A stretch of 64,000 nucleotides of DNA, taken from the NCBI GenBank assembly GCA_016185525.1, contig JACPNK010000002.1, forward strand, positions 11,616 to 75,615, read 5' to 3'. The notes under the pieces were generated by a model that searched no databases, was not told where the DNA came from, and saw only the letters and a program-made list of their open reading frames with translations. Origin of the DNA: Candidatus Yanofskybacteria bacterium (GTDB lineage Bacteria; Patescibacteriota; Minisyncoccia; 2-02-FULL-40-12; IGHO2-12-FULL-4). The number at the start of each line of letters is the position of its first letter. Positions within the stretch are counted from its first letter, which is position 1. This document shows, piece after piece, positions 1 through 64,000 of this stretch. Made by a program: the position numbers and the translations under genes.

Positions 1-10
1 CGATGAAAAT

Positions 11-370
11 GTGGGGCGATTACCGCTGGAAACCCAAAAAAGGCTTATCGGAAAGACGGGGTTTGTCAAGACGAAGATGCGGTTGAACATCCAACGTCTT
101 GGAGCTTACAGCATTTTCAGATTGACCGACATTTCCGGCAACCAATTTGTTTTTGAGGTCGATGATTGCCCTGGTTATGCATTTGTGATTTTTATCCCAC
201 AAATGAGGGAAAGTTTTGAAGATGCGACTTATTTTGGGAGCTGTTATGTTGGCGATCCTTACATTGAGCTTGACGAGAACTTGTATTTTACCGGCATTAA
301 AGGAATTAACGTGGTGAGGGGTATCCAAGATATAGAAGTTTTAGAAGAGCACATCCGCTTGCTTTCTTGA
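11..370 (+). CDS. hypothetical protein (119 aa)
   Basis: Intact ORF in the track with no recognisable motifs. The window edge may truncate its context. Confidence 0.35.
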
Positions 371-384
371 AAGATTATTCTACA

Positions 385-1062
385 ATGGGTTTTATGACAA
401 AACCCATTTTTATTTTTCTAATTATCGCGGTCATTTTGTTGGCTGGTATTTTTTTGTTTAAAGGCAGGAAAAATGGCTCTGAAGGTGTGCTAGTAACTCC
501 GCCTCCTGAGGACAGTCCTCAGGAGGCGGAGTTACCGGATAGAATTCTGGCCGTAATTGAAACGGTCCGCGGCAATATAGAACTGGAGCTTTACCCAAAA
601 GTTGCTCCTAAGACGGTTCTCAATTTTATTAGCTTGGCGCAAAAAGATTTTTATGACGGCACAAAATTTCACAGAGTCGTGTCGGGATTTGTAATTCAGG
701 GGGGAGACCCGTTGTCCAAGACGGACGATCCGGCGGTTGGGACGGGCGGACCGGGCTATGCTTTTGAAGATGAAATCAATCCAAAATCTTTGAGTGTGTC
801 CGAGGCGGTGATAAAACAGCTTGAGGCGGCCGGATATAAGTATGATTATAACTTAAAATCTTTGCCCAATTCTGTGGGCGCGATCTCAATGGCCAATGCC
901 GGTCCCAACACTAATGGTAGCCAATTCTTTATCATAACAGAACAGGATCAGCCCTCGCTTAATGGCAAGCACACTGTTTTTGGTAAAGTTGTAAAAGGTA
1001 TGGATGTGGTTAGGGCGATAAAGCAGGGAGATATTATTAAAAAGATTGAAGTTAAGATTTAA
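385..1062 (+). CDS. ppiB: peptidyl-prolyl cis-trans isomerase, cyclophilin type, with N-terminal TM anchor
   Basis: Cyclophilin motifs [26 protein letters not shown] and [16 protein letters not shown]. The ATG at 385 is preferred over the TTG at 367 in the track. Confidence 0.85.
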
Positions 1063-1117
1063 GGTATTTAACAAGATAATTCTTGGAAACAAAAACCCTA
1101 CACCATACGGTGTAGGG

Positions 1118-1741
1118 TTACTTTAAGCTTCCGAATTCGTCGGCGTCGTGATGAGGCAGAAGTTCCGAAAGATTGTATTCTCCTGATAAAATATGAAAGA
1201 TTTCGTGGCGCAGAGTATTCTCTTCTTCCAGAATATCGTATTTGCCGTTCTTTTCAGTTTCAATTCTTATAAATATTTTTCTTAAAAATATTTGAGCAAA
1301 AGCTTCAGACTGAGACCCTTGGCGGATAAGGTTGAAAGTTTTATATATTTCAGGGCGGACGAAAATAATTCTTATTCGCTTTCTTTGTTTTTTGCCCGGT
1401 TTTTCCAGTTTGTGTTTTTGAGCAATAAAGTTTTCAAAGTCATCGCAAGCTTTCTTTAAGACGGAGGACAGGGAATCTTTGTTTATTATCTTAATAGGCT
1501 TGCCGTCAAAACTATCGCTGTAAAAACAAATACTGTTTCCGTTTACCGTTTTTTCCAAAATAAACTTTTTAGTCAGGTTCAAGTATAAAAAACTTGTTTC
1601 GTAGTTGAGCCGTAAGATTATTTGGGGTTCATTGACCAAAAGGTATGCATATAGACAAATAATAGATGAAAGGGTTAGTAAAATAGTAATTAAAATCAAA
1701 ACGGCCGTTCTGCGCCAACCAGGTTCGGGTAGCAACTTCAT
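1118..1741 (-). CDS. hypothetical membrane-anchored protein with HExxH-like motif (HEIFH)
   Basis: N-terminal hydrophobic helix and LRHEIFHILSGEY near the C-terminus. No family recognised. Confidence 0.35.
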   Translation of the reverse strand: MKLLPEPGWRRTAVLILITILLTLSSIICLYAYLLVNEPQIILRLNYETSFLYLNLTKKFILEKTVNGNSICFYSDSFDGKPIKIINKDSLSSVLKKACDDFENFIAQKHKLEKPGKKQRKRIRIIFVRPEIYKTFNLIRQGSQSEAFAQIFLRKIFIRIETEKNGKYDILEEENTLRHEIFHILSGEYNLSELLPHHDADEFGSLK

Positions 1742-1899
1742 TCGTTCTCTCTCTTTTTTTAAAGACCAATAAAGCTTTATTGCTTATATAATATATCAAA
1801 AAGAGTATCAATACTATTTTTTGCAGGGCACAACTTGACAGAAGTCTGCTTAAGTTTAAGGTGTCAGTAGTTTCTTTAAATTAAATTTGAAGGAAGAAC

Positions 1900-2757
1900 A
1901 TGACTCTTAGAAATGTTCTGGGCACTTTGATTTTTTTAACGCTCGTTTTGGCTTGGGGGGTTACTAAAAATTGTGGACAAAAAAACAGTCCGCAACCTGA
2001 ATCTCAAGTGCGAGCTCGGGGTGATGCCAAAAAAGTAAAAGTCGTTGCAGAACCTGTGAAAGCGGAAAAACCACTAGAAGCGGCGATGGGGGCAGAAGAG
2101 GGGTCTGTCTTACAGCGCCTTGGCTACGAAAAAAAACTCAAGGAAGTTTTGGATAAAGTCCAGTTTGTTGTTTCGGTGAAGGTTGGAAAATCTTTTGTTT
2201 GCACGGGATTTTTTATTGATGAGCGGGGATATATTTTAACCGCTAGGCATTGCATGAGTGACTTAAACTCGGGTCTCAGGCTGTCTTTTGTCTTTACGGA
2301 TGGTAAGGAGCATCCTATGCGTTTTGTAGAGGAGATTCAAACCCTAGACATGATTTTATTTGCTTCGGACAAAGCTGTGGAATTTCAAGTGGCGGAGCTT
2401 GCTAATCCGCCGGAAGCTACCGGGCTTGATAAGTCTAGAAAAGAAAAAGAAGATAATTTAGAGAAAAAAATGGTGGTCATACCTTGTCGTGTCAAAAATG
2501 ACGGCTCTGCCAGAGCAATAAGAACATACTTAGGCGAACTTTTGTCTAAAGAATCAGACAAAAGAGTTTCTTTGTTGCAACTCCAGCAGGATATGGCTGG
2601 ATGCAGTGGAGCCCCTATCATTGATGTGGAGGGGAAGGTAATTGCGATCTTACATTCACGTTCCGGAGAGTATGTTTACGGTATTCCGGTTGCCGGCCTA
2701 AGAGAAGCGGTCGCGGCGGTTATTAGCGAAGATCTGTCAAGGACTGGTAAAAAGTAG
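1900..2757 (+). CDS. trypsin-like (S1/PA clan) serine protease, secreted
   Basis: Signal peptide. LTARHC places the catalytic His in context, and GCSGAPII is a Ser-active-site-like GxSGxP motif. Confidence 0.55.
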   Translation: MTLRNVLGTLIFLTLVLAWGVTKNCGQKNSPQPESQVRARGDAKKVKVVAEPVKAEKPLEAAMGAEEGSVLQRLGYEKKLKEVLDKVQFVVSVKVGKSFVCTGFFIDERGYILTARHCMSDLNSGLRLSFVFTDGKEHPMRFVEEIQTLDMILFASDKAVEFQVAELANPPEATGLDKSRKEKEDNLEKKMVVIPCRVKNDGSARAIRTYLGELLSKESDKRVSLLQLQQDMAGCSGAPIIDVEGKVIAILHSRSGEYVYGIPVAGLREAVAAVISEDLSRTGKK

Positions 2758-2816
2758 CGAATTTTGCTACTTTTTTGTTTGCGTCAAGGAGTTGTTTGAT
2801 GTTACTATAAATAGTA

Positions 2817-4286
2817 ATGCAAAAAGAAAAAACAAAAATTACGCCACAGCATTTCTATAAATTTTTCCAGTGTCCGCATTGGATTTGGTACGATCTCTAT
2901 GAAGACCAGCAGAAGAAGAAAGCTACACCGCCTTTGATGCAGATGATTTACGAAGACGGTCTAAAACACGAGCGGGAAGTTATCAAGTCAAAAAAATTTG
3001 AGGAAGTTGATACGGCTATGTTTAAGGATTTGGATGAAGCTTTTTTGGCTACGGCGGAACTGATGAAAAAAGGAAAAAATATTTATCACGGCGTTTTGAT
3101 GGACGAACACTGGGTGGGAATTCCCGATCTTTTGGAGGTTCGGCCGTTAAGCGAATTGGGCGATAAAAAATTAAAGTCTCATTTTGGCGATTATTATTAT
3201 GTGGTTTATGACATTAAAAACAGCAAAGACATCAAAGATGAACATAAATTCCAACTGGTTTTTTACAGTCTGATGTTGGAAAGGATTCAGGGAATTAGGC
3301 CGCGCGAAGCTTATATAATTAACAGCCAAGGCGAAGAAAAGTCTTTTGTTATTGACGAGTTTTTAGACTACTTCCACCTTACTCTGGGAAACATTGAGAA
3401 GATTTTAGAGGGCGAAAAACCGCCGCCATTTTTGAAGAGCGGTTGCAAGCGGACACCTTGGTATAGTCTTTGTTTGTCGGAGACAGAAAGTTGCCGCGAC
3501 GTTTCTCTGATTTATCGTTTAAGCCAGATGGACCAGCGCCAGCTCTATGATATCGGGATTAAAACCATAGATGATTTTGCCCATGCTGATTTGGAGGTTT
3601 TGCGTAGCCAGCTGATTAGCTGGAATTTTGATAAGTTGGTGCGTTTCCATAACCAAGCCCAGTCGTTGGTTAAAAATGAGTCCCTGATCTTAAAAAAGCC
3701 GGTTTTTCCGGAAGTGGAGACGGAAATATATTTTGATATTGAAAGCGACCCCACGCAGGACATTGACTATATGCTTGGCCTTTTAATTAAGCGGAAAAAT
3801 ATTAATGGCGAGCCGGAGTTCAAGTATTTCTTGGCAAATAATAAGTCTGAAGAAGAAAAAATTTGGCGGGAGTTTACCAAGTTTATTGAAGATTTGGATA
3901 ATTTTGTGATTTATCACTATGCCTTTTATGAAAAACAAACCTTTGACCGTCTAGCTTTGAGATATGGCGTTAGCGACAAAGCTTCAGAAAAATTTAAAAA
4001 TAATTCTATTGACTTGCATCGGGTGGTGGTTGACTCCGTCGTCCTGCCTTTGTATTTTTACAGCCTGAAAGATGTGGCCAGATATGTCGGTTTTCAGTGG
4101 CAAGCTGAAGATGCCGGCGGAGCGGAGTCGGTGGTTTGGTACAACCAGTGGAAAGAGACCGGCGATAAAAAGATTCTCCAGAAAATTTTGGATTACAACA
4201 AAGACGATGTTGTGGCGACCATGGTTGTCAAAGAGTGGTTGGAAAAGCAGAAACCTAAAATGCAAAGAGAAATATTGCCGGAATAG
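2817..4286 (+). CDS. RecB-family nuclease, TM0106-type (PD-(D/E)xK N-domain plus RNase-H-like C-domain)
   Basis: GIPDLLEV...YVVYDIKNSK fits a PD-(D/E)xK arrangement. A Cys cluster (CKRTPWYSLC...C) and a C-terminal IYFDIESDP...DYMLGL block resemble an RNase-H-like exonuclease fold. The 489-aa length matches the TM0106 family. Confidence 0.6.
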   Translation: MQKEKTKITPQHFYKFFQCPHWIWYDLYEDQQKKKATPPLMQMIYEDGLKHEREVIKSKKFEEVDTAMFKDLDEAFLATAELMKKGKNIYHGVLMDEHWVGIPDLLEVRPLSELGDKKLKSHFGDYYYVVYDIKNSKDIKDEHKFQLVFYSLMLERIQGIRPREAYIINSQGEEKSFVIDEFLDYFHLTLGNIEKILEGEKPPPFLKSGCKRTPWYSLCLSETESCRDVSLIYRLSQMDQRQLYDIGIKTIDDFAHADLEVLRSQLISWNFDKLVRFHNQAQSLVKNESLILKKPVFPEVETEIYFDIESDPTQDIDYMLGLLIKRKNINGEPEFKYFLANNKSEEEKIWREFTKFIEDLDNFVIYHYAFYEKQTFDRLALRYGVSDKASEKFKNNSIDLHRVVVDSVVLPLYFYSLKDVARYVGFQWQAEDAGGAESVVWYNQWKETGDKKILQKILDYNKDDVVATMVVKEWLEKQKPKMQREILPE

Positions 4287-4352
4287 AGCTAAACGTACCA
4301 AAGAAGCGGTGTTCGCCAAGTTTAGCTGTCCACCTAAATTTTAAAAACAAAT

Positions 4353-4376
4353 TTAAAAAACCCCGAAAGGGGTTCA
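4353..4376. terminator. bidirectional intrinsic terminator
   Basis: Hairpin ccccgaaagggg flanked by A-runs and T-runs between convergent genes. Confidence 0.6.
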
Positions 4377-4382
4377 GTATAA

Positions 4383-4673
4383 CTAGTCTCTGGTAGTGTG
4401 GCGTGGTTTTCTTGCTACGACAGCAGCTAGTTCCACATTAGCAGTCTTCAACTTTTTTTCAGTTTCATTAAGTTTTTCAAGAAGTTTTTGTATAAGTTGG
4501 GCTGCTTTTGACAAGACTCCGATTGTTTCTTGTGCATATTTCTGGAGTTCAGGCTTTGTGTTGTTTGTTATAGCCGACAGACTTTTTTGAGTAAGTGCCA
4601 TAACTTCTTGGAGTGCAACCATTAATTCTTTTTCAAATTCTAATTCTGCGTCTTTTGATGTTTGTAAAGACAT
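4383..4673 (-). CDS. small alpha-helical protein (96 aa), cassette 3 of 3
   Basis: Strong SD (aaggagg) and a predicted all-helical sequence. Palindrome site 1 lies about 95 nt upstream. Confidence 0.5.
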   Translation of the reverse strand: MSLQTSKDAELEFEKELMVALQEVMALTQKSLSAITNNTKPELQKYAQETIGVLSKAAQLIQKLLEKLNETEKKLKTANVELAAVVARKPRHTTRD

Positions 4674-4765
4674 TTTCTCCTCCTTTTTTTAAAGAGCTCC
4701 AAGATAAGGGAGCTACAAGCTAATATACATAATAGGCTGGTTGTGTCAACAGGTGGGTAACCGTC

Positions 4766-4792
4766 AGTCATCAAGGTTGAACCTTGATGACT
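4766..4792. promoter_or_regulatory. 27-bp perfect palindrome agtcatcaaggttgaaccttgatgact (putative operator)
   Basis: Perfect dyad read directly from the sequence. It is related to the dyads at 5237 and 5638. Confidence 0.5.
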
Positions 4793-4803
4793 AGGTCAAT
4801 TTA

Positions 4804-4825
4804 AAAAGCCCTTTTGGGGCTTTTG
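4804..4825 (-). terminator. intrinsic terminator of the 4827..5105 gene
   Basis: aaaagccc-tttt-gggctttt hairpin with a T-run on the - strand. It is near-identical to the terminator at 5276. Confidence 0.6.
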
Positions 4826-4826
4826 T

Positions 4827-5105
4827 TTAGACAAAGGACTGATCGTGTTCGGCCAAGTTTCGTTCAGCCAGAGCCAGCCTTTCTTTGAGTTCGACAGCTT
4901 CTTTTTCCAATTTTTCTTCCCGGTTCAGACTCGCGGACAGAAGCTGGTTATAAACGTCGCAAATTTCCACAAAAGACGAGACAAGTCTTAGAGTGTTAGG
5001 AGAGACAGATGTTTTTCTTTCCATTATTTCAAGAGCACCCTTTAAAAATGCGAGGTTTTTTCGGGCTTTTGCTAATTCCTCCAACGTCTTTTCTCTTTCC
5101 GTCAT
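4827..5105 (-). CDS. small coiled-coil protein, paralog A (about 93 aa)
   Basis: The C-terminus LNREEKLEKEAVELKERLALAERNL is about 70% identical to the 5301..5582 product. The start at 5105 was chosen by homology and because the same aggaaag SD precedes both paralogs. The track ORF extends to 5174. Confidence 0.55.
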   Translation of the reverse strand: MTEREKTLEELAKARKNLAFLKGALEIMERKTSVSPNTLRLVSSFVEICDVYNQLLSASLNREEKLEKEAVELKERLALAERNLAEHDQSFV

Positions 5106-5236
5106 TTTCTTTCCTAAAAAGATTGAGATTTCAAGAACTTGTCGTAGTTTACTATTTTTTATTTTTTGTGTCAAATTCTGAACCTGGACAATTCATTTGA
5201 CTTTATTCCATTTAATACAACCATCAAGGTCCAAAC

Positions 5237-5261
5237 ACCATCAAGGTTAAACCTTGATGGT
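5237..5261. promoter_or_regulatory. 25-bp perfect palindrome accatcaaggttaaaccttgatggt plus an extra half-site at 5221-5232
   Basis: Read directly from the sequence. It lies 60-130 nt upstream of the 4827..5105 gene. Confidence 0.5.
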
Positions 5262-5275
5262 CGTTGACAGATTTT

Positions 5276-5298
5276 AAAAGCCCTTTTAGGGCTTTTGT
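5276..5298 (-). terminator. intrinsic terminator of the 5301..5582 gene
   Basis: aaaagccc-tttta-gggctttt hairpin followed by a T-run. Confidence 0.6.
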
Positions 5299-5300
5299 TT

Positions 5301-5582
5301 TTAACTCCAACTTGGAGAACGACTCAAGTCTTGCTCAGCTTGGGCCAGCTTTTCTTTGAGTTCGGCTACTTCTTTCTCTAACTTTTCTTCCCGGTCGAGG
5401 CTTTCTGACCAGTATGTTGAAAGTAAATCATTTAAGTTTAAGAAAGCGTCGGTAATCGCAAGTATCTCTGGATGATTTCCTAACAAAGCTGGAATAGATA
5501 TTCTGGCATTGAGACTATGAATCTTAGATTTGCTTAATTCTTGTTTTGACTTTTCTCTCGGTGTAAGTTCTTTTTCTTTCAC
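5301..5582 (-). CDS. small coiled-coil protein, paralog B (93 aa, GTG start)
   Basis: LDREEKLEKEVAELKEKLAQAEQDL. An SD gaggaaag lies 5 nt before the GTG. Confidence 0.55.
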   Translation of the reverse strand: MKEKELTPREKSKQELSKSKIHSLNARISIPALLGNHPEILAITDAFLNLNDLLSTYWSESLDREEKLEKEVAELKEKLAQAEQDLSRSPSWS

Positions 5583-5637
5583 TATTCTTTCCTCTTTTCA
5601 ACCAACTAGAGTCATCTTATATTAATAAGTTTGTTTT

Positions 5638-5662
5638 GTCAAGGGGATAGAACACCCTTGAT
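5638..5662. promoter_or_regulatory. dyad gtcaaggggatagaacacccttgat in the divergent promoter region between the small-protein array and secD
   Basis: Shares the TCAAGG...CCTTGA arms with the palindromes at 4766 and 5237. Confidence 0.35.
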
Positions 5663-5691
5663 TTTTTAAAGATTGCTGTTACTGTTTCTTT

Positions 5692-7056
5692 ATGTCTCAA
5701 AGTTACGGGAAGAAATCTCTTATTATATTTCTTATTTCTCTTTTTCTCTTTTTTCTGGTCTATCCGGCCAGTTTTAATTTAAGCGCCGATTTTTTAAACT
5801 CAAAACTCAAGCTTGAAAAAGCCGGTTTCAGTATTCCCCACTTTTTCAATATCCCTTTTCGTCTCGGCTTGGATCTTCTGGGCGGTACCCATTTGGTTTA
5901 CAAGGCCGATGTTTCAAACTTGGTTGCCGGCCAAAGCTCCGCTGATGCAATGGAGGGAGTCAGAGATGTTATTGAAAGAAGGGTCAATATTTTTGGCGTG
6001 GCTGAACCGTTGGTTCAGGTTGAAGGAGAGGACAGACTGGTTGTAGAGTTGGCCGGAATCAAGGACATTTCAGAGGCAATTCGTTTGATAGGCGAGACTC
6101 CATTTTTGCAGTTTAAAGAAGAGCGTCCGGAGGCGGAGACGAACGCCATTTTAGAAGCTCAAAAAAAAGGCGATAAGCTGGATCAGGATCCTTACTTTAT
6201 TGATACTTCTTTAACCGGTAAATATCTTAACGGCGCCAGAGTTGTTTTTGGCGGAGGCGCAAGCCAGCTTTCGGGAGCGGAAGTTTCTTTGGAGCTGAAT
6301 GAAGAAGGCGGAAAGATTTTTAAAGAATTGACTGAAAAGAATTTAAATAAAAGATTGGCAATCTATTTGGACGGTGTGCCAATTAGCGCTCCGACCGTGC
6401 AATCTGTGATTCCTGACGGCAAAGCCGTTATCAGCGGCAATTTTAACATCAGTGAAGCCAAAGAACTAGTGACTCGTTTAAATGCCGGCGCTTTGCCGGT
6501 GCCGGTGTCTCTAATCTCACAGCAAAGCGTGGGCGCTTCTCTGGGCCGGGAATCTTTGGTCAAGAGCTTGAAAGCCGGAATTATAGGATTAATCTTGGTA
6601 GCTGTATTCATGGTTTTGTTTTACCGTTTGCCGGGTTTGGTTTCAGTCGCCGCCTTGCTGGTTTATGCGATTTTTGTTCTGACTTTCTACAAGTTGATAC
6701 CGGTTACTTTAACTTTGGCCGGTATTGCCGGTTTTATATTGTCTTTGGGTATGGCCGTTGACGCTAACGTTTTGATCTTTGCCCGAACGAGAGAGGAGTT
6801 AAGACAAGGAAAGTCTCTGAACTCTTCTTTCAGCGAGGGCTTTAGAAGGGCATGGCTTTCAATCAGGGATAGCCACGTAACTACGCTGATTGGCGCGATT
6901 ATTTTATATTTATTTACTACGTCTATAGTCAAGGGTTTTGCTTTGACTTTGGGTATTGGCGTGGCAATGAGTCTTTTTTCCGCAATCTTTGTGACGAAAT
7001 CTTTTTTGGCTCTTTTAATCGGTCCGTGGCTGGAAGGTAAAAAGTGGTTACTGTAA
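5692..7056 (+). CDS. secD: protein translocase subunit SecD
   Basis: Domain order and a C-terminal 6-TM block typical of SecD. It sits immediately upstream of secF. Confidence 0.85.
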   Translation: MSQSYGKKSLIIFLISLFLFFLVYPASFNLSADFLNSKLKLEKAGFSIPHFFNIPFRLGLDLLGGTHLVYKADVSNLVAGQSSADAMEGVRDVIERRVNIFGVAEPLVQVEGEDRLVVELAGIKDISEAIRLIGETPFLQFKEERPEAETNAILEAQKKGDKLDQDPYFIDTSLTGKYLNGARVVFGGGASQLSGAEVSLELNEEGGKIFKELTEKNLNKRLAIYLDGVPISAPTVQSVIPDGKAVISGNFNISEAKELVTRLNAGALPVPVSLISQQSVGASLGRESLVKSLKAGIIGLILVAVFMVLFYRLPGLVSVAALLVYAIFVLTFYKLIPVTLTLAGIAGFILSLGMAVDANVLIFARTREELRQGKSLNSSFSEGFRRAWLSIRDSHVTTLIGAIILYLFTTSIVKGFALTLGIGVAMSLFSAIFVTKSFLALLIGPWLEGKKWLL

Positions 7057-7062
7057 TTTTTT

Positions 7063-7947
7063 ATGAAACCTATTTATAAAATAATGTTTTTTGTTTCTAT
7101 ATCGCTGGTCGTTTTGGCTGTGGCGGCGACGGTGATTTTCGGTTTAAACTTTAGCGCCGATTTTAAAGGCGGGACTTTAATGGAAGTCCAATTTATCGGA
7201 CCCGAGGCGCCTGGCATTTCGGAGCTCCAGGACTTTGTGAAAAAAAGCCCCGAAACCAGTGACGCGGTGATAAGTCCTTCCGGCGCAGACTCTTTCATTT
7301 TTAGGCTGAAAGAAATTGACGAGGAAGTTCACCAAAAAATTGTAGAAAATCTCAAATTAAAATTCACAAACTTGGAGGAAAAAAGATTTGACTCTGTCGG
7401 CGCGGTGGTGGGCAAGGAACTTAAAAGCAGAAGCATTACGGCGATTGTTTTGGTTTTGATTTTTATCGTTCTTTATATTGCTTTTGTTTTCAGAAAACTT
7501 TACAGCACCCTTTCTTCTTTTACTATGGGCGTGGCTGCAATTGTTGCTCTTCTGCACGATGTATTAATTCCTATGGGGGTGTTCGCTTTGCTGGGTAAGT
7601 ACTATGGTGTTGAGATCACGGCCGTGTTTGTTGCTGCCGTTTTAACCATATTAGGCTATTCGGTTTCCGATACGGTGGTAGTTTTTGACAGAATCAGGGA
7701 GAATGTCATGCGTTTTGGAGGCAAGAGTAATTTTGGCCAGCTTGTTCACGATAGTATTTTGCAGACCCTGACTCGCTCTTTAAATACCACCGTTACGACG
7801 CTTTTGTCGCTTGTGGCCATTTATTTTTTTGGCGGCGAATCAATTAAATATTTTTCCCTGGCTTTGATAATAGGCATATTTTTAGGAGCATATTCTTCAA
7901 TTTTTGTTGCTTCGCCGATAGTGGTTTGGTGGTCAAAAAAAAGCTGA
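7063..7947 (+). CDS. secF: protein translocase subunit SecF
   Basis: 6-TM SecF-like sequence adjacent to secD. Confidence 0.85.
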   Translation: MKPIYKIMFFVSISLVVLAVAATVIFGLNFSADFKGGTLMEVQFIGPEAPGISELQDFVKKSPETSDAVISPSGADSFIFRLKEIDEEVHQKIVENLKLKFTNLEEKRFDSVGAVVGKELKSRSITAIVLVLIFIVLYIAFVFRKLYSTLSSFTMGVAAIVALLHDVLIPMGVFALLGKYYGVEITAVFVAAVLTILGYSVSDTVVVFDRIRENVMRFGGKSNFGQLVHDSILQTLTRSLNTTVTTLLSLVAIYFFGGESIKYFSLALIIGIFLGAYSSIFVASPIVVWWSKKS

Positions 7948-8039
7948 TTTGACAAGTTTTTGTTTGTTTGATAAGTTCTCCCTATTATTTGGGGTTGACT
8001 TATTTTTAATATATTATATTATTGTTTTAATACAAAAAT

Positions 8040-9092
8040 ATGACAAGTTTAGATAAAAACATTAAGAAGGTTGTGGTTAGTCTGGTCAAATCATTGTCTG
8101 AAAGAAATCGGGACATTGTTTTGCGCCGTTTCGGTCTAAAAACTGGCAGTCGCGAGACTCTGGAGTCAATCGGCCAAAGTTATGGCATCACGAGAGAAAG
8201 AGTGAGACAGATTGAGGAATATGCTTTAAAGAATCTGCGCACCGAATCCAGTGGTTCAATGGTTTCAGCAGTTAAGCCATATTTTGACTTTGTTAAAGAA
8301 TTGCTTGTCAATCACGGCGGATTCCTTTCGGAAAGCGATTTGTATAAAAAATTTAGCGGTCAAAACAAGGACAACGTGGCGAACTTGTCTTTTGCTTTTT
8401 TGCTTGCTTTAAATTCTGACTTTGCCAGGAACTACGAAAACGACAACTTCAATACCTTCTGGTCTCTAAATGACAGCTCATTAGACTCGGCGGCTAAACT
8501 CGTCGGATCGGTGGAGGCCGCTCTTAAGGAAAAAAATTCTTTGCTGACTAAAGACGAATTATATTCTTTATATAAAACTAAGACTAAAAGCAAACTAATT
8601 TCTATGGACGCGTTTCTAACGGCTGCGGCAGTATCTAAAAACATAGATAAAAATATTTTTGGTCAGTACGGTTTGGTCAGCTGGTCGGAAGTAAAGCCAA
8701 GGGGAGTTAGAGACCGTGCTTTTATGGTTTTGAAAAGAGAGGCGAAGCCTAAACATTTTAGGGAAATTACCAGTCTTATCAACACTGCCCAATTCGCTGT
8801 TAAAAAAGCCAACGTTCAGACTGTTCACAACGAACTCATCAAAGACAGTCGTTTTGTTTTGGTTGGCAGGGGCATTTATGGTTTGTCTGAATGGGGTTAT
8901 AAGTCTGGGACCGTTAAAGATGTTTTGGTTGATATCTTGAAAGAGTCAAAGAAGCCTTTGGATAAAAATACTTTAGTTGCCAAAGTTCTCTCTTCCCGTT
9001 ATGTCAAAGAAAATACCGTGGTGCTTAATCTCCAGGACTCAAAGATTTTTGCCAAAAAGCAAGATGGTACATACTCGCTTAAAGAAGCTTAA
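8040..9092 (+). CDS. sigma-70 region-4-like HTH protein with a C-terminal domain of unknown function
   Basis: The N-terminus LSERNRDIVLRRFGL...ETLESIGQSYGITRERVRQIEEYALKNLR matches the sigma70 region 4 consensus. The rest is unrecognised. Confidence 0.5.
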   Translation: MTSLDKNIKKVVVSLVKSLSERNRDIVLRRFGLKTGSRETLESIGQSYGITRERVRQIEEYALKNLRTESSGSMVSAVKPYFDFVKELLVNHGGFLSESDLYKKFSGQNKDNVANLSFAFLLALNSDFARNYENDNFNTFWSLNDSSLDSAAKLVGSVEAALKEKNSLLTKDELYSLYKTKTKSKLISMDAFLTAAAVSKNIDKNIFGQYGLVSWSEVKPRGVRDRAFMVLKREAKPKHFREITSLINTAQFAVKKANVQTVHNELIKDSRFVLVGRGIYGLSEWGYKSGTVKDVLVDILKESKKPLDKNTLVAKVLSSRYVKENTVVLNLQDSKIFAKKQDGTYSLKEA

Positions 9093-9103
9093 TAAATAAA
9101 CAA

Positions 9104-9136
9104 AAACCCGTTCTTTAAAAGAACGGGTTTTTGTTT
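9104..9136 (+). terminator. intrinsic terminator
   Basis: aaacccgttcttt-aaaa-gaacgggttt hairpin plus a T-run after the 8040..9092 gene. Confidence 0.65.
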
Positions 9137-9187
9137 ATAATAAATCTGTTATAATTGACTTAACTTAACATATCAATAATCTGAACC

Positions 9188-10444
9188 ATGTTGGAAGATC
9201 TTATTTTTGGCCTAGACCTAATAATAAACTACTGGTGGGTTTATATGCCTGTTCTGCTTTTGCTTGGTTTTTATTATGCCTGGTTGGAATACATACAAAC
9301 CGAATACTTTAACTCTTTGAATTGGACACTGTTGCATATTAAACCGCCACCGGACGTTGACCGAAGTCCTAAAGCCGCCGAGCAGATTTTTGCTGGTCTC
9401 CATGGGATATTTGTCAAGCCTGTGAGTTGGAAGGAAAAACTTTTCAAAGGCAAAATACCCGATTGGTTTTCTATAGAGATAGTCGGTCAAAACGGGGTTA
9501 CTAATTTTTACATCAGAACGCTGACAGATTATAAAAACGTAGTTGAGTCCAACGTCTTTGCCCAATATCCGGATGCCGAAATTAATGAAGTTGCAGACTA
9601 TATTAAAGAATGGCCGAGGAAGCTTCCAAATGAGGAATATGATCTTTTTGGGTCGGAGTTAATTTTAAGCAAAGAAGATGCTTATCCGATACAGACATAT
9701 CCGGCTTTTGAAGAAAAAATGGCTGGCTTGGAGCAGATCAAGCGCTTGGATCCGCTGTCTTCTCTTACCGAGGTTTTCAGCACCTTTCGTCTTGGAGAAT
9801 ATTTTGTGATTCAACTGCTGATCCGGCCGGTTGGCGACGACTGGGTAAAAAAGGCCCAGGAACCGCTGGACAAATTGCTTGGCAAAGAGTCAAAAAAAGA
9901 AGAAAACTTGATAGAGTCAATGTTTAATCAGATCGACAAGGTTTTTTTGCCCGGTGTTGAGGAAAAAAAGGAAGATAAAAAAGATAAAAAACTTTCTGCT
10001 CCGGAAGAGGAAATGGCCAAAGCTATCGGCAGAAAAACTTCAAAGATAGGTTTTGAGTCTGGCATCAGGCTGGTGTATGTATCAAAAAAGGAAGTTTTTC
10101 ACCGTTACCACTTTGCGGCGGTTATGGGGGGTTTTAAGCAACTCGCTACGGCCAACTTGAACAGCTTTAAAGTCAACAAAAAAACCCTGACTTACTCAAA
10201 AGGCATTTTTGCCGGCCCGTTTCCTTCGGATAAAGGTTTTCTTGCTGAACAAAAGACATTTGAAAAGAAAGTTAATCTTTTTGGATATTTAAAAAACAGA
10301 GTGTTTACTCAAAAAGTTTTTGTTCTTAACGTTGAAGAACTGGCTACGATTTTTCACTTGCCCGGCATAGAAGTGCAGGCGCCGATGCTGCCCAGAGTGG
10401 AGGCAAAAAAGGGCCAGCCCCCGGCAGGTTTGGGTATGGAATAG
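9188..10444 (+). CDS. membrane-anchored protein (1 N-terminal TM), putative partner of the downstream VirD4-like ATPase
   Basis: The N-terminal hydrophobic helix is followed by a charged soluble domain. It is separated from the ATPase gene by only 18 nt. Confidence 0.45.
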   Translation: MLEDLIFGLDLIINYWWVYMPVLLLLGFYYAWLEYIQTEYFNSLNWTLLHIKPPPDVDRSPKAAEQIFAGLHGIFVKPVSWKEKLFKGKIPDWFSIEIVGQNGVTNFYIRTLTDYKNVVESNVFAQYPDAEINEVADYIKEWPRKLPNEEYDLFGSELILSKEDAYPIQTYPAFEEKMAGLEQIKRLDPLSSLTEVFSTFRLGEYFVIQLLIRPVGDDWVKKAQEPLDKLLGKESKKEENLIESMFNQIDKVFLPGVEEKKEDKKDKKLSAPEEEMAKAIGRKTSKIGFESGIRLVYVSKKEVFHRYHFAAVMGGFKQLATANLNSFKVNKKTLTYSKGIFAGPFPSDKGFLAEQKTFEKKVNLFGYLKNRVFTQKVFVLNVEELATIFHLPGIEVQAPMLPRVEAKKGQPPAGLGME

Positions 10445-10462
10445 TTAACGGAAATAATTTTT

Positions 10463-12070
10463 ATGGACAACGACAAAGTATTATTTGGAGAAATTAACTT
10501 CCGCAATCAGCGGTCTCGTTTTGGCATTAAGCAGGGCGATCGTGATCGTCATATGTATGTCATTGGAAAGACCGGTATGGGTAAGACGGAAATTTTGAAA
10601 AATATGGTTATTCAGGATATTCAGGCTGGCCGGGGAGTGGCTTTTATTGACCCCCACGGTGATACCGCTGATGATTTGCCTAATTTTGTGCCTAAAGAAA
10701 GGATAAAAGATGTCATCATTTTTGACCCTTCTGATCTAGACTTTCCCATCGCTTTTAACGTTATGGACCAGGTGGACGACCGTTTCCGCCACTTGGTCGC
10801 TTCCGGTTTGCTTGGTGTTTTTAAGAAAGTTTTTGGCATTGAGGTGTTTTCAGCTCGCATGGAATACATTCTCAACAATACCATCTTGGCTTTGCTGGAG
10901 TTTCCCGGAGCGACTATTTTGGGCATTAATCGCATGCTTGCCGAAAAACAATTTCGTGAAGCTGTGGTGGAAAAAATTACCGATCCCTTGGTAAAAGCTT
11001 TCTGGACGCAGGAATTTGCCAAGTACACTGATCGTTTGGCTTCGGAGGCGACGGCTTCAGTGCAAAACAAAGTTGGCCAGTTCACTTCTTCCAGTCTCAT
11101 CCGCAATATTTTAGGACAAGTTCACTCTACGCTTGATGTACGCAAGGTTATGGACGAAAAGAAAATTTTAATTATGAATCTTTCAAGAGGCAAGATTGGC
11201 GAGGATGTGAGTCGGTTGTTGGGTGCCATGATGATTACCAAAATTCAACTGGCCGCCATGTCACGGGCTGATATTCCGGAAAAAGAAAGAGCCTCATTCT
11301 ATTTATATGTTGACGAATTCCAGCATTTTGCCACCGAATCTTTTGCTAACATTTTGTCTGAAGCCAGAAAATTCGCGCTAAATTTGGTCATCGCCCACCA
11401 GTACATAGCGCAGATGGAGGAAGAGGTGCAAAAAGCGGTTTTTGGCAACGTTGGTACGATTGTTACTTTTCGCATTGGCGCTGAAGACGCGGAAATTTTG
11501 GAAAAAGAATTTGCTCCTGACTTTACGGAAAACGACCTGGTGAATTTAGCCAAATGGCAGATTTATCTGAAGTTAATGATAGATGGTGTGGCTTCCAGAG
11601 CTTTTTCCGCCAATACTCTGCCTCCTTGGCCAAGACCGGACATTAGCTATGCCGAAGAGATACTTGCTTTTTCCAGAGAAACTTATGCTCATCCGAAAGA
11701 GGAAGTTGAGAAGCAAATTGGCGAATGGTCGGCCAAGTTAATTCAGCCGGAGATTAGAAAAGAACCACCCCAAAGACCATACAGTCAGTTTCAGCAGCCA
11801 TTTCAACCGAGAGAAAAGGTTTATGGTTCCGGCGTTTATCCACGGCTTCCAACACAACAAAAACCGGCTTCTTTGCAGGAAGCCATAAGAAGCGGTCCGG
11901 TTGATTTCAGGGGCAGAAAAATTATGCCACCGGCTCCTGTTTTAGAAAAAAAACCTACCACTTCTTCAGAAAAAGCTACTGTTGATTTGCAAAGTTTGAG
12001 GCAGACCCTTGGCCAGATAGTCAATAAAAATACTGATTTAAAAGATAAAGATGAATCTCAATCAAAATGA
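10463..12070 (+). CDS. soluble VirD4/TraG/TraD-family-like ATPase (type IV secretion system DNA-binding domain-containing protein)
   Basis: Walker A VIGKTGMGKTE and Walker B LYVDEFQHF. The block ARKFALNLVIAHQYIAQM...VFGNVGTIVTFRIGAEDAEILEKEF resembles the TraG-D_C region. There are no TM helices. Confidence 0.6.
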   Translation: MDNDKVLFGEINFRNQRSRFGIKQGDRDRHMYVIGKTGMGKTEILKNMVIQDIQAGRGVAFIDPHGDTADDLPNFVPKERIKDVIIFDPSDLDFPIAFNVMDQVDDRFRHLVASGLLGVFKKVFGIEVFSARMEYILNNTILALLEFPGATILGINRMLAEKQFREAVVEKITDPLVKAFWTQEFAKYTDRLASEATASVQNKVGQFTSSSLIRNILGQVHSTLDVRKVMDEKKILIMNLSRGKIGEDVSRLLGAMMITKIQLAAMSRADIPEKERASFYLYVDEFQHFATESFANILSEARKFALNLVIAHQYIAQMEEEVQKAVFGNVGTIVTFRIGAEDAEILEKEFAPDFTENDLVNLAKWQIYLKLMIDGVASRAFSANTLPPWPRPDISYAEEILAFSRETYAHPKEEVEKQIGEWSAKLIQPEIRKEPPQRPYSQFQQPFQPREKVYGSGVYPRLPTQQKPASLQEAIRSGPVDFRGRKIMPPAPVLEKKPTTSSEKATVDLQSLRQTLGQIVNKNTDLKDKDESQSK

Positions 12071-13337
12071 CAAGTGGATTCCTTGGCCTGGAATTGGCCA
12101 AGTTAATAAAAAACCCATTGCCTCTATAGTTGATAACCACTATTTCCGACGCTTAAGCGACAAGCGTCAGCTCTCTCTTGCTTATTTAGTTTTTCCTGGC
12201 GCAACTCATGACCGTAGACAGCATTCTCTGGGCGCCTACTACAGGACGTCTCAATTTACTGCTAAAATGGTCAAGCTAGGTGTTTTGACCAGCCAAGAAG
12301 AGGTCAACTTAAATCTTTATGCTCTTTTGCATGATATTGGACATGGCCCATTGTCCCATGTTATAGAAGTTTTTACTGAACGTAACCATCATACCAACGG
12401 ACTGAAGATTTTGGACAAGATGGTTGATGACATTGAAGCCTGCGGCGGTGATCTGGAATTGATAAAAAAATATATGTCCAGACAGGATCCCAAAGGCAAA
12501 ATTGTTGATGACAAAAATTTTGGCATGGAAAAACTTGACTACCTGATCAGGGATCAGGAATCTACACAGTTTGGACCCAATATCCGCTATTGCGTAGAAA
12601 GTGTTTTCAATCACCTTGATTTTAGAGACGGCCAGTTGGCGGTTGACCTCAAAGCCCTGGATTCGGCCATGGAAATCCAAAGGGCTTATATTTATTTTTA
12701 TCGCAATGTGCATTTGGAGAAAAGCAACTATCTTATCCAGCGCTTTATGCAGAAACTCATCTATCAGCTGTTGCATACGTCTCGCAATCAAGGCGGTATA
12801 GGCGAAGACGAGCTGTGGGAGATGGTAGACGGCGACTTGATTCATGCTTTGAAAAAATGCCAGAACGAATCCGTGAGAAACGGCATAAAAATTTTTGATA
12901 GCGGTGTCAAGCATTTTCCCAAAACGGCCATATCAATACGTCTTAAGAGTTATGGTTGGCTTGAAAGACGTGCCGGCAAATCGATTGATGTTTACGAGGC
13001 TGACAAAGAATTTTTTGAAAGATTTTATGAAAAATCCAGCCCAAGAGATCTGGAAATTATTGAGTCGCAAATCGCTAAGGCGCTTGGTTTAGAAAGCTGG
13101 CAGGTGGCGGTTAGTCACATTGTTGAGCGTGATCGCTTTATCCCACAGGATATTCTGTTTTTTGACGGTCCGAAAACCTACTCTTTAAAGGAAAAAGATC
13201 CGGCCTATTTTAACTTACTTGACAGAGAAGTGGAGAAGTATCTCTGTGTTAGAATTTGTGCTGTGCCGGAACACAGGCAGAAAGTTACAACGGAGAAAGA
13301 AAGACTGCTTAATATGCTTTTGAACTATGTCAAATAA
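12051..13337 (+). CDS. HD-domain dNTP triphosphohydrolase-like protein (dGTPase/SAMHD1-like, COG1078-type)
   Basis: FRRLSDKRQLSLAYLVFPGATHDRRQHSLGAYY and LLHDIGHGPLSH, with a DYLIRD motif downstream. Confidence 0.65.
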   Translation: MNLNQNDKWIPWPGIGQVNKKPIASIVDNHYFRRLSDKRQLSLAYLVFPGATHDRRQHSLGAYYRTSQFTAKMVKLGVLTSQEEVNLNLYALLHDIGHGPLSHVIEVFTERNHHTNGLKILDKMVDDIEACGGDLELIKKYMSRQDPKGKIVDDKNFGMEKLDYLIRDQESTQFGPNIRYCVESVFNHLDFRDGQLAVDLKALDSAMEIQRAYIYFYRNVHLEKSNYLIQRFMQKLIYQLLHTSRNQGGIGEDELWEMVDGDLIHALKKCQNESVRNGIKIFDSGVKHFPKTAISIRLKSYGWLERRAGKSIDVYEADKEFFERFYEKSSPRDLEIIESQIAKALGLESWQVAVSHIVERDRFIPQDILFFDGPKTYSLKEKDPAYFNLLDREVEKYLCVRICAVPEHRQKVTTEKERLLNMLLNYVK

Positions 13338-13423
13338 ATAATACTGTGGTTAGTTGCCGGTTGTTTTGGGATTTTTTTAGTGCTAATCTGGTAGAAGGTC
13401 ATTGAAAAGTTTGGAGTGACGAG

Positions 13424-14407
13424 ATGTCAGAAGACGAATCCGGTGGCGGGGGAGATTTTCGCAACCTTTTCAGAGCCGGAGAAATTCTATCGTTTTTGGT
13501 TTTTGCCTTTCTCATTGTCGCTTTCTTTATATTTTTAAATCAATCTGAAGACCAGATACCAAACAAAGGATCGCCGGGAGATTTACCGTCTTACGCAAAA
13601 TTAGAAAAAGAAATAGACCTTTTGATTTTGGAAATTAGAAATAGCGGGACTCTGCCTCCGCTGGAAGACGATTTTGAGATGGATGAATCTGTTGACTTGG
13701 AGTCACAAGACTATAATATTGTCCTAGAACATGAAAAAACAAAGCAGTATCTTGAACTCGTTCTTGCAAATTTACAAAAAGATTTTTCAGAGGAGTGGAA
13801 AAACAGGGTTTTAAAACTTCGTCTTTACGACGACCGTTTTGTCGGCAGAACCAACAATGCTTTTGCTCTGCCGGCTGAAACTATTTATGTTGGTATTACC
13901 CAAATAATGTGGGTTAACAATGAAGCCGAACTGGCGGCCCTTTTGAGCCATGAAGCTAGCCACATTAAGCTTAGACATGTAGCCGAGTCCAGAAGAGTAG
14001 TTAAAAATCTTACCGTTTTTGCCCAAAAAGCCTTCCTTGCAAAGGATTTTGAAAAAGTCGTACTTTTGGGCCTAGCCGCGCAAAAGTTATTTGGCTATAA
14101 CGGGTTTGTGGGTATTCTGCCTCTAGAGTATGAAAGTGAGGCTGACAAAAATGGTCAGGCCATGCTTAGAAATAGCGGTTACGACGACCTTGCTTTGGTA
14201 GGTTCTCTTGAAAGAATTAAAAAGATGTACAACAACAACCTTTTTTCACAAATTATGCAAAAGAGGATTCGTGACCTAAAGGATAACAGCAAAAATAAAT
14301 CGGATTTAAACGGCAGAGGCAAGACTTTTATTGTTTCAAAAGAGGAAGATTTGAGGCTGATTCAAGCAACACTCCAACAATTTCTTAACGACCTTGCGCT
14401 TAAATAA
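13424..14407 (+). CDS. membrane-anchored HExxH zinc metallopeptidase-like protein (M48/M56-like)
   Basis: An N-terminal TM, LSHEASHIKLRH (HExxH) and an acidic EYESEAD block downstream. Confidence 0.45.
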   Translation: MSEDESGGGGDFRNLFRAGEILSFLVFAFLIVAFFIFLNQSEDQIPNKGSPGDLPSYAKLEKEIDLLILEIRNSGTLPPLEDDFEMDESVDLESQDYNIVLEHEKTKQYLELVLANLQKDFSEEWKNRVLKLRLYDDRFVGRTNNAFALPAETIYVGITQIMWVNNEAELAALLSHEASHIKLRHVAESRRVVKNLTVFAQKAFLAKDFEKVVLLGLAAQKLFGYNGFVGILPLEYESEADKNGQAMLRNSGYDDLALVGSLERIKKMYNNNLFSQIMQKRIRDLKDNSKNKSDLNGRGKTFIVSKEEDLRLIQATLQQFLNDLALK

Positions 14408-14480
14408 GCGCATTTTAATTTGCTAAAGTCGTTTTTTTGTAATAAAATAGGTTTTAATTAGGTAGACTATCAAATACTGT

Positions 14481-14718
14481 CGGTCTTCCAAATATTGCTT
14501 TTTCCGGACGCTCGTCCCGCTCCAGCGGCGGGACTCGCTCTTTGTGAGATGTGGATTCTGTCCAGCTTAAGAAAGCTGTCCAGACCACGCCATTGAACTT
14601 ACAGCTTATCCGTCCCTATCGGTCCGAATGGGCTGTAAGATTCAATGGCTAGCAACCTGCCTGTCGGCAGACAGGTCCACAACTCACAGAGCCTACAAAA
14701 GCAATATTTGGAAGACCG
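14481..14718. mobile_element. MITE-like element with perfect 22-bp terminal inverted repeats (cggtcttccaaatattgcttttt / aaaagcaatatttggaagaccg)
   Basis: The TIRs can be read directly from the sequence. The 195-nt interior is hairpin-rich and GC-rich and has no ORF. A 25-nt fragment of the same end recurs at 25455-25479. Confidence 0.45.
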
Positions 14719-14780
14719 TAAACTAACAATCCGCCCGTAGCCCTGCCTGCCGGCAGGCAGGTCAGTTGGCGAAGATTAGT

Positions 14781-15017
14781 ATGTTTTTTGTGTACGTTCT
14801 TAAAAGTGAAAAAGATGGCAATCTTTACATTGGTATGACCAACGACTTGAAACGTAGATTGAATGAGCATAATTGTGGCAGAAACTTGTCTACAAAATAC
14901 AGAAGACCATTTAGGTTAATATACAGTGAAAAATTAAACGACAGGGTCAAGGCTAGATATAGAGAAAAGTTTTTAAAGTCTGGCACTGGAAGAGAGTGGA
15001 TTAAAAATAACTTATAA
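14781..15017 (+). CDS. GIY-YIG nuclease domain protein (YhbQ-like, 78 aa)
   Basis: FVYVLKSEKDGNLYIGMTNDLKRRLNEHN is a GIY-YIG motif. The ATG at 14781 is preferred over the TTG at 14766 in the track. Confidence 0.7.
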   Translation: MFFVYVLKSEKDGNLYIGMTNDLKRRLNEHNCGRNLSTKYRRPFRLIYSEKLNDRVKARYREKFLKSGTGREWIKNNL

Positions 15018-15030
15018 CAATTATAACCAT

Positions 15031-15105
15031 CCGCCCGTAGCTCAGCTGGTAGAGCAACTCCCTTTTAAGGAGATGGTCGTTGGTTCGACTCCAACCGGGC
15101 GGACA
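15031..15105 (+). tRNA. tRNA-Lys (anticodon TTT), CCA not encoded
   Basis: Cloverleaf folded by hand. Acceptor ccgcccg/cgggcgg, D-stem gctc/gagc, anticodon loop cTTTTaa, T-arm gttgg-ttcgact-ccaac, discriminator A. Confidence 0.8.
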
Positions 15106-15168
15106 ATATTTAAAAGTGTTGATAAGCCGTTTGGACTTTTGGCCGGAAAGAAATAAAATGAGGTTACT

Positions 15169-15759
15169 ATGAAAAAAACTGTTTCAATATTAGTTTTGTC
15201 AGTTTTTGTTCTTTTGGCTTTACCGGTTTTGGCTGATGACGTCAGTCCGACTCCGACCCCAAGTCCTTCAAAGTCTCCACTGATGGATCGTGGAATGAAA
15301 AAAAATGAGAGAGTTCAAAAGGTAAAAGAAAAGGCTATGGAAGTAAAAGACAGAGTCAAAGAAGTAAAAGAGAAGGTAAAAGAAACTAAGGATGTCAGAA
15401 AAGAAGCCGCTTTAGAAAAAGCCAAAGAACTTAAAAGGAGGGCAACAGAAAGGGCTCTTGCTTTGAAAAGAGCGGAGTTGGCTTATAAAGAAGCGTTAAA
15501 AATGGCAAGGGACACCTATTACGCCGCTTCAAAAAAGGCAAAAGAGGATTTTGACCTGGCCAAGCAAAGAGCCAAAGAGATGAATTCTAAAGAAGCGGCC
15601 AAAGCCGCCAGAGACTCTTATCAAAGCTCTAAAAAAGCGGCGCAACAAACTTTTGAAATGGCTAAAAAAGCCGCCAGAGTCGCTTTTGAAGCCGCTAAGC
15701 AGGGCATAAAAGCTTACTATTCAACTTCTCCGGCCACAACCCCAATGCCTACTCCGTAG
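15169..15759 (+). CDS. secreted Lys/Ala/Glu-rich repetitive helical protein with Pro/Thr-rich termini
   Basis: Signal peptide, a PTPTPSPSKSP linker, degenerate KE(A/V)K heptad-like repeats and a C-terminal TSPATTPMPTP. Confidence 0.5.
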   Translation: MKKTVSILVLSVFVLLALPVLADDVSPTPTPSPSKSPLMDRGMKKNERVQKVKEKAMEVKDRVKEVKEKVKETKDVRKEAALEKAKELKRRATERALALKRAELAYKEALKMARDTYYAASKKAKEDFDLAKQRAKEMNSKEAAKAARDSYQSSKKAAQQTFEMAKKAARVAFEAAKQGIKAYYSTSPATTPMPTP

Positions 15760-15784
15760 TTTTGGCCTAATCGCATTCTAACAA

Positions 15785-15816
15785 AACACCTCCTAAGCAA
15801 AGAGGTGTTTTGTTTA
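15785..15816 (+). terminator. intrinsic terminator
   Basis: aacacctc-ctaagcaaa-gaggtgtt hairpin plus a T-run. Confidence 0.6.
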
Positions 15817-15881
15817 CTCTTCCCAATTGTTTTTTGTTTCTGTAAGATTATAGGACATATTTGCGTGGATCTATATAAACA

Positions 15882-16856
15882 ATGACCAAGAAGCTTAAAA
15901 TAGGTGTTTTCATGGGTGGGCCTTCGGTTGAACACGAAGTGTCTTTGGCTACAGGAGCTCAAATTATGGCTAACTTAGATCCGAGCAGGTACTCTGTCGT
16001 GGCGGTAAAAATTTCTAAATCCGGGCGCTGGATGGCCAATGGCAAATATGAAAATCATTTGAAAATTTTTAAGATGATTGATCTCGCTTTTTTGGCTTTG
16101 CATGGCGAAGTCGGAGAAGATGGCCGGATGCAAGGCCTTTTGGATTTTCATGGAGTGCTCTACACCGGTTCCGGCCGCGGGCCGTCTGCCTTAGCAATGG
16201 ACAAATTGCATAGCCGGGAAATTTTTAAGCTGGCGGGGATTAGCACGCCCAAGACCCTTCATCTTAAAAAAGGCGAAAATAACTCCGCGCTTATTAAATT
16301 CTTTACTTCCAAGGTGGTGAAGATGCCGGTAGTGATTAAGCCAAGGTTTTTGGGCTCATCTGTCGGGGTCCACTTGGTGGACAGCGAAAAAAAATTGTTT
16401 ACAGCTTTGGAGTCAGTCTTCAAATTAGACAAGGACGCTCTGATAGAAGAACATATCAAAGGTACCGAAGTTGCCTGTGGAGTATTGGAAAACTTTTCCA
16501 AACAAAAACATTTTGTTTTGCCTTTAACCCAGATACAGCCGGTCAGGGCTAAATTTTTTGATTACAAAGCCAAGTACCAAAAGGGAGCGTCCAAGGAAAT
16601 TACCCCCGCTCCGGTTGACGCGGGTCGTTACAAGAAGGCCCAATCAGTCGCTCTTTTAGCCCATCAGCTTTTGGGTTGCCGTAGTTATTCGCGAAGCGAT
16701 ATGATTTTACGAAACGGCGCTGTCTACCTGCTTGAAGTTAATACGCTTCCCGGATTGACGCCGACTTCATTGTTTCCCCAACAGGCTGTTGCCGCCGGTT
16801 TGAGTTTCCCTCAACTTATTGATAGAATTATTGAAAATGCGAACTCAAATTTCTGA
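15882..16856 (+). CDS. ddl: D-alanine--D-alanine ligase
   Basis: LHGEVGEDGRMQGLLD and ATP-grasp motifs, in a cell-wall gene context. Confidence 0.85.
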   Translation: MTKKLKIGVFMGGPSVEHEVSLATGAQIMANLDPSRYSVVAVKISKSGRWMANGKYENHLKIFKMIDLAFLALHGEVGEDGRMQGLLDFHGVLYTGSGRGPSALAMDKLHSREIFKLAGISTPKTLHLKKGENNSALIKFFTSKVVKMPVVIKPRFLGSSVGVHLVDSEKKLFTALESVFKLDKDALIEEHIKGTEVACGVLENFSKQKHFVLPLTQIQPVRAKFFDYKAKYQKGASKEITPAPVDAGRYKKAQSVALLAHQLLGCRSYSRSDMILRNGAVYLLEVNTLPGLTPTSLFPQQAVAAGLSFPQLIDRIIENANSNF

Positions 16857-18225
16857 AACAAAAAATAAGGCCGGTGAGACAGTCCAGCTTTTCGGCTGGG
16901 TGCATACTCGCCGAGACCACGGTAAAATTATTTTTATTGATTTAAGAGACCGGTCCGGTTTGGTTCAGGTTGTCTTTACTCCCGTTAACAAAGAGCTTTA
17001 CCAAAAAGCTGAAGCTTTGAGATCTGAATGGGTGGTAAAAATTGTCGGAAAAGTTGCCCAGCGCCCAGAGGCGATGACAAACAAAGAATTTGAAACGGGT
17101 GAGGTTGAAATTCAACCGGTGGAGCTGGAGATTTTAAATGAGTCAGAGACAGCGCCTTTTCCCATAGATGACAGCGGCTATGGTATAGACGAAGAAATTC
17201 GGCTTAAGTATCGTTACATTGATTTACGCAGGCCAAGGCTTCAAAAGAATATTAAAGTTCGCTCCGAATTTGTTAGTAAGGCCCGTCAATTTCTATTTTC
17301 CAAAGGTTTTGTTGAGATAGAAACTCCCATTCTTAGCGCGCCCACACCGGAAGGATCAAGAGATTTTGTTGTGCCTTCCCGCCTGAATCCGGGCAAGTTT
17401 TTTGCCCTGCCTCAAAGTCCACAGCAATACAAACAACTTTTGATGACTGCCGGTTTTGAAAAATATTTTCAAATCGCCCGCTGTTTTCGCGATGAAGACT
17501 TGAGAGCTGACAGGGGATTTGAGCATACTCAGATAGATTTAGAAATGAGTTTTGTGAACCAGGCAGATGTCATGGCTCTTGATGAAGAGATGGTAACCGT
17601 CATCGTTGAGTCAATGGGCTACAAAATTAAAGAGAAACCATTTCCAGTTTTTACGCATGAAAAAGCAATGAAAAAGTTTGGCGCTGATAAATTTGATTTG
17701 AGAACTGAAGAAGAAAAAAAGAGCGGAGTTTTGGCTTATGCTTGGGTTACAGATTTTCCTTTTTTTGAGAAAGACAAAGGCGGGGGATGGACTTTTACCC
17801 ACAACCCTTTTTCAATGGCAAAGCCGGAACATTTGAATTGGCTTTTGAAAGGAGAAAACATTGATAAAATTTTAACTACTCAATATGACTTGGTTTGCAA
17901 TGGTGTGGAAGTAGGCGGCGGCAGTATCCGTGCTCATAAAACAGAAATGCTTCATGCCGTTTTTAAAATTATGGGCTATGGCGAGTCGGAAATAGAGCAA
18001 AATTTTGGACACATGTTGACCGCCTTTAAATTTGGGACCCCGCCTCATGGCGGTATTGCTCATGGCGTAGAACGCAACCTCATGACCATGTTAGGCGAAG
18101 AATACTTGAGAGAAGTTCAGGCCTTCCCACAAACCAGTTCAGGCAAAACTTCGGTAATGAACGCGCCTTCAGACTTAAGCAAGGCGCAATTAAAAGAACT
18201 ATGTTTATCCGTTAAAAATGAGTAG
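16837..18225 (+). CDS. aspS: aspartate--tRNA ligase, short archaeal/eukaryal-type (class IIb)
   Basis: FRDEDLRADR motif 2 and an OB-fold N-terminus. The ATG at 16837 is preferred over the TTG at 16819. It overlaps ddl by 20 nt. Confidence 0.8.
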   Translation: MRTQISETKNKAGETVQLFGWVHTRRDHGKIIFIDLRDRSGLVQVVFTPVNKELYQKAEALRSEWVVKIVGKVAQRPEAMTNKEFETGEVEIQPVELEILNESETAPFPIDDSGYGIDEEIRLKYRYIDLRRPRLQKNIKVRSEFVSKARQFLFSKGFVEIETPILSAPTPEGSRDFVVPSRLNPGKFFALPQSPQQYKQLLMTAGFEKYFQIARCFRDEDLRADRGFEHTQIDLEMSFVNQADVMALDEEMVTVIVESMGYKIKEKPFPVFTHEKAMKKFGADKFDLRTEEEKKSGVLAYAWVTDFPFFEKDKGGGWTFTHNPFSMAKPEHLNWLLKGENIDKILTTQYDLVCNGVEVGGGSIRAHKTEMLHAVFKIMGYGESEIEQNFGHMLTAFKFGTPPHGGIAHGVERNLMTMLGEEYLREVQAFPQTSSGKTSVMNAPSDLSKAQLKELCLSVKNE

Positions 18226-19212
18226 ATGCGGCAAAAAGTCACCATTCTAACAATCTTGGTCGGAGGGTTAGTTTTTTTGAGTCTTTTTATTGTCTATGGC
18301 GATATTAAAAACAGATCCGAGCTTTCTAAAAGTCGGTTTCAAAATTTTGGCCCGGCCTTAATAAACGCTTCTCTGGCTAATGAAAATTTTAACTCCCAAA
18401 CAGGATATATTCTGCCGGTTTCCGAACCGACTTATTTTCCCATAAGAAAGCCTGATGTTGCTGAACCTTTGCTAAAAGCAAAATCTTTTTTGTTGTATGA
18501 TGTCAAAAACGCTAAAGTTCTTTTTTCTAAAGATTCTCAAAAAGCACTGTCTATTGCTTCTTTGACCAAACTGCTTACGGCAATTGTTTCATTGGAAAAT
18601 CTTTCCCCGGAGACAATTATAGAGATTGGACCGGAGTCTATGAATGTTGACCAAGAAGGAGCAGATTTTTATTTAAAAGAAAAGTTTTATTTTCAGGATT
18701 TATTCAAGGCTATGCTGGTAAAATCTTCCAATGATGCGGCTTCAGCCATAGCTCGGACTGTGGAAACGAAAACCGGCACAAGTTTCGTTGACTTGATGAA
18801 CAAAAAGGCTTTGCAAATCGGTATGAACAATTCCAGATTTCTTGATCCGTCCGGTCTGAATGATTCGGCATATTCAACAGCCGAAGACCTGTTAAAGTTG
18901 GCAAGGAACGCCAGAAGGTTTAAGGAAATTAGAGAATCTTTGGCGGAACAGACGGTAGACGTTTTTTCAACTGACAAGAAATTAAAACATCGTTTTGTCA
19001 GCACCAATAAGCTGTTCGGAGTTTTACCTGACATGGTTGGGGCTAAAACCGGCTATACAGACGGGGCTCTAGGCTGTATCATACTGGAAGAGGCTTTGTT
19101 ATCAAGCGAGACCTCTCTTATTGCAATTGTTCTGGGGTCAACAGAAAGATTTGAGGACGCCGAGAAATTAGTAAATTGGGGCAAGTCGGCTTTTAGGTGG
19201 GAAGTTAATTGA
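18226..19212 (+). CDS. D-alanyl-D-alanine carboxypeptidase (S11, PBP5-like)
   Basis: SLTKLLT (SxxK), SSND (SxN) and KTGYT (KTG). Confidence 0.7.
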   Translation: MRQKVTILTILVGGLVFLSLFIVYGDIKNRSELSKSRFQNFGPALINASLANENFNSQTGYILPVSEPTYFPIRKPDVAEPLLKAKSFLLYDVKNAKVLFSKDSQKALSIASLTKLLTAIVSLENLSPETIIEIGPESMNVDQEGADFYLKEKFYFQDLFKAMLVKSSNDAASAIARTVETKTGTSFVDLMNKKALQIGMNNSRFLDPSGLNDSAYSTAEDLLKLARNARRFKEIRESLAEQTVDVFSTDKKLKHRFVSTNKLFGVLPDMVGAKTGYTDGALGCIILEEALLSSETSLIAIVLGSTERFEDAEKLVNWGKSAFRWEVN

Positions 19213-19219
19213 TTATTTT

Positions 19220-20299
19220 ATGTACGAAGGCGCTTTTACGGTCTTCAATGTAGTCAAGATTTTTGCGGTATCCACAGTTTCTTTTTTTGTGGCTATTTTA
19301 ATTACTCCGATTTGGAGCAAAATATTGTTGAAGTACTTTCGCCCTGGCAAGGAAATAGAGCGTGGCAAAAATACCTTTTGGGGCGAAACGCCCATTTTTA
19401 ACTCTCTTCACAAAAAGAAAGAGGGAACGCCGACCATGGGAGGACTGATAATTTGGTTTACGGTTGCTGTTTTGACTGTCTTATTTTGGTATTTTTCAAA
19501 TGTTTTTGACGGGTTCTGGTCCAAAATAAATTTTCTCTCGCGCAGTCAGACCCTTTTGCCTTTGGGTTTTTTGATTTTGGCCGGCTTAATTGGAATTGTG
19601 GACGATATCTTTGGCGTAAAGCGTCGAAAGGGACTGACTCTTGGAAAACGCTTGATCCTTTTTACTTTGTTGGCCATTTTCGGCGCTTGGTGGTTTTATC
19701 ATAAATTAGGCTGGAACTTTATAAATGTACCTTTTTTGGGAGATTTTACGGTTGGTTTGTGGTATGTCCCTATTTTTATTTTGGTTATTGTGGCTACGGC
19801 TTTTTCCGCTGACATAACTGACGGTTTGGATGGTTTAAGCGGCGGGATATTTTTACTTTCTTTCAGCGCTTTGGGGGCTATCGCTTTTGTTCAGGGCCGT
19901 ACAGACTTGGTTGTTTTTATAGCGGCTATTGTCGGAGCTTTAGTGGCTTTTTTGTGGTTTAACATTTATCCGGCCAGATTTTTTATGGGCGATACCGGTG
20001 TTATGGCTTTGGGTTTTGTTTTGGGCGTTGTTGCTATGCTTACCAACACATTTCTTCTTCTCCCGATTATCTGCGTGGTTTTTGTTCTGGAATCCTTATC
20101 GGTGATTTTGCAGACGGCTTCTAAAAAGATTCGCAAAAAAAAGATTTTCTTATCTACTCCAATCCATCATCATTTTGAAGCTCTTGGCTGGCCGGAAACC
20201 CAAGTTACCATGCGTTTTTGGATGATCTCGGCAATCGGCGCAATATTGGGAATTATAATTTTCTTGGTTGACTCTAAAATACCGCCGTTATTCAAATGA
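19220..20299 (+). CDS. mraY: phospho-N-acetylmuramoyl-pentapeptide transferase
   Basis: Polytopic membrane protein with IGIVDDIFGV and other MraY signature blocks. Confidence 0.85.
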   Translation: MYEGAFTVFNVVKIFAVSTVSFFVAILITPIWSKILLKYFRPGKEIERGKNTFWGETPIFNSLHKKKEGTPTMGGLIIWFTVAVLTVLFWYFSNVFDGFWSKINFLSRSQTLLPLGFLILAGLIGIVDDIFGVKRRKGLTLGKRLILFTLLAIFGAWWFYHKLGWNFINVPFLGDFTVGLWYVPIFILVIVATAFSADITDGLDGLSGGIFLLSFSALGAIAFVQGRTDLVVFIAAIVGALVAFLWFNIYPARFFMGDTGVMALGFVLGVVAMLTNTFLLLPIICVVFVLESLSVILQTASKKIRKKKIFLSTPIHHHFEALGWPETQVTMRFWMISAIGAILGIIIFLVDSKIPPLFK

Positions 20300-21381
20300 C
20301 CCAATTGGGGAGGAATATTATTATTTTAACCTTGCTTCTGATTGTTTTTGGCTTGGTCACGCTTTCCTCTGCCGGTATCATTGACGGCCAAAAGAAATTT
20401 GGTTCAGAATACTATTATTTCAACCACCAAATACTAAACGGCATATTGCCCGGTCTTTTGCTTTTTTTTATATTTTCTAAAGTCAAATACAAATTTTGGA
20501 AAAAAATCTCTTTGCCGCTTTTAATTTTCAGTCTTGCGCTTTTGTTGGCTGTGTTTGTTACGCGTTTTGGTTTTTCGGCTAAAGGCGCAACTCGCTGGCT
20601 TAACTTCGGTTTGATAAGTTTTCAGCCTTCAGAAATTTTAAAGTTAAGCCTCATTATTTACTTTGCGGCTTGGTTTAGCGGCAGAAGCGAAAAAATCAAA
20701 AGCTGGTCTTACTCGATAGTGCCTTTCTTTGTGGTTTTGGGTTTTGTCGGACTTCTTCTGGCTCTACAGCCGGATGTTGGAACTTTGGGCATAGTCGCTC
20801 TGATAGCCTTATCATTATATTTTTTCGCCGGCGCCAAGACATCTCACTTTGGGGGGTTGATTCTTGTTTTAGCCGTTGCTTTTTTTGTTTTGGTTCAGCT
20901 CGCGCCTTACAGATTTGACAGGTTTCTGACATTTTTTAATCCGGCCTCTGATCCCCAAGGCATTTCCTACCATATAAATCAGTCTCTTATCGCTGTGGGA
21001 AGGGGCGGTTTGTGGGGAGTCGGTTTTGGCCAAAGCCAGCAAAAACTTGGTTTTTTGCCGGAACCGGTCGGTGATTCTATTTTTGCTGTTATGGCAGAAG
21101 AATTGGGCTTGGTAGGCGCCGCTTCTCTCATCACTCTCTTCTTTCTGCTTTCCTTACAGCTGGTTAAAATTACACAAAATAGCACAGACCGTTTTGGCGG
21201 ACTTTTTGCTTTAGGAATGACTGTTTGGGTGGCGAGCCAGTCCTTGATTAATATCGGGGCAATAACCGGTTTACTGCCCTTAACCGGAATTCCTTTACCG
21301 TTTGTCAGTTATGGCGGGACTTCTATTGCCACTCTTTTAGCCGGTCTTGGTATCGCCGTGAATATTGCTAAGACGACTTAA
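20296..21381 (+). CDS. ftsW: SEDS-family peptidoglycan polymerase (FtsW/RodA)
   Basis: 10-TM SEDS pattern with a conserved C-terminal block. It overlaps mraY by 4 nt. Confidence 0.8.
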   Translation: MTQLGRNIIILTLLLIVFGLVTLSSAGIIDGQKKFGSEYYYFNHQILNGILPGLLLFFIFSKVKYKFWKKISLPLLIFSLALLLAVFVTRFGFSAKGATRWLNFGLISFQPSEILKLSLIIYFAAWFSGRSEKIKSWSYSIVPFFVVLGFVGLLLALQPDVGTLGIVALIALSLYFFAGAKTSHFGGLILVLAVAFFVLVQLAPYRFDRFLTFFNPASDPQGISYHINQSLIAVGRGGLWGVGFGQSQQKLGFLPEPVGDSIFAVMAEELGLVGAASLITLFFLLSLQLVKITQNSTDRFGGLFALGMTVWVASQSLINIGAITGLLPLTGIPLPFVSYGGTSIATLLAGLGIAVNIAKTT

Positions 21382-21382
21382 A

Positions 21383-21420
21383 ACAAGGCTTTAAGCCTTG
21401 TTTTGTTTTTTGTTCAGAGA
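21383..21420. terminator. bidirectional intrinsic terminator between ftsW and rpsT
   Basis: caaggc-ttta-gccttg hairpin flanked by T-runs. Confidence 0.6.
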
Positions 21421-21663
21421 TTGCGCCAGTCTTGATTTGTATCGACTGGCGGTGTTTTTTTTGATAACGCCTTTTTTAGCGGCTTTGTCTACGGCTTGAT
21501 ATACCACGGGCAGGAAAGTTTTTGCTTTTTCCAGATTGCCGGCAGACACTTCTTTGCGAAAGTCTTTTACGGCAGATTTAAAACCCCTTTTAAATTTTAG
21601 GTTTTCCAGATGGCGTTTTTTAGATTGTCTCAAGGCCTTCTTGGCCGATTGAGTTATGGGCAT
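21391..21663 (-). CDS. rpsT: 30S ribosomal protein S20
   Basis: MPITQSAKKALRQSKKRHLENLKFKRGFKSAVK. Confidence 0.85.
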   Translation of the reverse strand: MPITQSAKKALRQSKKRHLENLKFKRGFKSAVKDFRKEVSAGNLEKAKTFLPVVYQAVDKAAKKGVIKKNTASRYKSRLAQSLNKKQNKA

Positions 21664-21731
21664 TGTTTTGCAATAATAACACGGCGTTTAATTTTTGCAA
21701 GTATTAAAAACCGGCTTTTGTGCCGGCGGTT

Positions 21732-22316
21732 TTAGTCATGCCAACGGGATGAGGCGACTCTGTACAGGTTATTAACTAGTTTCTCAAAAGTGGTGCCTGG
21801 AGCGTACTCAAACTCAATATTGTAGTTGCATTCCGGACAATACAGCTTTATCCAGTCAGCTTTGCCTGTGGGTCGAAACCTCATTATTTGCTTCTTGCCT
21901 TGAGAGGTTCTGCAGTGCCAAGCTCTAAAGCCTTTTGGGCCTCCGGGCTCTAGGGTTATGTGTCCGTCTCTAAAGTGAACTCCTGCTACAGAATTAGATC
22001 CCGGCTGGATATTTTCCTCAACAAGATTATCAATTTGTTCGTTAATTAGTTTCTCTATATCAACATAAAATTTATCAAAATCTTTTTGTGGCAGGTCTCT
22101 TACTTCAAGTCTAAAGCCACAGTTTTTACAGAAAAGGACGGAAATGTTTTGGTTGGGTCTTGAAAATGACATTACAGAATATGACGAAAACGGATCGGAG
22201 TTACAGAAATGACGGCCTACTAGTCTGTCACCATCAAGCACTTCTATGTCTAGCATACCCAGTGGGGTTGTTCGTAAAGTATGTGCCAAAATATTTGCTT
22301 GCTTAGGCATTGTCAT
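21732..22316 (-). CDS. hypothetical protein with two CxxC zinc-ribbon-like pairs
   Basis: FCKNCGF and YCPECNY. No family recognised. Confidence 0.4.
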   Translation of the reverse strand: MTMPKQANILAHTLRTTPLGMLDIEVLDGDRLVGRHFCNSDPFSSYSVMSFSRPNQNISVLFCKNCGFRLEVRDLPQKDFDKFYVDIEKLINEQIDNLVEENIQPGSNSVAGVHFRDGHITLEPGGPKGFRAWHCRTSQGKKQIMRFRPTGKADWIKLYCPECNYNIEFEYAPGTTFEKLVNNLYRVASSRWHD

Positions 22317-22354
22317 CCTCTAATAATTCAAAGAACTTGTTAAGTGTGAGACTA

Positions 22355-23086
22355 TCATTTTTTGCTAAGACTGTCCAATCTTACTGATTTTCTAATGTTG
22401 TATCTGCCAATTCCGGTTCTGATAAGTTTTTCCAGATATCCGCCGGTCTTTAAGACTTTGCCTAAGTCATGGGCAAGTGAGCGAATGTATGTGCCGGAGG
22501 AAACTTTAGTTTCAATCTCTAAATAGGGCCACTTATATTTTAAAATTTTGATTGAGTAAATTTTTACTTTTCTTGGTTTTAATTCGGGTGTAATTCCGCG
22601 GCGGGCAAGTTCGTAGGCTTTCCTGCCTTTAATCTTGACGGCGGAAAACAAGGGGGGAGTTTGTATAATTTCTCCTGTAAATTTTTTCAAAACTTCTCTG
22701 ACTTTAGGCAAATCAGCTATACCACCTACCTTCGACCCTCGACTTGTCGCTCGGGAATTTTCAGGTAGGTGTATAGCTGATTTGCCACCAGAAATCCCTT
22801 GAGATTCTATTTGTTTTATGTGTCCGGTTAAATCTCCGGTGTCAGATTCCGCTCCGAGTTTAATTGTTGCTTTATAAGTTTTGTCCATCTTCAAAAATTG
22901 TCCCAATTTCTTAGTGTATTCCCGTCCTACGGCCACAATCAAAACCCCCTCGGCAAAAGGATCAAGCGTGCCAGCATGGCCGACTCTTTGTTCTCCGCTT
23001 AACTTTCTAATCTGATTAACGATGTCATGCGAAGTCGGCCCAGCCGGTTTGTATATGTTGTAGATACCGCATTTTAACTTTTTCAT
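22355..23086 (-). CDS. truB: tRNA pseudouridine(55) synthase
   Basis: GHAGTLDP catalytic motif. The track's N-terminal extension MPLATFTAL... is encoded by repeat A1, so the start is placed at the MKKLKCG methionine. Confidence 0.75.
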   Translation of the reverse strand: MKKLKCGIYNIYKPAGPTSHDIVNQIRKLSGEQRVGHAGTLDPFAEGVLIVAVGREYTKKLGQFLKMDKTYKATIKLGAESDTGDLTGHIKQIESQGISGGKSAIHLPENSRATSRGSKVGGIADLPKVREVLKKFTGEIIQTPPLFSAVKIKGRKAYELARRGITPELKPRKVKIYSIKILKYKWPYLEIETKVSSGTYIRSLAHDLGKVLKTGGYLEKLIRTGIGRYNIRKSVRLDSLSKK

Positions 23087-23101
23087 TGACACAAAAAACG
23101 T

Positions 23102-23260
23102 AGTCATTATGCCTCTGAGGGCAGTAAAAGTTGCGAGGGGCACGGTTTGTCAACGACCAGGCACTTTCGCAGAAAGTGCCTGGCTCTTGACAAGACGAGC
23201 AACTTTTTCTGATGACAAAACCTCGCTGGGGTTTTGGAAGTCCCGAAGAGGTATAATGAC
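23102..23260 (+). repeat. structured repeat family A, copy 1
   Basis: Aligns with the copies at 41492-41669 and 53719-53884. It has a conserved aaagttgcgag...gtttgtcaacgacc / ctcttgacaag.cgagcaacttt core and covarying stems. Orientation is given relative to the other copies. Confidence 0.6.
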
Positions 23261-23266
23261 GAAGTT

Positions 23267-25261
23267 TTAAAACAGTTTCTTCAGCTCTTTCATCTGCTCC
23301 CTAATCACCATTGCTTTTTCAAATTCCAGATTTTTAATTGCTTTGCTAATCTCTTTTTGTAGTTCTGCCAATTTGTTTTTATTTGAAACTGAATCTGAAG
23401 ATTTTGACAAGTCGTATCCAGCATAAACCATTTTAGGTGTTGCTGAAGCGGGCAAGTCGCTTTTTGTAATGTTTTTGTAAATTGTGGTCGGGGTGATCTT
23501 GTTTTTAAAATTATATTTTTCCTGTATTTTCCGGCGGCGAAACGTCTCTTTAGTTGCGGCTTCCATGGATTTGGTTTTTTTATCAGCATACATCAAAATA
23601 TGACCGTCAACGTTTCTGGCCGCTCTCCCCATAGTTTGAATTAAGGTGGTGGCGTTGCGCAGAAATCCTTCTTTGTCTGCGTCTAAAATCGCTATCAAGG
23701 AAACTTCGGGCAAATCCAGACCCTCTCTTAGCAAATTAACACCGACAATGACGTCATAGTTGCCCAAACGCAGGTCGTGTATAATTTCTAACCGTTTTAA
23801 GGTTTTAATTTCAGAGTGTATATAGTTAACTTTAATTTTTTCGTCAGCCAAATATTCCGCTAAATCTTCCGCCATTCTTTTGGTTAAGGTGGTGACTAAG
23901 ACCCTTTGTTTTTTGGCTACCCTTTTTCTTATTTCTGAAACGAGATGCGGTATCTGGCCTTCGGTCGGGAAGACCTCAATCGTCGGATCAAGCAGACCGG
24001 TGGGTCTGACCAACTGTTCGGCCAGACCCTTCTTGCCCGATTTTTTTAGCTCAAAAGTCTTTGGGGTCGCGGAAACATAAATTACCTGATTTATTCTTTC
24101 AGAGAATTCGTCAAATCTTAGAGGCCTGTTGTCAATTGCTGAAGGCAGTCTGAAGCCGTGTTCTATAAGCGTTGATTTTCTGGAATGGTCGCCATGAAAC
24201 ATGCCTCTGACTTGAGGAATGGTAATATGCGACTCGTCAATTATGGTCAAAAAATCTTTTTTTGTTTTGAAAAAATCAAGCATCGTGTAAGGCGGGTCTC
24301 CGGGATTTCTGAAATCAAGGTGGCAAGAGTAATTTTCAATGCCGTGGCAGTAGCCGGTCTGCTTAATCATTTCCAAGTCCAGTTCCGTGCGCTCTTTGAG
24401 ACGCCAGGCTTCTTCGCTTCGGCCGTCTTTTTTCAGTTTTTTAATATGTTTATCCAATTCCGTCTTAATGTTGCTTAAAGCTATAGAGAGTTTGTTTTGG
24501 GGAGCAATCCAGTATTTTGCCGGGAAGATCTTTGTTTCAACAACTCTGTGATATTTCAGATCGCCAAAGTCCAAAGCTTCTAGGTCAATATTTTCGGCCA
24601 CGCCCATTCTTTTTATCTTATTATTCAAAATTTTTATTTTTATAACACGATCTCCGGTGGCCGGTACAATTTCAAATTCTTCACTGGTTTTTCTGAACTT
24701 TCCTCTTTTAAGTTCTATGTCCTGGGCATACTGAAGACGGATTAAATTTTTGTGCAGTTCTGCGCCGGTCATTTTTTGGCCTTCAGAAACTTCCAAACTC
24801 ATTTTTTTGTATTCTTCCGGCGAGCCCAGGTTGTAGATGCAAGAAACGGAAGCGACGACGATAACATCATCTCTGGTCAGCAAAGCTTGGGTCGCGGCGT
24901 GGCGGAGCTTGTCAATTTCTTCATTGATGCGGGAGTCTTTTTCTATATAGGTTTTGGTGTGGGGTATGTAAGCCTCCGGCTGATAATAGTCGTAGTAACT
25001 TACAAAATAGTGAACTGAATTTTGAGGAAAGAATTCTTTAAATTCTTGGTAAAGCTGGGCGGCCAAGGTTTTATTGGGAGAAATAACAAGAGTCGGTTTT
25101 TTGATTTCGGCAATGACGTTGGCAATGGTAAAAGTTTTGCCCGAGCCGGTTACGCCCAAAAGTGTCTGGTGTTTTAAACCGGATTTTAACCCAGCCACAA
25201 GCTTCTCAACTGCTTGAGGCTGGTCGCCGGTCGGTTTAAATTTTGATGTTAATTTGAACAT
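23267..25261 (-). CDS. uvrB: excinuclease ABC subunit B
   Basis: Helicase motifs, a UvrB interaction domain and a C-terminal UVR coiled coil. The start is trimmed to MFKLTSKFKPTGDQP because the 23 codons upstream are repeat-derived. Confidence 0.9.
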   Translation of the reverse strand: MFKLTSKFKPTGDQPQAVEKLVAGLKSGLKHQTLLGVTGSGKTFTIANVIAEIKKPTLVISPNKTLAAQLYQEFKEFFPQNSVHYFVSYYDYYQPEAYIPHTKTYIEKDSRINEEIDKLRHAATQALLTRDDVIVVASVSCIYNLGSPEEYKKMSLEVSEGQKMTGAELHKNLIRLQYAQDIELKRGKFRKTSEEFEIVPATGDRVIKIKILNNKIKRMGVAENIDLEALDFGDLKYHRVVETKIFPAKYWIAPQNKLSIALSNIKTELDKHIKKLKKDGRSEEAWRLKERTELDLEMIKQTGYCHGIENYSCHLDFRNPGDPPYTMLDFFKTKKDFLTIIDESHITIPQVRGMFHGDHSRKSTLIEHGFRLPSAIDNRPLRFDEFSERINQVIYVSATPKTFELKKSGKKGLAEQLVRPTGLLDPTIEVFPTEGQIPHLVSEIRKRVAKKQRVLVTTLTKRMAEDLAEYLADEKIKVNYIHSEIKTLKRLEIIHDLRLGNYDVIVGVNLLREGLDLPEVSLIAILDADKEGFLRNATTLIQTMGRAARNVDGHILMYADKKTKSMEAATKETFRRRKIQEKYNFKNKITPTTIYKNITKSDLPASATPKMVYAGYDLSKSSDSVSNKNKLAELQKEISKAIKNLEFEKAMVIREQMKELKKLF

Positions 25262-25270
25262 GGCAAAAGT

Positions 25271-25432
25271 AAGCTTCGCAGATACAGCCTTTTCGGTACT
25301 TTCGCTGATTCCAGCGATCAGCTCACTCACTGTTCGCTCGGGTTGTGGAAGGAGTCGAAGAAATATTATACTCCTTCCAACCTAGCCAACCGCGAGCTCA
25401 CAGTGACCTCAAAGGCTGTATCTGCTACGCTC
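25271..25432 (+). repeat. structured repeat family B, copy 1
   Basis: Terminal dyad cgcagatacagcctttt / aaaggctgtatctgc. Three internal hairpins covary with the copies at 55001 and 31454. Confidence 0.6.
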
Positions 25433-25454
25433 TCTAGTCACACTAACAAGAAAC

Positions 25455-25479
25455 GAGCGTCCGGAAAAAGCAATATTTG
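25455..25479 (+). repeat. solo 25-nt fragment matching the end of the MITE-like element at 14481-14718
   Basis: gagcgtccggaaaaagcaatatttg is the reverse complement of 14488-14512. Confidence 0.5.
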
Positions 25480-25529
25480 CCAGACTAACCGCATCTCTAC
25501 TTTAAAAAAGTATTATTTTATGAAACAAT

Positions 25530-26129
25530 ATGAGGGTGATCTCGTTTATCAGCGGCACAATTGAGGCTGTTTCTGACCGATCGGTTATAGTAAACACCGG
25601 CGGACTGGGCTATAGGGTCATATTGCCAGAAAGAGTTCATGGTATTTTATCAAAAGTAGGCTCACAAGTCAAGCTTTTTGTGTACACTAATTTTAACTCG
25701 CGAGAAGGGATTTTTGATTTCTACGGCTTTGAAAAGCCGGAGGAATTGGCTTTTTTTCAATTGCTCTTGACTGTTTCCGGCGTCGGGCCGAAGTCGGCGC
25801 AGGGGTTGCTTTCCTCGGTTGACTTGCAGACTTTGCAGTTGGCTATTATCAAGGGCGATGACAATTACTTGAGAAAGTTGTCGGGTGTCGGCTCTAAAAC
25901 CAGTCAGCGCATAATTTTGGAATTGAAAAATAAATTATTAGAAAAAGGTCTTGGCGTGGGCCAAGACCGTGATTTTGCTTCTGAAGGCGAGGCAATAGAC
26001 GCTTTAGTTGCTCTTGGGTACTCCGCTTATCAGGGCAGAGAAGCGCTAAAAGAGGTCTCGGCAGATGCCAAGACCTCGGAAGATAAAATCAAAGAAGCAT
26101 TAAAAATTTTAGGCAAGAGTAAAAAGTAA
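25530..26129 (+). CDS. ruvA: Holliday junction branch migration complex subunit RuvA
   Basis: OB-fold N-terminus, tandem HhH (LLTVSGVGPKSAQ / LSGVGSKTSQRI) and a C-terminal RuvB-binding domain. Confidence 0.8.
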   Translation: MRVISFISGTIEAVSDRSVIVNTGGLGYRVILPERVHGILSKVGSQVKLFVYTNFNSREGIFDFYGFEKPEELAFFQLLLTVSGVGPKSAQGLLSSVDLQTLQLAIIKGDDNYLRKLSGVGSKTSQRIILELKNKLLEKGLGVGQDRDFASEGEAIDALVALGYSAYQGREALKEVSADAKTSEDKIKEALKILGKSKK

Positions 26130-27067
26130 TGAGCTTTTTGCAATCAAAAGACTGGTTGGAATTTCAAAAATTTTTAGGGAGGTCTGTTTTTGAATATGAC
26201 AAAGAGGGAATTAAAGCGGGAATCATAAAATTGCCCGAGCCTTTTAAGAAAAGCTATCTTTATATTGCTCACGGTCCGGAGATGGATTTTAATTCAATGG
26301 CGGGGGGGTTAAAAAATCCGGTTAGTAATTTTACAGCTTGGCTTAAAGATTTGGCTGAAAAAGAAAAATCAATTTTTATTAAGGCCGAACCTCTGGCCGA
26401 CAATATCGCCCAAGTTCTTGCTGAACATAAATTCAAAAAATCTAAAAAAGAAATACAGCCACCCAAAACAGTTATTTTGGATTTGTCCAAAAGCGAAGAC
26501 GACCTGCTTAACGCGATGCATCACAAAACCAGATATAACGTTAAAGTTGCGGAAAAAAACGGGATTGTTGTCAAAGAAAGCGATGACCTTGAGTCATTCT
26601 GGAAGTTGATAAAAAAAACTTCAAAAAGAGACAAATTTTCTTCTCACTCCAAGGACTATTACGAAAAACTTCTTAAATTTTTTAACGACGGCAAGGAGAT
26701 CACATCAGGGTTGAACCTCGCTTATTATAAAGATCAGCCAGTTGCCGGACTTATTTTAATGACTCACAAAGATACTGCTTACTATTTGCACGGGGCTTCG
26801 GACTATGATTACCGTCAGTACATGGCTCCATACAAACTACACTGGGAAGTGATTAAAAAGTTACAATGGGCATCTTTGCAGAAGTCTGCAAAGATGCCCA
26901 TTGTAGGATACGATCTTTGGGGGATTGATTCCAAGAAATGGCCGGGGGTAACTCGTTTCAAATTTGGCTGGGGCGGCAAAGTTGTTGAATATCCCGGCTC
27001 TTTTGACTTGCCGATTTCTAAATTTTGGTTTTTGGCTTATAAAGTAGCGAGAAGATTAGAACCTTGA
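26129..27067 (+). CDS. FemAB-family peptidoglycan aminoacyltransferase-like protein
   Basis: The block KLHWEVIKKLQWASLQKSAKMPIVGYDLWGI resembles a FemAB/GNAT-fold C-domain. Confidence 0.45.
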   Translation: MSFLQSKDWLEFQKFLGRSVFEYDKEGIKAGIIKLPEPFKKSYLYIAHGPEMDFNSMAGGLKNPVSNFTAWLKDLAEKEKSIFIKAEPLADNIAQVLAEHKFKKSKKEIQPPKTVILDLSKSEDDLLNAMHHKTRYNVKVAEKNGIVVKESDDLESFWKLIKKTSKRDKFSSHSKDYYEKLLKFFNDGKEITSGLNLAYYKDQPVAGLILMTHKDTAYYLHGASDYDYRQYMAPYKLHWEVIKKLQWASLQKSAKMPIVGYDLWGIDSKKWPGVTRFKFGWGGKVVEYPGSFDLPISKFWFLAYKVARRLEP

Positions 27068-27132
27068 CATTTTGTTTATTTTAGATTAGGATTGTTTAAG
27101 TTGTTTTAAATTTTGTAAGTTGAGGAGAAAAT

Positions 27133-27438
27133 ATGTTACAAGATCTTCAGCAAAGAGTTACTGAACTAGAAAAACATCTTGAAGGAATGACGTCAAATTG
27201 GAATCTTTCAATGTCGAGCCATACTGTTACCCAAGGTAGGTTGCGAGCAAAGGAAGAGCAGTTTGAACTTCTTTCTAAAGAGCTGGAGAGAGTTAACTAT
27301 CATGCGGCAGAGTTAAGAGGCCAACTGAATTTAGCAAACAAAAGAGAAGAAGATTTAAAACAAGAAATCAGGGAACTTAAGAATAGATATGACGAGCTGG
27401 TTGATAAATTGTTGGACAGGGTGAATGTTGCCGGGTAA
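27133..27438 (+). CDS. small coiled-coil protein (101 aa), distantly similar to the 4827/5301 paralogs
   Basis: LANKREEDLKQEIRELKNRYDEL versus LNREEKLEKEAVELKERL. A strong terminator follows. Confidence 0.45.
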   Translation: MLQDLQQRVTELEKHLEGMTSNWNLSMSSHTVTQGRLRAKEEQFELLSKELERVNYHAAELRGQLNLANKREEDLKQEIRELKNRYDELVDKLLDRVNVAG

Positions 27439-27451
27439 GAATTGTGTTATA

Positions 27452-27484
27452 AAGTGCGCTTTGACTGGACGCACTTTTTATTTT
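27452..27484 (+). terminator. intrinsic terminator
   Basis: aagtgcg-ctttgactgga-cgcactt hairpin plus a T-run. Confidence 0.65.
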
Positions 27485-27510
27485 GCGCAAATTGTTCTAA
27501 GCTTTGACTG

Positions 27511-28791
27511 ATGTTCAGAGAAAATAAAGTGTTGGAAAAATTACTTAATTTTGGTCGAAGGATTATTCCAAAGAAATTTTTTAAAGCCGGACAGCCGGTT
27601 TATCATTGGGGACTGGCTTGGGCGGGGGCTTTAATTTACGGTTTCCCTTCGCGCTCAATGAAGGTTGTCGGAGTAACGGGGACTAAGGGCAAATCAACGA
27701 CAGTTTTTTTGATTGCTAAAATTTTTGAAGAAGCGGGATTGCCGGTGGCTATGATTGGCTCGTTGGGATACAAAATCAAAGAAAAAGAGTGGCCCAATAC
27801 TTTGAAGATGACTATGCCCGGCAGACTCAAGATTCAGCAGTTTTTATATCGGGCAAAAAATGCCGGTTGTAAATATGTGGTCTTGGAGATTACCTCCGAG
27901 GGCATAAAACAAAAAAGACATCTGGGAATTAAATTTGATTCGGCGGTCTTGACCAATATCTACAAAGAACACATTGAAAACCACGGTTCTTTTGAGAACT
28001 ATGTCAGGGCCAAGGAACGGCTTTTTAAAAAAACAAAACTCACTCACATTCTTAATGAAGATGAACCATTACTTGAAAGGTTTAAAAAGTTCAAGTCAAA
28101 CAAAAAAATTTTGTATGGCTGGCATGACTGGGAGAAGTTGGGCTTGTCCACCGAGTTGAAGGGGGATTTTAACAAATACAATATTCTGGCGGCGATAGCA
28201 GTGGCTGAAAACTATGGAATCAGTCTGGATGTTATAAAAAAAGCTTTGGCAAAAGTTCACTTAATTCCCGGAAGGATGGAGTTTGTGGATGCCGGCCAGC
28301 CTTTCAAAGTCGTGGTTGACTACGCTCATACGCCTGATAGTTTAGATATGGTTTATGATACTTTGAAAAAAGACTTGTCGCCAAACGGCAGATTGATTTG
28401 CGTGCTCGGGGCGGCGGGTGGCGGCAGGGACAAATGGAAGAGGCCGGAGTTTGGCAGAATTGCGGCAAAGTATTGCGATGAAATTGTTTTAACTAATGAA
28501 GACCCTTATGATGAAAATCCGCTTGAAATTGTAAAACAAATTGAAAGCGGATTTTCAAAAAATCCAAATGACCCGCCTACGCCGAGGCTTCAGCGGGCAG
28601 GCAAAATCCAAATGACAAAATATGAAAAAATTTTGGATCGAAAAGAGGCGATTAAAAAAGCCTTGACTTCAGCCAAAGAAGGTGATACCGTCGTGATAAC
28701 GGGCAAGGGGTCAGAAACCTCCATGGCGGTTGCCGGAGGCCAAAAGATTTCTTGGTCCGATAAGGAAGTGGTGGAAGAACTTTTAAAATAA
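27511..28791 (+). CDS. murE: Mur ligase family protein, probably UDP-MurNAc-L-Ala-D-Glu:diamino-acid ligase
   Basis: GVTGTKGKSTT P-loop, DYAHTPDSL and a Mur ligase C-domain. It is shorter than the canonical MurE. Confidence 0.7.
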   Translation: MFRENKVLEKLLNFGRRIIPKKFFKAGQPVYHWGLAWAGALIYGFPSRSMKVVGVTGTKGKSTTVFLIAKIFEEAGLPVAMIGSLGYKIKEKEWPNTLKMTMPGRLKIQQFLYRAKNAGCKYVVLEITSEGIKQKRHLGIKFDSAVLTNIYKEHIENHGSFENYVRAKERLFKKTKLTHILNEDEPLLERFKKFKSNKKILYGWHDWEKLGLSTELKGDFNKYNILAAIAVAENYGISLDVIKKALAKVHLIPGRMEFVDAGQPFKVVVDYAHTPDSLDMVYDTLKKDLSPNGRLICVLGAAGGGRDKWKRPEFGRIAAKYCDEIVLTNEDPYDENPLEIVKQIESGFSKNPNDPPTPRLQRAGKIQMTKYEKILDRKEAIKKALTSAKEGDTVVITGKGSETSMAVAGGQKISWSDKEVVEELLK

Positions 28792-28806
28792 AAAAGGAGA
28801 AAAAAG

Positions 28807-29190
28807 ATGGAAGGTTTTTTGGTGTTTCTTTTATTTTTGGGACTATTTGTGAACTTTGTGATTTTAGTGAAGGCGGCTGTCGGGGACGATGATGTTTATA
28901 ATTTAGTTTTTTCGTTTTTAGGCATTATTTTTTTAGCCATCGTTTTGGTCAAAGCTCCTTTCAGTGGAGAGCCGTCTAAGGAGATACACAACGGCGTTTA
29001 CGAGGTTTCTTTTATTCAGGAAAGAGGCCCAGACGTGGTTTTGGGTCTTGAGGGTAAGGAAAACAAAACAGAAAGAAATTTAAGAGTTTATATTTTCCCC
29101 AAAGACGCATTTTCCGGGGAGATAAAAAAAGAATCAAAACAACTGAGAGTTTCCGAGACCGGCGATTTCAGAAAACTAGTTTTGGAGTAA
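28807..29190 (+). CDS. hypothetical small membrane protein
   Basis: Two N-terminal hydrophobic helices and an SD aaaaggagaaaaaag upstream. Confidence 0.4.
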   Translation: MEGFLVFLLFLGLFVNFVILVKAAVGDDDVYNLVFSFLGIIFLAIVLVKAPFSGEPSKEIHNGVYEVSFIQERGPDVVLGLEGKENKTERNLRVYIFPKDAFSGEIKKESKQLRVSETGDFRKLVLE

Positions 29191-29217
29191 GCGGGCTAAA
29201 AACCCGCCTTTTGTTTG
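29191..29217 (+). terminator. intrinsic terminator
   Basis: gcggg-ctaaaaa-cccgc hairpin plus a T-run. Confidence 0.6.
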
Positions 29218-29283
29218 CAAAATTTTTTCAATCTGTTAACTTATTTTCATTAAGTCGGACCTTAAAAAACTAGGAGCGGCTGT

Positions 29284-29787
29284 TTGGAGACAGAGACAAT
29301 TCCGGTTTTTGTTTTTTTGGATGAGAATATTGCGAATATGGATGAAAAAATTCTGGAATTTTTTCAAGAAGAAACCGATGAAAAGTTTGATTTTTTCACC
29401 TTGTTTTTCCCGCCCTTTCCGATAAAGACAAAGCCCAGCGGTAAGAAAAAGGGCAATAAGGACTATCAGGTAATGCAACTTGCCAGACAAAGCCTCTTTT
29501 CCAACAAGCATATCTTGAAATGTTTGTTTCAGGATGCTAAACCAAGATTTGTGTTTTTAACAAGAGACCGTGATTTTTTAGAAGATGTTATGAAAGAGAA
29601 AAAAGAAGACAACCAGCAAATTGGCGGGATAATCATGCCCGCAGAAAATAAAGTTTTATTTATTGAAAAAGAATTATCCATCCCGCTTTCTATTGTTTGG
29701 GTTAAACACGGGCAAAACGTTGGAAGCAGGGCAATGTCGACGGCCGTATCGCAAACGCTAAAAAACTTTCTAGTCAAACATTCTTAA
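29284..29787 (+). CDS. hypothetical cytoplasmic protein (TTG start; alternative ATG at 29339)
   Basis: ORF with aggag 8 nt upstream of the TTG. No motifs recognised. Confidence 0.35.
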   Translation: METETIPVFVFLDENIANMDEKILEFFQEETDEKFDFFTLFFPPFPIKTKPSGKKKGNKDYQVMQLARQSLFSNKHILKCLFQDAKPRFVFLTRDRDFLEDVMKEKKEDNQQIGGIIMPAENKVLFIEKELSIPLSIVWVKHGQNVGSRAMSTAVSQTLKNFLVKHS

Positions 29788-29816
29788 TCCCGCCATTTTC
29801 GGGATTTTGTTTTTTG
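29787..29816 (+). terminator. intrinsic terminator
   Basis: atcccg-ccattttc-gggat hairpin plus a T-run. Confidence 0.6.
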
Positions 29817-29870
29817 TGTAAATTTAGTATTATTTATCAAGAGGATTACCCGCACAAATAACCGGATACC

Positions 29871-30323
29871 ATGCCATCAATAAAACAAAAGTTATTGGAC
29901 AGATCGGAAAACCTTGAACCCAAGGGGTTGTCTTGGATTTTGGTTGTTTTGCTTTTAATCTTACTGTCGGTCGCAATTACCTATTTTGGCGCCAGCAGCC
30001 CGGACTCTTTTTCATCATCAGCCAGTCCCGGAGTTTCCAGCCGGCCGCCCCGCAGTTACTCCGTGTTTTACAGCGGGGGGGTTTTTAGTCCTACCAACCT
30101 AAGGATTCACCAAGGCGATTCTGTTCAGTTTCAAAACAAAAGCTTTTTTCCGATAAAAGTGGCATCGCAGGACTCTTCCAGAAGTTCTGAAAACTTGGGT
30201 TTTCAAACGAGCAAAGAAATTCTTCCCAACCAGGAGTTTTCATATATTTTTCAGTCTGCCGGTATTTTCAATTACTACAACGAAAGAAATCCGAATGAGG
30301 CGGGTACAATCATAATTAAGTAG
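29871..30323 (+). CDS. hypothetical secreted or membrane-anchored protein, Ser-rich linker, beta-rich C-domain
   Basis: N-terminal TM and an SSSASPGVSSRPP linker. The C-domain pattern is cupredoxin-like but lacks obvious Cu ligands. Confidence 0.4.
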   Translation: MPSIKQKLLDRSENLEPKGLSWILVVLLLILLSVAITYFGASSPDSFSSSASPGVSSRPPRSYSVFYSGGVFSPTNLRIHQGDSVQFQNKSFFPIKVASQDSSRSSENLGFQTSKEILPNQEFSYIFQSAGIFNYYNERNPNEAGTIIIK

Positions 30324-30333
30324 TAAACCAACT

Positions 30334-30630
30334 ATGAAAAACCCCTTAACTCTCAAAGTGGAGTCATCGCTGGGCATAGTTCTTTTAGCTTGCCTCGCGT
30401 TGTTTTTTATCTCCTTCTTTTTTATTGTCATGAAAAATTTTAACTTGGATGTGGATGCGGAGATTTTACAGGCTAGCAACATAAAAAGAATTAAAGTAGT
30501 TTCCGGGCCGGAGAGGGAACTCATAGACGGTTGGTTGAAAGGTAACACCTCGGTGATTATTTTACCTGAAAGTGAAAGTAAATACCGGTATATTTTGCAC
30601 AAATATCCCGATAAACCTTGGGCTAAATGA
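30334..30630 (+). CDS. hypothetical small membrane protein
   Basis: One TM helix. It overlaps the next gene by 4 nt, which suggests translational coupling. Confidence 0.35.
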   Translation: MKNPLTLKVESSLGIVLLACLALFFISFFFIVMKNFNLDVDAEILQASNIKRIKVVSGPERELIDGWLKGNTSVIILPESESKYRYILHKYPDKPWAK

Positions 30631-31445
30631 TTCTAAAGGGTTTAATTTTATTTGCATCAGCGCAGATTTTGGGGCTTTTAACGGCCCAGCGTTATTTGTC
30701 TGCTTTGCAGTCTGCCAATTTGTCTCTTCCCGGTTTGAAGTTTTCTTTCTGGGATATTTTTGTTTCTTCCGCGATACTTTTGATTTTTATTTTTTTTGTT
30801 TTCAGGCAAGGCAGGCCAAGCCGGATTTTTTTTAAAATTTTTCTTTGGCTGGTTATTTTTAGCGGTTCGCAGATAGTTTTTTCTGTTTTTCTTTCACCGA
30901 CAGTTGCCTTGATTGTGTTTGTTTTGTTTTTGATCTTAGTTTTAGCGATACCTAGAGTTGCGATTCAAAATTTGGCTGTGATTTTAGGCATTACTGGCAT
31001 TAGTTCTATGCTGGGCCTTAGCCTCACACCCATGACGGCGGTTATACTTTTAGCTTTGTTTTCCGTTTATGACATTATTGCCGTGTATTTTACCGGACAT
31101 ATGATAAAAATGGCCGAGAATATGATCCAGTCAAAGGCAATTTTTGGGCTAATCATTCCAAACAAGTTTTCAGATTTTAAAGAAAAAACTGGGAAGATGA
31201 GGCTGGGAGAACAATTCATGATCTTGGGAAGCGGGGATGTGGCCCTGCCTTTAATTTTAGTTTCCTCACTTGTCAGGGTTTCTTTGTCGCAGGCTTGGCT
31301 AGTGGCGGGTTTTGCTGTTGTTGGTTTTGTCGTTACCCATCTTTTATTTGCAAATCAAAAAGAAAGAAGGCCGATGGCCGCTTTGCCGCCCATTGCGGCA
31401 ATGTCAATTTTAGGATATTTGATTACCAACTTTTTTATATGGTGA
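30627..31445 (+). CDS. presenilin/signal-peptide-peptidase-like intramembrane aspartyl protease (A22 family-like)
   Basis: Polytopic membrane protein with LFSVYDIIAVYFTGHMIKMAE (YD motif followed by HM...AE as in archaeal PSH), MILGSGDVALPL (GxGD) and AALPPIA (PAL-like) in the canonical order. Confidence 0.6.
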   Translation: MILKGLILFASAQILGLLTAQRYLSALQSANLSLPGLKFSFWDIFVSSAILLIFIFFVFRQGRPSRIFFKIFLWLVIFSGSQIVFSVFLSPTVALIVFVLFLILVLAIPRVAIQNLAVILGITGISSMLGLSLTPMTAVILLALFSVYDIIAVYFTGHMIKMAENMIQSKAIFGLIIPNKFSDFKEKTGKMRLGEQFMILGSGDVALPLILVSSLVRVSLSQAWLVAGFAVVGFVVTHLLFANQKERRPMAALPPIAAMSILGYLITNFFIW

Positions 31446-31453
31446 CTTACCAA

Positions 31454-31613
31454 AGCACAGCAGATACAGTCTTTGAGGTCGCTGTGAGCCTGCGGTTTGC
31501 TTGGTTGGCTGGAGTATAATTATTCTGTAACTCCAGCCAAAACCCAGACGAACAGCGAGTGAGTCTGCCGCTGGAGCAGACGAAGGTACCGAAAAGACTG
31601 TATCCGCGAAGCT
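31454..31613 (-). repeat. structured repeat family B, copy 3 (inverted orientation)
   Basis: Its reverse complement aligns along the whole length with the copies at 55001 and 25271. Confidence 0.6.
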
Positions 31614-31630
31614 TTGCTGGGACAGCTTTT

Positions 31631-33013
31631 ATGAAAATAACTTTTTTTGGCGGGGCAATGTCGGTGACGGGAGCAAATTATTTGCTTGATTTCGGCTCCA
31701 AAAAAATTTTAGTTGACTGCGGGCTTTTTCAAGGTTCAAAATACGCGGAAGAGTTGAACTACTCTGATTTTAAATACGATCCCAAGACGATTGACTTTGT
31801 TTTTTTGACCCACAGCCACACTGACCACATCGGCAGACTTCCCAAACTTTACAGGGAGGGTTTTAGGGGCAAGGTTTTTACCACCAAACCGACAAAAGAT
31901 TTGATGGCAAGGGCTTTTCCTGATAATTGGAGGCTGGTGGCCGAAGAAGCTAAAAAAGACAACCATGAACCTCTTTACGAAATTGAAGATATTGAGGCGG
32001 TAATGGAACTGGTCGAGGGCGTTGATTATTACCAGAGGATTAAGATATCAGAAGATGTTGCCGTTACTTTTTTAAACGCCGGCCACATTCTTGGTTCGGC
32101 AATAATTTGTTTTGATTATAAAGAAAGCGGCGAAACCGAGAAGATTTATTTTAGCGGTGACTTGGGCAATTCGCCTTCACTTCTTTTGCCGGATAAAGAT
32201 TTTGTCAAAGATGCCGGCTATGTAGTGACCGAGTCGGCTTACGGAAGCAGAGTCCACGAAGATGTTGACCAAAGAAGTAAAGTTTTCAGAGAGGTTGTTG
32301 AGCATGTTATTCATAGCGGCGGCACTCTGATGATTCCGTCATTTGCCATTGAAAGGACGCAGGAGATGCTTTTTGAAATAAACAAACTTTTGAATACCGG
32401 TGTTATTCCCCAACTGCCGGTTTTTATTGACAGTCCTTTGGCGGCTAAAATGACCGAAGTTTACGCTCAATACCCGGATTATTTAAAAAAAGAAGCGCAC
32501 CAGTTCGGAAAAAATATTTTTAACTTTCCGAGTCTGCGCTACACCGAAACTACAGCGGATTCAAAAAACATAAACGACGTGCCGTCGCCAAAAATTATCA
32601 TTGCCGGTTCGGGGATGTCAAACGGCGGCCGAATTTTGCATCATGAACGAAGATATCTTTCCGACCCGAACAGCGCTATTGTTTTTGTCGGCTACCAAGT
32701 TGAAGGCAGTTTGGGCCGGAAAATTTTGGACAGTTCGACGGGCTCACTACGAGTCGGCCAGACGGAAGTCAAAATTTTCGGAGAAAATATCCCGGTCCGC
32801 TGTTTGGTCAAGGGTATTGGCGGTTACTCCGCTCATGCCGACCAATTGGCGCTGACCGAATGGGTTCGCAGGGCCAATCAGGCAAAGAAACTCAAGAAAG
32901 TTTTTGTAGTTCAAGGCGAAGAAAGCTCGGCTAAAGCGCTGACAGAAATTATCAAAAGCCGAGTTCATGTTGACACGATTGTGCCTATACCCGAAGAAGA
33001 GTTTGAATTATAA
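31631..33013 (+). CDS. MBL-fold beta-CASP ribonuclease (RNase J/CPSF-like)
   Basis: HSHTDHIGRLP (HxHxDH) followed by beta-CASP and C-terminal motifs. The start is moved to MKITFFGG because the track's N-terminal 24 codons are repeat-derived. Confidence 0.7.
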   Translation: MKITFFGGAMSVTGANYLLDFGSKKILVDCGLFQGSKYAEELNYSDFKYDPKTIDFVFLTHSHTDHIGRLPKLYREGFRGKVFTTKPTKDLMARAFPDNWRLVAEEAKKDNHEPLYEIEDIEAVMELVEGVDYYQRIKISEDVAVTFLNAGHILGSAIICFDYKESGETEKIYFSGDLGNSPSLLLPDKDFVKDAGYVVTESAYGSRVHEDVDQRSKVFREVVEHVIHSGGTLMIPSFAIERTQEMLFEINKLLNTGVIPQLPVFIDSPLAAKMTEVYAQYPDYLKKEAHQFGKNIFNFPSLRYTETTADSKNINDVPSPKIIIAGSGMSNGGRILHHERRYLSDPNSAIVFVGYQVEGSLGRKILDSSTGSLRVGQTEVKIFGENIPVRCLVKGIGGYSAHADQLALTEWVRRANQAKKLKKVFVVQGEESSAKALTEIIKSRVHVDTIVPIPEEEFEL

Positions 33014-33069
33014 ACTAAACTGTGTTATTGTTCTAATCGCATACTCGTTAAGTTAAAAAGGGGAAACTT

Positions 33070-33402
33070 TTGAATAAGTTTAGAGAAGTTTTTTTTAGTG
33101 GTTTGTTTGTGGCCGTTGTGTTGGTGACCATCTGGTTTCTTGGGCCAGGAAGCACGAGAATTAACTTTCGTTACGGGTATTATATAAGAGGGCTTAAAGA
33201 AAAAACTGTGGTTGTTCTTGCTTATAACCCGGAATTAGTCAGCTCATTTAGTTTTCATTATTCGACGACTGACGACATGGTATCTCCTGAAATCTTGTTT
33301 ATTTTCAAAGATAAAGAAACTTTTACTCAAGCCGGGCTTATGTTACAAACAGCAGTTAATGACATAGAAAAAGTAACCTCGTCTTCTCGGTCTTCTCGTT
33401 AA
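33070..33402 (+). CDS. hypothetical protein with N-terminal TM (TTG start)
   Basis: ORF with an SD aaaagggga. No family recognised. Confidence 0.35.
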   Translation: MNKFREVFFSGLFVAVVLVTIWFLGPGSTRINFRYGYYIRGLKEKTVVVLAYNPELVSSFSFHYSTTDDMVSPEILFIFKDKETFTQAGLMLQTAVNDIEKVTSSSRSSR

Positions 33403-33426
33403 TTCCCCTGTGGGGAATTTTTATTG
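33403..33426 (+). terminator. intrinsic terminator
   Basis: ttcccc-tgt-ggggaa hairpin plus a T-run. Confidence 0.6.
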
Positions 33427-33457
33427 TTTGATTTTTAAAAAGTTGTTATTATTGTCT

Positions 33458-33485
33458 TAATACTTAATACTTAATACTTAATACT
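33458..33485. repeat. heptanucleotide microsatellite (TTAATAC)x4 in the promoter region of the LOG-family gene
   Basis: Read directly from the sequence. It ends 6 nt before the ATG at 33492. Confidence 0.7.
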
Positions 33486-33491
33486 TAACAT

Positions 33492-34106
33492 ATGCTTTAT
33501 AAATTCGTAGTGTCAGGTTCGGCGGATATCGGGGAATGCGCGGTCGGAGGAAAAGACTGTGGTATTTGCTCGCCGGACGTCCAAATAAAAAGTGAGGAAA
33601 TAGGCCGTGAGATAGTCCGGCAGGGCGGTATTTTGATTACCGGCGCCACTACCGGCGCGCCATATGCGGCGGCAAAAGGCGCCAAAGAAGAAGGCGGCGT
33701 CAGTGTCGGCATTTCACCGGCGGCGACTTATGCCGAACATGTCAAATCATACCGTCTGCCGACCGACTATTTTGATTTTATAATTTATACCGGTTTCAAT
33801 TACTCCGGGCGCAACTTGATTCTTACCAAATCAGCCGATGCGGTCATCATATCCTGCGGCGGATTCGGCACGCTTAATGAATTTACCATTGCTTTGGAGG
33901 ATAACAAACCAATCGGCATTTTAGTTGGCAGCGGCGGCGCTACCGATGAAATCGCCCGTCTCTTGGAAAATATCAAAGACCCGCACAAACATGGCAAGGG
34001 CAGGGTTGTTTTCAGCGAAAGCCCGAAAGAACTTGTTTCAAAACTCGTAGAGTTGATAGAAAAAGAGTACAAAATTTCAAAAGCGCCAAAACATACAGGA
34101 GAGTGA
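33492..34106 (+). CDS. LOG/TIGR00725-family Rossmann-fold protein (putative nucleotide-binding SLOG)
   Basis: ILITGATTGAPYAAAKGAKEEGGVSVGISP and SCGGFGTLNEF motifs. Confidence 0.55.
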   Translation: MLYKFVVSGSADIGECAVGGKDCGICSPDVQIKSEEIGREIVRQGGILITGATTGAPYAAAKGAKEEGGVSVGISPAATYAEHVKSYRLPTDYFDFIIYTGFNYSGRNLILTKSADAVIISCGGFGTLNEFTIALEDNKPIGILVGSGGATDEIARLLENIKDPHKHGKGRVVFSESPKELVSKLVELIEKEYKISKAPKHTGE

Positions 34107-34279
34107 CCGTCCTGAGGACAGTCCTCCGGATTACTTCTTCTAATTACGTTTCCGATTATCAGGCTTCGTTGACTGCCCAACCTCGGTTTTCAATTTCGGC
34201 AGCCAAGAGACCCATGGATTTCTACGAGTTACGTTAGCACTCTTGACACGAGAGTGCTAATTGTTAAAATAGAACCATT

Positions 34280-36604
34280 ATGATTTCAAACAATAACTTT
34301 TCCAACAGCGAACTGCCTTTGATGGCTTTAAAAAATGTGGCTCTGTTTCCTCGCATTGCCATGCCTCTTGTGGTGCAAAGGTCTAAATCGGTTGCCGCTT
34401 TGGAGCAGGCTTTGTCTGCTAATAACGGCCAGGTTATTTTTGTTGCCCAAAGAAATCTGCAAGATAACGCCGGTCCCAAAGACTTGTTTAAAATCGGCAC
34501 GATTGGCCGCATTATTTCAGCTAACCGTTTATCTGACGGTTCCTTTAAAATTGAAGCGGAGGGCATAAGAAGAGTCAAAATTTTGCAGTTTATACAGGAA
34601 GAGCCCTTTTTTAAAGCTAAGACAGAGCCAGTTGAGTTGAAGTATCAAGAAAGTGTTGAAAGCGAAGCTTTGATTAGGACAATTATTGAGCAGTTTAGAA
34701 AAGTTACTGAAGCCAAAATATTTTCTTCGGTTTTGCCGTCTTTCCTGTTTACTCTTGGACAGATAAAAGAACCGGAGCAACTAGTCAACCTCATAGCCGT
34801 TAATTTGAATTTGGACTTGGTAGATCAGCAGTACATTTTAGAAACGCCGGATCTAAACGAGGCTCTGAAAAGAATAAGTTTTTTTCTGACCAGAGAATTG
34901 GAGATTTTAGAAGCGGAAAAAAAGGTTGCCAAAGAGACCAAGAAGCAGCTTGGCAAAATGCAAAAAGAAATCTTTTTGCGCGAACAACTGAAAAGCATAG
35001 AAAAAGAATTGGGTATGGAAGGAGAAAAAGGCGAATATGAACAGCTTAGAGCCAAGATAAAGAAGTCGGGAATGCCCAAAGAAGTTGAAAAGAAGGCCAA
35101 CAAAGAATTGAATCGTCTGGAAAAAATGCCCATGTTTAGTCCGGAGATTTCTTATCTGCGCACTTATCTTGATTGGCTGGTTGAGTTGCCCTGGTCGGTG
35201 AGCACCAGGAAGTCACTGGTTCTAAAGCAGGCTGAAAAAGTTTTGAATAGAGACCATTACGGATTGGATAAAGTCAAGGAAAGAATTTTAGAGTATCTGG
35301 CTGTGCAAAAACAGGTCGGTAAAGTTAAGGGTCCGATTCTTTGTTTTATCGGTCCGCCCGGAACGGGAAAAACTTCAATCGGGCGTTCCATTGCCAACGC
35401 TTTGGGTCGGAAGTTTGTCAGAGTGTCTTTGGGCGGACTTCATGACGAAGCTGAATTAAGAGGCCACCGCAGGACTTATGTCGGTGCTTTGCCGGGCAGA
35501 ATCATACAAGGCATACATACGGCGGGAGCCAAAGACCCCGTTTTTATGCTGGATGAAATAGATAAGATAGGCCAGGATTTCAGGGGCGATCCGGCGGCGG
35601 CTCTGCTTGAGGCTCTTGATCCGGAACAAAATTTTTCCTTTTCAGATAACTATTTGGAGGTGCTTTTTGACTTGTCTGATGTTATTTTCATAACTACAGC
35701 CAACAGACTGGACACAATTCCGCCGGCTCTTAGAGATCGACTGGAGATAATTGAATTTCCCGGTTACACCGAAGATGAAAAACTTTACATAGCCAAAAAG
35801 TTTCTTATTCCAAAGCTTTTCGGTCAGCATGGTCTTAAAACAACCACCTTTTCCATGAGTGATGAGATTATTTTGGACATTGTAAGAAAGCATACCAGTG
35901 AGGCTGGTGTCAGGGAACTGGAAAGGAAACTGGCTACTGTTTTCAGAAAAGTCACAAGACGGGTTGTGGAGAGTGGTCCAAAAGACAGACTTGTTGTAAA
36001 TGACAAAACTCTGCATCAGTTTCTGGGGCCCGCCAGATACACTCACCAACAGGGAGAAAAAAAGGATGAGATTGGTGTGGCAACCGGACTCGCTTGGACG
36101 CCTGTTGGCGGGGAGGTTTTGTCGGTTGAAGCGACAAAAATGCCCGGCAAGGGCAGATTGATATTGACCGGACATTTGGGAGAGGTTATGAAAGAGTCGG
36201 TCAGCGCCGCTTTGAGTTATGTGCGGTCCAGCGCTGAAAAGTTGAAAATTAAAAACGACTTTTACAAAGAAGATATACATATCCATATTCCTTCAGGGGC
36301 CATTCCCAAAGACGGGCCGTCGGCTGGCGTAGCTATGATTACAGCTATTGTTTCTATGCTTACCAAAAAACCGGTTCGCAAGGATGTCGGAATGACGGGG
36401 GAAATAACTTTGCGTGGCAAGGTTTTGGAAATAGGGGGAATAAAAGAAAAAGTCTTGGCGGCGCACAGAGCCGGCCTAAAAATTATTATTGTTCCGGAAG
36501 AAAACAAAAAGGACTTGGAAGATATCCCAGCCAAGATAAGAAAAGCTCTTAAATTTGTTTTTGCCCAAAGCGTTGATGACGTCTTGAAAGAAGCTTTAAA
36601 GTGA
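34280..36604 (+). CDS. lon: ATP-dependent Lon protease
   Basis: LON N-domain, AAA+ GPPGTGKTS and a protease domain PKDGPSAG. Confidence 0.9.
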   Translation: MISNNNFSNSELPLMALKNVALFPRIAMPLVVQRSKSVAALEQALSANNGQVIFVAQRNLQDNAGPKDLFKIGTIGRIISANRLSDGSFKIEAEGIRRVKILQFIQEEPFFKAKTEPVELKYQESVESEALIRTIIEQFRKVTEAKIFSSVLPSFLFTLGQIKEPEQLVNLIAVNLNLDLVDQQYILETPDLNEALKRISFFLTRELEILEAEKKVAKETKKQLGKMQKEIFLREQLKSIEKELGMEGEKGEYEQLRAKIKKSGMPKEVEKKANKELNRLEKMPMFSPEISYLRTYLDWLVELPWSVSTRKSLVLKQAEKVLNRDHYGLDKVKERILEYLAVQKQVGKVKGPILCFIGPPGTGKTSIGRSIANALGRKFVRVSLGGLHDEAELRGHRRTYVGALPGRIIQGIHTAGAKDPVFMLDEIDKIGQDFRGDPAAALLEALDPEQNFSFSDNYLEVLFDLSDVIFITTANRLDTIPPALRDRLEIIEFPGYTEDEKLYIAKKFLIPKLFGQHGLKTTTFSMSDEIILDIVRKHTSEAGVRELERKLATVFRKVTRRVVESGPKDRLVVNDKTLHQFLGPARYTHQQGEKKDEIGVATGLAWTPVGGEVLSVEATKMPGKGRLILTGHLGEVMKESVSAALSYVRSSAEKLKIKNDFYKEDIHIHIPSGAIPKDGPSAGVAMITAIVSMLTKKPVRKDVGMTGEITLRGKVLEIGGIKEKVLAAHRAGLKIIIVPEENKKDLEDIPAKIRKALKFVFAQSVDDVLKEALK

Positions 36605-36641
36605 GAGATAATAGTAATGTCCAAATAACTTAAGCATTACT

Positions 36642-37103
36642 ATGCTGGAATTTCCGGAAACATTTTTTAGAATATTACTGGCAACAGCTTTTGGGGCGGC
36701 TATTGGTTTTGAAAGAGAAAGATCCCACAAATCTGCCGGTTTGAGAACCAACGCCTTGGTTGCAATGGGCGCTTCTTTAATTACCGTGATTTCTCTTTCT
36801 GCTTTTTCCGATAATCCGCTTATTGATCCGACCCGTATTATTTCAAACATCATAGTCGGCATAGGTTTTATCGGCGGCGGAGCGATTATTCAACAAGGCC
36901 AGAAGATCAGGGGAATCACCACGGCTGCTACTTTGTGGGTGGTGGCGGCAATCGGTATAACTATAGGGATGGGTTTTTATCGGGAGGCCGTTTTTTCCGT
37001 ATTGGTAGTTTACTTTATTTTGACTTTTTTGTGGCTCGTTGAGAAGAAAACCGGAAACAAAATTCTTTACCAAGGCCTGAAAGAAGACGAATTTGAAAAG
37101 TAA
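36642..37103 (+). CDS. MgtC/SapB family membrane protein
   Basis: 4-TM protein with the characteristic Gly-rich helices (GIGFIGGGAII). Confidence 0.6.
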   Translation: MLEFPETFFRILLATAFGAAIGFERERSHKSAGLRTNALVAMGASLITVISLSAFSDNPLIDPTRIISNIIVGIGFIGGGAIIQQGQKIRGITTAATLWVVAAIGITIGMGFYREAVFSVLVVYFILTFLWLVEKKTGNKILYQGLKEDEFEK

Positions 37104-37121
37104 CTTAAGATATTTTGCAAA

Positions 37122-38252
37122 ATGCCCGATAAAAAATTTTATTCGGCGGTGTCTGTTTTGGTGGGTGGCATAGTGGGAGTGGGAATTTTCGGGGTGCCGT
37201 TTGTTTTTGCCAAAGCCGGTTTTTTAACCGGCTTTCTGTTTTTGGCGGGCTTGAGCGCGGTAACTCTGGTTTTTAATCTGGCTTATGGCGAAATAATTTT
37301 GCGCACCGACAAAGCCCACCAACTTGTAGGTTATGCCGGCACTTATTTGGGCGGTTTTTTTAAAAAACTGACTTTTTTTACTTTTGTTCTTGGAATTTAT
37401 TCCGCGCTTTTGGCTTATATTATTGTCGGCGGAGAGTTTTTGGCCAACATTTTGTCTTTTAATTTTTTTGTTTCAGCCGATTCTTTAAGCATTTTCTTCT
37501 TCTTTTTTGTGGCATTTGTTTTGTTGGGCGGCCTTAAAACTGTTTCGGCTGTCGATCTTTTCATGGCGGTTTTATATTTGGCGTCAGTATTTTTAATTGT
37601 TTTTTGGGGAGCGGGCCGTGTTGATTTTCAGAATTTTACTCTTTGGAATAAAGACTTCTGGTTTTTGCCTTATGGCGTTATACTTTTTGCTTTGAGTGGT
37701 ATGTCTTCAGTTGTTTTGCAGAGAGAGGTTTTGGATGGTCAGGAGTTTAAACTTAAAAAAGCTATTATTTGGGGTAGCTTGCTTCCGCCGATTATTTATT
37801 TGATTTTTGCTTTTTTGGTGGCGGGTGTGTCAGGAGAGGTAACTTCTCCCGAAGCATTTGCCGGTTTGTCTTCCTTTCTTGGCTCAAAAGTTGTTTTGGC
37901 CGGCTCTATCTTTGGTGTTCTGGCAATCTTTACTTCTTTTTTGAATTTAGGCCGGGTATTGCAGGAGTCTTTTCAGTTTGATTTTCGTTTAAATAAATTC
38001 ACAGCTTGGTTTTTGGCTCTTTGGCCTCCGTTTTTCTTATTTATTTTCGGCATCAGAAACTTTATTAATGTGATAGGACTTGCCGGTTCCGTGGCTATCG
38101 GGTTGCAGTCTATAGTTTTTGTTCTTATTTACGGCAAAGTGAAAAGAATGGGCCATCGCATTCCGGAATACTCTCTGAATATGCCGAAGTGGTTTTGGTA
38201 TCTGGCTATTGCCATTTTTATTTCGGGCGTTTTACTTGCTTTTATAACCTAA
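37122..38252 (+). CDS. polytopic membrane transporter, amino-acid permease-like
   Basis: About 11 TM helices. The N-terminal VGGIVGVGIFGVPFVFAKAG resembles aromatic or other amino-acid permease families. Confidence 0.4.
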   Translation: MPDKKFYSAVSVLVGGIVGVGIFGVPFVFAKAGFLTGFLFLAGLSAVTLVFNLAYGEIILRTDKAHQLVGYAGTYLGGFFKKLTFFTFVLGIYSALLAYIIVGGEFLANILSFNFFVSADSLSIFFFFFVAFVLLGGLKTVSAVDLFMAVLYLASVFLIVFWGAGRVDFQNFTLWNKDFWFLPYGVILFALSGMSSVVLQREVLDGQEFKLKKAIIWGSLLPPIIYLIFAFLVAGVSGEVTSPEAFAGLSSFLGSKVVLAGSIFGVLAIFTSFLNLGRVLQESFQFDFRLNKFTAWFLALWPPFFLFIFGIRNFINVIGLAGSVAIGLQSIVFVLIYGKVKRMGHRIPEYSLNMPKWFWYLAIAIFISGVLLAFIT

Positions 38253-39562
38253 TGCGCAAAATTGAAAAAATAGTTTTTTATCTTTTCATTTTCTGCATAC
38301 CTTTCCAAACCAGAGTTATTTTGTGGAAGCTTTCGCCTAAGGGTGATTTTAACGAATGGACCTCGGTTTTTATTTATGGCACAGATTTACTTATATTACT
38401 ATTATTTTTGTTCTGGTCTTTAAAAAAATTTCCTTCTTTGGTAAAACCTGATTTTGCAGATTTTTCTTTGATTTTTTTTGTTGCAATTTCCGGATTTTCT
38501 GTTTTGGCTGCCGGTAATAAGAGCTTAAGCTTATATAACTTTTTAAAGATTTTGGAATTTTTGTTTCTTTTTTATTATTTTCGTTTTGCTTTAAAAAGTT
38601 TATTAAAACCGGCTCATGTTTTAATTTTAGTCATAGCTTCCGGACTTTTTCAGTCTGTTTTGGCCATTGCCCAATCTTTTTTTCAGCACAGCCTTGGCTT
38701 AAAAATGTTAGGCGAATCTATTTTAAAGACTAATTTTAACGGTGTGGCTGTGGTGCTTTTTGGGGACGAGAAGTTTTTAAGGGCTTACGGCACACTGCCC
38801 CACCCCAATATTCTTGCGGCTTGGCTGTTTGTGGCTATTTTTGCTTTTTATTTTTGGTATTTATACGAAAAAAAAGACCGTCCGTTATGGACAGTGTTTT
38901 TAATCTATGTCTCCACTCTTTTGGCCTTTCTTTTGACTTTTTCCAGAGTAATTATCGGCTTATGGGTTGTCGGCTTGGCCATAAAGCTGGCCTTCGTTTC
39001 TTTAAAAAGAAAAAGTTATCCCATCAGTTCTATTTTTAAAAAGCGCGTGTTTTTTTTAGCCGCGGTTTCCTGTCTGGTTGTTCTGGTGTTTTCTTTTTTG
39101 CTTTGGCCTCAAGTGAGTTCAAGAATAAGTTTATCGGAGAAAGATCTGGCGGTATCGGAAAGGATTTTCTATAATAAGCTGGCTGGCGCTGAAGCTGTCT
39201 CAAAACCGATTTTGGGCTTGGGGACAGGCCAGTTTGTCCGGCATATGCTGGCTAGCTTTAACTTTGACAAGAACTATCTTTACCAGCCGGTGCACAACAT
39301 ATATCTTTTAATTGCCGCTGAAACAGGATTTTTTGGCCTTGCCGCTTTTTTGGCTTTTGTTTTCTTTTTGATACGGCACTATACCAAGAAGACTAAACTT
39401 AAAATGCTCTATCAGCTTTCTTTTCTAATTTTTTTTTCCTCAATTCTGGTTATAGGGTTGTTTGACCATTTTCTTTGGACAATTCAGCAAGGCCAGATCA
39501 TGCTTTGGCTGGCTCTGGGTCTAATGGCAGAAACGGGAAAAGATTGGCATAAAACAAGCTGA
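38252..39562 (+). CDS. O-antigen ligase/Wzy-like polytopic membrane protein
   Basis: Multi-TM protein with a large loop and a Wzy_C-like block. The start is set at the ATG overlapping the upstream stop codon, because the track's GTG start overlaps the preceding gene. Confidence 0.45.
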   Translation: MRKIEKIVFYLFIFCIPFQTRVILWKLSPKGDFNEWTSVFIYGTDLLILLLFLFWSLKKFPSLVKPDFADFSLIFFVAISGFSVLAAGNKSLSLYNFLKILEFLFLFYYFRFALKSLLKPAHVLILVIASGLFQSVLAIAQSFFQHSLGLKMLGESILKTNFNGVAVVLFGDEKFLRAYGTLPHPNILAAWLFVAIFAFYFWYLYEKKDRPLWTVFLIYVSTLLAFLLTFSRVIIGLWVVGLAIKLAFVSLKRKSYPISSIFKKRVFFLAAVSCLVVLVFSFLLWPQVSSRISLSEKDLAVSERIFYNKLAGAEAVSKPILGLGTGQFVRHMLASFNFDKNYLYQPVHNIYLLIAAETGFFGLAAFLAFVFFLIRHYTKKTKLKMLYQLSFLIFFSSILVIGLFDHFLWTIQQGQIMLWLALGLMAETGKDWHKTS

Positions 39563-39570
39563 TCAAAATT

Positions 39571-40251
39571 ATGGAAAGTTTTCTAATTTTTATACAAGAC
39601 AACGCCCCTTATCTGATTTCTTATAAATATCTCTTTTTGTTTTTGGGCGGGCTTATTGAAGGGATGAATGTTCTTGTCTTGGCTGGTTTTATCGCTTCAA
39701 GCGGACAGGTCAATCTCTGGGTTATTTTGCCTATTTTAATTTTTGCCCATTTTTTAAACGGCTGCGGCTGGTATCTTGTCGGGTATTTTGGCGGAGCGAA
39801 AGCTTTGGACAAGTGGGGCCACAAAAATAAATTAGGCCATCAGATTATTAACAGGATCGAAGAGTACTTTGAAAAATATAGCGGTCGTGCGATTATGTTT
39901 GCTAAGTTTACTTTCAGTTTGGAAATTGCGACTATGATTTTATCCGGTTCATTAAAATACAACTTAAAAAAGTTTTTTAAATATAACCTTTACGGTTCGG
40001 TGGGATGGGTGTTTGTTACCGTTTTTATTGGTTATTTTTTTGCTGAAAGTTTCAAGATTTTCTTTTCTTTTGTTAAAGACTTTACCCTTTTCCTTATTTT
40101 TCTTGCTCTGGCAATCGTCTTAATTTATGTAATAAAAATTTTGCTTAAAAGATACTTTGTCCGCTATCTTATTGTTCAGCAAAAAATTAGGGAATGGACT
40201 GAAAAGTTACGCGACGGCCTGAACGGCATTTTGACGGAAGAAGATGAGTAG
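39571..40251 (+). CDS. hypothetical membrane protein (DedA/VTT-like?)
   Basis: 4-5 TM helices with only a weak resemblance to DedA. Confidence 0.3.
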   Translation: MESFLIFIQDNAPYLISYKYLFLFLGGLIEGMNVLVLAGFIASSGQVNLWVILPILIFAHFLNGCGWYLVGYFGGAKALDKWGHKNKLGHQIINRIEEYFEKYSGRAIMFAKFTFSLEIATMILSGSLKYNLKKFFKYNLYGSVGWVFVTVFIGYFFAESFKIFFSFVKDFTLFLIFLALAIVLIYVIKILLKRYFVRYLIVQQKIREWTEKLRDGLNGILTEEDE

Positions 40252-40320
40252 GCAAGGGCTTTCTGATTGTGGATAACTACTAGAATTTTTGGTGAGTTCT
40301 GGTATAATAAACTTAAAGTT

Positions 40321-41478
40321 ATGAAAAGTCTCAAAAGCCTTTGTTTTTATGGTTTTTTGGCACTAGCTCTATTAGCGCCTTCTTCTGTTGGCGCGGTAGA
40401 GGGTGGCCGCTACTTGGTAAAGTCTAACAGCCAGTTTTGGAAAAATGCCTTTAATGCAAGGCATGAATTTAAAGACGGTTTTACGGCTGATTTGAATGAC
40501 TGGCAAATTCGTTTTGGCAAGCTTTTGGGGGTGTCGGTTGAGCCTGTGCCGGTTTTGCAAATTTTACCCGAGGAGGTCACTCGTATTGTCCCCAGTGATC
40601 AGACTCCATGGGGTGTGGAGTATGTCTACAAAGACCCTCTCATATTGAAAACCTCCGGAGGGGAAGGTGTCAAGGTTGCCGTTTTAGATACTGGCGTTAC
40701 AGTCGGACACCCTGATCTTAAAAATAGAATTGTTGGATGTAAGGATTTTACGAATATGCGTTTTCCGGTAGTTGACGGCAAGTGTGAAGATAAGAACGGC
40801 CATGGCACTCACGTGGCGGGAATTGTTGCGGCTGACGGAGGAGTTGATGGTTTGGGTATCTTTGGTGTGGCTCCACAGTCGTCTCTTTATGTGTTTAAAG
40901 TTTGCGGTTTGAACGGTTCTTGCTATGCCGATGATATTGCTTCGGCTATTAACACCGCGGCTGATAGTGGAGCCAACATAATCAACTTGAGTCTAGGTTC
41001 GGATAAAGAGTCCTCGCTTATAAGTGAGTCTATAAATTACGCAACCTCAAAAGGTGTTTTAACCGTCGCTGCTGGCGGCAATGACGGACCCTATTTTGCA
41101 AGTATTGATTATCCGGCGGCTAAGAAAGAAATTCTAGGAGTTGGGGCTTTTGGTGTGAATTTGGCGATTCCGGATTGGAGTTCAAGGGGTATTAACTCCC
41201 AGACCCTGTCTTATGTGGTTGAAGAAAAAGATATGGAATTTGCCGCGCCAGGCGTCAACATTGAATCCACTTGGAAGAATGGCGGCTATGCCATTCTTTC
41301 CGGTACATCTATGGCCTCGCCTTTTGTTGCCGGTTTAGCGGCAAAATACTGGCCGCTCTTTGCTTTAGAAACTAGTCCGGCAGATTCTCTGCGTAATTTT
41401 TTGCATCTTAACTCGCTTGACTTAGACGGACTTGGAGACGACGACTCTACCGGTTTTGGTTTTCCAAGAGTGCAATAG
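40321..41478 (+). CDS. subtilisin-like serine protease (S8), secreted
   Basis: VAVLDTGV (Asp), HGTHVAGIVAA (His) and GTSMASPFVAG (Ser). The start is at the MKSLKS signal peptide, with a tataat 8 nt upstream. Confidence 0.8.
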   Translation: MKSLKSLCFYGFLALALLAPSSVGAVEGGRYLVKSNSQFWKNAFNARHEFKDGFTADLNDWQIRFGKLLGVSVEPVPVLQILPEEVTRIVPSDQTPWGVEYVYKDPLILKTSGGEGVKVAVLDTGVTVGHPDLKNRIVGCKDFTNMRFPVVDGKCEDKNGHGTHVAGIVAADGGVDGLGIFGVAPQSSLYVFKVCGLNGSCYADDIASAINTAADSGANIINLSLGSDKESSLISESINYATSKGVLTVAAGGNDGPYFASIDYPAAKKEILGVGAFGVNLAIPDWSSRGINSQTLSYVVEEKDMEFAAPGVNIESTWKNGGYAILSGTSMASPFVAGLAAKYWPLFALETSPADSLRNFLHLNSLDLDGLGDDDSTGFGFPRVQ

Positions 41479-41491
41479 TCAACAATAATAA

Positions 41492-41669
41492 AATTAGAGG
41501 TAGTGTCTCTGAGGGCAGTAAAAGTTGCGAGGGGCATGGTTTGTCAACGACCCCTCCCCAGTTTTTCAAAGTAAAACTGGGGAGGGGCTCTTGACAAGAC
41601 GAGCAACTTTTTCTGATGAAGAATCCTCGCTGGGGATTCTGAAGTCCCGAAGAGATGCTACCTCTAATT
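41492..41669 (+). repeat. structured repeat family A, copy 2
   Basis: Perfect 12-bp outer dyad aattagaggtag / ctacctctaatt. Same core as copies 1 and 3. Confidence 0.6.
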
Positions 41670-41689
41670 TTATTAAAGTGATTCGGAAT

Positions 41690-42349
41690 ATGGTAAACAG
41701 AGTTATCAAAAAATTAGTTTTATCTGATTTTTTATTGAACTCCGCCTTTGGCCTTTTAGCGCCGATTTTTGCTATTTTTATTTTGAGAAATATAGAAGGC
41801 AGTACTTTGAGAGTAGTCGGTCTGGCCACGACTTTTTACTGGATTGCCAGAACCTTAACGACTGTTCCATTGTCAAGGTTTATGGACAGAACCGATGGCG
41901 AGCGCGATGAATTTTATTTTATTGTTGTCGGCTCGTTTATGATGTCCTCTATCCCGCTGTTCTTTTTACTGGCAAAAGTTCCTTGGCATATTTATCTCAT
42001 ACAATTTATCTCCGGGTTGTCGGCCTCAATGGCTGTGCCTTCCTGGCGTATTTTATTTACGGACCATCTGGACAAAGGGTCTACCGGCTACGAATGGTCT
42101 CTGGAAGATATAGCCATCGGAGTTTCGGTGGGCATCAGCGCTTATCTGGGGTCTTTGCTGGCGGATAAGTTCGGCTTTCATACAGTTTTTATATTTGTTT
42201 CTATGTTGGGTTATTTAGGCACGATGATTTTAATTCCCATCTCTCGTGATGCTAAAAATCTGGCTCAAATAAAAAAAGAACATCGTCTGGGGGCCATAAG
42301 GCTTAAACGAAAAAAAATATTGCCCCGCAAAGTTGATGGCATAAAATAA
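41690..42349 (+). CDS. 6-TM MFS-like membrane protein
   Basis: LSRFMDRTDGERDEF resembles MFS motif A. The start is set downstream of the repeat-derived N-terminal extension. Confidence 0.4.
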   Translation: MVNRVIKKLVLSDFLLNSAFGLLAPIFAIFILRNIEGSTLRVVGLATTFYWIARTLTTVPLSRFMDRTDGERDEFYFIVVGSFMMSSIPLFFLLAKVPWHIYLIQFISGLSASMAVPSWRILFTDHLDKGSTGYEWSLEDIAIGVSVGISAYLGSLLADKFGFHTVFIFVSMLGYLGTMILIPISRDAKNLAQIKKEHRLGAIRLKRKKILPRKVDGIK

Positions 42350-42362
42350 ACTGTAGGACAAT

Positions 42363-44408
42363 ATGCGAAGTAAGATTATAATCGCACTGCTTCTTGTTGG
42401 GGTTTCTTTTTTGGTAATGTTAAACTTGCCGGAAATATTAGAACAAATAAGCTTTAATTTTAATCTAGGTAAAGCGGAAGATTTAGAAATTGTTGGTACT
42501 GTGCAAGACTTAGGAAAATGGGTTGATGCAAGGCAGCAGGGATCTTATTACGCTAACTATAACTCTTTAATTAGAGACGATTCTGGAAGGATGCACTTAA
42601 CTTATTGTTCTTCAGGAGAGCTATTTAATCCTTTATATGCACCTGATTGGAGACCGACAACGACGTATGCAACAGACAAAGTGCGATATCAATATTCTGA
42701 CGATAACGGCAAAACATGGTCGGGTGCGCAGATAATCATTCAACCGTTCAGGGAAAATAATAAAGATAACCTGTATCAGGGGGCGTGCACTAGCAGTTTA
42801 ATTTATTATAAAGGATTTTATTATTTATATTTTGAATCTTCCAGTCCTCCTTCTGGGATTCTTGCTGTTCATGTAGCGCGCTCTTCAAATCCTGCCGGTC
42901 CTTACGAAGTCCTAACTTATGATGGTTGGAAACAGATTCCAACTAATTCAATTTGGAAACCTGTGCTTAACCCGGCAATACGAAGTGTACCCGGGGCAGA
43001 GGAATGGCTAAGAACCCACGAGAACAATGGCGTTTGGAGCAACTATTGGGGTGCTGGGATTCCAAGGGTAACACAGAAAGATGGAAAACTATATCTTTTT
43101 TTTGTGGATACAACCAATTGGATTATCTGGGCAGATTCCAGTGGAATACATGAATACGGCAGAGCTCCAAAGGACATGATTCCTTATACTCTGGTTGCAG
43201 TCAGCGAGGACCCAACTCGTTTTGAAAATATTTATGATAATAGATTAGTCAATGCAAGCGGAAATGAAATCTGGAACACGATAAATCCAAAATATTTCCC
43301 TGATGAAAATAAGTTTTATAATTTCTATTTGAAAAATGTAGATGGGCAGAATAAAATTGCATACAGAACTTCTGTCAATGGAATTGTTTGGAGCGCTGAA
43401 ATTGCCAAAACAGACGCAATTTCCGGGAACCTTAACCCAAATGAAGGAGATCCATCGCAAGCAGATAATATAATCCAATTATTCCACCACTTGGTTTTGC
43501 TTTCAGACAAAGAAGGAAAAGGAAAACTTTCAGACTTATATATGACATACCAAAAAGACCATCTTTTTGATAATGGTCCTGTTGGTTGGCAGGATACCCC
43601 TGACTATAAATGGTACTATGGGGGTGTGGATATTTATGGACTTAAAATGAATTTACAAGTTAGCTCAACTTCAATTTTAATTGTTACGACCACTTTGTCT
43701 CCTCCGACTACCACAACAATCACTACAACTGTTGCGCCAACAACTATCACCACGGCCGTTCCTACAACTGCAACAATTCTGTCTACGACCACAACTACGA
43801 CTATTGTTCCAACCACTACTACAACTTTGATTTCTACAACCATCACAACACAAACGCCGTCAACTACCATAACGACCAAGTCTCCGACCACAACTATCAC
43901 GACAATCTTACCGGTATCTCCCACTCTTATTCGCGCCTCTGGCGACACAAAAGTCTATAAAATTATTTCCAACAAAAAACTCTGGATACCAACGGCCGAG
44001 TCTTTTGTTTCTCAAGGATTAAAATGGCAGGATATTCAAAATTCAAGCAAAATGTTAGTTACAAGCTATGTTCGACTTAAACTCGCCAGAGCAGTGGGAG
44101 ACGTTAAGAGATATTATTTGACGGAATCTGGATTGAAACGTTATATTCCCAATGATGAAGTGTTTTTGTCTTATGGTAATAGGAATGAGGATATTGTTGA
44201 AATAACACAGCAAGAGCTTAACTCGTATCCAAACAACGACTTAATAAAAACAGAAGGAGATGAAAAAGTCTACAAACTGGAAAATGGACAAAAAAGATGG
44301 ATAAAAACAGCCGGAGCTTTTAATAGACTTGGATTTGACTGGTCTAAAATTGCCCCGGTTAACCAAACAGAAATTAACAGTTACCTAACCGGAAGTGTTA
44401 TAGAATGA
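42363..44408 (+). CDS. large secreted BNR/Asp-box beta-propeller-like protein with Thr-rich linker and three C-terminal ~45-aa repeats
   Basis: Signal peptide, YQYSDDNGKTWSG (SxDxGxTW) and a ~70-aa T/I/P-rich linker. C-terminal repeats are SGDTKVYKI...LWIPT, VGDVKRYYL...RYIPN and EGDEKVYKL...RWIKT. Confidence 0.5.
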   Translation: MRSKIIIALLLVGVSFLVMLNLPEILEQISFNFNLGKAEDLEIVGTVQDLGKWVDARQQGSYYANYNSLIRDDSGRMHLTYCSSGELFNPLYAPDWRPTTTYATDKVRYQYSDDNGKTWSGAQIIIQPFRENNKDNLYQGACTSSLIYYKGFYYLYFESSSPPSGILAVHVARSSNPAGPYEVLTYDGWKQIPTNSIWKPVLNPAIRSVPGAEEWLRTHENNGVWSNYWGAGIPRVTQKDGKLYLFFVDTTNWIIWADSSGIHEYGRAPKDMIPYTLVAVSEDPTRFENIYDNRLVNASGNEIWNTINPKYFPDENKFYNFYLKNVDGQNKIAYRTSVNGIVWSAEIAKTDAISGNLNPNEGDPSQADNIIQLFHHLVLLSDKEGKGKLSDLYMTYQKDHLFDNGPVGWQDTPDYKWYYGGVDIYGLKMNLQVSSTSILIVTTTLSPPTTTTITTTVAPTTITTAVPTTATILSTTTTTTIVPTTTTTLISTTITTQTPSTTITTKSPTTTITTILPVSPTLIRASGDTKVYKIISNKKLWIPTAESFVSQGLKWQDIQNSSKMLVTSYVRLKLARAVGDVKRYYLTESGLKRYIPNDEVFLSYGNRNEDIVEITQQELNSYPNNDLIKTEGDEKVYKLENGQKRWIKTAGAFNRLGFDWSKIAPVNQTEINSYLTGSVIE

Positions 44409-44420
44409 TTTTTTTACACC

Positions 44421-46148
44421 ATGAACTCTGATCTCTCTAAAATTTTAAATGAGCTGGCGGTTCTGCTGGATATTAAGGGTGTGGAATTTAAACCTCGGGC
44501 TTACGAGAAAGTCGCCTATATTATTGAGTCTTTAGCCGAAGAAGTTGACGAGATTTACAAAAAAGGCGGACTTAAGGCTCTGGAGGAAATTCCCGGAGTA
44601 GGCAGGGGTATTGCCGAAAAAATTGAGGAGTTTATAAAAACAGGAAAAATTCACGAACTGGAAAAACTAAAAACCGAGTTTCCTGTTGACATAAACGGCC
44701 TTAAAAAAGTGGAAGGGCTTGGCCCTAAGACAATCAAAAGACTTTACAACGAACTGGGCATTAAAGATTTAGGCTCCTTAAAAAAGGCGGCCGAAGCCGG
44801 CAAGCTTAAAAAATTGGAAGGCTTGGGCGAAAAGTCAGAGCAAAAAATTTTGAAAAGCATCAGTTTTTTGGAGCAATTCCGTGGCCGTTTTTCAATTGCC
44901 GCTGCCTTACCGCTTTCCCGAAGAATCGTGGAAAGATTGCGTTCTTTGCCGGAAGTTAAAAAAGCCGAGTTCGCCGGCTCAATTGCAAGAATGCAGGAAA
45001 CTGTCGGCGACTTGGATATTTTAGTGATTTCAGACAAGCCATCAAAAGTGATGGATTTTTTTGTGAAAATGCCGGAAGTGCAAGAGGTAACCGCTAAAGG
45101 CGACACCAAAACTTCAGTGCGTTTGAAAGTTGGCATGGATGCTGATTTGCGGGTTGTGGCGCCGGAATCTTTCGGCGCCGCTCTGCAGTATTTTATCGGC
45201 GATAAATACCACAATATAGCTGTCCGTGAGATTGCCGTTAAGAAAGGCTACAAACTTAACGAGTATGGCTTATTTGAAGAATCAGGAATTAAGAATCATG
45301 AATTAAGGGTGGCGGGCGAGACAGAAGAAGAAATCTACAAAACCCTCGGAATGCAATGGATGCCGTCGGAGATGAGAACTGACCACGGCGAAATTGAGGC
45401 GGCCCTTCAAAATAAATTGCCAGACTTGGTCGGTTATGAAGATTTGAAAGGCGACCTTCAAGTTCAGACCGACTGGACTGACGGCGACAACTCAATAAGA
45501 GAGATGGCAGAAGCGGCAAAAAAGCAGGGACTGGAATATATCTGTATTACGGACCATACCGCCGCTTTGGCTATGACCGGTGGCAATGATGAAAAGAGAC
45601 TCTTAAAACAAATGGCCGAGATTGATAAAGTTCAAAAAGAAGTTTCCGGAATTAAGATATTGAAAGGAGCTGAAGTTGATATTCACAAAGACGGCACTTT
45701 AGATATTGACGATGAAACTTTGGCAAAACTGGATGTGGTCGGCATTTCTGTCCACTCAAGATTTAAAATGACCGAAAAAGAGATGACCAAAAGAATTGTC
45801 AGAGCCATGGAAAATCCCAATGCAGATATCTTGTTTCATCCGACTGGCCGTCTGGTGCAAAAAAGAGAAGCTTATAAAATTGATATGGCGGAAATTATTA
45901 AAACCGCCAAAAAAACCGGAACCATACTTGAGGCCAATGCCTATCCGGAACGTCTGGACTTGAAAGACGAGTATATTAGGCAGGCGTTAGAATCAGGTGT
46001 TAAAATTTCTATTGACTCCGATGCTCACTCAACAAGCCATTTTCAATTTTTAGAGTACGGCATCGGCCAAGCCCGCCGCGGCTGGGCAGAGAAGAAAGAT
46101 GTGATAAATACAAGAAACTGGGAAGAGATGCTGGGGTTATTGAAATAA
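44421..46148 (+). CDS. polX: DNA polymerase X family protein with C-terminal PHP domain
   Basis: HhH motifs (GVGRGIAEKI, GLGPKTIKRL), a Pol beta-like nucleotidyltransferase core and a PHP His/Asp-rich C-domain. Confidence 0.8.
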   Translation: MNSDLSKILNELAVLLDIKGVEFKPRAYEKVAYIIESLAEEVDEIYKKGGLKALEEIPGVGRGIAEKIEEFIKTGKIHELEKLKTEFPVDINGLKKVEGLGPKTIKRLYNELGIKDLGSLKKAAEAGKLKKLEGLGEKSEQKILKSISFLEQFRGRFSIAAALPLSRRIVERLRSLPEVKKAEFAGSIARMQETVGDLDILVISDKPSKVMDFFVKMPEVQEVTAKGDTKTSVRLKVGMDADLRVVAPESFGAALQYFIGDKYHNIAVREIAVKKGYKLNEYGLFEESGIKNHELRVAGETEEEIYKTLGMQWMPSEMRTDHGEIEAALQNKLPDLVGYEDLKGDLQVQTDWTDGDNSIREMAEAAKKQGLEYICITDHTAALAMTGGNDEKRLLKQMAEIDKVQKEVSGIKILKGAEVDIHKDGTLDIDDETLAKLDVVGISVHSRFKMTEKEMTKRIVRAMENPNADILFHPTGRLVQKREAYKIDMAEIIKTAKKTGTILEANAYPERLDLKDEYIRQALESGVKISIDSDAHSTSHFQFLEYGIGQARRGWAEKKDVINTRNWEEMLGLLK

Positions 46149-46149
46149 A

Positions 46150-46186
46150 AAAGCCGTAAGCGGTGACTGCTTACGGACGGGAAAAA
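46150..46186. terminator. bidirectional intrinsic terminator
   Basis: ccgtaagc-ggtgact-gcttacgg hairpin flanked by A/T runs. Confidence 0.6.
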
Positions 46187-46192
46187 ACTGTC

Positions 46193-46399
46193 TTATTTAC
46201 CCAGTTCTTCAAAATTTACCCAGTAGCCAGAGATTACTGAACTGGGATATTGTTTGGCTATTGTTATTGCGGTTACTTTCAAGAAAGGATGTTCTTTCTT
46301 AAATTTTGCGAGAACTTTTCCGAAGTAATGTTCATCAACAATTTCAACAGTGAAGAAATACACGTTTGAACCAAAATTTGTCGGTTCAACGTATTCCAC
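46193..46399 (-). CDS. hypothetical small protein (68 aa)
   Basis: ORF only. Confidence 0.3.
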   Translation of the reverse strand: MEYVEPTNFGSNVYFFTVEIVDEHYFGKVLAKFKKEHPFLKVTAITIAKQYPSSVISGYWVNFEELGK

Positions 46400-46578
46400 C
46401 GTTTTTTTGACTGATTACGGTACTGGTACTGGCGACCAGGCTAACCAGATCAACGAGAAGAGCGAAATACTTACGGCCAGACACAGCAGGAACTCTAAAA
46501 GACCTATTCCTTTTTCTTTCATTTAACTCTCTTTTTATTTCAATTTACTAAAAACCATTATAATTCATTAAAAATCTT

Positions 46579-46839
46579 TTGTCAACAAGGACCAAATTTC
46601 AGGAGAAAATATATAAAGTCGTTTCTAAAATTCCAAAAGGGGAGACCTTAACATACAAACAAGTTGCGGAATTAGCCGGACACCCAAAAGCTTATCGAGC
46701 AGTCGGTAACATTTTAAATAAAAACCCGGATTTAGAAAAAATCCCTTGCCATAGAGTTGTTCGTTCTGACGGCAAAACGGGTGGCTATATACTAGGAGAA
46801 AAGAAAAAGTTAGAATTATTAAGAGGAGAATTGTTATAG
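46579..46839 (+). CDS. standalone MGMT/Ogt C-terminal domain protein (86 aa) with PCHRV active-site motif
   Basis: IPCHRVV and a helix-turn-helix-like VSKIPKGETLTYKQVAELAG. TTG start. No N-terminal Ogt domain. Confidence 0.5.
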   Translation: MSTRTKFQEKIYKVVSKIPKGETLTYKQVAELAGHPKAYRAVGNILNKNPDLEKIPCHRVVRSDGKTGGYILGEKKKLELLRGELL

Positions 46840-46911
46840 GTTGTAAGTTATAAGTTTTAAGCAAGAAATTACAAAAGAAAGTTATTACTTATAACCTGTA
46901 ACTTATAACTT

Positions 46912-48003
46912 ATGACAAAGATTTTGCTTGTCGGCGGAGGTTCTGGCGGTCATGTATATCCTTTGATTGCTGTTGCCGAAGCTCTGCAAAAAAAAATTAA
47001 AGATAGTGATACGGAGATAATATTGCTTGGTGAAGGCAAGTTTTTTGACGAAGCAGTCAAAGACAGCGATTTTAAATATAAAAAAATAATTGCCGGCAAA
47101 CTGCGGAGATATTTAAGTTTAGAAAGTTTTTTGGATCTGTTCAAAATGATAGCCGGTTTTTTCCAATCCTTTTGGTATATTTTCTGGCTTATGCCCGATG
47201 TGGTTTTTGCCAAAGGCGGCTATGCTTCTTTTTTTCCAGCCTTGTGGGCCAAGTTTTTTTTAATCCCTATCTATGTTCACGATTCTGACTCGGTTCCGGG
47301 AATGACTAACCGCCTTATCGGCAAGCTAGCCAAAAAAGTTTTTGTTTCTTTTGAGTCGGCTAAAAATTACTTTTCTCCGGGGAAGGTTGAGTTAGTCGGC
47401 AACCCTATTCGTTCAGGACTTCTGAACGGCAATAAAGAAGAGGCGTTTACTTTTTTTAATCTTTCATCTTTGTTGCCGACCGTTGTAATTTTGGGCGGCA
47501 GTCAGGGCGCTAAAAAAATAAATGAGGCTGTTTTGGCGGCAATTTTCCAACTTACCCGGGATTTTCAAGTTGTCCATCAGTGCGGGGATATTAATTTTAA
47601 AGAAGTTAGCGGTTTGGTTGGAGAGATTAATTCAGAGCAGGTAAAAAACAGATACAGGCTTTATCCATTTTTTAAGGACAAAGAACTTGCTTTGGCCTAT
47701 GCTCTGGGTGATGTCTTTGTCTCTCGCGCCAGCGCCGGCGGTATTTTTGAAATTTCGGCTTTGGGTAAGCCGGCGATTTTTGTGCCGATCAAAAACTCTG
47801 CCCAAAATCACCAGCATTTGAATGCTCTTGAGATTGTTAAACACGGCGGAATTCTGATAGAGGAAGAAAACTTAATTCCCAGCGTCTTTATAAACGAAAT
47901 TAAAGAGGCTTACCAGAAAAGAGAAGAACTGGGGGTAAAAATAAAATCTTTTGCCAGACTTGATGCGGCAGAAAAAATCGCGGAGGGAATACTGTTATTT
48001 TAA
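46912..48003 (+). CDS. murG: undecaprenyldiphospho-muramoylpentapeptide beta-N-acetylglucosaminyltransferase
   Basis: GGSGGHVYPLIAVAEAL and a GT-B C-domain. Confidence 0.85.
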   Translation: MTKILLVGGGSGGHVYPLIAVAEALQKKIKDSDTEIILLGEGKFFDEAVKDSDFKYKKIIAGKLRRYLSLESFLDLFKMIAGFFQSFWYIFWLMPDVVFAKGGYASFFPALWAKFFLIPIYVHDSDSVPGMTNRLIGKLAKKVFVSFESAKNYFSPGKVELVGNPIRSGLLNGNKEEAFTFFNLSSLLPTVVILGGSQGAKKINEAVLAAIFQLTRDFQVVHQCGDINFKEVSGLVGEINSEQVKNRYRLYPFFKDKELALAYALGDVFVSRASAGGIFEISALGKPAIFVPIKNSAQNHQHLNALEIVKHGGILIEEENLIPSVFINEIKEAYQKREELGVKIKSFARLDAAEKIAEGILLF

Positions 48004-48032
48004 CAGGAGAACCGAGATGTAGTTGAAGCTTT

Positions 48033-49649
48033 TTAACTATAAAATAGTAAAGTTATTTCTTCTCTAACCCCAATATTTCTAAGAAAATTTCTATCATGAG
48101 AAATAACTATCAGAGCTCCTTGAAAGTTTAATAAAGCGCTCTCTATTTGTTCAATACTATCTAGATCTAAATTATTTGTCGGTTCATCCAAGATAAGTAA
48201 TTGCGGGGGTTTATCTCCAGCCAAAATACAGGCAAGTGCGGCGCGCATTCTTTCACCGCCACTTAACACTTCTACTTTTTTAAAAACGTCCTCATTTCTA
48301 AATAAAAACCTTGCTAACCATTTTCTCGCAATATTATCATCAAGATTTGAAATATGTTTTAAGTTATCAATTAAGGTTTTATCTTTTTGCAAGACAGCAA
48401 CGTCCTGGTCAAGATAGGCAAATTTATCTACTCCCAAGGAAACCTCGCCGTTTAATGGCTCAAGTTCTTTTAGAAAAAGTTTAATAAGTGTTGTTTTGCC
48501 AGAACCATTTGGTCCATTAAGAGCAAGGCGAATTGGGCCGTGAAGTGAAATTGTAAAATTCTGAAATAATGGCTTGTTGTCTTCATAAGAAAAATTTAAA
48601 TCCTTAGTTTCTACTATCAGTTTTCCAGTCGGAACTTTGGTGCCGGAAAGATCAACATTAATTTGGTTTTCCGGCGAAATTTTTGCTTTTGCTTCGTCTA
48701 AATTACTTACTGCGCCTTCAATTCTTTTTTCATGCAACTTCTGAAGTCTTGATGAAGTGGTCTCGCTCGTTTCTTTCATTTTGCCCAGGATAATTTTGGG
48801 CATACCAATTTTATCTCTCAACTTTTTACCCTGGCTTGATCTTTTTTGTTGCTTTTCCTTTGTTCTTTGTGCTTGTTTTTTTATTTTCTTTAGCTCTTGT
48901 TCTGCGCCCACCAACTGTCTTTTGACAGCTTGTTCTTCAAGTCCTTTTTGCTCTTTATAGTTATCATAATTGCCGCCATAGATTTTTAGTTTTCCATTGG
49001 AAAGTTCTAGAATTTGGTCTAATAAATTTAGCAAATTTCTATCGTGGCTAACTACCAATAAACCATGTTGCCAATTTTTTATAAGTTCGTAAATAATTTC
49101 ACGCGATTCTCGGTCTAGATTATTTGTCGGCTCGTCAAGAATTATAAACTCCGGCTTGGAAATCAATAACTTGGCAATGACGACTTTTGTTCTTTCGCCG
49201 CCGCTAAGACTACTCAATACGCGGTTTAGATTTAGCCCCTCAATTTTCAATCGCTTAAATATTTCTGATATTCTACTTTGGATATCCCAATCTTTTCCAA
49301 CTACTTCAAGTAGCTCTGAACTTTTGTTCCCGCTTTCAACCTTGTTCAGTGCTTCCAATTTTTCTTTCACGCCAAGTGTCTCGGATACGGTTTGTTGAAG
49401 ATTTAACTGGTAATCCTGCGGCAAATAAACTATATGTCCCGCTCTTTGAATTTTTCCACTTGTAGGTTCTAATTCCCCAAAAAGCAAACGCAGGAGGGTT
49501 GTTTTCCCGCTTCCATTTTTGCCAACTAATCCGGTTTTTTCACCATTGAAACTAACTGATAAATTTCTAAAAATCGAAACTCCGCTCCTTACTTCAAAGG
49601 AAATATCATTGGTAACAATTATTGAATCGTGATGTTTTTGCCGATTCAT
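48033..49649 (-). CDS. ABC-F family ATPase (tandem ABC cassettes, no TM domain)
   Basis: Two Walker A sites (GKNGSGKTT, GPNGSGKTT), two LSGGE signatures and an inter-domain linker with a basic coiled coil. Confidence 0.8.
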   Translation of the reverse strand: MNRQKHHDSIIVTNDISFEVRSGVSIFRNLSVSFNGEKTGLVGKNGSGKTTLLRLLFGELEPTSGKIQRAGHIVYLPQDYQLNLQQTVSETLGVKEKLEALNKVESGNKSSELLEVVGKDWDIQSRISEIFKRLKIEGLNLNRVLSSLSGGERTKVVIAKLLISKPEFIILDEPTNNLDRESREIIYELIKNWQHGLLVVSHDRNLLNLLDQILELSNGKLKIYGGNYDNYKEQKGLEEQAVKRQLVGAEQELKKIKKQAQRTKEKQQKRSSQGKKLRDKIGMPKIILGKMKETSETTSSRLQKLHEKRIEGAVSNLDEAKAKISPENQINVDLSGTKVPTGKLIVETKDLNFSYEDNKPLFQNFTISLHGPIRLALNGPNGSGKTTLIKLFLKELEPLNGEVSLGVDKFAYLDQDVAVLQKDKTLIDNLKHISNLDDNIARKWLARFLFRNEDVFKKVEVLSGGERMRAALACILAGDKPPQLLILDEPTNNLDLDSIEQIESALLNFQGALIVISHDRNFLRNIGVREEITLLFYS

Positions 49650-49703
49650 GAAGTGAATTTATAAGCGAATTCTAACAAAGATTTTACAATTTAAAAACCC
49701 AGC

Positions 49704-51542
49704 CTAGTAGCTGGGTTCATCGCTTGCTTCTTCTTTAAGCTTCTTAATCTCGGAAAGATATTCAGTTTCTGTTTTCAAAAATTGGTTGAACAGGCCATTG
49801 CTTTGTACAAGCTCTTGATGCGAGCCTGATTCAACTATTTTCCCGTTATCCAGAACGATTATCTGGTCTGCTTGCCTTATCGTGCTTAAACGGTGGGCAA
49901 TAATGAAAATGGTTGCCAATCTTTTTTGCATCAAGTTATCAATTGTTTTTTGAACTTCTGCTTGGGATTCGGCGTCAAGCGAACTGGTTGCCTCGTCTAA
50001 AATCAAAATCTTTGGATTCCTAACGAGCGCTCGTGCGATTGCCAATCTTTGCCGTTGTCCGCCAGAAAGTTGAACTCCGTCCTCACCGATTAAGGTTTCC
50101 AGGCCTTTTGTCGTTTTTTCAACAAACTCCCAAGCATCTGCTTTTTTAAGAGCATCTACAACTTCGTCTGTGGTTGCTGAAGGCTTGGCTTTGCGGACAT
50201 TTTCTGCAATCGTGCCGTCAAAAAGATCAATTTTTTGGGAAACAATTGCTATCTCTTTGCGGTAACGATTATAATCCAACTCTTTCAAATCAATACCGTC
50301 AATTAAAATTTTTCCTTCGGTGGGGTCGTATTCTCTGATAAGCAAGGAGGCAAGAGTTGTTTTGCCGCTACCGGTTCGTCCGACAAAAGCCACACAGTGA
50401 AACGGCCGGACAGAGCAGTTGATTTTTTTAAGTATCGGGGTTTCAACACCGGGATATTTCATATTTACATTTCTCAATTCTACTTTTCCACGCATTCCTG
50501 ATTCCGGCCACTTGGGTTCTTTCGGCTGTATCACTGAAGGAATAATATCCAGCATGGCGCAGATTTCTCTGCCGGCTTCTTTGCCTTCATTCAGATGGCG
50601 TTCTAAGTTGTAGAAGCGGTAAAGATTGGAAAATATTCTTTCCATCCAGGCGGTTGCAAGAATGATTGAACCCCATTGGGCCGGGTCTGAAAATTTGAAT
50701 ATAGCGCCATACATTATCGCTCTGAATAAAGAAATGATGTCTTCTTTGCGATTGTAGTTTTTTCTAAAAATTTCAAACCTCGGCCTTTCTTTTTCGCAAA
50801 AATCCATCAAGAGTTTATCGTTTTCTCGGTAAGATTCTTCTTCAATTCCGAGCTGTTTTAGAATTCGCCAGTTTTTAACCAGCTCTGCGCCGTGCCTTTC
50901 TATTTTTTTCATTTGCTCGCGGAATTGTTTGCGCAAGGGCTCCATAATTTTTTCAGTTTTAATCAGAGAAATTGTAAAAGCAGCGATTGTTACCAGAGCA
51001 ATTGCGCCAAAATGCAGTCCTAACCACCAGATTCCCATGGCGGTAAAAATTATCCTCAAAGTGATTGGCGCGGTATTAAAGAGAAATTCGTCAGCTAAAT
51101 TTTCAACTTTTGTTACATTTTTAGCGACAATAGACTCTTTCTCTCCGGTGGAATGCTGAATATGCCAATCAGTCCCCAGTTTTTGCTGGCGGTATTGGCA
51201 GTAGTTCCATAAAGTCGCCCAGGTCAGCCAAAAGAAATGATTTCTGGGTTTATCCATTTTGTAGTGGATACGTGTGCCAAAGAGATAAACAACAAAGATA
51301 AGAATGCAGATACTTGCCATTGTTGTTATGGGCCACTTTTGGTTAAAGCCGTCAAAGAACCACTTGACCGGATAAGGCTCTAATACCATTACAAGTTCAG
51401 CAACAAGGGTCCATAAAACGAATTTTTTACCGAGGGTTTTTAATTCGGAAATTTTGCTTTCCAATACCGGGTCTCGAATAGTCTTTTTTAGGACCCGGAA
51501 CATTTGTTTATATGTCATTCCTTGGCCTATTTTTTCTTCCAC
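49704..51542 (-). CDS. ABC transporter permease/ATP-binding fusion protein (type I exporter)
   Basis: 6-TM N-domain, GRTGSGKTT, LSGGQRQR and ILDEATS. Confidence 0.8.
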   Translation of the reverse strand: MEEKIGQGMTYKQMFRVLKKTIRDPVLESKISELKTLGKKFVLWTLVAELVMVLEPYPVKWFFDGFNQKWPITTMASICILIFVVYLFGTRIHYKMDKPRNHFFWLTWATLWNYCQYRQQKLGTDWHIQHSTGEKESIVAKNVTKVENLADEFLFNTAPITLRIIFTAMGIWWLGLHFGAIALVTIAAFTISLIKTEKIMEPLRKQFREQMKKIERHGAELVKNWRILKQLGIEEESYRENDKLLMDFCEKERPRFEIFRKNYNRKEDIISLFRAIMYGAIFKFSDPAQWGSIILATAWMERIFSNLYRFYNLERHLNEGKEAGREICAMLDIIPSVIQPKEPKWPESGMRGKVELRNVNMKYPGVETPILKKINCSVRPFHCVAFVGRTGSGKTTLASLLIREYDPTEGKILIDGIDLKELDYNRYRKEIAIVSQKIDLFDGTIAENVRKAKPSATTDEVVDALKKADAWEFVEKTTKGLETLIGEDGVQLSGGQRQRLAIARALVRNPKILILDEATSSLDAESQAEVQKTIDNLMQKRLATIFIIAHRLSTIRQADQIIVLDNGKIVESGSHQELVQSNGLFNQFLKTETEYLSEIKKLKEEASDEPSY

Positions 51543-51856
51543 AGTTATCCCCGCTAGTGTAAAAGTGCGATATAATACTATATAGTATACTTATATTTAT
51601 GTCAAGTTTTTAGGATATTTCAATCTGTTGAAGTTAAACTTCAACAGATTACGGGGTGTGGATAAGTTTTGTTAGCAATTTGAGAGTTATTGTGGATATA
51701 ATTAAAACTAGGGTCGTAACTTCTTAAAAAGTTTATCAAGTAAAAATTAGTTCTAAGTTTGTAAAGTTCGTCAAGTTATAAAGTTTAAAGAATAAGAAGA
51801 TTATTCAATCAACTTTATGAACTTTATGAACCTGATGAACTTCTTAACTTAATATT

Positions 51857-52009
51857 ATGTGGACCTGGATTTTAGTTGTAGTAGTCGTTGTTGCCGTTTT
51901 GGTATGGTGGATGAAAAAGAAAGGAAAGAAATCGGACGGCGGGATGTCGGGAATGTCCGGTGGCAATATGCCTATGGGCGGAGGCCAAATGGGCGGCGGC
52001 AATATGTAG
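51857..52009 (+). CDS. putative 50-aa single-TM peptide with Gly/Met-rich tail
   Basis: ATG...TAG ORF MWTWILVVVVVAVLVWWMKKKGKKSDGGMSGMSGGNMPMGGGQMGGGNM. It is below the track's length cutoff and sits downstream of an AT-rich region with repeats. Confidence 0.3.
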   Translation: MWTWILVVVVVVAVLVWWMKKKGKKSDGGMSGMSGGNMPMGGGQMGGGNM

Positions 52010-52078
52010 TTTTGCGAAGTTTTTACTTTACTCAAAACTCCGTTTGAAAACGGGGTTTTGTTTTGCTATCATTGAGTT

Positions 52079-52933
52079 ATGTCTTGGCAAACCTTGGGTT
52101 TTCAGAAAAACAAGGAATTTTTTGAAAAAATTGTCCGAAATGGTGAGCTTGGCCACGCTTATTTATTTACAGGTCAAGAGATGATAGGCAAGAAAAGATT
52201 TGCTCTGGATCTGGCGGGTCTGGTCAATAGTTCTGGAATTGACTTTGAGAATGACCCAAATCTTTTGATTCTGGGTGGTGAAAATGGAATCTCCATTGAC
52301 CAAGTTAGAGATCTTAAAAAGTTTTTAAGTTTTAAGCCTTATAGCGGTAGTTACAAAATTGCTGTCATAAACGATTGCCATCTTATGTCCCAAGAGGCGG
52401 CTAATGCCCTTTTGAAGGTTTTGGAAGAGCCGGCTTCTCATTCTTTAATTATTCTAGTTACTTCAAATCCAAATTCTTTACTGCCGACAATTTATTCCCG
52501 TTGCGAAGAGATAAAGTTTGAGCCCCATATCCGCAGTCAACTACTTGGTCATTTAAAAGACATGGGACTAAGCCAGACTCAAGCTGAATTTTTGGCCGAT
52601 TTTTCCAATGGCCGTCCGGGACTAGCTTTCAGGTTAAAAGAAAAAAACAGCTTTAAAGAAATAAAAACAAAACTGGAGCAGTTTAATAAACTTTTAAAAT
52701 CAGATATAAATGAACGCTTTAATTTTGCGGAGAAAGCCTTACAGGAAAAAGAAGACCAAAACTTAAGCACGCTACTTTTGTACTGGATGTTTTATTTAAG
52801 GTCAGATTTGTCTAAGAGCTTGAAAATAAACCGAGGTAAAGTTTTAAAAAGCCTGCTGGAAGTGAATTATATTTTGTCCAAACCGCAATATAACCATAGG
52901 TTGGCTTTTGAAAATTTTTTATTGAGCTTGTAG
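52079..52933 (+). CDS. holB: DNA polymerase III delta' subunit-like AAA+ clamp-loader protein
   Basis: GHAYLFTGQEMIGKK P-loop-like block and SRC-type motifs (TSNPNSLLPTIYSRC). Confidence 0.65.
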   Translation: MSWQTLGFQKNKEFFEKIVRNGELGHAYLFTGQEMIGKKRFALDLAGLVNSSGIDFENDPNLLILGGENGISIDQVRDLKKFLSFKPYSGSYKIAVINDCHLMSQEAANALLKVLEEPASHSLIILVTSNPNSLLPTIYSRCEEIKFEPHIRSQLLGHLKDMGLSQTQAEFLADFSNGRPGLAFRLKEKNSFKEIKTKLEQFNKLLKSDINERFNFAEKALQEKEDQNLSTLLLYWMFYLRSDLSKSLKINRGKVLKSLLEVNYILSKPQYNHRLAFENFLLSL

Positions 52934-53164
52934 TTGGCATATTGATTCTTCAGTATGCTCACTCCGCCAGCGTCTCCGTTCGCTCGCGACGTCGGCAAAT
53001 TTGAAATGAAGTTAGGAAAAATTATACTTCATTTCAACCATGCAATTTGCCTCCTCAGCGACTTCAGAACCAATATGCCAACTACAAGCTAAGTCTGGTG
53101 ACAGCGAGTTTTCGCTAGAAGAAAACGAGTATCCGTAAAAAACAACAATTACAAAGCAAAAACC

Positions 53165-53710
53165 ATGGACTTAAATCAGCACAAAAAAGAGTTTGAAAAA
53201 ATTTTGGAACACTTTAGGGTGGAGGCGGCTTCGATTCGCACCGGACGAGCGGCCTCTTCTTTGGTTGACGAAATTATCGTGGAAAATTATGGCGCCAGAT
53301 ATAAGTTGAAAGAATTGGCGACTATTACTATTCCGGAACCAAAGACGATTTTAATACAACCGTGGGACAAAAGCGCCATCAGCGCCATTGAGAAGGCTAT
53401 CAAATCAAGCAATCTCGGTCTTAATCCAGTTTCCGACGCTCAAGGTATAAGGCTAATTCTGCCGTCTCTGACAGAAGAAAGAAGAAAAGAGTTTATTAAG
53501 CTATTGGGGCAAAAAACTGAAGAAGCCAGACAGAAAATACGGCATGTTAGGGGCAAAATTTGGGAAGATGTCCAAGAAAAAGAAAAAGCCCGTCAGATAG
53601 GTGAAAACGAAAAATTTAGAACAAAAGAAGACCTGCAAAAACTAGTTGACGAGTACAATCAAAAAATTGAAAAAGTTGAAAAAAAGAAGGAAGAGGAGTT
53701 GATGAGTTAG
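53165..53710 (+). CDS. frr: ribosome recycling factor
   Basis: Full-length RRF pattern (LE..R...G.A....VD.I.V..YG...L). Confidence 0.85.
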   Translation: MDLNQHKKEFEKILEHFRVEAASIRTGRAASSLVDEIIVENYGARYKLKELATITIPEPKTILIQPWDKSAISAIEKAIKSSNLGLNPVSDAQGIRLILPSLTEERRKEFIKLLGQKTEEARQKIRHVRGKIWEDVQEKEKARQIGENEKFRTKEDLQKLVDEYNQKIEKVEKKKEEELMS

Positions 53711-53718
53711 ATTGTTGA

Positions 53719-53884
53719 GGGGTAGCACTTCTGAGGACGCTCAAAGTTGCGAGCAGCACGGTTTGTCAACGACCAGGCACTTTCTTAAAATCTTAGAAAG
53801 CGCCTGGCTCTTGACAAGGCGAGCAACTTTGCGCGATGAGAAAAACTCGCTGGGTTTTTCGAAGGTCCGAAGAGGTGCTACCCC
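53719..53884 (+). repeat. structured repeat family A, copy 3
   Basis: Outer dyad ggggtagcac / gtgctacccc. Same conserved core as the other copies. Confidence 0.6.
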
Positions 53885-53900
53885 GATACAACCAGAAGAA

Positions 53901-54983
53901 ATGTTTACGGTAATTATTTTCATAATTGTTCTCGGTATTTTGGTGCTGGTCCACGAGTTGGGCCATTTTGTGATGGCTAAAAGAGCGGGGATGAAGGTGG
54001 AGGAATTTGGCTTTGGCTTTCCGCCCAGAATTTTTGGTTTCAAAAAAGGGGAGACTGTTTATTCCCTGAATCTAATTCCTTTTGGTGGCTTTGTGAAAAT
54101 TTTTGGCGAAGATGGATCAGAAGAAGCATTGAGAAGTTCAAGAAGTTTTTCTTCCAAAAAGGCGGGCGTTAAGGCCGGAGTAATTGTTGCCGGTGTTACC
54201 ATGAATTTAATTCTGGCTTTTGTTTTGTTGTCCTTTGGTAATTTCTTGGGTTTAAGAGTTGGTTTGGCGGAAGGGAATACCAAGGCGTCAGATTTGAAAA
54301 TTCAAATCGTCCAAGTTGTTGCCAATAGTCCGGCTAAAGAAGCGGGATTGGAAATGCTGGATGAAATTGTTGGCTTGAGATTTGGCCAGAATATTTTAGA
54401 AATAAAAAATATTGACGAGGTTCAGAACTTTATAAACCAGAATAAGGGCAATAAAGTTTTCATTAAAATTAAGAGAGGCGGCGAGGTTTTAGAAAAAGAA
54501 GTTACTCCGCGCCTTGAGCCGCCACCCGAAGAAGGTGCTTTGGGAATCTCTATGGCTTTGACGGGAGTTATTAAATATCCTTGGTACGAGGCTGTCTACA
54601 GGGGCGGACAGCAGACTGGAATTTTGCTTATTAACACTGTTTACGGCTATGCCGGCATAATTAAAAATGTTTTTATAACCGGTTCACCGGGGGCTGAATT
54701 GTCCGGGCCCATAGGCATTGCTAAATTTACCGGCCAAGCGGCAAGAATCGGTTTTGCCTATCTGATCCAACTTACGGCAATCTTGTCAATCAACCTAGCG
54801 ATCTTAAATATTATCCCATTCCCGGCTTTAGATGGCGGAAGGTTGCTTTTTATAATCATAGAAAAACTAAAAGGCTCGCCTATTTCCAGAAAAGTGGAAA
54901 CCTTGGTCAATTCTGTCGGCTTTGCCCTTTTGATATTACTCATGATTTATGTTACAACAAAGGATGTAATAAGGTTTTTCTAA
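53901..54983 (+). CDS. rseP: RIP metalloprotease RseP (site-2 protease, M50)
   Basis: LVHELGHF HExxH in TM1, a PDZ domain and a C-terminal TM. The start is set at MFTVIIF because the track's N-terminal 63 codons are repeat-derived. Confidence 0.8.
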   Translation: MFTVIIFIIVLGILVLVHELGHFVMAKRAGMKVEEFGFGFPPRIFGFKKGETVYSLNLIPFGGFVKIFGEDGSEEALRSSRSFSSKKAGVKAGVIVAGVTMNLILAFVLLSFGNFLGLRVGLAEGNTKASDLKIQIVQVVANSPAKEAGLEMLDEIVGLRFGQNILEIKNIDEVQNFINQNKGNKVFIKIKRGGEVLEKEVTPRLEPPPEEGALGISMALTGVIKYPWYEAVYRGGQQTGILLINTVYGYAGIIKNVFITGSPGAELSGPIGIAKFTGQAARIGFAYLIQLTAILSINLAILNIIPFPALDGGRLLFIIIEKLKGSPISRKVETLVNSVGFALLILLMIYVTTKDVIRFF

Positions 54984-55000
54984 GTACTCGTTAAGTTCAA

Positions 55001-55162
55001 AAGCTTCGCAGATACAGCCTTTTCGGTACTTTCGCTGACTCCAGCGATCAGCTCACTCGCTGTTCGCCTGGGTTTTGTCTGGAGTTACAGAATAATTATA
55101 CTCCAGCCAACCAAGCAAACCGCAGGCTCACAGCGACCTCAAAGGCTGTATCTGCTGCGCTT
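55001..55162 (+). repeat. structured repeat family B, copy 2
   Basis: About 90% identical to the reverse complement of 31454-31613 and about 75% identical to 25271-25432. Confidence 0.6.
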
Positions 55163-55171
55163 TTTATATAA

Positions 55172-56413
55172 ATGCGTTTATCACAATTATTCACCCGCAC
55201 CGAAAAAGAGGCGCCAAAAGATGAGGCAAGCGTAAATGCTCAACTTTTGGAAAGAGCCGGTTTTGTTTACAAAAATAATTCTGGAATTTACACCTATCTG
55301 CCTTTGGGTTGGCGGGTGATAAATAAAATCACGGCGATTATAAGAGAAGAAATGAACGCGATCGGCGGACAGGAGATGTTTATGCCGGCTTTAGTAGACA
55401 AAAGGTATATGGACTCCACTGGCCGCTGGGATGTGGAGGTGGCTTTTGAAGCCAAGGGCAAAAAAGAAAACGAAGCAAGGTTTACTCTCGGCTGGACTCA
55501 CGAGGAGGTTATCACAGAAATTGCCTCTAAGTATATCAGCTCATACAAAGACTTGCCGTTCTCTTCTTATCAGATACAAACTAAATTCCGCAACGAGCCC
55601 CGAGCGAAATCCGGCCTTTTACGGGGCAGAGAATTTTTAATGAAAGACTTGTATAGTTTTCATGCCTCGGAAGAAGATTTTTTGAGATATTACGAAAAAG
55701 TCCGCGGCGCTTATCACAAAATTTTTGAAAGATGCGGCTTGAAATCTTTCTACACTTTAGCGGCAGGCGGAGACTTTACGGCAAGCAATACTCATGAGTT
55801 TCAGGTTTTGGCGCCGGTGGGTGAGGATACTATTTTTATCTGCTCTAAATGCGAGTATGCCGAAAATAAAGAGATTTCTTCTCTAGCTAACGGTGGTTTG
55901 TGCTTAAAATGCGGCGGCAAAGTCAGGGAAGAAAAGTCCGTTGAAGTCGGCAACATTTTTCCTTTAGGCACTAAATACACCGAAGCTTTAAATTTACAAT
56001 TTACGGATGAACGGGGGAATAAAGAATTTGTGGTCATGGGTTCATATGGCATTGGTCTGGGCAGACTGATGGGAACTGTTGCCGAAATTTATCATGACAA
56101 AAACGGATTAATCTGGCCGGAGTCAATTGCGCCTTATAAATTTATTTTAATAACTCTAGACCACACCAAAGAAGAAGGGGATAAGTTATATCAAAAACTT
56201 TTGGAACAAGGGGCTGAAGTTTTATACGACGACAGAGAAGACAAAACCGCTGGCGAGAAATTTGCCGATGCCGATTTGCTGGGCATACCGATCAGGCTTG
56301 TAATTAGCCCCAAAACGTTAAAAGAAAAAAGCGTAGAGATGAAGATGAGAGGAAAAAAGGTGACAGAATTAACCAAACTCAAAGAAGTTGAAGAAAAACT
56401 GGACTTAAGCTAG
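55172..56413 (+). CDS. proS: proline--tRNA ligase (short archaeal-type)
   Basis: Class II motifs, a Zn-binding C-terminal CSKCEYAEN...CLKCGG cluster and an anticodon-binding domain. Confidence 0.8.
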   Translation: MRLSQLFTRTEKEAPKDEASVNAQLLERAGFVYKNNSGIYTYLPLGWRVINKITAIIREEMNAIGGQEMFMPALVDKRYMDSTGRWDVEVAFEAKGKKENEARFTLGWTHEEVITEIASKYISSYKDLPFSSYQIQTKFRNEPRAKSGLLRGREFLMKDLYSFHASEEDFLRYYEKVRGAYHKIFERCGLKSFYTLAAGGDFTASNTHEFQVLAPVGEDTIFICSKCEYAENKEISSLANGGLCLKCGGKVREEKSVEVGNIFPLGTKYTEALNLQFTDERGNKEFVVMGSYGIGLGRLMGTVAEIYHDKNGLIWPESIAPYKFILITLDHTKEEGDKLYQKLLEQGAEVLYDDREDKTAGEKFADADLLGIPIRLVISPKTLKEKSVEMKMRGKKVTELTKLKEVEEKLDLS

Positions 56414-57642
56414 TTACCAATTGGGCTATTGACACCATGGCATCAAGTTTGCTATACTGATAAAGCTCACCCAAAGAAGGGTGAGGGGCCAAAGGAGGGG
56501 CCCTGAAAACAAAAAACCCTCTCAACATAACCAACCACTCTTGTTGAAAAACAACGGAGGTGAGATTATGACTTGAAACCAAGCGCTTAGGCGCACGGTC
56601 TAAAAACCGCGGAACTTATAGTACCCAGGCGGGGAGCTGGTAAAATAAGGCTAAAAACCAGCTCCCACCCATTAAATAGTCCCGCTCTTTTGTTCTTTAT
56701 ATATTTTATTTAAAGAGCGGGGCTGCTTAATGGGTAATCCAAGGTTTACCCTTGGAAACATATCCTTGGAAACGCTTGACAGGGGTAGGGCGGTTGTGAT
56801 ATACTTAGAGTATAAGGTTGAAAACTAGTAAAAAGCCTTGCAAAATACTACTTTCTTTATGTAGAAATATGTAAAGGAAGTCGGATTTTGCGAGACTGAA
56901 GAATGTGGGAGAGCCACAAGGCAAGGGCCAACCAGCCTAATAAATCTCCCAAAAAAACTTAAGTCTCGCTCGATTTTCTGTCTCCAGCACAGTACTAGGG
57001 AGACAGAAACTGTGATGCGGCACAGTACCAAGACGGAGAGTAGCCGCTTCTACTCTCCACAGTTATAGCGAGGACCTGCTGAAGCTCGAAGTAGAACTTC
57101 CCTTGTGGGTGGTTCCGGGCGGGTTGAAGTTTCAAAACCCCAGCAGGTTCCTCGTTACTTTTAAAAAATAACGGCTCTGAAAAATAGCTTAAAAGATCTC
57201 ACTTATTAAAATTTTCTAGACAATCTGTCTAAGACTGAATTACTGATTTTTGAGGCTATTTTGCGGAGCTGGCGTCCCGCTCCCGATGTTGCGCGCCTTC
57301 TTGGCAAGCAGTACCAGACGCAGTACCAGACCAGAAGGACATGAATAGAAGTACAACATCGGGGGTAACGAAGAAGCACCAAACCCCAGGGATGCCCGCT
57401 CCGCTCGCTCTTTATATTTATTTTTTATTGCTACTAGCTATAGCTATTTTCTATTGCTAGTCCCTACACCGAATGGTGTAGGGCTTCGCAAGATATTTCT
57501 ATCGGAAATCAGAAATGGTGGAAGATGGAAGTATCTTGCGGAGGAGCAACAACCATCAGCAAGGGGTGCGGGGGAGCCATTAAGGAGGCGACCCCTCATA
57601 CCCTTGCCTCTTCCGCAGTTTAGTAAAGCTGTTTGTTTCACC

Positions 57643-57706
57643 GAGTGGGCTGGCTTGTAAGTTGTATTGCAAGCAAAGATGCTGTGCCAGCCCACTCACC
57701 TTTTTT
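57643..57706 (+). terminator. strong intrinsic terminator (12-bp GC-rich stem gagtgggctggc/gccagcccactc plus TTTTTT)
   Basis: Read directly from the sequence. Confidence 0.65.
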
Positions 57707-57982
57707 AAAATAAAGTCTTTCAGAAATAGTTCACAAAAATTTGCGAGTTATTTCTGTGAGACTGGTAATCGTCTAAAGGATAGGGCACCTCTTTCTGACT
57801 GAGCGGTCTTTGGGGGAAAAACCTGTTCGATTCAGGTAGCCAGTCTCACACTTCGCAAAATGTTTCTAAGTTATTGGAAATATTTTGCGGAGTGGGACGG
57901 CGACGTACTACAGGCGAAGGCGCATCACCCAAGGCCCTGTCGTAAGCAAACGCCTCCCCGCTCCGCAGTTAGTATTATTACG

Positions 57983-58018
57983 GCCCTATTGGAAACCCCG
58001 ATAGGGCTTTTTTCTTTT
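57983..58018 (+). terminator. intrinsic terminator (gccctat-tggaaaccccg-atagggc plus TTTTTT)
   Basis: Read directly from the sequence. Confidence 0.65.
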
Positions 58019-58060
58019 GCATAATTTCGGGATTTTGTTTAGAGTAACAAAAAAGCCCAA

Positions 58061-58447
58061 ATGACAAATGAACAAATGACAAATCAAATCCAAAGCTCAA
58101 ATGTCAAAAAATACGATTTGGAAGAAAGAACAGCAGTTTTGGGGCAAAACATAATCGATTTTGTAAGAACTTTATCTAAAAACTCAATTACTAATCCGCT
58201 TATTAGTCAAGTAGTTAGAGCTGGAACAAGCATCGGAGCAAACTACATGGAAGCAGACGCATCCGAATCAAAAAAAGATTTTCTACACAAAATTGGTATC
58301 TGCAAAAAAGAAAGCAAAGAAACGATGCACTGGCTAAGGATGATAGCGCATGCTATGCCTGAAAAACAAAACCAATGCAGGCAACTGTGGAAAGAAGCGC
58401 ATGAACTTTTATTGATATTTTCCAGTATTGCTAAAAGAAAGTATTAG
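58061..58447 (+). CDS. four-helix-bundle protein (23S rRNA intervening-sequence-type, TIGR02436-like)
   Basis: VVRAGTSIGANYMEADASESKKDFLHKIGICKKESKETMHWLRM matches the family signature. The gene is bracketed by imperfect inverted repeats rich in aatgacaaatga (58043-58075 and 58449-58496). Confidence 0.7.
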   Translation: MTNEQMTNQIQSSNVKKYDLEERTAVLGQNIIDFVRTLSKNSITNPLISQVVRAGTSIGANYMEADASESKKDFLHKIGICKKESKETMHWLRMIAHAMPEKQNQCRQLWKEAHELLLIFSSIAKRKY

Positions 58448-58503
58448 TTTGGATTTTGACATTGATTTGTCATTTGGATTTTGTCATTTGTCATTAAAAT
58501 TTT

Positions 58504-59553
58504 ATGTTAAACAAACTCTTCGGATTTTTCTCAAAAGACATTGGCATAGACTTGGGTACGGCTAATACCTTAGTTTATGTGCGGGGCAAGGGCATAGTTA
58601 TTAATGAGCCGTCAATTGTAGCCATAAACAACAAAACCGGGACAATTTTAGAAATTGGCCAGGAGGCCAGAAAAATGGTTGGCCGGACACCGGGTTACAT
58701 TGTGGTTGCCAGGCCTTTGGTTGCCGGTGTGGTTTCCGATTTTGAAGTAACCGAGCAGATGCTCAAATATTTTATTGACAAAGTTCATCAGGAAAGTTTC
58801 TCTCTTTTGCCACGGCCCAGAGTGGTGATCGGCGTGCCCTCCGGAGTGACTGAAGTTGAAAAAAGGGCGGTGGAAGACGCGGCTTACAATGCCGGCGCCA
58901 GAGAAGTTTATTTAATTGAAGAACCGATGGCGGCGGCAATCGGCGCCAGACTGCCGGTGCAGGAAGCGGCGGCCAATGTGATTATTGACATCGGCGGCGG
59001 CTCTACGGAAGTTGCCGTTATTTCTATGGGGGGCGTGGTTGCTTCCCGTTCTTTACGCATCGCCGGCAATAAATTTAACGAGGATATAATCCGCTATCTG
59101 CGCGAGGAGAGAAACATGCTGATAGGCGAGGCGACTGCCGAAAATATAAAAATTCGTTTAGGTTCGGCCTACCCTTTGGACGAGGAGTTGAGCGGAGAAA
59201 TCAGAGGCCGGGATTTGGTCAGCGGTTTGCCTCGTGAGATTGTCATTACTTCCGAAGAAATACGCAAAGCAATTTCACGGTCTGTCAAAAGCATTTTAAC
59301 TGACATCAAGGCTACCATAGAAGAAACTCCGCCGGAATTAATCGCTGACTTGTTGAGTCGAAATGTTTACCTTTCGGGCGGAGGCAGTCTTTTGCGGGGC
59401 ATGGATGAGATAGTTTCTCACGAAATTAAACTGCCGGTCAAAGTTGTTGATGACCCGCTGACTTCTGTCGCCAGAGGCTGTGGTTTTGTTTTGGAGAACA
59501 TAGATAAACTCAAAGAAGTTTTAGTGGAAACCTCTAAAGAGGCTTATCTATAA
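58504..59553 (+). CDS. mreB: rod shape-determining protein MreB
   Basis: Actin-fold motifs (IGIDLGTANT, DIGGGSTEVAV). Confidence 0.9.
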   Translation: MLNKLFGFFSKDIGIDLGTANTLVYVRGKGIVINEPSIVAINNKTGTILEIGQEARKMVGRTPGYIVVARPLVAGVVSDFEVTEQMLKYFIDKVHQESFSLLPRPRVVIGVPSGVTEVEKRAVEDAAYNAGAREVYLIEEPMAAAIGARLPVQEAAANVIIDIGGGSTEVAVISMGGVVASRSLRIAGNKFNEDIIRYLREERNMLIGEATAENIKIRLGSAYPLDEELSGEIRGRDLVSGLPREIVITSEEIRKAISRSVKSILTDIKATIEETPPELIADLLSRNVYLSGGGSLLRGMDEIVSHEIKLPVKVVDDPLTSVARGCGFVLENIDKLKEVLVETSKEAYL

Positions 59554-59556
59554 AAA

Positions 59557-60345
59557 ATGCAAAAGAGTTTTTTGAAAAAAATTTTGCTGGCACTGGCAAT
59601 CTTAGTCTTGCTGGTTTTTTTAAATAACTACGCAACTAACCAATTTTTCAAAAGTTTTTTGGTTCAAGCTCTCAAGCCTTTTTTAATCAAGACATATGCG
59701 AGCCTGAACAGTTTTCAATTCAGGCTGGTTTCTTGGTTTAGAATAGACAATATAATTTTAGAAAATCAGTTTTTAAGCCAGCAAAACCGCCAGTTATTTT
59801 CCAAGACTTTAAAAATGGAAGAACTGGAAAAAGAAAACGAGTTTCTTAGGAAAGAACTTGGCGTGTCTCAAAGAAGAAAGTGGCAGATTGAGATTGCCAG
59901 TATTTTCCAGCTTAACACTAGCGGAGCATTTCGTACGGCTTTTGTGGACAAAGGAAGCAACCAAGGGATTAAATCAGGCATGGCTGTCGTTTTTGGGGGT
60001 GAAATACTGGTTGGCGTTATCAAAGAAGTTTTTCCGGACAGTTCCATGATATTGCTGGTTACCGACCCCAGGCTTACCGTCAGCGTCAAATCAAAAGAAG
60101 CTGAAGTTTCAGCGAGAGCAGTCGGAAGTTTAGACCAAGGTTTGTTTCTGGAACTGGTTGCTAATCAAGAAAACGTTAAAACAGGCGACCTTTTTTTAAC
60201 CAGCGGTTTGGACAGTTTGTCAAGCGCTTTAGTCGTCGGCCGGGTGGCCAGTATAAAATCCGACGACAGAGGGTTGTTCAAAACCGTACGGCTTGAACCG
60301 GAATTTCAGAATATCTTGCCGGAAAGCGTATTTATCATAAAATGA
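59557..60345 (+). CDS. mreC: rod shape-determining protein MreC
   Basis: N-terminal TM plus coiled coil, a beta-rich C-domain and its position after mreB. Confidence 0.7.
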   Translation: MQKSFLKKILLALAILVLLVFLNNYATNQFFKSFLVQALKPFLIKTYASLNSFQFRLVSWFRIDNIILENQFLSQQNRQLFSKTLKMEELEKENEFLRKELGVSQRRKWQIEIASIFQLNTSGAFRTAFVDKGSNQGIKSGMAVVFGGEILVGVIKEVFPDSSMILLVTDPRLTVSVKSKEAEVSARAVGSLDQGLFLELVANQENVKTGDLFLTSGLDSLSSALVVGRVASIKSDDRGLFKTVRLEPEFQNILPESVFIIK

Positions 60346-60869
60346 ACAGCAAAAACTTTTTGATTATTGCTTTAGCTATTTTTCTGGTGAAAGTTGTGTT
60401 TTTACCTGCCGGCAAGGTTTGGCTTAACGCGGATCTTTTTGCTTGCCTAGTTTTGACCGCCGTCATAATTGACAAAAATTTTTCAGAAAAAGTTTTTTTA
60501 ATTTTAGTTTTTTCTTTGATTTTTGACGCTTTTTCCGGCAACACTTTCGGTTCGGCTTCTTTAGCGCTTTTCTTTTCAACACTGGTTATTTTTTGGTCCA
60601 AAAAATTCATACTCCTGTCTGACAAAAGTTTTTTTGTCAACTTTTTATGGCTTTTATTTTTTTATTTCTTGTATCTTTTTTTTCTTTCAGGCGCAGAAAG
60701 TTTATTCTACTTTTATCTCTATGATCAAGCAGTCTTGGCTTTTAGCAATATTTTTAAAGTAAATTTTACTTCATCAAATCTTGTTCAAACTTTTTTACTA
60801 TTTACGGTTTTTATATTTTTAATCAACCGCTATGTGGGGGAAAAAAAGATATCAAATTTCAAATTTTGA
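60342..60869 (+). CDS. mreD: rod shape-determining protein MreD-like membrane protein
   Basis: 5-TM small protein at the canonical position between mreC and mrdA. Confidence 0.5.
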   Translation: MNSKNFLIIALAIFLVKVVFLPAGKVWLNADLFACLVLTAVIIDKNFSEKVFLILVFSLIFDAFSGNTFGSASLALFFSTLVIFWSKKFILLSDKSFFVNFLWLLFFYFLYLFFLSGAESLFYFYLYDQAVLAFSNIFKVNFTSSNLVQTFLLFTVFIFLINRYVGEKKISNFKF

Positions 60870-62727
60870 GGAAGATACGGTTTCACCGGAAGAAACTTTG
60901 ATTGACTCTTTGAACAGCCGATCAAAAATTGAGCTGCCGATTTCGCAATCCATTATTCAAGTTTTTTATTTTCTGGTTGGCCTAGTGCTGTTTCTTTACC
61001 TTTTTTTCAGTTTCAAGCTTGGGGTTCTGGAGGGGAAAGACTTCCGAAGCTTGGCTTTAAGCAACCGCTCTACGGTTTACGATATTCCGTCTATGCGCGG
61101 GGCTATATTAGACAGTGACGGTGAGGTTTTGGCTGGCAACACTCCGGTTTTTGACCTGATAGCCATATCAGCCGACCTGCCCAAAAAAGAAGAAGAACTA
61201 AGATTTTGGTCTGAAAATCTGGCCGGAATTTTAAATGACAAGCCCGAAAACATATTTTCTATTCTGCAGGAAAAAGAGCGCCAAGCGGTATTTTTTGTAA
61301 AAAAAGATGTGGCAAAAGAAAAAGTCATACAGATACAAAACCGCTACCAAAAAGGGGTTTTTGTCGTTAGCGGAGCTCAACGGTCTTATTCGGAAAGTGT
61401 TAAATTTTCCAGTATTTTGGGCTACACGGGAAAGGTAAATCAGGATGATCTAAAGGATGAGTATTACATTATCAATGACCGTAAGGGCCGGTCTGGTTTG
61501 GAAGAAAAATTTGAAGACGTTTTGAGAGGCAAGCATGGGCAGATTTTTTTTGACAGAGCAAATAAAAGATATGTGGTTAAGCCGGCCAGTCCCGGCGGCG
61601 GTTTGGTTTTAAATATTGATTCCGATGTTCAGAAAGCGCTTTATGATTCCGTAGAAACTGTTTTGCGTTCTGTCGGCTTGAAAGCCGGTTCGGCAGTTGC
61701 CCAAAATCCGAAAACAGGTGAAATTTTGGGCATGGTCAGTTTCCCTTCTTTTGATAATAGTCTTTTTTCTTCCGAATTGAGCGAAGAGCTGTTTAAAAAA
61801 TATTTTGAAAACAAAAACAGGCCGATATTTAACCGGGCAGTGAGCGGGAAATATAACCCGGGTTCCACAATCAAGCCCTTGTTAGCGTTGGCCGGTCTGA
61901 AAGAAAATGTCATTTCTCCGGAAACTACGATTGTTGATCTTAATGGCTATATTACCGTAAAAAGCATCTACGATCCCAGTGTTGTTTACAAATTTAGAGA
62001 CTGGAAAGTGCAGGGCACTTTGAATTTAAAAAAGGCCATTGCTCAATCGTCCGATATTTACTTTTATTCTGTCGGCGGCGGTTACGGCATCATAAAAGGA
62101 CTTGGTTTTGAAAAGTTGGAAAAATATTTCAGGACTTTTTTGATAGATCAAGTTTTGGGCATAGATATTTCCGGCGAAGCGGCTGGCTTTGTGCCTAACG
62201 AAGAGTGGAAGCTGGAAAAGACCGGCCAACCTTGGTTTACGGGCGATACTTACAATGTTTCTATTGGACAAGGCGACCTTCTGGCTACTCCTTTGTGGCT
62301 TAGCTCTTATGTTTCGGCCATAGCCAATGGCGGCACTTTTTACAAACCGTTTCTGGTGAAAAAAATTATTGATGGAGAACAAAAAGCGGTGCAGATTTTC
62401 AAAAGCGAGGAGTTGGCCAAACTGCCTTTTGATGTCCGGACTTTGGATATAGTCAGAGAAGCTATGAAAGAAGTGGTTGTTTCCGGTACGGCCAAAATGT
62501 TGAACTCCTTGCCTGTCAAAATTGCCGCCAAAACCGGTACGGCCGAAGTGGGTGTCAAAGGTTCGGGCCTTAACTCGGTTTTCATCGCTTATGCTCCTTT
62601 TGATGATCCGGAGATTGCTGTTTCTATAGTTATTGAAAACATAGGACAGAAACAGGGTTTGGCTGTCTTGGCCGCAAAGCAATTTTTTGAAAAATATTTT
62701 GAGGACTTGATTCCTTCTTCAAATTAA
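60832..62727 (+). CDS. mrdA: penicillin-binding protein 2 (class B transpeptidase)
   Basis: N-terminal TM, STIKP (SxxK), SIGQGD region and KTGTA. Confidence 0.85.
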   Translation: MWGKKRYQISNFEEDTVSPEETLIDSLNSRSKIELPISQSIIQVFYFLVGLVLFLYLFFSFKLGVLEGKDFRSLALSNRSTVYDIPSMRGAILDSDGEVLAGNTPVFDLIAISADLPKKEEELRFWSENLAGILNDKPENIFSILQEKERQAVFFVKKDVAKEKVIQIQNRYQKGVFVVSGAQRSYSESVKFSSILGYTGKVNQDDLKDEYYIINDRKGRSGLEEKFEDVLRGKHGQIFFDRANKRYVVKPASPGGGLVLNIDSDVQKALYDSVETVLRSVGLKAGSAVAQNPKTGEILGMVSFPSFDNSLFSSELSEELFKKYFENKNRPIFNRAVSGKYNPGSTIKPLLALAGLKENVISPETTIVDLNGYITVKSIYDPSVVYKFRDWKVQGTLNLKKAIAQSSDIYFYSVGGGYGIIKGLGFEKLEKYFRTFLIDQVLGIDISGEAAGFVPNEEWKLEKTGQPWFTGDTYNVSIGQGDLLATPLWLSSYVSAIANGGTFYKPFLVKKIIDGEQKAVQIFKSEELAKLPFDVRTLDIVREAMKEVVVSGTAKMLNSLPVKIAAKTGTAEVGVKGSGLNSVFIAYAPFDDPEIAVSIVIENIGQKQGLAVLAAKQFFEKYFEDLIPSSN

Positions 62728-62786
62728 GTTAAAATTCTTTTCTATATTTTACGTTAAAAGTTAGAGCATATTTTTAAACAACATTT

Positions 62787-63251
62787 ATGATAAACAAAGG
62801 ACAATATTTCAGTCCGGAAGGGTTGGAAAAAATGAAGAAAGAACTTGAAGAACGCAAGTATGTTTTGCGCAAAGAAATTGCCGCTAAAATTCTTGAAGCC
62901 AAAGACTTGGGCGACTTGGCCGAGAACGCCGAATTTACCGAGGCCAAAGAAATGCAGGCCTTTAACGAGGGACGGATTGAAGAGCTTGAAAGCATTGTCA
63001 AAAACGCGATGCTGATTTCAAGCGGTAAACAAAACGGAATCATTTCCGTCGGCTCTTCCGTTAAGGTTAAATCTTCCGTGGGCGAGTACACTTTTACCAT
63101 TGTCGGCGCTTCGGAATCAAATCCGACTCAAGGCTTTATCTCTAATGAATCTCCTTTGGGCAAGGCTTTTTTGGGACAAAAAAAGGGGACTGAAGTAGAA
63201 GTTCAGACCCCCAAAGGAGTCGCTAAGTATAAAATTTTAGAGGTTCTCTAA
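62787..63251 (+). CDS. greA: transcription elongation factor GreA
   Basis: Coiled-coil N-domain with GDLAENAEFTEAKE and an FKBP-like C-domain. Confidence 0.8.
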   Translation: MINKGQYFSPEGLEKMKKELEERKYVLRKEIAAKILEAKDLGDLAENAEFTEAKEMQAFNEGRIEELESIVKNAMLISSGKQNGIISVGSSVKVKSSVGEYTFTIVGASESNPTQGFISNESPLGKAFLGQKKGTEVEVQTPKGVAKYKILEVL

Positions 63252-63821
63252 TTGAACCATTTCTTTGTGAAGTTCTGCTATGTTGGGCGGGAAAATCCAG
63301 GGATAGTTTTTTACAAAGTCCGGTAACTTGTCGTAACAAAAACTTTGTGCCCCACTGTCCCACAACTCTTCTTGCAGGCGGTAGAAAGTCAACAGTTTTT
63401 TTGACTCCGGATTTTGCTCTATAAAAACTTGCCAATGAGAAGATTTTCCTAGCAGTTTGTCATTATGCCATAACCTACGTTCACCATTACTATCTCTGAC
63501 ATAACTACATTTTGCCCAAAGGTATTCTTTTAGATAGTAGTCATCAGTCCAAGAATTACATGCTTGGTTTCTGGCCTTGTTATTTTTTTGATAAATAACG
63601 TCAACAATAAATCCATTTACGGTTCTTACATCGTCTGCCGTGATTCGGCGAGAGTTGGACTCCAACATGCACATAATGTAAGAATAAGCAATCATTATTT
63701 TTTCCAGAATTTTAATGTGACGATCCCTGATTTCGTTATCGGCTTTAATTCTGGCCACTAATTTTTCAAACGAAGTGCTTTTGACTAAGGCTAGTTCGGC
63801 TTGTTGATTCATTTGACTCAT
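63237..63821 (-). CDS. hypothetical protein (194 aa)
   Basis: Intact ORF with an SD aaggagg. Its start overlaps the stop of the upstream partial gene (ATGA). No family recognised. Confidence 0.4.
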   Translation of the reverse strand: MSQMNQQAELALVKSTSFEKLVARIKADNEIRDRHIKILEKIMIAYSYIMCMLESNSRRITADDVRTVNGFIVDVIYQKNNKARNQACNSWTDDYYLKEYLWAKCSYVRDSNGERRLWHNDKLLGKSSHWQVFIEQNPESKKLLTFYRLQEELWDSGAQSFCYDKLPDFVKNYPWIFPPNIAELHKEMVQLENL

Positions 63822-64000
63822 TCCGACACCTCCTTTTCCGCATTATCCAAGGGGACCCCTTGGATAGATAAATTTTCCAAAAGAGTTTGCCAGGCGTTTA
63901 TGTCTATCTGGTCCGAGTGTTTTTCTTCTTCAACCTTAAATTCGTAAGAGTTGTGAAGAACATGACCGTACTCACCTTGAAGCTGAATTGAAATCCTTGA
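63818..64000 (-). CDS. partial CDS (C-terminal about 60 aa, continues beyond the window)
   Basis: Open frame ...EYGHVLHNSYEFKVEEEKHSDQIDINAWQTLLENLSIQGVPLDNAEKEVSE-stop, translationally coupled to the 63237..63821 gene. Confidence 0.35.
   Translation of the reverse strand, partial: SRISIQLQGEYGHVLHNSYEFKVEEEKHSDQIDINAWQTLLENLSIQGVPLDNAEKEVSE

Follow-up and report, generated by a model that had tools for sequence, protein, structure and literature searches.

The window, that is, the whole 64,000-nucleotide stretch of Candidatus Yanofskybacteria DNA analysed here, contains eight hairpin elements, three of which belong to family A, three to family B, one to family C and one to family D. An earlier note had placed three copies of family A in this stretch in the same orientation, and inspection of the sequence confirmed each of them where it had been placed, all on the plus strand. 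The copies and their parts are given below; the ends of the elements are approximate and not defined to the base.

23094-23269, plus strand: family A copy 1, filling the uvrB/truB gap (23087-23266), antisense to both genes
23094-23115 and 23248-23269: outer arms of copy 1
23116-23118 and 23245-23247: UGA/GAA tandem G-A of copy 1
23123-23210: long arm of copy 1, with the tip hairpin at 23157-23183
23216-23236: 3' hairpin of copy 1, loop TCGCTGG
41486-41675, plus strand: family A copy 2, in the gap between a subtilase-like gene (stop codon 41476-41478) and a membrane protein gene (ATG at 41690), sense to both
41486-41509 and 41652-41675: outer arms of copy 2
41517-41614: long arm of copy 2, with the tip at 41551-41587
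41620-41640: 3' hairpin of copy 2
53712-53892, plus strand: family A copy 3, of junction type 2 (GCGCGAUGA), filling the frr/rseP gap (53711-53900), sense to both genes
53712-53731 and 53872-53892: outer arms of copy 3
53739-53834: long arm of copy 3, with the tip at 53773-53807
53840-53860: 3' hairpin of copy 3

An nhmmer profile established from the three copies re-detected each of them at E-values of 1e-58 to 1e-61, and no fourth family A copy was found with this profile within the 64-kb window. The conserved core reported for the three copies was recovered at 92% identity. The element is real but longer than the ~160 nt originally claimed, as AT-rich pairs prolong the outer stem; the inverted-repeat arms of copy 2 reach 30 nt and are 87% complementary. 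The helices described as perfectly self-complementary were quoted correctly, and the stems of the 3' hairpins are indeed perfect, but there is a G-T pair in the outer stem of copy 1 and an A-C mismatch in the central hairpin of copy 3. The spurious extensions of open reading frames attributed to the copies are also real, and are located at 22355..23143 (minus strand), 41525..42349 (plus strand) and 53712..54983 (plus strand).

Beyond the window, one genome per species was scanned for an exact pattern, and this returned 16 loci, in three metagenome-assembled genomes (MAGs) only. One of these, a Candidatus Yanofskybacteria MAG, carries 11 family A copies across 10 loci, and the other two bear the label uncultured Saccharibacteria. 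In CAYZNJ01, which is labelled Saccharibacteria, UvrB and RseP are 84% and 75% identical, respectively, to the window proteins. The UvrB of the window itself is identical to a protein encoded on a 166-kb contig of a Yanofskybacteria MAG. A second pattern added nine metagenome contigs with family A, so that 29 copies from Yanofskybacteria MAGs and metagenomes, the window copies included, were available for analysis, 25 of them full-length. It can be observed that family A sits in tiny intergenic gaps and is present in multiple copies, with three in 64 kb and at least 11 in one MAG. No genuine match was obtained on searching phages, plasmids and viral contigs. As far as sampled, family A is confined to a genus-level clade of Candidatus Yanofskybacteria within the CPR/Patescibacteria, and the literature searched contained no account of repeats of this kind in CPR bacteria.

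The same three-way junction fold is present in each of the three window copies. The outer stem is interrupted symmetrically by tandem G-A pairs (CUCU-GA-GGG / CCC-GA-AGAG, that is, UGA/GAA). The long arm is composed of AAAGUUGC...GCAACUUU together with UUGUCAA/UUGACAA, an asymmetric internal loop and a variable, swappable tip hairpin, and the 3' hairpin displays the loop CUCGCUGGG above a base that is again U-G-A/G-A-A. Compared with shuffled sequences, the folding energy of each window copy gave z values of -8 to -11 on both strands. Covariation was evaluated with an RNAalifold consensus on a MAFFT alignment of the 25 full copies. Here, 96.1% of the pair cells were standard pairs, compared with 82.2% for shuffled partners and 37-50% for slid partners; 31 of the 62 pairs were altered on both sides, in 222 cells, and not one of 500 shuffles matched any of the observed covariation measures. 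Most of the variation lies in three parts, namely the outer stem, tip and 3' hairpin, and three basal pairs of the long arm switch jointly (AG.A/U.CU to GC.C/G.GC). The compensatory changes proposed in the earlier note are thus borne out by the larger alignment, and on the strength of this covariation across 25 copies the fold of family A is real and maintained.

The two strands are not equivalent. The plus strand was more stable than the minus strand in all 25 full copies, with mean energies of -88.4 and -77.2 kcal/mol, respectively. Among variable pairs, G-U was found 42 times and A-C 18 times (p ~0.003, a value not corrected for the relatedness of the copies). Furthermore, the G-A motifs are purine-purine on the plus strand only, and the purine-rich non-canonical motifs of the core, namely the tandem G-A, the loop CUCGCUGGG and the junction GAUGA...GAAG, occur on this strand alone. 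Such differences between the strands suggest that the element is recognised as a folded single strand, of either DNA or RNA. Two further structures were considered and set aside. A K-turn at the 3' hairpin fits the type-1 copies (C-stem, GAU bulge, G-A and A-G), but the type-2 copies break the C-stem and covary with the long arm instead. A pseudoknot would join CUCGC in the loop to GCGAG in the long arm; these two segments hardly vary, and the single variant, in locus L019, is uncompensated.

Conservation is distributed very unevenly along the element. Mean identity over all pairs of copies is 92% in the core and 45% in the outer arms, and the core is near-invariant even where the flanking genes of the species compared have only 70-85% identity. 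The copies combine junction type, outer stem, tip and 3' hairpin in various ways. Between window copy 1 and the orthologous copy in locus L012, where the flanking genes are 82-85% identical, the outer arms are identical and the core blocks 97% identical, and the tip and the 3' hairpin have been replaced outright. The copies of family A are thus a recombining population in which variants of the outer stem, tip and 3' hairpin reassort. Moreover, one outer-stem type occurs at two loci, uvrB/truB in the window and the site after serS in L022, which implies that the arms belong to the moving unit. In L022, a family D copy in inverted orientation (about 1114-1322) is nested in the tip of family A. 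Another nested structure was observed in L038 (~4633-4707), where a hairpin of ~85 nt lies within the internal loop of family A with CGAG on both sides; these repeats may have arisen as a 4-nt target duplication when a further small element inserted.

The remaining hairpin elements of the window, and copies of a further family F found in relatives, are as follows.

25262-25450, minus strand: family B, in the ruvA/uvrB gap, upstream of uvrB; covariance model 46.3 bits, E 3e-9
54992-55180, minus strand: family B, in the rseP/proS gap; covariance model 54.8 bits, E 2e-11
31443-31623, plus strand: family B; covariance model 42.5 bits, E 3e-8
52925-53090, minus strand: family C, a long hairpin in the holB/frr gap
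14481-14718, minus strand: family D, ~240 nt, with 22-bp perfect outer arms
L036 1103-1274, L036 3295-3499, L020 1767-1931 and L038 2322-2474: family F

Family B is a repeat of ~185 nt built on the three-way-junction plan of family A, and its tip loop carries AGUAUAAU. The covariance model of family A matched all three family B copies over its full length, scoring 42-55 bits (E 1e-8 to 1e-11), and the orientation of the matches was the one that the G-A motifs had led to expect. In the alignment, the two families have in common the outer stem with UGAGG on its 5' side and CCGAA on its 3' side, followed by GA-UGA, a hairpin containing UCGCUGG, and GAA-AGU. The end of family C overlaps holB and provides its last codons (L-S-L) and stop codon. 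Family D, neighboured by a second hairpin (14655-14762) and a tRNA (15031-15103), is represented by at least 10 copies among the loci retrieved. Family F is rod-like, of ~170-200 nt, with the core UUCCGUCGAAUAUGGCCGAGC...GCGAGGUCCAUCUCGUAAGGAA and outer stems of 15-22 bp that are perfectly paired and different in each copy; it has no match in Rfam. Family A is one of several related hairpin families that share junctions and nest in each other. Three other features of the window should be mentioned. An apparent remnant of family D lies at ~25455-25490; inverted repeats of 21-29 nt (CAAATGACAAAT...) at 58045-58490 surround a segment of ~390 nt with a 128-aa open reading frame (58061-58447); and a 489-aa protein encoded at 2817-4286 on the plus strand has precomputed Pfam hits to a Cas4-type nuclease (PF01930) and RNase_H_2 (PF13482).

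The same gene junctions were then compared between the window and its relatives.

frr/rseP: 190 nt with family A copy 3 in the window; 5 nt in L026, L027 and L028, where RseP is 92% identical; overlapping genes in L029, where RseP is 77% identical; an open reading frame of ~105 aa with a terminator hairpin in L009 (1602-2055) and L031 (5565-6000)
uvrB/truB: 180 nt with family A copy 1 in the window; an orthologous family A copy in L012; in L038, family A whose outer arms differ and which contains a small nested hairpin; in L036, family F; in L037, an empty gap of 22 nt; in L039, another hairpin
rseP/proS: family B in the window; family A in L009
holB/frr: family C in the window; 12 nt in L027
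ruvA/uvrB: family B in the window; 27 nt in L039

Among close relatives, a given junction may thus contain family A or lack it; at shared junctions, independent insertion is not always separable from vertical descent. The outer arms of L038 and of the window differ at four positions per arm, with full compensation in three pairs and G-U wobbles on the plus strand in two. When filled and empty frr/rseP junctions were compared, no direct repeat indicative of a target-site duplication was observed. L003 was considered as an empty site for the copy in L025 and rejected, since it keeps ~9 nt of the 3' arm and is better explained as a slippage deletion between TTTG repeats. The same pair of loci had suggested that the outer stem is copied from the host flank. 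This was also rejected: the L025 arms are homologous to those of L019 and L020, the empty frr/rseP junction shares nothing with the arms of copy 3, and one arm type is found at two loci.

Regarding gene context, copy 1 is antisense to both uvrB and truB, which lie on the minus strand, and copies 2 and 3 have the same orientation as the genes beside them. At about 20 of 26 independent loci, both neighbours are on the strand opposite to family A. Different copies are flanked by unrelated genes (truB, the membrane protein gene and rseP in the window). The statement of the earlier note that all copies sit immediately 5' of genes is literally correct and yet uninformative, because the genome is compact. 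Few known genomes are as small or as tightly packed as those of CPR/Patescibacteria, in which genes are separated by gaps of 5-30 nt. No conserved promoter or consistent sigma-70-like site was found at the family A copies, the TTGACA hexamers of the long arm have no usable -10 box, and T-runs 3' of the outer stem are present in only about half of the copies; a promoter or terminator belonging to the element itself was rejected on these grounds. Moreover, copies 1 and 3 lie within groups of genes that form operons in relatives, which makes strong termination unlikely. The suggestion that the element is transcribed as a 5' leader did not survive this comparison, given the varying flanks, the predominance of antisense loci, the lack of a conserved promoter and the relatives without the element at the same junctions; the consistent sense orientation and functionally related genes typical of a riboswitch or leader were not observed. 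A bias towards one replication strand was rejected as well. GC skew is uniformly positive in the window, where all three copies lie on the G-rich (plus) strand, whereas in other genomes most copies are on the C-rich strand, antisense to neighbouring genes. This inconsistent orientation is a poor fit to a simple model in which single-stranded DNA of the lagging strand serves as the template.

Taken together, family A is best read as a non-autonomous mobile repeat of ~180-200 nt, devoid of open reading frames and inserted between genes, rather than as a regulatory RNA leader, and a probability of about 0.7 is assigned to this reading. It rests on the fact that the element is gene-less, multi-copy, located in gene gaps, polymorphic, and replaced by or nested with sister families; a conserved central module with arms that only need to pair points in the same direction. 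The conclusion of the earlier note, a structured RNA or recombination site rather than a simple MITE, therefore stands in part: the repeat family and its covarying helices are genuine, but the leader role fails, and so does covariation as the discriminating feature. Compensatory changes in the hairpin are common in REPINs too (PMC3116915), so that they do not count against mobile DNA.

REPINs are also the system closest in logic to family A, although family A is not a member of that family. As with REPINs, family A is short, ORF-less, extragenic and multi-copy per genome, it forms a long hairpin kept by compensatory changes, it combines conserved blocks with a region in which only pairing is needed, and it behaves like a population. 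The REPIN is symmetric, made of two inverted REPs, whereas family A folds asymmetrically into a three-way junction that includes a separate 3' hairpin; in family A it is the centre that is conserved and the terminal arms that are variable, and the host is a CPR bacterium rather than a proteobacterium. GTAG is found at the 5' foot in nine of the 25 full copies and is not conserved. No RAYT, HUH or Y1 protein appeared in a crude regex motif search of six-frame translations covering ~333 kb, nor did this screen reveal a transposase, a reverse transcriptase or any other partner gene. The exclusion from the REPINs is based on the asymmetric junction and the inconstant GTAG, alongside the lack of a RAYT in this very partial screen.

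Classical MITEs possess conserved terminal inverted repeats and target-site duplications. Family A shares with them that it is short, non-coding and insertion-polymorphic; its termini, by contrast, are its most variable part, and no target duplication was seen. The earlier note was consequently right that this is not a simple MITE of the classical type with terminal repeats and target duplication, but the element nevertheless behaves as mobile DNA. Structured MITE-like repeats include Correia/CREE, ERIC/IRU, pneumococcal BOX and RUP, and the Rickettsia palindromic elements. They are likewise 100-250 bp in length and intergenic, with stable predicted RNA or DNA folds and presence/absence polymorphism between strains, and BOX elements are modular mosaics, as is family A. 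What sets family A apart from them is a core that forms a conserved three-way junction common to at least two families. The ends of IS200/IS605 elements carry separate subterminal hairpins, and insertion takes place 3' of a fixed tetra- or pentanucleotide. Their non-coding derivatives (PATEs) resemble family A in having neither terminal inverted repeats nor target duplications, and a strand-specific single-strand fold is plausible. They differ in that the ends of family A pair with each other; TnpA and TnpB were not seen, and no fixed flanking motif is common to the three family A junctions compared.

Two alternatives accept the fold and assign it another role. The first is that family A comprises functional structured RNAs maintained by the host, either cis-acting (leader, processing or stability elements) or small RNA genes, and it is considered unlikely. 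The strong covariation, the excess of G-U over A-C on the plus strand, the purine-rich non-canonical motifs restricted to that strand and the sense orientation of copies 2 and 3 inside transcription units are all in its favour, and the 92% identity of the core across species is the main argument for a role beneficial to the host. It is weakened by the predominance of loci antisense to both neighbours, by unrelated flanking genes from copy to copy, by the lack of a conserved promoter and of an Rfam match, and by close relatives that are empty or harbour a different family at the same junction. Far less probable is a folded single-stranded recombination site used by a site-specific recombinase, of the type of integron attC or filamentous phage attP. 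Here, arms that conserve structure over sequence, the strand-specific bias of the fold and the occurrence of different elements at the same junctions agree with such a site, and integron attC in particular shares folded single-strand recognition and a variable terminal structure with family A. Family A is, in contrast, much longer than attC and has a conserved central core; its copies lie 12-18 kb apart with conserved housekeeping genes between them and form no cassette array, the boxes RYYYAAC/GTTRRRY are absent from the three window copies, and no integrase gene (intI) was seen nearby in the annotated loci.

A third alternative, equally improbable, is that the junction is a self-cleaving ribozyme, hammerhead-like or of a new class, within a retrozyme-like element that spreads via an RNA intermediate. 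In the hammerhead, the core nucleotides C3-U4-G5-A6-N7-G8-A9 and G12-A13-A14 flank stem II, and the A15.1-U16.1 pair together with a non-G nucleotide 17 defines the cleavage site beside stem I. Several features resemble the hammerhead (RF00008, RF00163 and relatives): CUGAUGA, a stem and GAA are arranged at a three-way junction in most copies (about 19 of 25 have the hammerhead-like core), the tandem G-A pairs of U-G-A/G-A-A are placed as in domain 2 of the hammerhead, and family B displays UGAG-stem-CGAAAG. Nevertheless, the requirements for the cleavage site and stem III are lacking. After GAA, family A continues with G-U-CCC, and depending on the register position 17 is G or 15.1/16.1 is not A-U, so that the A-U pair and the non-G cleavage nucleotide are absent in every register tried. 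The motif is also not conserved across subtypes, as five of the 25 copies have GCGAUGA (the type-2 copies) or Watson-Crick pairs in place of G-A (L002 and L010). Furthermore, the nucleotides corresponding to C3 and U4 pair with the 5' side of the long arm and change together with it (AG..CU to GC..GC, pairs 42/139 and 43/138), as in an ordinary helix. The search of Rfam suggested in the earlier note for a structured RNA gave no match: for family A, no Rfam family passes the gathering threshold, and the hammerhead, twister, hatchet, pistol and hairpin models give no score at E<10; permissive searches at E<10 or E<5, which covered families A to D, returned generic miRNA hairpins or nothing. A hammerhead or other ribozyme was rejected on these four counts, namely cleavage-site pairs that cannot be placed, a variable motif, C3/U4 covarying as a helix, and no ribozyme covariance model that scores.

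If family A is a mobile repeat, the plus-strand fold of single-stranded DNA or RNA would be recognised by the mobilising machinery, as is the case for REP/REPIN and IS200/IS605 ends, where a tyrosine HUH transposase works on folded single-stranded DNA. The conserved junction core would then act as the recognition module, and the arms would need only to pair. When transcribed within operons, family A would form a very stable RNA structure that is presumably tolerated; it may have acquired a secondary role as a processing or stability signal, rather than that of a dedicated 5' leader. A bolder and rather doubtful proposal is that the GA-rich junction common to families A and B (UGA/GAA, GAUGA with the UCGCUGG hairpin and GAAGU, and the outer stem) is the active module, either a new ribozyme or an enzyme handle, that drives a new mode of mobility. 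If so, CPR genomes would be host to a whole mobilome of replicating hairpins, which integrate at gene junctions and in the loops of one another.

Despite such compact genomes, the Yanofskybacteria clade tolerates several families of structured repeats of 100-250 nt. They bear directly on annotation, since family A causes false N-terminal extensions of truB, a membrane protein gene and rseP, and family C can replace the last codons and stop codon of a gene, as in holB. For the discovery of RNAs, it should be noted that strong covariation alone cannot distinguish a functional RNA from mobile hairpin DNA. Family A provides a tractable population of recombining hairpin replicators, and the partner that reads its junction could reveal a new mechanism of mobilisation.

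Follow-up and report, generated by a model that had tools for sequence, protein, structure and literature searches.

The intergenic repeat between uvrB and ruvA in the window (the whole 64,000-nt stretch of Candidatus Yanofskybacteria DNA that was analysed) is a copy of family B, which is best placed as one subfamily of a larger superfamily that includes types A, B, C, and D. The superfamily is probably (we put the probability at about 0.6) a group of non-autonomous, ORF-less, structured mobile elements of 165–250 nt, whose fold is kept for mobilisation by a trans-acting enzyme in a manner similar to REPINs. The copies are homologous and have a common three-way-junction fold, in which the internal unpaired motifs are constant and the stems, including the terminal ones, can vary in sequence provided that pairing is maintained.

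Family B and the wider superfamily

A repeat search recovered three copies of family B at essentially the coordinates given by a sequence-only reading of this DNA (Table 1). The neighbouring genes are also those it had named, UvrB and RuvA for B1, RseP and ProRS for B2, and a presenilin-like SPP and a beta-CASP RNase J-like protein for B3, which is antisense to both of its neighbours. The three copies are 78–90% identical in pairwise comparison, and an 18-base core pattern occurs three times in the window versus 0.02 occurrences expected. A covariance model, R1, was built from five B copies and run on the window and on related loci. R1 scores B1 at 192.7, B2 at 200.2, and B3 at 199.2 bits. The earlier inventory was right about these three copies and was not complete, the window contains more relatives than it listed. 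Eight full copies (three A, three B, one C, and one D) and one 42-nt fragment were found; each full copy is 164–247 nt long with no ORF, and the superfamily makes up ~1.5 kb, or at least 2.3%, of the window.

Table 1. Positions of the superfamily copies and associated features in the window
Feature	Position	Strand	Location	Remarks
C1	14474-14720	+		long subfamily; B plan with extra hairpins; z = -12.8
A1	23093-23262	-	between uvrB and truB	R1 41.4 bits, minus strand only; B architecture
B1 (flagged copy)	25271-25436	+	between uvrB start (ATG 25261, minus strand) and ruvA (25530)
B1 junction hairpin hp1	25304-25322		within B1	loop TCCAGCG
Solo 42-nt terminal fragment of C-type copy	25453-25494	-	beside B1	cut off at hp1 boundary; inverted repeat
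B3	31452-31615	-	between SPP-like gene (stop 31445) and RNase J-like gene (ATG 31631)
19-nt string, repeat	33042-33060	+
A2	41486-41675	-	between subtilase and MFS genes	R1 match
19-nt string, 13-nt part	~45253-45265	-	within PolX coding sequence
D1	52925-53090	+	between holB and frr	R1 match 52924-53094, 67.4 bits, E = 5e-18
A3	53709-53890	-	between frr (stop 53710) and rseP (ATG 53901)	R1 match
19-nt string TACTCGTTAAGTTCAAAAG	54985-55003	+	abuts B2
B2	55001-55166	+	between rseP (stop 54983) and proS (ATG 55172)

Family B had been described as a second and independent family, and this description has to be revised, because R1 and a reading of the sequences revealed that family A has the same architecture and the same junction motifs on the other strand. 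R1 matches the three family A elements at 40–44 bits on the minus strand only, while its plus-strand matches are partial and below 20 bits; A1 read on the minus strand is in the B orientation. R1 also matches a longer C-type element in locus L003. All types feature the same order of modules, which runs from an outer helix, a 3x3 loop, a terminal stem, a UC/UC loop (3x3 in C), and a 3-bp helix GGK/MCC to the strand ACUUYC, the hairpin hp1, the strand UC(A/G)CUC, and a long arm. The copy D1 is divergent; its terminal stem is 25 bp long, it keeps CCAGCG without the hp1 stem, and it folds with z = -9.6. The holB stop codon is located inside the 5' arm of D1. An origin of this arm from the native 3' end of holB was considered and rejected, since the match is ~11/18 and not significant; inheritance is clear for the terminal stems of type C. 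L017 contains another D copy at 11979-12133.

The hairpin hp1 gives the clearest view of what is constant and what varies. Ten different perfect Watson-Crick stems occur among 18 copies, including GCTGA, GTCTGC, GAGATTT, CAAAACC, AGAATCC, GAAAAAC, GTCCCGC, GTTTCTT, GCCTTT, and GTCTTTT, and the loop YCCAGCG(A) with its flanking TC...TC is invariant in these copies. For example, hp1 reads CAAAACC-CCAGCGA-GGTTTTG in A1 and GTCCCGC-TCCAGCG-GCGGGAC in C1. The full loop-and-flank signature was found solely within elements in the ~244 kb that were examined. The terminal stems are unrelated among A, B, C, D, and a divergent copy, B5; within subfamilies they drift by compensatory substitution and the internal loops are invariant. 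The overall sample comprises ~24 copies from ~260 kb and ~8 genomes, and scans of genome and metagenome collections for exact patterns, which report exact matches only, located two further places carrying the family.

Fold and compensatory change

The three B copies have a common shape, in which a 4–5-bp outer helix and a 3x3 internal loop lead to a 15-bp terminal stem and then to a three-way junction that bears the short hairpin hp1 and the long arm. The stable fold that had been considered for family B is present in each copy, with a z of about -9 against shuffled sequence (z = -8.5 to -9.6, minimum free energies of -75 to -82 kcal/mol, and 0 of 200 shuffles folding equally well). A terminal dyad of 11–25 bp is found in every copy of the superfamily. 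The B copies do have a terminal dyad in common, as had been stated; it is not identical in all of them, since the third copy differs by two changes, of which one is compensated and one gives a G-U pair.

The three compensatory stem changes quoted in the earlier reading are correct in an alignment of the copies. Covariation was analysed on B1–B3 together with two outside copies, one from a MAG (L003) and one from a metagenome (L005), and it was found to be in excess. Both sides have changed in 21 of the 57 predicted B pairs, compared with 7.9 ± 2.0 in shuffles, none of which (0/500) reach 21, and 95.8% of the cells in the alignment are paired versus 34–48% when the partners are slid by 1–3 columns. 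A separate alignment of eight C copies has compensatory changes in 38 of 65 pairs.

Turnover at gene junctions

Insertion sites were mapped across related genomes through syntenic loci that were collected with RRF, UvrB, and RNase J homologues, and copies were found to be present, absent, or replaced at orthologous junctions (L006–L010, L012, and L017–L023). The coding nucleotide identity to the window is ~82% for L006–L009, ~82% for L023, 74% for L010, 68% for L012, and 68% for L017; the UvrB protein is 94% identical in L020, 84% in L021, and 86% in L022. L021 and L003 belong to one MAG. The UvrB and RNase J-like proteins of the window match proteins of a MAG labelled Candidatus Yanofskybacteria with 100% identity. 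In L006–L009 the holB|frr gap is 10–12 nt versus 229 nt in the window (D1) and the frr|rseP gap is 5–6 nt versus 191 nt (A3), with flanking genes that are 82% identical. At mreB|mreC the window has a 3-nt gap, the genes overlap in L012, and L010 carries a 227-nt C copy that is self-complementary from the stop codon through the start codon. The rseP|proS junction is occupied by B2 in the window, in L017 by two copies, one of which is a C copy in the opposite orientation, by ORFs in L010 and L012, and by unrelated sequence in L007; the 177-nt gap in L018/L019 has no R1 match.

The ruvA|uvrB junction carries B1 in the window only. The copy is absent in L020, L021, L022, and L023, and the first two of these feature an unrelated palindromic element of ~200 nt in this gap. 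In L023 the junction holds a full-length C copy that is orthologous to the 42-nt fragment beside B1. The last 82 nt of this C copy, at positions 3426-3507 of L023, align with positions 25448-25529 of the window at 89% identity, which indicates that B1 overwrote a resident C copy from its left boundary and left 42 nt of it. At the adjacent uvrB|truB junction, orthologues of A1 are found in L023 (89% identical) and L021, L022 is empty (22 nt), and L020 has a different element. The A2 site, between the subtilase and MFS genes, contains a C-type copy in L010 and is empty in L012 and L017; A2 in L023 is a decayed remnant of ~55 nt. One contig ends within B1, which illustrates that repeats of this kind break metagenome assemblies. 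A solo 22-nt B end is located at 15412-15433 of L010.

Similarity between copies is independent of position. B3 and B6 of L021 occupy the SPP|RNase J junction in matching orientation and belong to different sub-lineages; B6 shares 87% identity with B1 and B2 and only 80% with B3 at the orthologous site, and B3 is 93% identical to B4, which sits elsewhere in the same MAG as L021. In L023 this junction contains two genes and no B copy. B2 has an hp1 like that of B1 and B6, and its remainder resembles B3 and B4 in the identity matrix and the hp1 table, so that it looks like a chimera of two B sub-lineages. Presence and absence, overwriting, and mixed similarity can together be accounted for only if copies have been inserted and lost, have overwritten one another, and have exchanged sequence by recombination or conversion. 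The turnover of copies is quicker than the divergence of the flanking genes and falls within ~15–20% gene nucleotide divergence. Part of the presence and absence could come from deletion and recombination rather than from active transposition.

The left junction of the B copies reads ...AAAG|CTTYG, with the exception of B1, where it reads ...TAAG|CTTCG. The left flank of B1, GGCAAAAGTAAG, is native and common to L023, so the first AAG may be part of the target and not of the element. There may be a loose preference for B insertion after AAAG. The string at the flank of B2 was reported to recur without the element, and it does, at 33042-33060 and not at 33033-33051; TACTCGTTAAGTTNAAAAG occurs twice in the window versus 0.02 expected. 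Its reading as an empty target-like site at ~33040 is not upheld, because the string is missing from the flanks of the other B copies, a 13-base part of it lies within the PolX coding sequence (Table 1), and orthologous empty sites lack the motif. The repeat at 33042 borders a small gene (33070-33402), which is missing in L023 and L021, and it is best regarded as a paralogous 19-mer only.

Proposed mobilisation of the superfamily

In the favoured reading, the fold would be kept because mobilisation requires a folded element. A trans-acting enzyme whose gene lies elsewhere would recognise the element in its folded state, most likely single-stranded DNA, and recognition would depend on the constant hp1 loop and the junction instead of on terminal repeats of fixed sequence. 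Of the two strands, the complement of B as written is favoured as the one that folds. On the B strand the conserved internal loops read UC/UC, TC...TC, and UUC/UGC; on the complementary strand they become GA/GA and GAA/GCA, loops of the tandem sheared G-A type. The complementary strand also folds 8–11 kcal/mol lower in A, B, and D, and not in C. The tandem G-A loops and the lower energy suggest that, if one strand folds, it is the complementary one. Tandem G-A loops are stable in DNA as in RNA, and an RNA would be just as compatible with the conserved asymmetric loops and with tandem G-A loops on a single strand. Effects on the host would be secondary in this mechanism, for example a stable hairpin in operon transcripts or a promoter-like box in some copies; they are probably side effects, since orthologous junctions in close relatives work without the element.

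Searches with Pfam and NCBIfam found no transposase, HUH, reverse transcriptase, or integrase domain in the ~55 ORFs of the window or in 10 unannotated ORFs of relatives, and no autonomous partner IS with matching ends was found in ~260 kb of the window and related loci. Two neighbouring ORFs were rejected as the mobilising gene. A lineage-specific ORF of 681 aa that adjoins A2 encodes a secreted Thr-rich surface protein, and a GIY-YIG ORF that adjoins C1 is not associated with other copies. No copies were found in viruses, plasmids, or phages by pattern scans of viral contigs and BLAST of phage and plasmid records. Neither a transposition intermediate nor a clean target-site signature was seen. 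No direct repeats were found around 16 copies, and the occupied/empty comparisons of A3, D1, and C3 revealed no target-site duplication, though very short duplications could be missed with AT-rich junctions and diverged genomes.

These observations bear on the alternative that the superfamily is a classical MITE, i.e., a deletion derivative of a TIR transposon that is moved by a DDE transposase through cut-and-paste and whose internal structure is incidental. The elements are small, ORF-less, multi-copy, and intergenic, they end in a dyad of 11–25 bp, and both occupied and empty sites are present, all of which a MITE would share. The pattern of conservation is the reverse of that of a MITE, however, as the terminal stems differ between subfamilies while the internal unpaired motifs are invariant. 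Additionally, hp1 and other local hairpins covary on their own, which an enzyme that binds TIRs would not need. The three occupied/empty comparisons lack a flanking direct repeat, even though a mini-element nested in an A copy of L021 has a 13-bp TIR and a clear 5-bp TSD, and so TSDs are detectable in this lineage. A transposase-mobilised MITE with fixed TIRs and TSDs had been named as the outcome that would speak against a structured family B; the TIRs that were found are variable and no TSD was found, which makes a classical MITE unlikely.

There is also a small chance that the superfamily is the substrate of an undescribed mobilisation system, in which a folded single strand (DNA or RNA) would be read by its three-way-junction shape, its YCCAGCG loop, and its tandem G-A loops instead of by terminal repeats, with new copies homing into gene junctions and into resident elements. 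Such a system would use an enzyme other than a known DDE transposase or a RAYT, and one possibility for it is a bacterial SINE-like retro-element.

Strand symmetry and a possible RNA function

The copies could alternatively be functional RNA genes with a conserved structure, or RNA modules that act in cis, which were spread by duplication; examples would be a protein-binding sRNA, an element for processing or stability, or a three-way-junction ribozyme that has degenerated. Selection would then maintain the fold in the RNA. The strong covariation and the invariant loops would fit an RNA family. One U-G pair is retained in 6 of 8 C copies, and a promoter-like box, TTGnnn-16-TATACT, is found in 8 of 20 copies versus 2.2 expected. 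This box is missing in the other 12 copies and is kept as a minor, non-essential feature. The complementary strand, with its tandem G-A loops, has the topology of a type III hammerhead, which consists of an open helix, a hairpin, a 6–7-nt junction strand, a second hairpin, and GA(A). CUGAUGA...GAA can be read on the complementary strand in A1, A2, and A4 only, while A3, B, and C differ and the core is lost in B (CGAGUGA) and C (GAGCGA). A hammerhead ribozyme was rejected because the core is not kept in B and C, helix III cannot form an A15.1-U16.1 pair together with an NUH site in any copy, and none of the hammerhead models matches at E ≤ 1; the similarity is best taken as a resemblance only. 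No match to the family was found in Rfam, as had been suspected. Rfam 15 at the gathering threshold returned only tRNA-Lys, and no covariance model matched any element at E ≤ 1 in the whole window or at E ≤ 10 on B1. A retron msr-msd was also considered and rejected; there is no adjacent reverse-transcriptase gene, the neighbours are all housekeeping genes, and the element is multi-copy.

Pairing is ~95% Watson-Crick, with 1059 Watson-Crick pairs, 60 G-U pairs, and 11 A-C mismatches on the B strand and 1093, 52, and 17, respectively, on the complementary strand. When the copies are sorted by operon transcription, there are 57 G-U pairs and 13 A-C mismatches on the transcribed strand versus 53 and 15 on the other, so there is no excess of G-U pairs on the transcribed strand. 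The absence of a strand preference relative to neighbouring genes, which had been noted for the B copies, extends to the sampled copies (~10 against 9), and a terminator scan found no intrinsic terminator within the elements. The lack of G-U/A-C asymmetry, of orientation bias, and of a conserved terminator, together with the non-universal promoter-like box, gives no indication that a single transcribed RNA strand is under selection. Furthermore, truncated and decayed copies occur, and the closest relatives are without copies at orthologous junctions, which indicates that no copy is needed by its neighbour genes. RNA genes or RNA modules are therefore quite unlikely. An RNA gene is likewise not supported by the covariation of family B, considering the Watson-Crick pairing, the strand-equal G-U and A-C counts, the presence and absence of copies in close relatives, and the precedent of REPINs.

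A mainly regulatory role for the host is very unlikely. The elements would in this case be retained because they insulate operons, provide an RNase III or processing site, act as portable promoters, or form a hairpin that keeps stop and start codons close to each other. The copies fill stop-to-start gaps and often end 0–15 nt before the next start codon, the self-complementarity reaches the very ends of the insert, and some copies carry the promoter-like box. The tight fit is not itself evidence, since tiny gaps force any insert against both genes. Relatives whose flanking genes are ~80% or more identical at the nucleotide level manage without the element, subfamilies and unrelated elements interchange within one gap, and the box is missing in 12 of 20 copies.

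The least probable alternative is a SINE-like retro-element, in which a reverse transcriptase encoded elsewhere (by a group II intron, a DGR, or another source) would make genomic copies from an RNA of the complementary strand, with priming at the RNA 3' end; both solo fragments (25453-25494 in the window and 15412-15433 in L010) retain one and the same end, which corresponds to the 3' terminus of the G-A-rich complementary strand and which a 5'-truncated cDNA would be expected to keep, and the structure and constant loops could be the recognition signal of the enzyme, but there are only two fragments, of which one is explained by B1 overwriting a C copy, the window has no reverse transcriptase, no 3' tail or target-site duplication is found, and the near-absence of G-U pairs is contrary to RNA selection.

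Relation to known elements

The preferred reading of a folded element that is mobilised in trans most closely parallels, as a mechanistic precedent, the REPIN/RAYT system, in which REP doublets that form hairpins are mobilised by RAYT (TnpA-REP), a Y1 HUH transposase. Like the superfamily, REPINs are non-autonomous, gene-less, extragenic, and multi-copy, they form long single-strand hairpins with compensatory changes, they have no TSD, and the mobilising gene, if any, is elsewhere in the genome. In mobile REPINs, compensatory changes by which the hairpin is preserved are frequent (PMC3116915). The superfamily differs in several respects, as no REP unit, no GTAG-type head, and no RAYT were seen here, and no Y1_Tnp domain was found among the ORFs of the window. 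REPINs are symmetric doublets of ~80–110 nt from Proteobacteria, whereas the elements described here are asymmetric three-way junctions of 165–250 nt with a single constant-loop hairpin and reside in Patescibacteria. Since REP units are lacking, the superfamily is not a member of the REPINs.

The ends of IS200/IS605 elements and of PATEs resemble the superfamily in that the transposase reads a hairpin structure, there is no TSD, and transposition proceeds through single-stranded DNA. These elements have no terminal inverted repeat, a fixed 4–5-nt target 5' of the insert, and a replication strand bias. In contrast, the copies in the window have a long terminal dyad, heterogeneous left flanks, and a 4:4 orientation in one replichore, with a uniformly positive GC skew in the window. 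The terminal dyad and the lack of a fixed target and of a strand bias argue that the superfamily is not an IS200/IS605 PATE.

The Correia elements of Neisseria, the enterobacterial ERIC/IRU, and the Rickettsia palindromic elements (RPE) are 100–170 nt long and fully self-complementary, and their mobilisation is unknown or indirect. They lie in either orientation at the boundaries of genes, are transcribed together with their neighbours, vary in presence between strains, and in some cases carry promoter-like boxes, and these features are counted as likenesses. Correia elements feature fixed 26-bp TIRs and a TA duplication, unlike the superfamily, and ERIC and RPE have a conserved sequence, as opposed to the variable stems with constant loops described here. 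To our knowledge, none of these elements has a branched fold with an invariant hairpin loop. No relevant literature on comparable repeats in Saccharibacteria or other CPR bacteria was found.

Significance

The genomes of Patescibacteria (CPR) are ~1 Mb in size and dense, and they are usually called poor in mobile DNA. At least 2.3% of this window consists of one structured repeat superfamily that sits exactly between the stop and start codons of adjacent genes in housekeeping operons. This case illustrates that an RNA gene should not be called from stem covariation and an extreme folding z-score alone, as mobile DNA can yield both. The covariance-model seed and the defining motifs are available for the annotation of these repeats. 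The constant loop on a freely varying stem in a three-way junction provides a testable recognition signal for the mobilising enzyme.

Conserved and putatively inserted regions of the window

The highest GC content of the window is found in a hairpin-rich stretch of 1.6 kb that contains no ORFs (56413-58060). Parts of this stretch are more conserved than coding genes: positions 57160-57271 are 93-95% identical to two loci of relatives, L010 and L018, for which the genes are only 74-76% identical. The stretch has no match in Rfam and contains no tRNA or tmRNA, and it probably contains one or more unannotated structured RNAs. The neighboring ORF encodes a 23S-rRNA-intervening-sequence protein, a four-helix bundle, and features (CAAATGA)-like short repeats at its start and again just past its end; despite this ORF, no rRNA gene is located within the window.

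The region 14726-15104, next to the superfamily copy C1, looks like a small cassette that was inserted into the 5' end of tRNA-Lys with restoration of the gene, because the start of the tRNA is duplicated over 13 bases, a palindrome is present, and a GIY-YIG nuclease ORF lies between C1 and the tRNA. The duplicated sequence, ATCCGCCCGTAGC, consists of one base before tRNA-Lys and the first 12 bases of the tRNA (15030-15042). Its second copy, at 14729-14741, is followed by the perfect 20-nt palindrome CCTGCCTGCCGGCAGGCAGG.

Additional small features were observed in the window. A 471-nt tandem duplication (4799-5582) contains two paralogous small ORFs, neither of which matches Pfam, and each ORF is adjoined by the hairpin AAAAGCCCTTTTGGGGCTTTT. 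The membrane-protein ORF within region 33014-33491 is missing at the RNase J/SLOG junction of the related loci L023 (23-nt gap) and L021 (140-nt gap), and its upstream edge carries one copy of the 19-nt string that abuts family B copy B2. The 75 nt that separate the superfamily copy D1 from the frr start (53091-53164) are missing in relatives too, and include a small AGCGA-GTTTT-TCGCT hairpin. Just downstream of superfamily copy A2, the initial part of the MFS gene (41687-41788) is 99% identical to L023 (19355-19456) over a comparison of only 102 nt that runs up to the contig end, against a regional background identity of about 82%, and it may be a recent recombination tract.

Small ORFs of the window and small elements of related loci
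Feature	Location	Details
Paralogous small ORFs	4827-5174; 5301-5582	minus strand
GIY-YIG nuclease ORF	14766-15017	83 aa
Membrane-protein ORF	33070-33402	110 aa
23S-rRNA-intervening-sequence protein ORF	58061-58447	
Family E copies	L020 1052-1295; L020 3291-3501; L021 9754-10000	~200 nt
Mini-element	L021 about 12133-12208	76 nt; 13-bp terminal inverted repeat CCCGTACGAGAGT; 5-bp target duplication CTCGC

Small elements in related genomes

The metagenome-assembled genome that provided L003 and L021 (GCA_964479745.1, CAYZNJ01) is labeled "uncultured Candidatus Saccharibacteria". This label looks wrong, because the genome shares 84% identity in UvrB and 77% in RNase J with a Yanofskybacteria metagenome-assembled genome, and the gene order is syntenic.

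The window has no copy of a further palindromic repeat family, E, in which the CCAGCG hairpin is missing. In close relatives, this family fills the ruvA/uvrB and uvrB/truB gaps, which in the window are taken by B1 and A1. The mini-element of L021 is nested within an A-type copy that is orthologous to A1. The rseP/proS gap of L007-L009, relatives whose RRF protein is 95% identical to that of the window, features 234 nt unrelated to B (L007 2474-2707). This sequence repeats the 3' end of rseP (ATACGATTTTTTTAAAGA, twice), has a terminal AAAGAGC/GCTCTTT dyad, and may be yet another small element.

Follow-up and report, generated by a model that had tools for sequence, protein, structure and literature searches.

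A Presenilin-Family Protease Resembling Archaeal PSH Is Conserved in Candidatus Yanofskybacteria and Its CPR Relatives

The window, a 64,000-nucleotide stretch of a Candidatus Yanofskybacteria genome, encodes an intramembrane aspartyl protease of the presenilin/signal peptide peptidase (SPP) superfamily (MEROPS A22, PF06550) that is closest to the archaeal presenilin homolog PSH. The gene for this protease is passed on vertically and is conserved in Candidatus Yanofskybacteria and related CPR bacteria. Taken as a whole, the locus is probably best explained by a stand-alone PSH-like A22 protease, inherited vertically, that would serve in housekeeping membrane clearance and be co-transcribed with an upstream gene, g3, and often with a second one, g4. 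The family call, made in the initial annotation, is correct but not new, as relatives are already named presenilin-family proteases by NCBI and JGI.

Family Assignment and Fold of the Protease

The protease gene occupies positions 30627 to 31445 on the positive strand and encodes a PSH-like GxGD protein of 272 aa with nine transmembrane (TM) helices, as supported by Pfam, PDB, AlphaFold and Foldseek comparisons; the polytopic ORF is present as first described. An in-frame TAA lies directly upstream, so that the ATG at 30627 is the sole possible start. The NCBI record for this protein is hypothetical protein HYX21_00485, and an Rfam scan of positions 28700 to 31700 gave no credible match.

In a Pfam search, PF06550 ('SPP') was the sole match to the protease, at 72.3 bits (E = 6.2e-20) against a curated cut-off of 23.9 bits, and the alignment spans residues 54 to 269 and profile positions 48 to 279 of 283. 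The Presenilin and Peptidase_A22B (PF04258) models were silent in this search (no match at E <= 1), as was Peptidase_A24, the model for type IV prepilin and preflagellin peptidases; PF04258 is recorded beside PF06550 in some close CPR homologs. The HMM comparison proposed in the initial annotation thus assigns the A22 family through PF06550. The protease also matches the solved structure of PSH (PDB 4hyc) with E = 6.1e-16, the YD, GxGD and PAL-equivalent segments aligning residue for residue, and these two E-values place the family call far above chance. The NCBIfam archaeal PSH model (NF041679, IMP_arch_presen) matches with E = 7.5e-26 and 91.3 bits, below its equivalog cut-off of 125, which marks a diverged subfamily that is related to the NCBI-defined equivalog group and lies outside it.

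The AlphaFold model of the protease (pLDDT 93.6, pTM 0.90) contains nine membrane helices, with two short beta-strands flanking the loop between helices 6 and 7. The best Foldseek matches of this model are PSH (4y6k, 4hyg, 4hyc), presenilin-1 in gamma-secretase and SPPL2a, all with a probability of 1.00 and with TM-scores, normalized by query length, of 0.60 to 0.67. The HMM match, the sequence match to a solved structure and the fold together uphold the call of a presenilin/SPP-type GxGD protease nearest to archaeal PSH.

Comparison with Characterized Relatives

PSH from Methanoculleus marisnigri (MCMJR1; PDB 4hyc, 4hyd, 4hyg, 4y6k) is defined by the YD, GxGD and PAL motifs and works alone in vitro (PMC2947513). 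It shares PF06550, the nine-helix fold and the aligned motifs with the window protease, and both have a short helix 6-7 loop, so that no need for endoproteolysis is expected in the window protease. The two are similar in length (301 aa in PSH, 272 aa in the window protease). They differ in host (archaeal versus CPR bacterial) and in motif detail, the window protease having GSGD and AALPP where PSH has GMGD and AGLPP, and their identity in structural alignments is 22-26%. The window protease is further set apart by its conserved neighbors g3 and g4, which are specific to a bacterial lineage.

Presenilin-1 of human gamma-secretase (PDB 6iyc, 7c9i) has the same fold (TM-score of about 0.66, normalized by query length), the same catalytic motifs, and short beta-strands that flank the helix 6-7 loop, as in the model of the window protease; the N-terminus and this loop are predicted to be cytoplasmic in the protease, as in presenilin-1. 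However, identity is 16-17%, and the window protease has neither a Presenilin Pfam match nor the long cytosolic loop. No nicastrin, APH-1 or PEN-2 domain was found in the neighboring genes of the 64-kb window. SPP and SPP-like proteins (A22B; human SPPL2a, PDB 9k92) are stand-alone GxGD proteases of the same fold, and their housekeeping task of clearing what exported proteins leave behind in the membrane is also proposed here for the window protease, however the predicted orientation of the latter is the opposite one (PMC2947513) and it has no PF04258 match.

Catalytic Motifs and Membrane Orientation

The three presenilin-family motifs occur in the order originally reported. The segment SVYDIIAVYFTGHMIKMAE (nt 31062-31118, positive strand) holds the YD motif (Y148 and D149; 31068 to 31073), which aligns with the YD of PSH and contributes the first catalytic aspartate, D149. 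The ILGSGDV segment (nt 31221-31241, positive strand) holds GSGD (G201 to D204; 31227 to 31238), aligned with the GMGD of PSH, in which D204 is the second catalytic aspartate. The PAL-equivalent segment PMAALPPIA (nt 31371-31397, positive strand) holds AALPP (residues 251-255; 31377 to 31391), aligned with AGLPP in PSH. In the AlphaFold model, D149 lies inside helix 6 (residues 135-156), D204 at the start of the adjacent helix 7 (202-215) just past the short beta-strand 197-201, and AALPP just ahead of helix 9 (253-271), a topology in keeping with the placement of both aspartates expected from the initial annotation.

Y148, D149, G201, G203, D204 and P254 are unchanged in 139 diverse relatives with identities down to 29%, and YD is also unchanged in 73 close relatives. 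A252, L253 and P255 are each at least 90% conserved among the 139; most other CPR relatives carry PALPP, and in the clade of the window protease the first proline of the canonical PALP is replaced by alanine. The invariance of both aspartates, the GxGD glycines, the YD tyrosine and the PAL-type proline indicates selection on catalysis. Judging from its sequence, the protease is probably catalytically competent as a stand-alone enzyme, and these invariant residues suggest that it would cut TM substrates in an aspartate-dependent manner.

Positive-inside analysis of 73 sequences gave a mean of 13.5 Lys and Arg residues for the N-terminus and even-numbered loops combined and of 1.6 for the odd-numbered loops and C-terminus; the helix 6-7 loop, of about 44 residues, has 5.5 of them on average, which places it among the positively charged loops. 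From this charge bias the protease is predicted to be N-in/C-out, with the N-terminus, the helix 6-7 loop and the loop before helix 9 in the cytoplasm, which is the orientation of presenilin and not the inverted one of SPP. In eukaryotes, the presenilin orientation goes with N-out substrates, and that of SPP is inverted (PMC2947513).

Genes Upstream of the Protease

Four ORFs precede the protease gene on the positive strand. All four exist as initially annotated, however the 4-nt overlaps ascribed to them are reduced to one, between g4 and the protease (ATGA at 30627-30630), the other gaps being 93 nt (g1-g2), 83 nt (g2-g3) and 10 nt (g3-g4). The first gene, g1 (28807 to 29190), encodes a protein of 127 aa whose N-terminal part holds two hydrophobic helices by hydropathy and which has no Pfam or NCBIfam match, and its stop is followed directly by the terminator-like hairpin GCGGGCTAAAAACCCGC and a T-rich tail (29191 to 29207, positive strand). 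The second, g2 (29284 to 29787), has a TTG start and encodes a 167-aa soluble protein with no hydrophobic segment and no Pfam family above cut-off; a further terminator-like hairpin, AATCCCGCCATTTTCGGGATT, followed by TTGTTTTTTG, lies directly after its stop (29786 to 29806, positive strand). Both long gaps of the block thus hold such a hairpin. Matches to g1 were found in 8 of the 74 loci and matches to g2 in six, the latter kept in the closest relatives only. The proposed single five-gene operon therefore holds for the tight and conserved arrangement of g3, g4 where present, and the protease, and is called into doubt for the first two genes by the hairpins and by their poor conservation: g1 is probably a separate unit and g2 probably lies outside the protease transcription unit.

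The g3 gene (29871 to 30323) encodes a 150-aa membrane-anchored protein, predicted N-in, in which a Ser-rich linker joins a TM helix (residues ~20-40) to a cupredoxin-fold domain outside the cytoplasm (residues 61-150), identified by profile and Pfam matches. Its family profile matches the blue copper protein 5fc9 (E = 1.1e-8), plastocyanins and amicyanins in the PDB, with E-values of 1e-8 to 1e-4 over these matches, and Pfam Cupredoxin_1 matches 39 of 56 family members, the window g3 itself scoring 19.4 bits against a cut-off of 27. The domain is a beta-sandwich homologous to those of blue copper proteins (Nitrosopumilus 5fc9, plastocyanin, amicyanin), from which g3 differs by its N-terminal TM tether and Ser-rich linker and by the absence of the type-1 copper ligand set (His, Cys, His, Met): the window g3 contains a single histidine and lacks cysteine, and across the family the positions aligned with the ligands are not kept.

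The g4 gene (30334 to 30630, positive strand), whose stop overlaps the protease start, encodes a 98-aa single-pass membrane protein, also predicted N-in, whose N-terminus carries the conserved motif M(K/R)NPLTxx(V/I)ES and which further comprises a TM helix and a small two-helix C-terminal part. The window g4 matched nothing above cut-off in Pfam, and no precomputed Pfam domain is recorded for any of its 213 relatives, of which those with a name all come from CPR. An AlphaFold model built from database homologs contains a long helix and two short ones (pLDDT 74), and a fold search of the PDB with this model found no match. A prepilin-type substrate was considered for g4; its leader has no Gly-Phe cleavage motif (G|FTLxE), and the prepilin-peptidase idea was rejected on this ground.

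Both g3 and g4 are specific to the Yanofskybacteria-type bacterial lineage. Of the upstream four-gene block, whose conservation had been left to be checked, g3 and, less constantly, g4 are kept there with the protease. The g3 gene was detected in 69 of the 74 loci, and immediately precedes the protease gene in 68 of the 71 with enough upstream sequence, with a gap of -4 to ~25 nt wherever g4 is missing; g4 is present in 38 of 74 loci, and its overlap with the protease start, seen in the window, recurs in loci L002, L020, L035, L049 and L050. This close linkage would suit a protease that exists to cleave g3 and/or g4, freeing or maturing the cupredoxin-fold domain or trimming g4 at its N-terminal juxtamembrane motif, and the best-conserved part of g4 is indeed this motif with the TM helix, short versions of 52-55 aa retaining only that part. 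Such dedicated processing is nevertheless unlikely. By charge bias g3 and g4 are both predicted to be N-in/C-out, the wrong orientation for substrates of a presenilin-oriented protease, which argues against the earlier suggestion that the upstream products are substrates. The protease family is also much wider, as other CPR lineages and archaea carry the protease without g3 or g4, and g3 is missing from three Yanofskybacteria-type loci.

Alternatively, g3 and/or g4 could be non-catalytic partners that gate or recruit substrates, forming a minimal bacterial counterpart of multi-subunit gamma-secretase. The tight, often overlapping gene arrangement is kept down to ~40% protease identity, both proteins are single-pass with their domains predicted on the side of the membrane from which substrates enter the enzyme, and the loss of the copper ligands from the g3 domain fits a binding role over a redox role. 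However, PSH needs no partner for its activity in vitro (PMC2947513), about half of the loci have no g4 and other lineages have no g3, making an accessory-subunit role quite improbable as an account of the locus. Under the preferred reading of a stand-alone protease, it is likelier that g3 and g4 are partners of the enzyme, or envelope proteins expressed alongside it, than that they are its canonical substrates.

Distribution and Inheritance

The protease gene is carried by 74 species-level CPR genomes, almost all sharing the order ruvA-femAB-Mur ligase-...-protease-RNase J. Several relatives already bear the database names 'presenilin family intramembrane aspartyl protease' or 'presenilin-like A22 family membrane protease', and the description of such proteases as sparse in bacteria fails for the CPR lineage. 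A literature search for presenilin in CPR/Patescibacteria returned papers on the gut microbiome and Alzheimer's disease only, or nothing relevant.

Gene order around the protease is kept down to ~40% identity, and a backbone of Mur ligase, protease and LDcluster4-MgtC is seen again even in relatives of ~30-40% identity. In genomes as small as those of CPR bacteria, a shared gene order may mirror inheritance rather than function.

The initial annotation had raised the question of horizontal transfer. A recent acquisition from archaea, by which the gene would be a foreign archaeal-type insertion in a bacterial genome, might be suspected from the archaeal origin of the best solved relative and from homologs of ~32% identity in archaeal gene contexts (L082, L117, L139). 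It is very improbable given the same position in the 74 CPR genomes, the conserved order, and a composition that matches the window (GC of 0.39 for the gene and 0.41 for the window); moreover, a neighbor-joining tree of 139 representatives, whose labeled tips are too sparse to give a direction of transfer between archaea and CPR, is star-like and does not nest the window clade in an archaeal clade. There is thus no sign of a recent event, and an ancient transfer between CPR bacteria and archaea, in either direction, may have occurred.

Proposed Role of the CPR Protease

Prokaryotic presenilin homologs serve as simple models of gamma-secretase, yet what they do in nature is unsettled. Archaeal members are candidate signal peptide peptidases by prediction, still unproven (PMC8305020), and reviews give no known target for the Haloferax homolog and treat its function as predicted (PMC9263693, PMC8305020). 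For the CPR enzymes, only the gene neighbors hint at what they do.

One such hint comes from a different CPR lineage, in which the protease homolog lies between secY and adk, within the spc ribosomal operon. This placement was found in all six loci examined in one tree branch (L078, L081, L083-L086) and also in L087, L090 and L093; in L089 the sequence stops before adk, yet the order secY-small ORF-protease is visible, giving ten such loci in all. The small ORFs that separate secY from the protease outside the Yanofskybacteria lineage are unrelated to the g3 and g4 profiles and match no Pfam family, and no secY is present in the 64-kb window. The position between secY and adk in these loci points to a secretion-linked housekeeping role.

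By analogy with PSH, the protease would cut peptide bonds within TM helices, with no need for partner subunits or self-cleavage. Its likeliest role would be the housekeeping clearance of membrane-embedded peptide remnants, or of single-pass membrane proteins, left by export, and in the Yanofskybacteria lineage it would be co-transcribed with the lineage-specific exported membrane proteins g3 and often g4. Freed signal peptides are N-in and suit the orientation of SPP, not that of presenilin, making the signal-peptide version of this role the weakest step (PMC2947513). Non-proteolytic roles have been proposed for eukaryotic presenilins, but nothing found at the locus speaks for a relic that retained the fold and acts as a scaffold or ion-leak pathway, and such a relic is extremely unlikely here, given the selection on catalysis indicated by the invariant catalytic residues and PAL-type proline of the 139 relatives.

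A bolder and rather improbable reading is that the presenilin-oriented CPR protease is a core partner of the Sec pathway, encoded between secY and adk in some lineages, and that in Yanofskybacteria it forms a small complex with g3 and the 98-aa g4 as a minimal counterpart of gamma-secretase. If this were true, native partners or substrates of a prokaryotic presenilin homolog would for the first time be known, in the form of g3 or g4.

The locus brings no new enzyme type. It shows that a presenilin-type gene is kept and passed on vertically in a large group of bacteria with small genomes, and it provides two leads: the placement between secY and adk in one lineage, and the close linkage to genes for two exported membrane proteins in another. 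A first search for native substrates or partners could be steered by either of them.

Family Assignment and Predicted Membrane Orientation of the Protease

The ORF at 30627-31445 (+) encodes a 272-aa protein identical to the NCBI record 'hypothetical protein HYX21_00485 [Candidatus Yanofskybacteria bacterium]', which places the host in the CPR/Patescibacteria. Its ATG is the sole possible start because an in-frame TAA stop lies directly 5′ of the ORF. The initial annotation read this protein as a presenilin/signal peptide peptidase (SPP)-type GxGD intramembrane protease, and the motifs it quoted are found in the ORF as described, with the YD-motif segment SVYDIIAVYFTGHMIKMAE at nt 31062-31118, ILGSGDV at nt 31221-31241 and PMAALPPIA at nt 31371-31397 (+). 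HMM searches give an A22-type assignment to PF06550 (72.3 bits, cut-off 23.9, E=6.2e-20), the only Pfam family matched, and the NCBIfam equivalog model for the archaeal presenilin homologue (PSH) scores 91.3 bits, under its cut-off of 125. A PDB sequence search retrieves PSH (4hyc, 4hyd, 4hyg and 4y6k; E=6e-16) in an alignment that pairs the YD, GxGD and (A/G)LPP segments.

The AlphaFold model, built from 73 sequences (pLDDT 93.6, pTM 0.90), contains nine membrane helices, with D149 inside helix 135-156 and D204 opening helix 202-215 immediately after a short strand, so that the two aspartates are placed in adjacent membrane helices. When this model is compared with the PDB by Foldseek, PSH chains rank first, followed by presenilin-1 in gamma-secretase and SPPL2a, and unrelated folds appear solely at E>0.5. 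Eight residues, Y148, D149, V153, G201, G203, D204, G233 and P254, are invariant across an alignment of 139 representatives reaching down to 29% identity. Given these HMM, structural and conservation results the family call stands, and the protease is very probably enzymatically active.

Membrane orientation was predicted by counting Lys and Arg residues per loop in 73 protease sequences. The N-terminus and even loops carry a summed mean of 13.5 (N-terminus 1.75, loop 2 2.73, loop 4 0.70, loop 6 5.51, loop 8 2.82) versus 1.6 for the odd loops and C-terminus (loop 1 0.74, loop 3 0.04, loop 5 0.03, loop 7 0.75, C-terminus 0.07), predicting an N-in/C-out protein with a cytoplasmic loop between helices 6 and 7. 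This is the orientation of presenilin and the opposite of that of SPP; in eukaryotes, the substrates cut by presenilin are of type I (N-out) and those cut by SPP of type II (N-in) (PMC2947513).

Distribution and Gene Order

Presenilin-type protease genes are uncommon in well-studied bacteria, and to that extent the earlier description of the family as sparse in bacteria holds, but it does not extend to the CPR lineage, where the gene is conserved and was annotated before now. Searching a single genome for each GTDB species with two peptide patterns taken from the Yanofskybacteria-type clade gave 74 loci labelled almost entirely as Yanofskybacteria, Paceibacterota, Parcubacteria or Patescibacteria, together with Saccharibacteria-labelled records of identical gene order. 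A full HMMER search of 1.84 billion 50%-identity representatives identified 946 relatives at E<=1e-3, 361 of them at E<=1e-10, and several are named 'presenilin family intramembrane aspartyl protease' or 'presenilin-like A22 family membrane protease' by NCBI and JGI. Among the papers in the library searched, none was found to treat a presenilin-type protease in CPR.

The genes of the window are of bacterial housekeeping type, and those around the protease encode UvrB, RuvA, a FemAB-family protein, a Mur ligase, a beta-CASP RNase, a SLOG/LOG-like protein, Lon and MgtC, with Ddl, a D-Ala-D-Ala carboxypeptidase, a glycosyl transferase family 4 (MraY-like) protein and FtsW/RodA farther 5′. The region is rich in cell-wall genes (13424-21381 and 26129-28791), the set comprising these last four, an M48 peptidase, the FemAB-family protein and the Mur ligase. 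Four ORFs on the same strand, g1 (28807-29190), g2 (29284-29787), g3 (29871-30323) and g4 (30334-30630), precede the protease, and the order over the 74 loci is ruvA-femAB-Mur ligase-(g1)-(g2)-g3-(g4)-protease-RNase J. Conservation of this upstream block is uneven: g3 is matched in 69 loci and g4 in 38, but g1 in only eight and g2 in six, with RNase J matched in 65 and the Mur ligase in 59. g3 adjoins the protease in roughly half the loci, separated from it by -4 to about 25 nt, and in the remainder g4 lies between them. g3 is absent from three Yanofskybacteria-type loci whose flanks are complete (L039:7201-7983, L056:7205-7984 and L068:6692-7987); a putative FtsQ-like single-pass protein, judged by reading its sequence, takes its position in L039 and L056, and in L068 the Mur ligase is directly 5′ of the protease.

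A five-gene operon with 4-nt overlaps had been proposed, but the only overlap in the window is the ATGA shared by g4 and the protease. The gaps g1-g2, g2-g3 and g3-g4 measure 93, 83 and 10 nt, and terminator-like hairpins with T-rich tails directly follow the stops of g1 (29191-29207) and g2 (29786-29806), which makes g3-g4-protease the likely transcription unit. The 115-nt spacer after the protease stop folds stably (z = -3.66) and contains a perfect 11-bp inverted repeat at 31503-31541, TTGGCTGGAGT ... ACTCCAGCCAA, which has no T-tail and lies 5′ of the beta-CASP RNase gene, likely starting at ATG 31631.

Elsewhere in the window, a 1.65 kb stretch at 56414-58060 has a long hairpin at ~56654-56748 and yielded neither a convincing ORF nor an Rfam family. 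Directly 3′ of it (58061-58447) lies a gene of the 23S rRNA intervening-sequence protein family (PF05635), although no rRNA occurs within the window.

The Neighbouring Genes g1-g4

The g3 product (150 aa) begins with a cytoplasmic N-tail and a single transmembrane helix, continued by a Ser-rich linker and a C-terminal domain whose family profile matches the blue copper protein 5fc9 (E=1e-8), plastocyanins and amicyanins; Pfam Cupredoxin_1 matches 39 of 56 family members. g3 lacks cysteine, and neither its sequence nor the family alignment retains the copper ligand positions. All 763 relatives with names belong to the same CPR group, a few being called 'plastocyanin' by JGI. In many g3 relatives there are His-rich motifs, SDPHPxH(N/D) and YHN (e.g. 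L022:7214-7702, L029:7159-7647 and L043:7501-7947), from which a non-canonical metal site might be formed; the window g3 has lost these motifs and has ASQDSSRSSEN and YYN instead. The g4 product (98 aa) opens with a conserved M(K/R)NPLTxx(V/I)ES motif, in which E10 is invariant, and continues with one transmembrane helix and a small helical C-terminal part. None of its 213 relatives, of which all named ones are CPR, has a recorded Pfam domain, and its modest model (pLDDT 74) matches no solved fold. Pfam and NCBIfam searches assign no family to g1 or g2.

The initial annotation offered these neighbours as substrates or partners of the protease. From their charge bias g3 and g4 are each predicted to be N-in, the wrong way for a presenilin-oriented enzyme, and the substrate reading is therefore ranked below that of co-expressed envelope proteins or partners.

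Homologues in Other Lineages

Gene contexts were examined for homologues ~30-37% identical to the protease and for a sample of 80 metagenome loci (L087-L166). In one arrangement the gene sits in the spc ribosomal operon, as L15-SecY-(76-113 aa soluble ORF)-protease-Adk-Map (L078, L081, L083, L084 with an insertion, L085, L086, L087, L090 and L093); L089 shows secY-small ORF-protease and ends before adk. All six look-ups from one broad tree branch including Candidatus Uhrbacteria have the secY context. In this other CPR lineage the homologue lies between secY and adk (e.g. L085:3501-4343), frequently preceded by the soluble ORF (e.g. L085:3278-3508, L081:3654-3995). These small ORFs have no Pfam family and are unrelated to g3 and g4.

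In a second arrangement, found in 26 of the 80 metagenome loci (e.g. L114:1209-5843), a convergent radical-SAM gene comes after the protease, accompanied by a methyltransferase in 16 of the 26; L079 and L080 are organized likewise. The Mur ligase is often 5′ and LDcluster4/MgtC often 3′ in such loci, the same backbone as in the window, which argues for long vertical inheritance of the protease, with g1-g4 and RNase J as probable lineage-specific insertions. Recent transfer of the gene is ruled out by its conserved position and matching composition. The neighbour-joining tree of the relatives is star-like and speaks neither for nor against ancient transfer between CPR and archaea. Three loci have an archaeal context (L082:4001-4819, L117 and L139) of Cdc6/Orc1, metallophosphatase, XPF and Hef-like helicase genes, with PolD DP2 and LonB in L082; their homologues, ~32-39% identical to the window protein, are about as close to it as those of other CPR lineages.

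Proposed Mechanism and Role

PSH is active on its own in vitro (PMC2947513), and by extension from this family member D149 and D204 would activate water within the membrane, where a substrate helix would enter laterally and then be cut. The secY placement, together with the standing prediction of archaeal homologues as signal-peptide-peptidase candidates (PMC8305020), supports a possible housekeeping role linked to protein export. The weak step is substrate topology, as N-in signal peptides would suit the predicted presenilin orientation less well than remnants that are N-out, C-terminal anchor stubs for example. The protease is a further member of a family known and annotated before, to which the gene-context leads, the secY placement and the g3/g4 module, add modest extra interest.

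Follow-up and report, generated by a model that had tools for sequence, protein, structure and literature searches.

The bacterial RNAs of the GOLLD (RF01998), ROOL (RF03087), OLE, HEARO and raiA families are long, highly structured, non-coding and putatively promoter-driven, and those of the ornate GOLLD/ROOL class have variable regions beside conserved ones and are associated with tRNA-like sequence; GOLLD and ROOL are often adjacent to tRNAs. Multi-hairpin or sibling sRNA loci, such as the CsrB/RsmZ type sponges and the tandem sRNA arrays exemplified by LhrC1-5, place repeated stem-loops between a strong promoter and an intrinsic terminator. Enterobacterial BIME/REP elements consist of palindromic units in alternating orientation with conserved linker motifs and occur as hundreds of dispersed copies, and type I toxin-antitoxin loci are rich in hairpins, restricted to particular lineages and frequently duplicated. 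To our knowledge, almost nothing is known on the regulatory or structural RNAs of Patescibacteria, the genomes of which are tiny and tightly packed. Two-codon minigenes were described in the LEE1 leader of EHEC (PMC3262186) and in axe-txe, where mg2 reads ATG-ACT-TAA (PMC8708949). When such a minigene is translated, the gene directly downstream is expressed more strongly (PMC3262186, PMC8708949), and the authors of the axe-txe study suggest that the minigene may protect the mRNA from endonuclease attack (PMC8708949).

The locus described here lies at positions 56414-58060 of a 64-kb stretch of Patescibacteria DNA (the window), of which it is the largest gene-free gap (1647 nt). It sits between proS and mreB and is oriented like the latter, and the flanking genes code for RRF, an M50 protease, ProRS, MreB and MreC. 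The next-largest gaps measure 763, 761 and 540 nt; similar RNAs in these gaps were considered and dropped, because small protein genes were found inside 46149-46911 and 4287-4826 and a tRNA-Lys gene inside 14408-15168. The absence of plausible ORFs, pointed out in an earlier note on this DNA, was confirmed: the longest ORFs (83, 68, 68 and 67 aa) are not conserved, the indels among homologues not being multiples of three, and the eight longest ORFs of both strands gave no Pfam match at E ≤ 0.01 and no ORF relics. The GC content of the region is 0.452 compared to 0.409 for the whole window, and 0.24% of equal-sized windows are this GC-rich. The visible GC richness that had been claimed for the region holds for the hairpin modules (0.54-0.66), to which the excess is confined, and not for the linker blocks, which are AT-rich (0.30-0.39); mreB has a GC content of 0.474. 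We favour, with slightly better than even confidence, the insertion between proS and mreB of a non-coding RNA locus that is lineage-specific and transcribed independently.

In ~70 other Patescibacteria, mreB follows proS almost directly, with a gap of 30-100 nt. The 1.6-kb block was found only where ProRS identity is at least 87% (~10 contigs), always at the proS-mreB locus; judged from these comparisons, it is an insertion specific to one narrow Patescibacteria (groundwater) clade. No match to Rfam 15 was obtained at the locus when the whole 64-kb window was searched at the gathering score. The GOLLD, ROOL, HEARO, OLE, raiA, RNase P, tmRNA, SRP and 6S models gave no match in the region even at E ≤ 10, none in the homologous locus L016 at E ≤ 5 and none in seven further homologous loci at E ≤ 1, in line with the earlier note, in which no RNase P, tmRNA, SRP, 6S, group I/II intron or rRNA signature had been recognised by eye. 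Permissive Rfam matches were noise only (miRNA, trpB-motif hairpins). A relocated essential RNA (SRP, RNase P, 6S or tmRNA) was rejected, as no model matched and a clade-specific insertion is unexpected for such genes. The literature on structured or hypervariable RNAs of CPR bacteria yielded no lead.

Two candidate promoters, predicted from the sigma-70-type consensus, were found on the + strand, each with a TTGACA box, a spacer within 16-18 nt, a TATAAT-like box and the TG extension: P1 at 56429-56458 (TTGACA-18-TGcTATACT, 11/12, extended -10) and P2 at 56776-56805 (TTGACA-18-TGaTATACT, 11/12, extended -10). They represent two of the seven promoter matches of at least 11/12 in 128 kb, that is, both strands of the window. 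The -35 box and the TGCTATAMT motif of P1 are retained in L083, L084, L087 and L094, and the CTTGAC...TTGTGATATACTTA sequence of P2 is invariant across all eight homologues. The AT-rich stretches just before the terminators, proposed earlier to be promoter-like, proved to be poor matches, the better candidates being P1 and P2 farther upstream. The two intrinsic terminators that had been proposed for the + strand are both present by sequence. Terminator 1 (57643-57706, + strand) has a perfect 12-bp stem (57643-57697) with a 31-nt loop followed by TTTTTT, and is absent from the terminator scan only because its loop exceeds the size limit of the scan. It is paralogous to the module closing stems described below, is 94% identical to its counterpart in L094 and ~30% to those in L016 and L097, and in L093 its stem is nested within a module. 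Terminator 2 (57982-58018, + strand), a scan match with an 11-bp stem (57982-58008) plus TTTTTTCTTTT, marks the predicted 3' end of the locus, and its hairpin is kept through compensatory C-G to U-A changes in L094, L097 and L098. Both putative terminators thus display the sequence features of intrinsic (Rho-independent) terminators on the predicted transcribed strand. The earlier note listed neither P1 and P2 nor a conserved mini-ORF of two codons that follows a perfect Shine-Dalgarno sequence.

The mini-ORF is located in a first unit, U1 (56465-56740, + strand, ~275 nt), which is hairpin-rich with a folding z of -7.4 (56465-56745) and no preference of folding energy for either strand. U1 exhibits two variable 5' hairpins (56466-56485 and 56486-56504, + strand) and the + strand hairpins a (56583-56594), b (56596-56609), c (56632-56667) and d (56667-56735). 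The perfect Shine-Dalgarno sequence GGAGGTGA at 56556-56563 is separated by an N4 spacer from the ATG of a putatively translated ATG-ACT-TGA mini-ORF at 56568-56576, the whole element spanning 56556-56576 on the + strand; the arrangement agrees with that of two-codon minigenes, in which a Shine-Dalgarno sequence falls 5-9 nt before the start and one sense codon precedes the stop. A Shine-Dalgarno sequence, a start, 0-1 sense codon and a stop are retained in 7/8 homologues, L083 having GTG-TGA with zero sense codons. The second codon varies (ACT, GGT, CTT, TAT, CTC, CTG), and TGA, TAA and TAG all occur as stops. The arrangement resembles the LEE1 and axe-txe minigenes in its strong Shine-Dalgarno sequence, AUG, single sense codon and stop, and differs from them in that it precedes a structured RNA and no protein-coding cistron. 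The strong Shine-Dalgarno sequence at 56556, together with the resemblance of the locus to the hairpin-rich, lineage-specific and often duplicated type I loci, could point to small proteins or a type I toxin-antitoxin cluster overlooked by standard ORF calling. However, the sole ORF behind a good Shine-Dalgarno sequence has two codons, and the longer ORFs are unconserved, have no family match and differ between strains by indels of lengths not divisible by three, so that we regard this explanation as extremely unlikely. A boxA-like antiterminator sequence was noticed by eye (CTTTAACAA in U1 of L094/L089 and GCTCTTTA at 57405), inconsistent across strains and a weak lead.

The sequence downstream of P2 is a row of hairpin modules based on a single short repeat, the copies of which alternate in direction (CTTCGCAAAAT / ATTTTGCGGAG). 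The parts of the repeat were named X (CTTCGCAAAAT-like), Y (ATTTTGCGGAG) and Z (CTCCGCA); pairing of X with Y forms AT-rich linker hairpins, and pairing of Y with Z closes GC-rich modules. The three paralogous modules with the same stem reported previously are present and belong to a larger set of at least five. All features of this unit are given on the + strand. The first X:Y linker hairpin, block A (56834-56897), continues by its 3' arm into the 5' strand of module M0, shares 84-90% identity with its counterparts in L016, L083, L084 and L089 and shows, by eye, a compensatory change (CTTTCTTTA/TAAAGGAAG vs TTATCTTTA/TAAAGGTAA). M0 (56890-56969) has the closing stem GCGAGACTG...CAGTCTCGC and a variable interior, and the extension of its closing helix covaries between strains (CTGAAG/CTTAAG, CTGGT/ACCAG, CTGGG/CCCAG). 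Three optional hairpins follow in the window: e (56978-57006), f (57035-57058) and g (57068-57155). L094 and L097 contain e and f only, f there preceding a T-run in a terminator-like arrangement, L016 has a shorter, poorly alignable stretch at this position, and 56979-57155 is missing from L083, L084 and L089.

Block B (57173-57270) is an AT-rich 99-nt hairpin with 25-nt arms (57174-57198 and 57245-57269) and an inner hairpin (57208-57222), the stem of which covaries (TAGAC/GTCTA vs CGGAC/GTTCG). It is 86-92% identical in all homologues, with invariant runs of 29 and 40 nt, and adopts the same predicted fold in five strains (~-30 kcal/mol). Module M1 (57263-57404; GCGGAGCTGGCGTCCC...GGGATGCCCGCTCCGC, then a T-rich tract) holds a tandem duplication (GCAGTACCAGAC x2); its interior is 100% identical to L083 and 31-57% to the other homologues, and its closing-helix extension occurs as five alleles that differ in sequence and keep the pairing. 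Block C1 (57405-57484) comprises a T-rich tract, the palindrome TAGCTATAGCTA, the direct repeats TATTGCTA and a hairpin (57461-57484). It is 76-100% identical in L016, L083, L084 and L097, and in L016 and L084 the hairpin stem is swapped for a different complementary sequence. A hairpin resembling that of C1 was also seen at positions 1095-1118 of the window. The X:Y linker hairpin CTTCGCAAGATATTTCTATC / GATGGAAGTATCTTGCGGAG (57484-57543) precedes module M2 (57538-57616; GCGGAGGAGC...CCTCTTCCGC), the interior of which is 33-42% identical to the homologues compared to 82-98% for its flanks. Further X:Y linker hairpins are found before the tRNA-like module (57714-57763; 80-82% identical to L084 and L094) and before module M3 (57846-57897; compensatory changes in alignments A5 and A6). 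M3 (57886-57967; TGCGGAGTGGGACGGCG...CGCCTCCCCGCTCCGCA) varies at its tip by short tandem repeats (GACACC x1 in L097 vs x3 in L098; CAAGACCC x2 in L016). Among strains, the interiors of the GC-rich modules are replaced, duplicated or deleted in a mosaic pattern, and whole modules are present or absent, L093 carrying one module after block B.

The tRNA-like module Mt (57755-57850, + strand) combines an 11-bp closing stem (TGTGAGACTGG/CCAGTCTCACA) with a degenerate tRNA-like interior. The tRNA T-arm-like hairpin recognised earlier is indeed present, at 57821-57837 on the + strand, 2 nt away from the position first given, and is part of an optional insert. The closing stem covaries (CTGG/CCAG vs TAAGG/CCTTA). 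The interior is better preserved in L016 and L094, is not tRNA-like in L084 and is deleted in L097, which lacks the module. Since the window contains a degenerate form of the tRNA-like insert and L084 and L097 have none, the insert is, as far as the alignments tell, an optional module interior and not a core feature. The L016 orthologue reached 23.1 bits (E = 0.07) with the tRNA model RF00005, below the 29-bit gathering score; the same model gave no match within 56300-58150 of the window even at E ≤ 10, and ARAGORN found no tRNA or tmRNA in the region in the window and 61 loci. A conserved 7-nt anticodon loop with U33 was not found across the homologues: the loop at the anticodon position reads CAUCGAU in L016, where position 33 is A, L094 has a triloop, and in the window no such loop can be recognised. 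Alignment with tRNA-Gly, tRNA-Arg and tRNA-Lys of Patescibacteria showed a tRNA layout and no clear parent. Mt shares with the tRNA-like domain of tmRNA, with YrlA (a bacterial Y RNA) and with the Streptococcus RNA SpF41 (RF02435) a T-arm GTTCGAnTC and a GG D-arm, enclosed in a longer closing stem and accompanied by an unconserved anticodon arm. It differs in scoring below threshold with the tRNA and SpF41 models, in being absent in some strains and in having its acceptor-like stem 7 nt, rather than 2, away from the D-arm.

Hairpin saturation, described in the earlier note, was verified in that every listed helix is present. The segment 56812-57710 folds at -361.7 kcal/mol compared to -257.5 ± 8.4 for shuffled sequences (z = -12.35), and a proS coding segment of equal length, used as control, gave z = -0.22. 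Local hairpins are predicted one after the other, and no long-range helices. The folding energy of the + strand is 57 kcal/mol better than that of the - strand, A-C 1x1 mismatches number 2 on the + strand vs 7 on the - strand, and the linker hairpins show many U-A to U-G changes. The proposed check in relatives revealed both conservation and compensatory changes. In the U1 alignment A4, the paired cells amount to 96.8% (slid controls, 30-47%) and compensatory change affects 6 pairs, a level reached by 1/500 shuffles, and in alignment A6 of the linker before M2, 99.1% of cells are paired vs 44-60% and the covariation score is 0.308 vs 0.170 for shuffles, with 0/500 shuffles reaching 0.308; these values rest on ~8 distinct, closely related sequences, so that the statistics are weak, and the shuffle control ignores phylogeny. 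The compensatory changes and the strand asymmetry support a + strand RNA.

These results bear on a single large RNA of the ornate kind, comparable to GOLLD, ROOL or OLE, in which one global tertiary fold would have the modules as peripheral helices. A transcript of more than 1 kb with extreme structure, conserved segments alternating with variable helices in the manner of expansion segments, and an embedded tRNA-like element would all suit such an RNA. However, permissive Rfam searches of the window and eight homologues gave no match, long-range helices are not predicted, L093, L097, L083, L084 and L089 lack whole modules and linker blocks, and the region is split by an internal promoter and internal terminators. 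Unlike the ornate RNAs, the locus has no conserved multi-helix core, its modules are dispensable, and it occurs in one species-level clade only. We therefore hold the single global fold to be quite improbable. The locus is composite and not one large folded RNA; of the large or composite non-coding RNA initially proposed, the non-coding, structured and composite character is supported, and the single large RNA with a global fold is not.

The AT-rich linker hairpins are 86-98% identical, compared to 53-77% at four-fold degenerate sites of the flanking genes, which indicates purifying selection on the linker blocks. This comparison, in which the linkers exceed sites of neighbouring essential genes, argues against a non-functional, decaying insertion, such as the vestige of a mobile element or tRNA/rRNA-type operon, that would evolve neutrally and acquire hairpins by local inverted duplication. 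So do the retention of both predicted promoters and of terminator 2, the compensatory and U-A/U-G changes that preserve helices, the lack of detectable ORF relics and the absence of any similarity of the locus to phage and plasmid collections in BLASTN or to viral contigs in pattern scans. A remnant would nevertheless account for a clade-specific insertion in an otherwise tight proS-mreB junction, for the pseudo-tRNA inside it and for many helices that are perfect and young-looking, and the presence/absence and mosaic variation, dispensable modules and slippage repeats also fit decaying or selfish sequence; we judge it unlikely. With an rRNA operon, the locus shares tandem strong promoters, stem-closed insertions evolving by slippage or replacement, a tRNA(-like) element mid-transcript, two terminators and an adjoining cassette with a PF05635 gene. 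It differs in its lack of detectable rRNA sequence, its clade-specificity and its length of 1.6 kb.

Hypervariability could also arise at the DNA level, if the inverted repeats were recombinase or single-strand DNA hairpin sites of shufflon, BIME or attC type. Variable segments are indeed flanked by repeats of alternating orientation, the module alleles form a mosaic among strains, and the contigs of several assemblies break exactly at module boundaries (L082, L090 and L091 stop at 57268-57270); tolerance of G-T pairs also fits folded single-strand DNA. Nevertheless, a BLAST search for inverted segments among the homologues found none, all matches being co-linear, the flanking genes examined include no recombinase or integrase, and X/Y repeat copies are clustered at this one locus, with none elsewhere in the window and ~1.05 Mb of related loci. 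An RNA would agree better with strong predicted promoters and terminators that all lie on one strand, and we find a DNA-level element decidedly unlikely. The locus resembles BIME/REP in being intergenic, with palindromic units of alternating orientation and variable number, and is distinguished by a repeat confined to a single locus with its own predicted promoters.

Several repeat classes did not fit. A REP/BIME or MITE family would be expected in many dispersed copies, which were not seen in the window and ~1.05 Mb of related loci, shufflons or invertible segments are at odds with co-linear matches and neighbours free of recombinase, and a CRISPR array, in which direct repeats have a constant length and the spacers are unique, does not match repeats of alternating orientation and irregular spacing, the CRISPR-DR match in L016 (19.9 bits vs a 41-bit cut-off) being noise. 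A diversity-generating retroelement (DGR), which would have a template and a variable repeat diverging at adenines and a reverse transcriptase (RT) gene, was considered because of a neighbouring gene, PF05635 ('23S rRNA intervening sequence protein', an Avd-like four-helix-bundle), the cassette of which adjoins the locus in the window; no template/variable direct repeat pair of the 100-nt class was found in the region and no RT among the flanking genes examined. The PF05635 gene is missing at most homologous loci.

Between terminator 2 and mreB, the window and L093 carry a separate gene cassette flanked by inverted repeats, and L016 and L097 have a different cassette of 160 nt in its place. 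These cassettes speak against a long leader that regulates the mreBCD operon, in which transcription from P1/P2 would run through serial attenuators with X:Y and Y:Z pairings as antiterminator and terminator. Its same orientation as mreB, three-segment alternative pairings beside the T-runs after M1 and M3, and a mini-ORF that looks like a leader peptide would agree with such a leader; mreB, however, has its own promoter-like site near the start codon (58481-58508), and the ~70 related genomes manage with the short gap. We consider this leader very unlikely.

Returning to the independently transcribed non-coding RNA locus, our best guess for its product is a stable, processed, multi-hairpin RNA. 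P1 and P2 would fire on the + strand, P1 driving the ~275-nt U1 RNA, capped by 5' stem-loops and carrying the Shine-Dalgarno sequence and mini-ORF, at which ribosome loading might serve as a 5' stabiliser. P2 would drive an untranslated RNA of 0.9-1.2 kb ending at terminator 1 or 2, or in some strains at earlier, leaky terminators. This RNA would be a bead-chain of local hairpins, the module interiors behaving like expansion segments, one of them a tRNA-like fossil, and the conserved linker hairpins and stem bases may be functional protein/RNA-binding or processing sites. Because of its acceptor-stem-like, U-preceded module bases and its long helices, the P2 precursor is a plausible substrate of RNase P or RNase III type, releasing stable stem-loop RNAs. 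Since both X and Z are possible partners of Y, a module might switch from one fold to another. The predicted layout recalls CsrB/RsmZ and LhrC1-5, with repeated stem-loops between a strong promoter and an intrinsic terminator and a strain-variable unit number. Unlike CsrB/RsmZ, no repeated loop motif such as GGA was identified, and unlike both, the locus conserves AT-rich hairpins and stem bases rather than loops, the interiors being hypervariable. A more speculative reading, to which we assign a distinctly low probability, is a novel type of hypervariable RNA array: a repeat chain with two exclusive registers (X:Y or Y:Z), whose interchangeable GC-rich interiors would serve as allelic 'specificity cassettes'. 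Recombination under conflict-type selection would maintain their diversity, for example for a role as phage/host decoys or guides in an episymbiotic CPR bacterium.

In genomes so tiny and packed, a 1.6-kb protein-free insert that holds two of the region's best promoter matches is unlikely to be idle. Its narrow distribution restricts its general importance and the statistical power to prove structure. The locus offers a directly testable RNA family absent from Rfam, and a natural conserved two-codon minigene on a predicted non-coding RNA. Its repeat architecture would permit two alternative folds per module and appears to evolve by cassette-like exchange.

The 1647-nt gap between the proS stop codon (56413) and the next gene (58061) is the largest gene-free stretch within the window; the next gaps by size (763, 761 and 540 nt) are occupied by small protein genes or a tRNA-Lys gene. 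Its longest ORFs reach 83, 68, 68 and 67 aa and have no Pfam match, in agreement with the earlier note, which had described the region as ORF-free, and indels separating homologous loci have lengths that are not multiples of three. GC content is 0.452 for the region vs 0.409 for the window (top 0.24% of equal-sized windows); the GC-richness claimed in that note holds only for the hairpin modules (0.54-0.66), the source of the excess, and the linkers are AT-rich (0.30-0.39). All the helices that had been listed were found in the sequence, together with the two + strand terminators and the T-arm-like hairpin (57821-57837). The proposed hairpin saturation was borne out by folding of 56812-57710 (-361.7 kcal/mol vs -257.5 ± 8.4 for shuffles, z = -12.35), with z = -7.4 for the unit U1 described below and -0.22 for a control proS segment of the same length.

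The locus is flanked by genes for RRF, an M50 protease, ProRS, a PF05635 four-helix bundle, MreB and MreC, in a Patescibacterium; among named relatives, a Yanofskybacteria MAG (L016) is the nearest. Elsewhere in the Patescibacteria, ~70 loci have a proS-mreB spacing of just 20-100 nt, and the 1.6-kb block is thus an insertion. It is restricted to loci with a ProRS at least 87% identical (L016; L083; L084, same as L095; L087; L088-L092 and L096; L093; L094; L097 and L098) and is missing from L085 and L086 (ProRS 77% identical). A metagenome-wide scan with an invariant 22-mer retrieved six contigs, each in the proS-mreB context, and nothing resembling the block was found in the phage, plasmid and viral collections searched. 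That the block serves recombination at the DNA level is quite doubtful, given a single locus for its repeat in ~1.05 Mb of related loci, no inversion among the homologues and no recombinase nearby. In L083, a close relative (ProRS 90% identical), proS and the RNA locus are separated by an oppositely oriented gene for a ClpB-like AAA+ protein (5290-7119), which implies that the locus remains with the mreB side upon rearrangement of the junction.

Of the seven promoter matches in the window that reach 11/12 or better, two fall inside the region, at 56429 (P1) and 56776 (P2); both predicted promoters have a TG extension and are kept in homologues. The sole 12/12 consensus promoter of the window (46585, - strand), within the stretch 46149-46911, precedes a small ORF from ~46521 whose N-terminus is hydrophobic, like a signal or TM segment, and which has a strong terminator near 46160 at its end. 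By eye, three tandem small genes of ~90 aa each, under the 100-aa ORF filter, lie at 4287-5691 on the - strand; at least two are clear paralogues, with the common ...NREEKLEKEAVELKE(R/K)LA.AE..., and each has a near-consensus promoter (4749 for one) and a terminator hairpin.

U1, behind P1 (~56465-56740, + strand), comprises in order two 5' hairpins, a perfect Shine-Dalgarno GGAGGTGA (56556-56563), the mini-ORF ATG-ACT-TGA (56568-56576) and hairpins a to d. The 5' hairpin pair exists in two unrelated versions across strains, and a Shine-Dalgarno followed by a start codon, at most one sense codon and a stop is retained in 7/8 homologues, with a variable second codon and TGA, TAA or TAG at one position. 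Small peptides or a type I toxin-antitoxin are highly improbable products, as no ORF is conserved beyond these two codons. Translated two-codon minigenes are known from two mRNA leaders, and in both their translation increases expression of the neighbouring gene downstream (PMC3262186, PMC8708949); for axe-txe, shielding of the mRNA from endonuclease attack was proposed as a possible basis (PMC8708949). BoxA-like (rRNA-operon antiterminator) sequences, inconsistent between strains, were noticed by eye after a hairpin in type II U1 of L094 and L089 (C(G/A)C(T/C)TTTAACAAAAAA) and directly after module M1 in the window (GCTCTTTA, 57405-57412).

The P2 unit is a chain built from a single repeat in alternating orientation. 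AT-rich linker hairpins consist of X (CTTCGCAAAAT-like), a loop and Y (ATTTTGCGGAG), and modules of Y, a GC-rich interior and Z (CTCCGCA); because Y is able to pair with either X or Z, each module could toggle between two folds. There are five modules: M0 (56890-56969), M1 (57263-57404), M2 (57538-57616), Mt (57755-57850) and M3 (57886-57967). Hairpins e to g are optional, and block B (57173-57270), a 99-nt AT-rich hairpin, has an identical fold in five strains. Terminator 1 (57643-57706, + strand), internal to the chain, is a paralogue of the module stems; terminator 2 (57982-58018, + strand) ends the unit. The block C hairpin CCCTACACC-(loop)-GGTGTAGGG (57461-57484) has an opposite-strand match (21/22 nt, E = 0.001) to a hairpin of terminator type that separates two convergent genes (1095-1118), either a shared element or chance.

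The P2 unit folds better by 57 kcal/mol as the + strand (-491.4 vs -433.9), with 2 A-C 1x1 mismatches vs 7 on the - strand; no strand preference was seen for U1 by itself. Across orthologues and paralogues, linker hairpins are 99.1% paired vs 44-60% with slid partners, and show double changes at four pairs and many U-A to U-G changes. Among ~8 distinct, closely related sequences, and with shuffles that ignore relatedness, their covariation score was reached by 0/500 shuffles and the six compensatory pairs of the U1 3' half were matched by 1/500. The terminator 2 hairpin is preserved via C-G to U-A changes, and the closing-helix extensions of M1, M0 and Mt vary in sequence by strain while pairing holds. 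What emerges is a clade-specific, non-coding locus, predicted to be highly structured, in which the predicted + strand promoters and terminators are conserved and helices persist through compensatory change.

Four-fold degenerate sites are 66% (proS), 77% (mreB) and 53% (mreC) identical to L016. Linker blocks exceed them in conservation (block B 86-92% in all strains, block C2 72-98%), and stretches of 29 and 40 nt within them are invariant. A decaying remnant is unlikely, since constraint exceeds the neutral level and compensatory changes occur. Module interiors are far less conserved and mosaic: identity to the window is 100% in L083 and 31-57% in others for M1, 89% in L094 and 30-52% in L016, L084, L089 and L097 for M0, 94% in L094 and ~30% in L016 and L097 for terminator 1, and 100% in L016 and 51-70% in others for the M3 3' end. 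Interiors alter through tandem duplication (GCAGTACCAGAC twice in the window; GACACC once in L097, three times in L098), and entire modules are gained or lost between strains. A single ornate RNA is improbable, the modules being dispensable and no long-range helices being predicted. Contigs L082, L090 and L091, from three assemblies, end exactly at the M1 boundary, which suggests that several alleles coexist within populations. The pattern is consistent with linker hairpins and stem bases being under purifying selection, with tips free to vary like expansion segments and with recombination at conserved blocks.

The Mt interior of L016 and L094 combines a D-arm and a T-arm with a variable arm that resembles an anticodon arm. 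A tRNA gene was rejected: the tRNA model scored 23.1 bits, under the 29-bit cut-off, 7 nt instead of 2 join the acceptor-like stem to the D-arm, and the anticodon loop is not conserved. Only the T-arm survives in the window, the interior is unrelated in L084 and it is missing from L097, so that this part is an optional degenerate insert.

Downstream of terminator 2, the PF05635 '23S rRNA intervening-sequence protein' gene (58061-58447) forms a cassette (58052-58482) closed by 21-29-nt inverted repeats of TGACAAATG-type units and restricted to the window and L093 (reverse strand, ~896-1258; 61% aa identity). The same slot, between terminator 2 and the promoter of mreB, holds a different 160-nt element with a 28-nt flanking inverted repeat in L016, L097 and L098, is empty in L084 and L094, and resembles a hot spot at which stem-closed cassettes insert. 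An mreB leader with serial attenuators is very unlikely, since these independent cassettes separate terminator 2 from mreB and ~70 relatives lack it. The mreB start codon lies ~4-7 nt past a -10-like hexamer (TAAAATTTTATG in the window, 58481-58508; TATGTTATAGCCGTG in L094 and L084), so that the mreB mRNA of the clade may be leaderless or nearly so.

We somewhat favour the reading of this clade-specific structured locus as transcribed into U1 plus a hairpin-chain RNA, probably of 0.9-1.2 kb, with the following roles for its parts. The functional sites would be the conserved AT-rich hairpins and stem bases; RNase III- or RNase P-like cleavage, invited by the long helices and the acceptor-like U|G bases of the modules, would yield stable stem-loops; and the U1 Shine-Dalgarno and mini-ORF may recruit ribosomes and stabilise the RNA. 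Structured bacterial ncRNAs bounded by a promoter and a terminator are of a known kind, and the distribution is very narrow. The locus corresponds to no described RNA family, and combines an unusual mix of traits: a hairpin chain of alternating repeats, hypervariability in the manner of cassettes, a minigene conserved on a non-coding RNA and the relic of a tRNA-like element.
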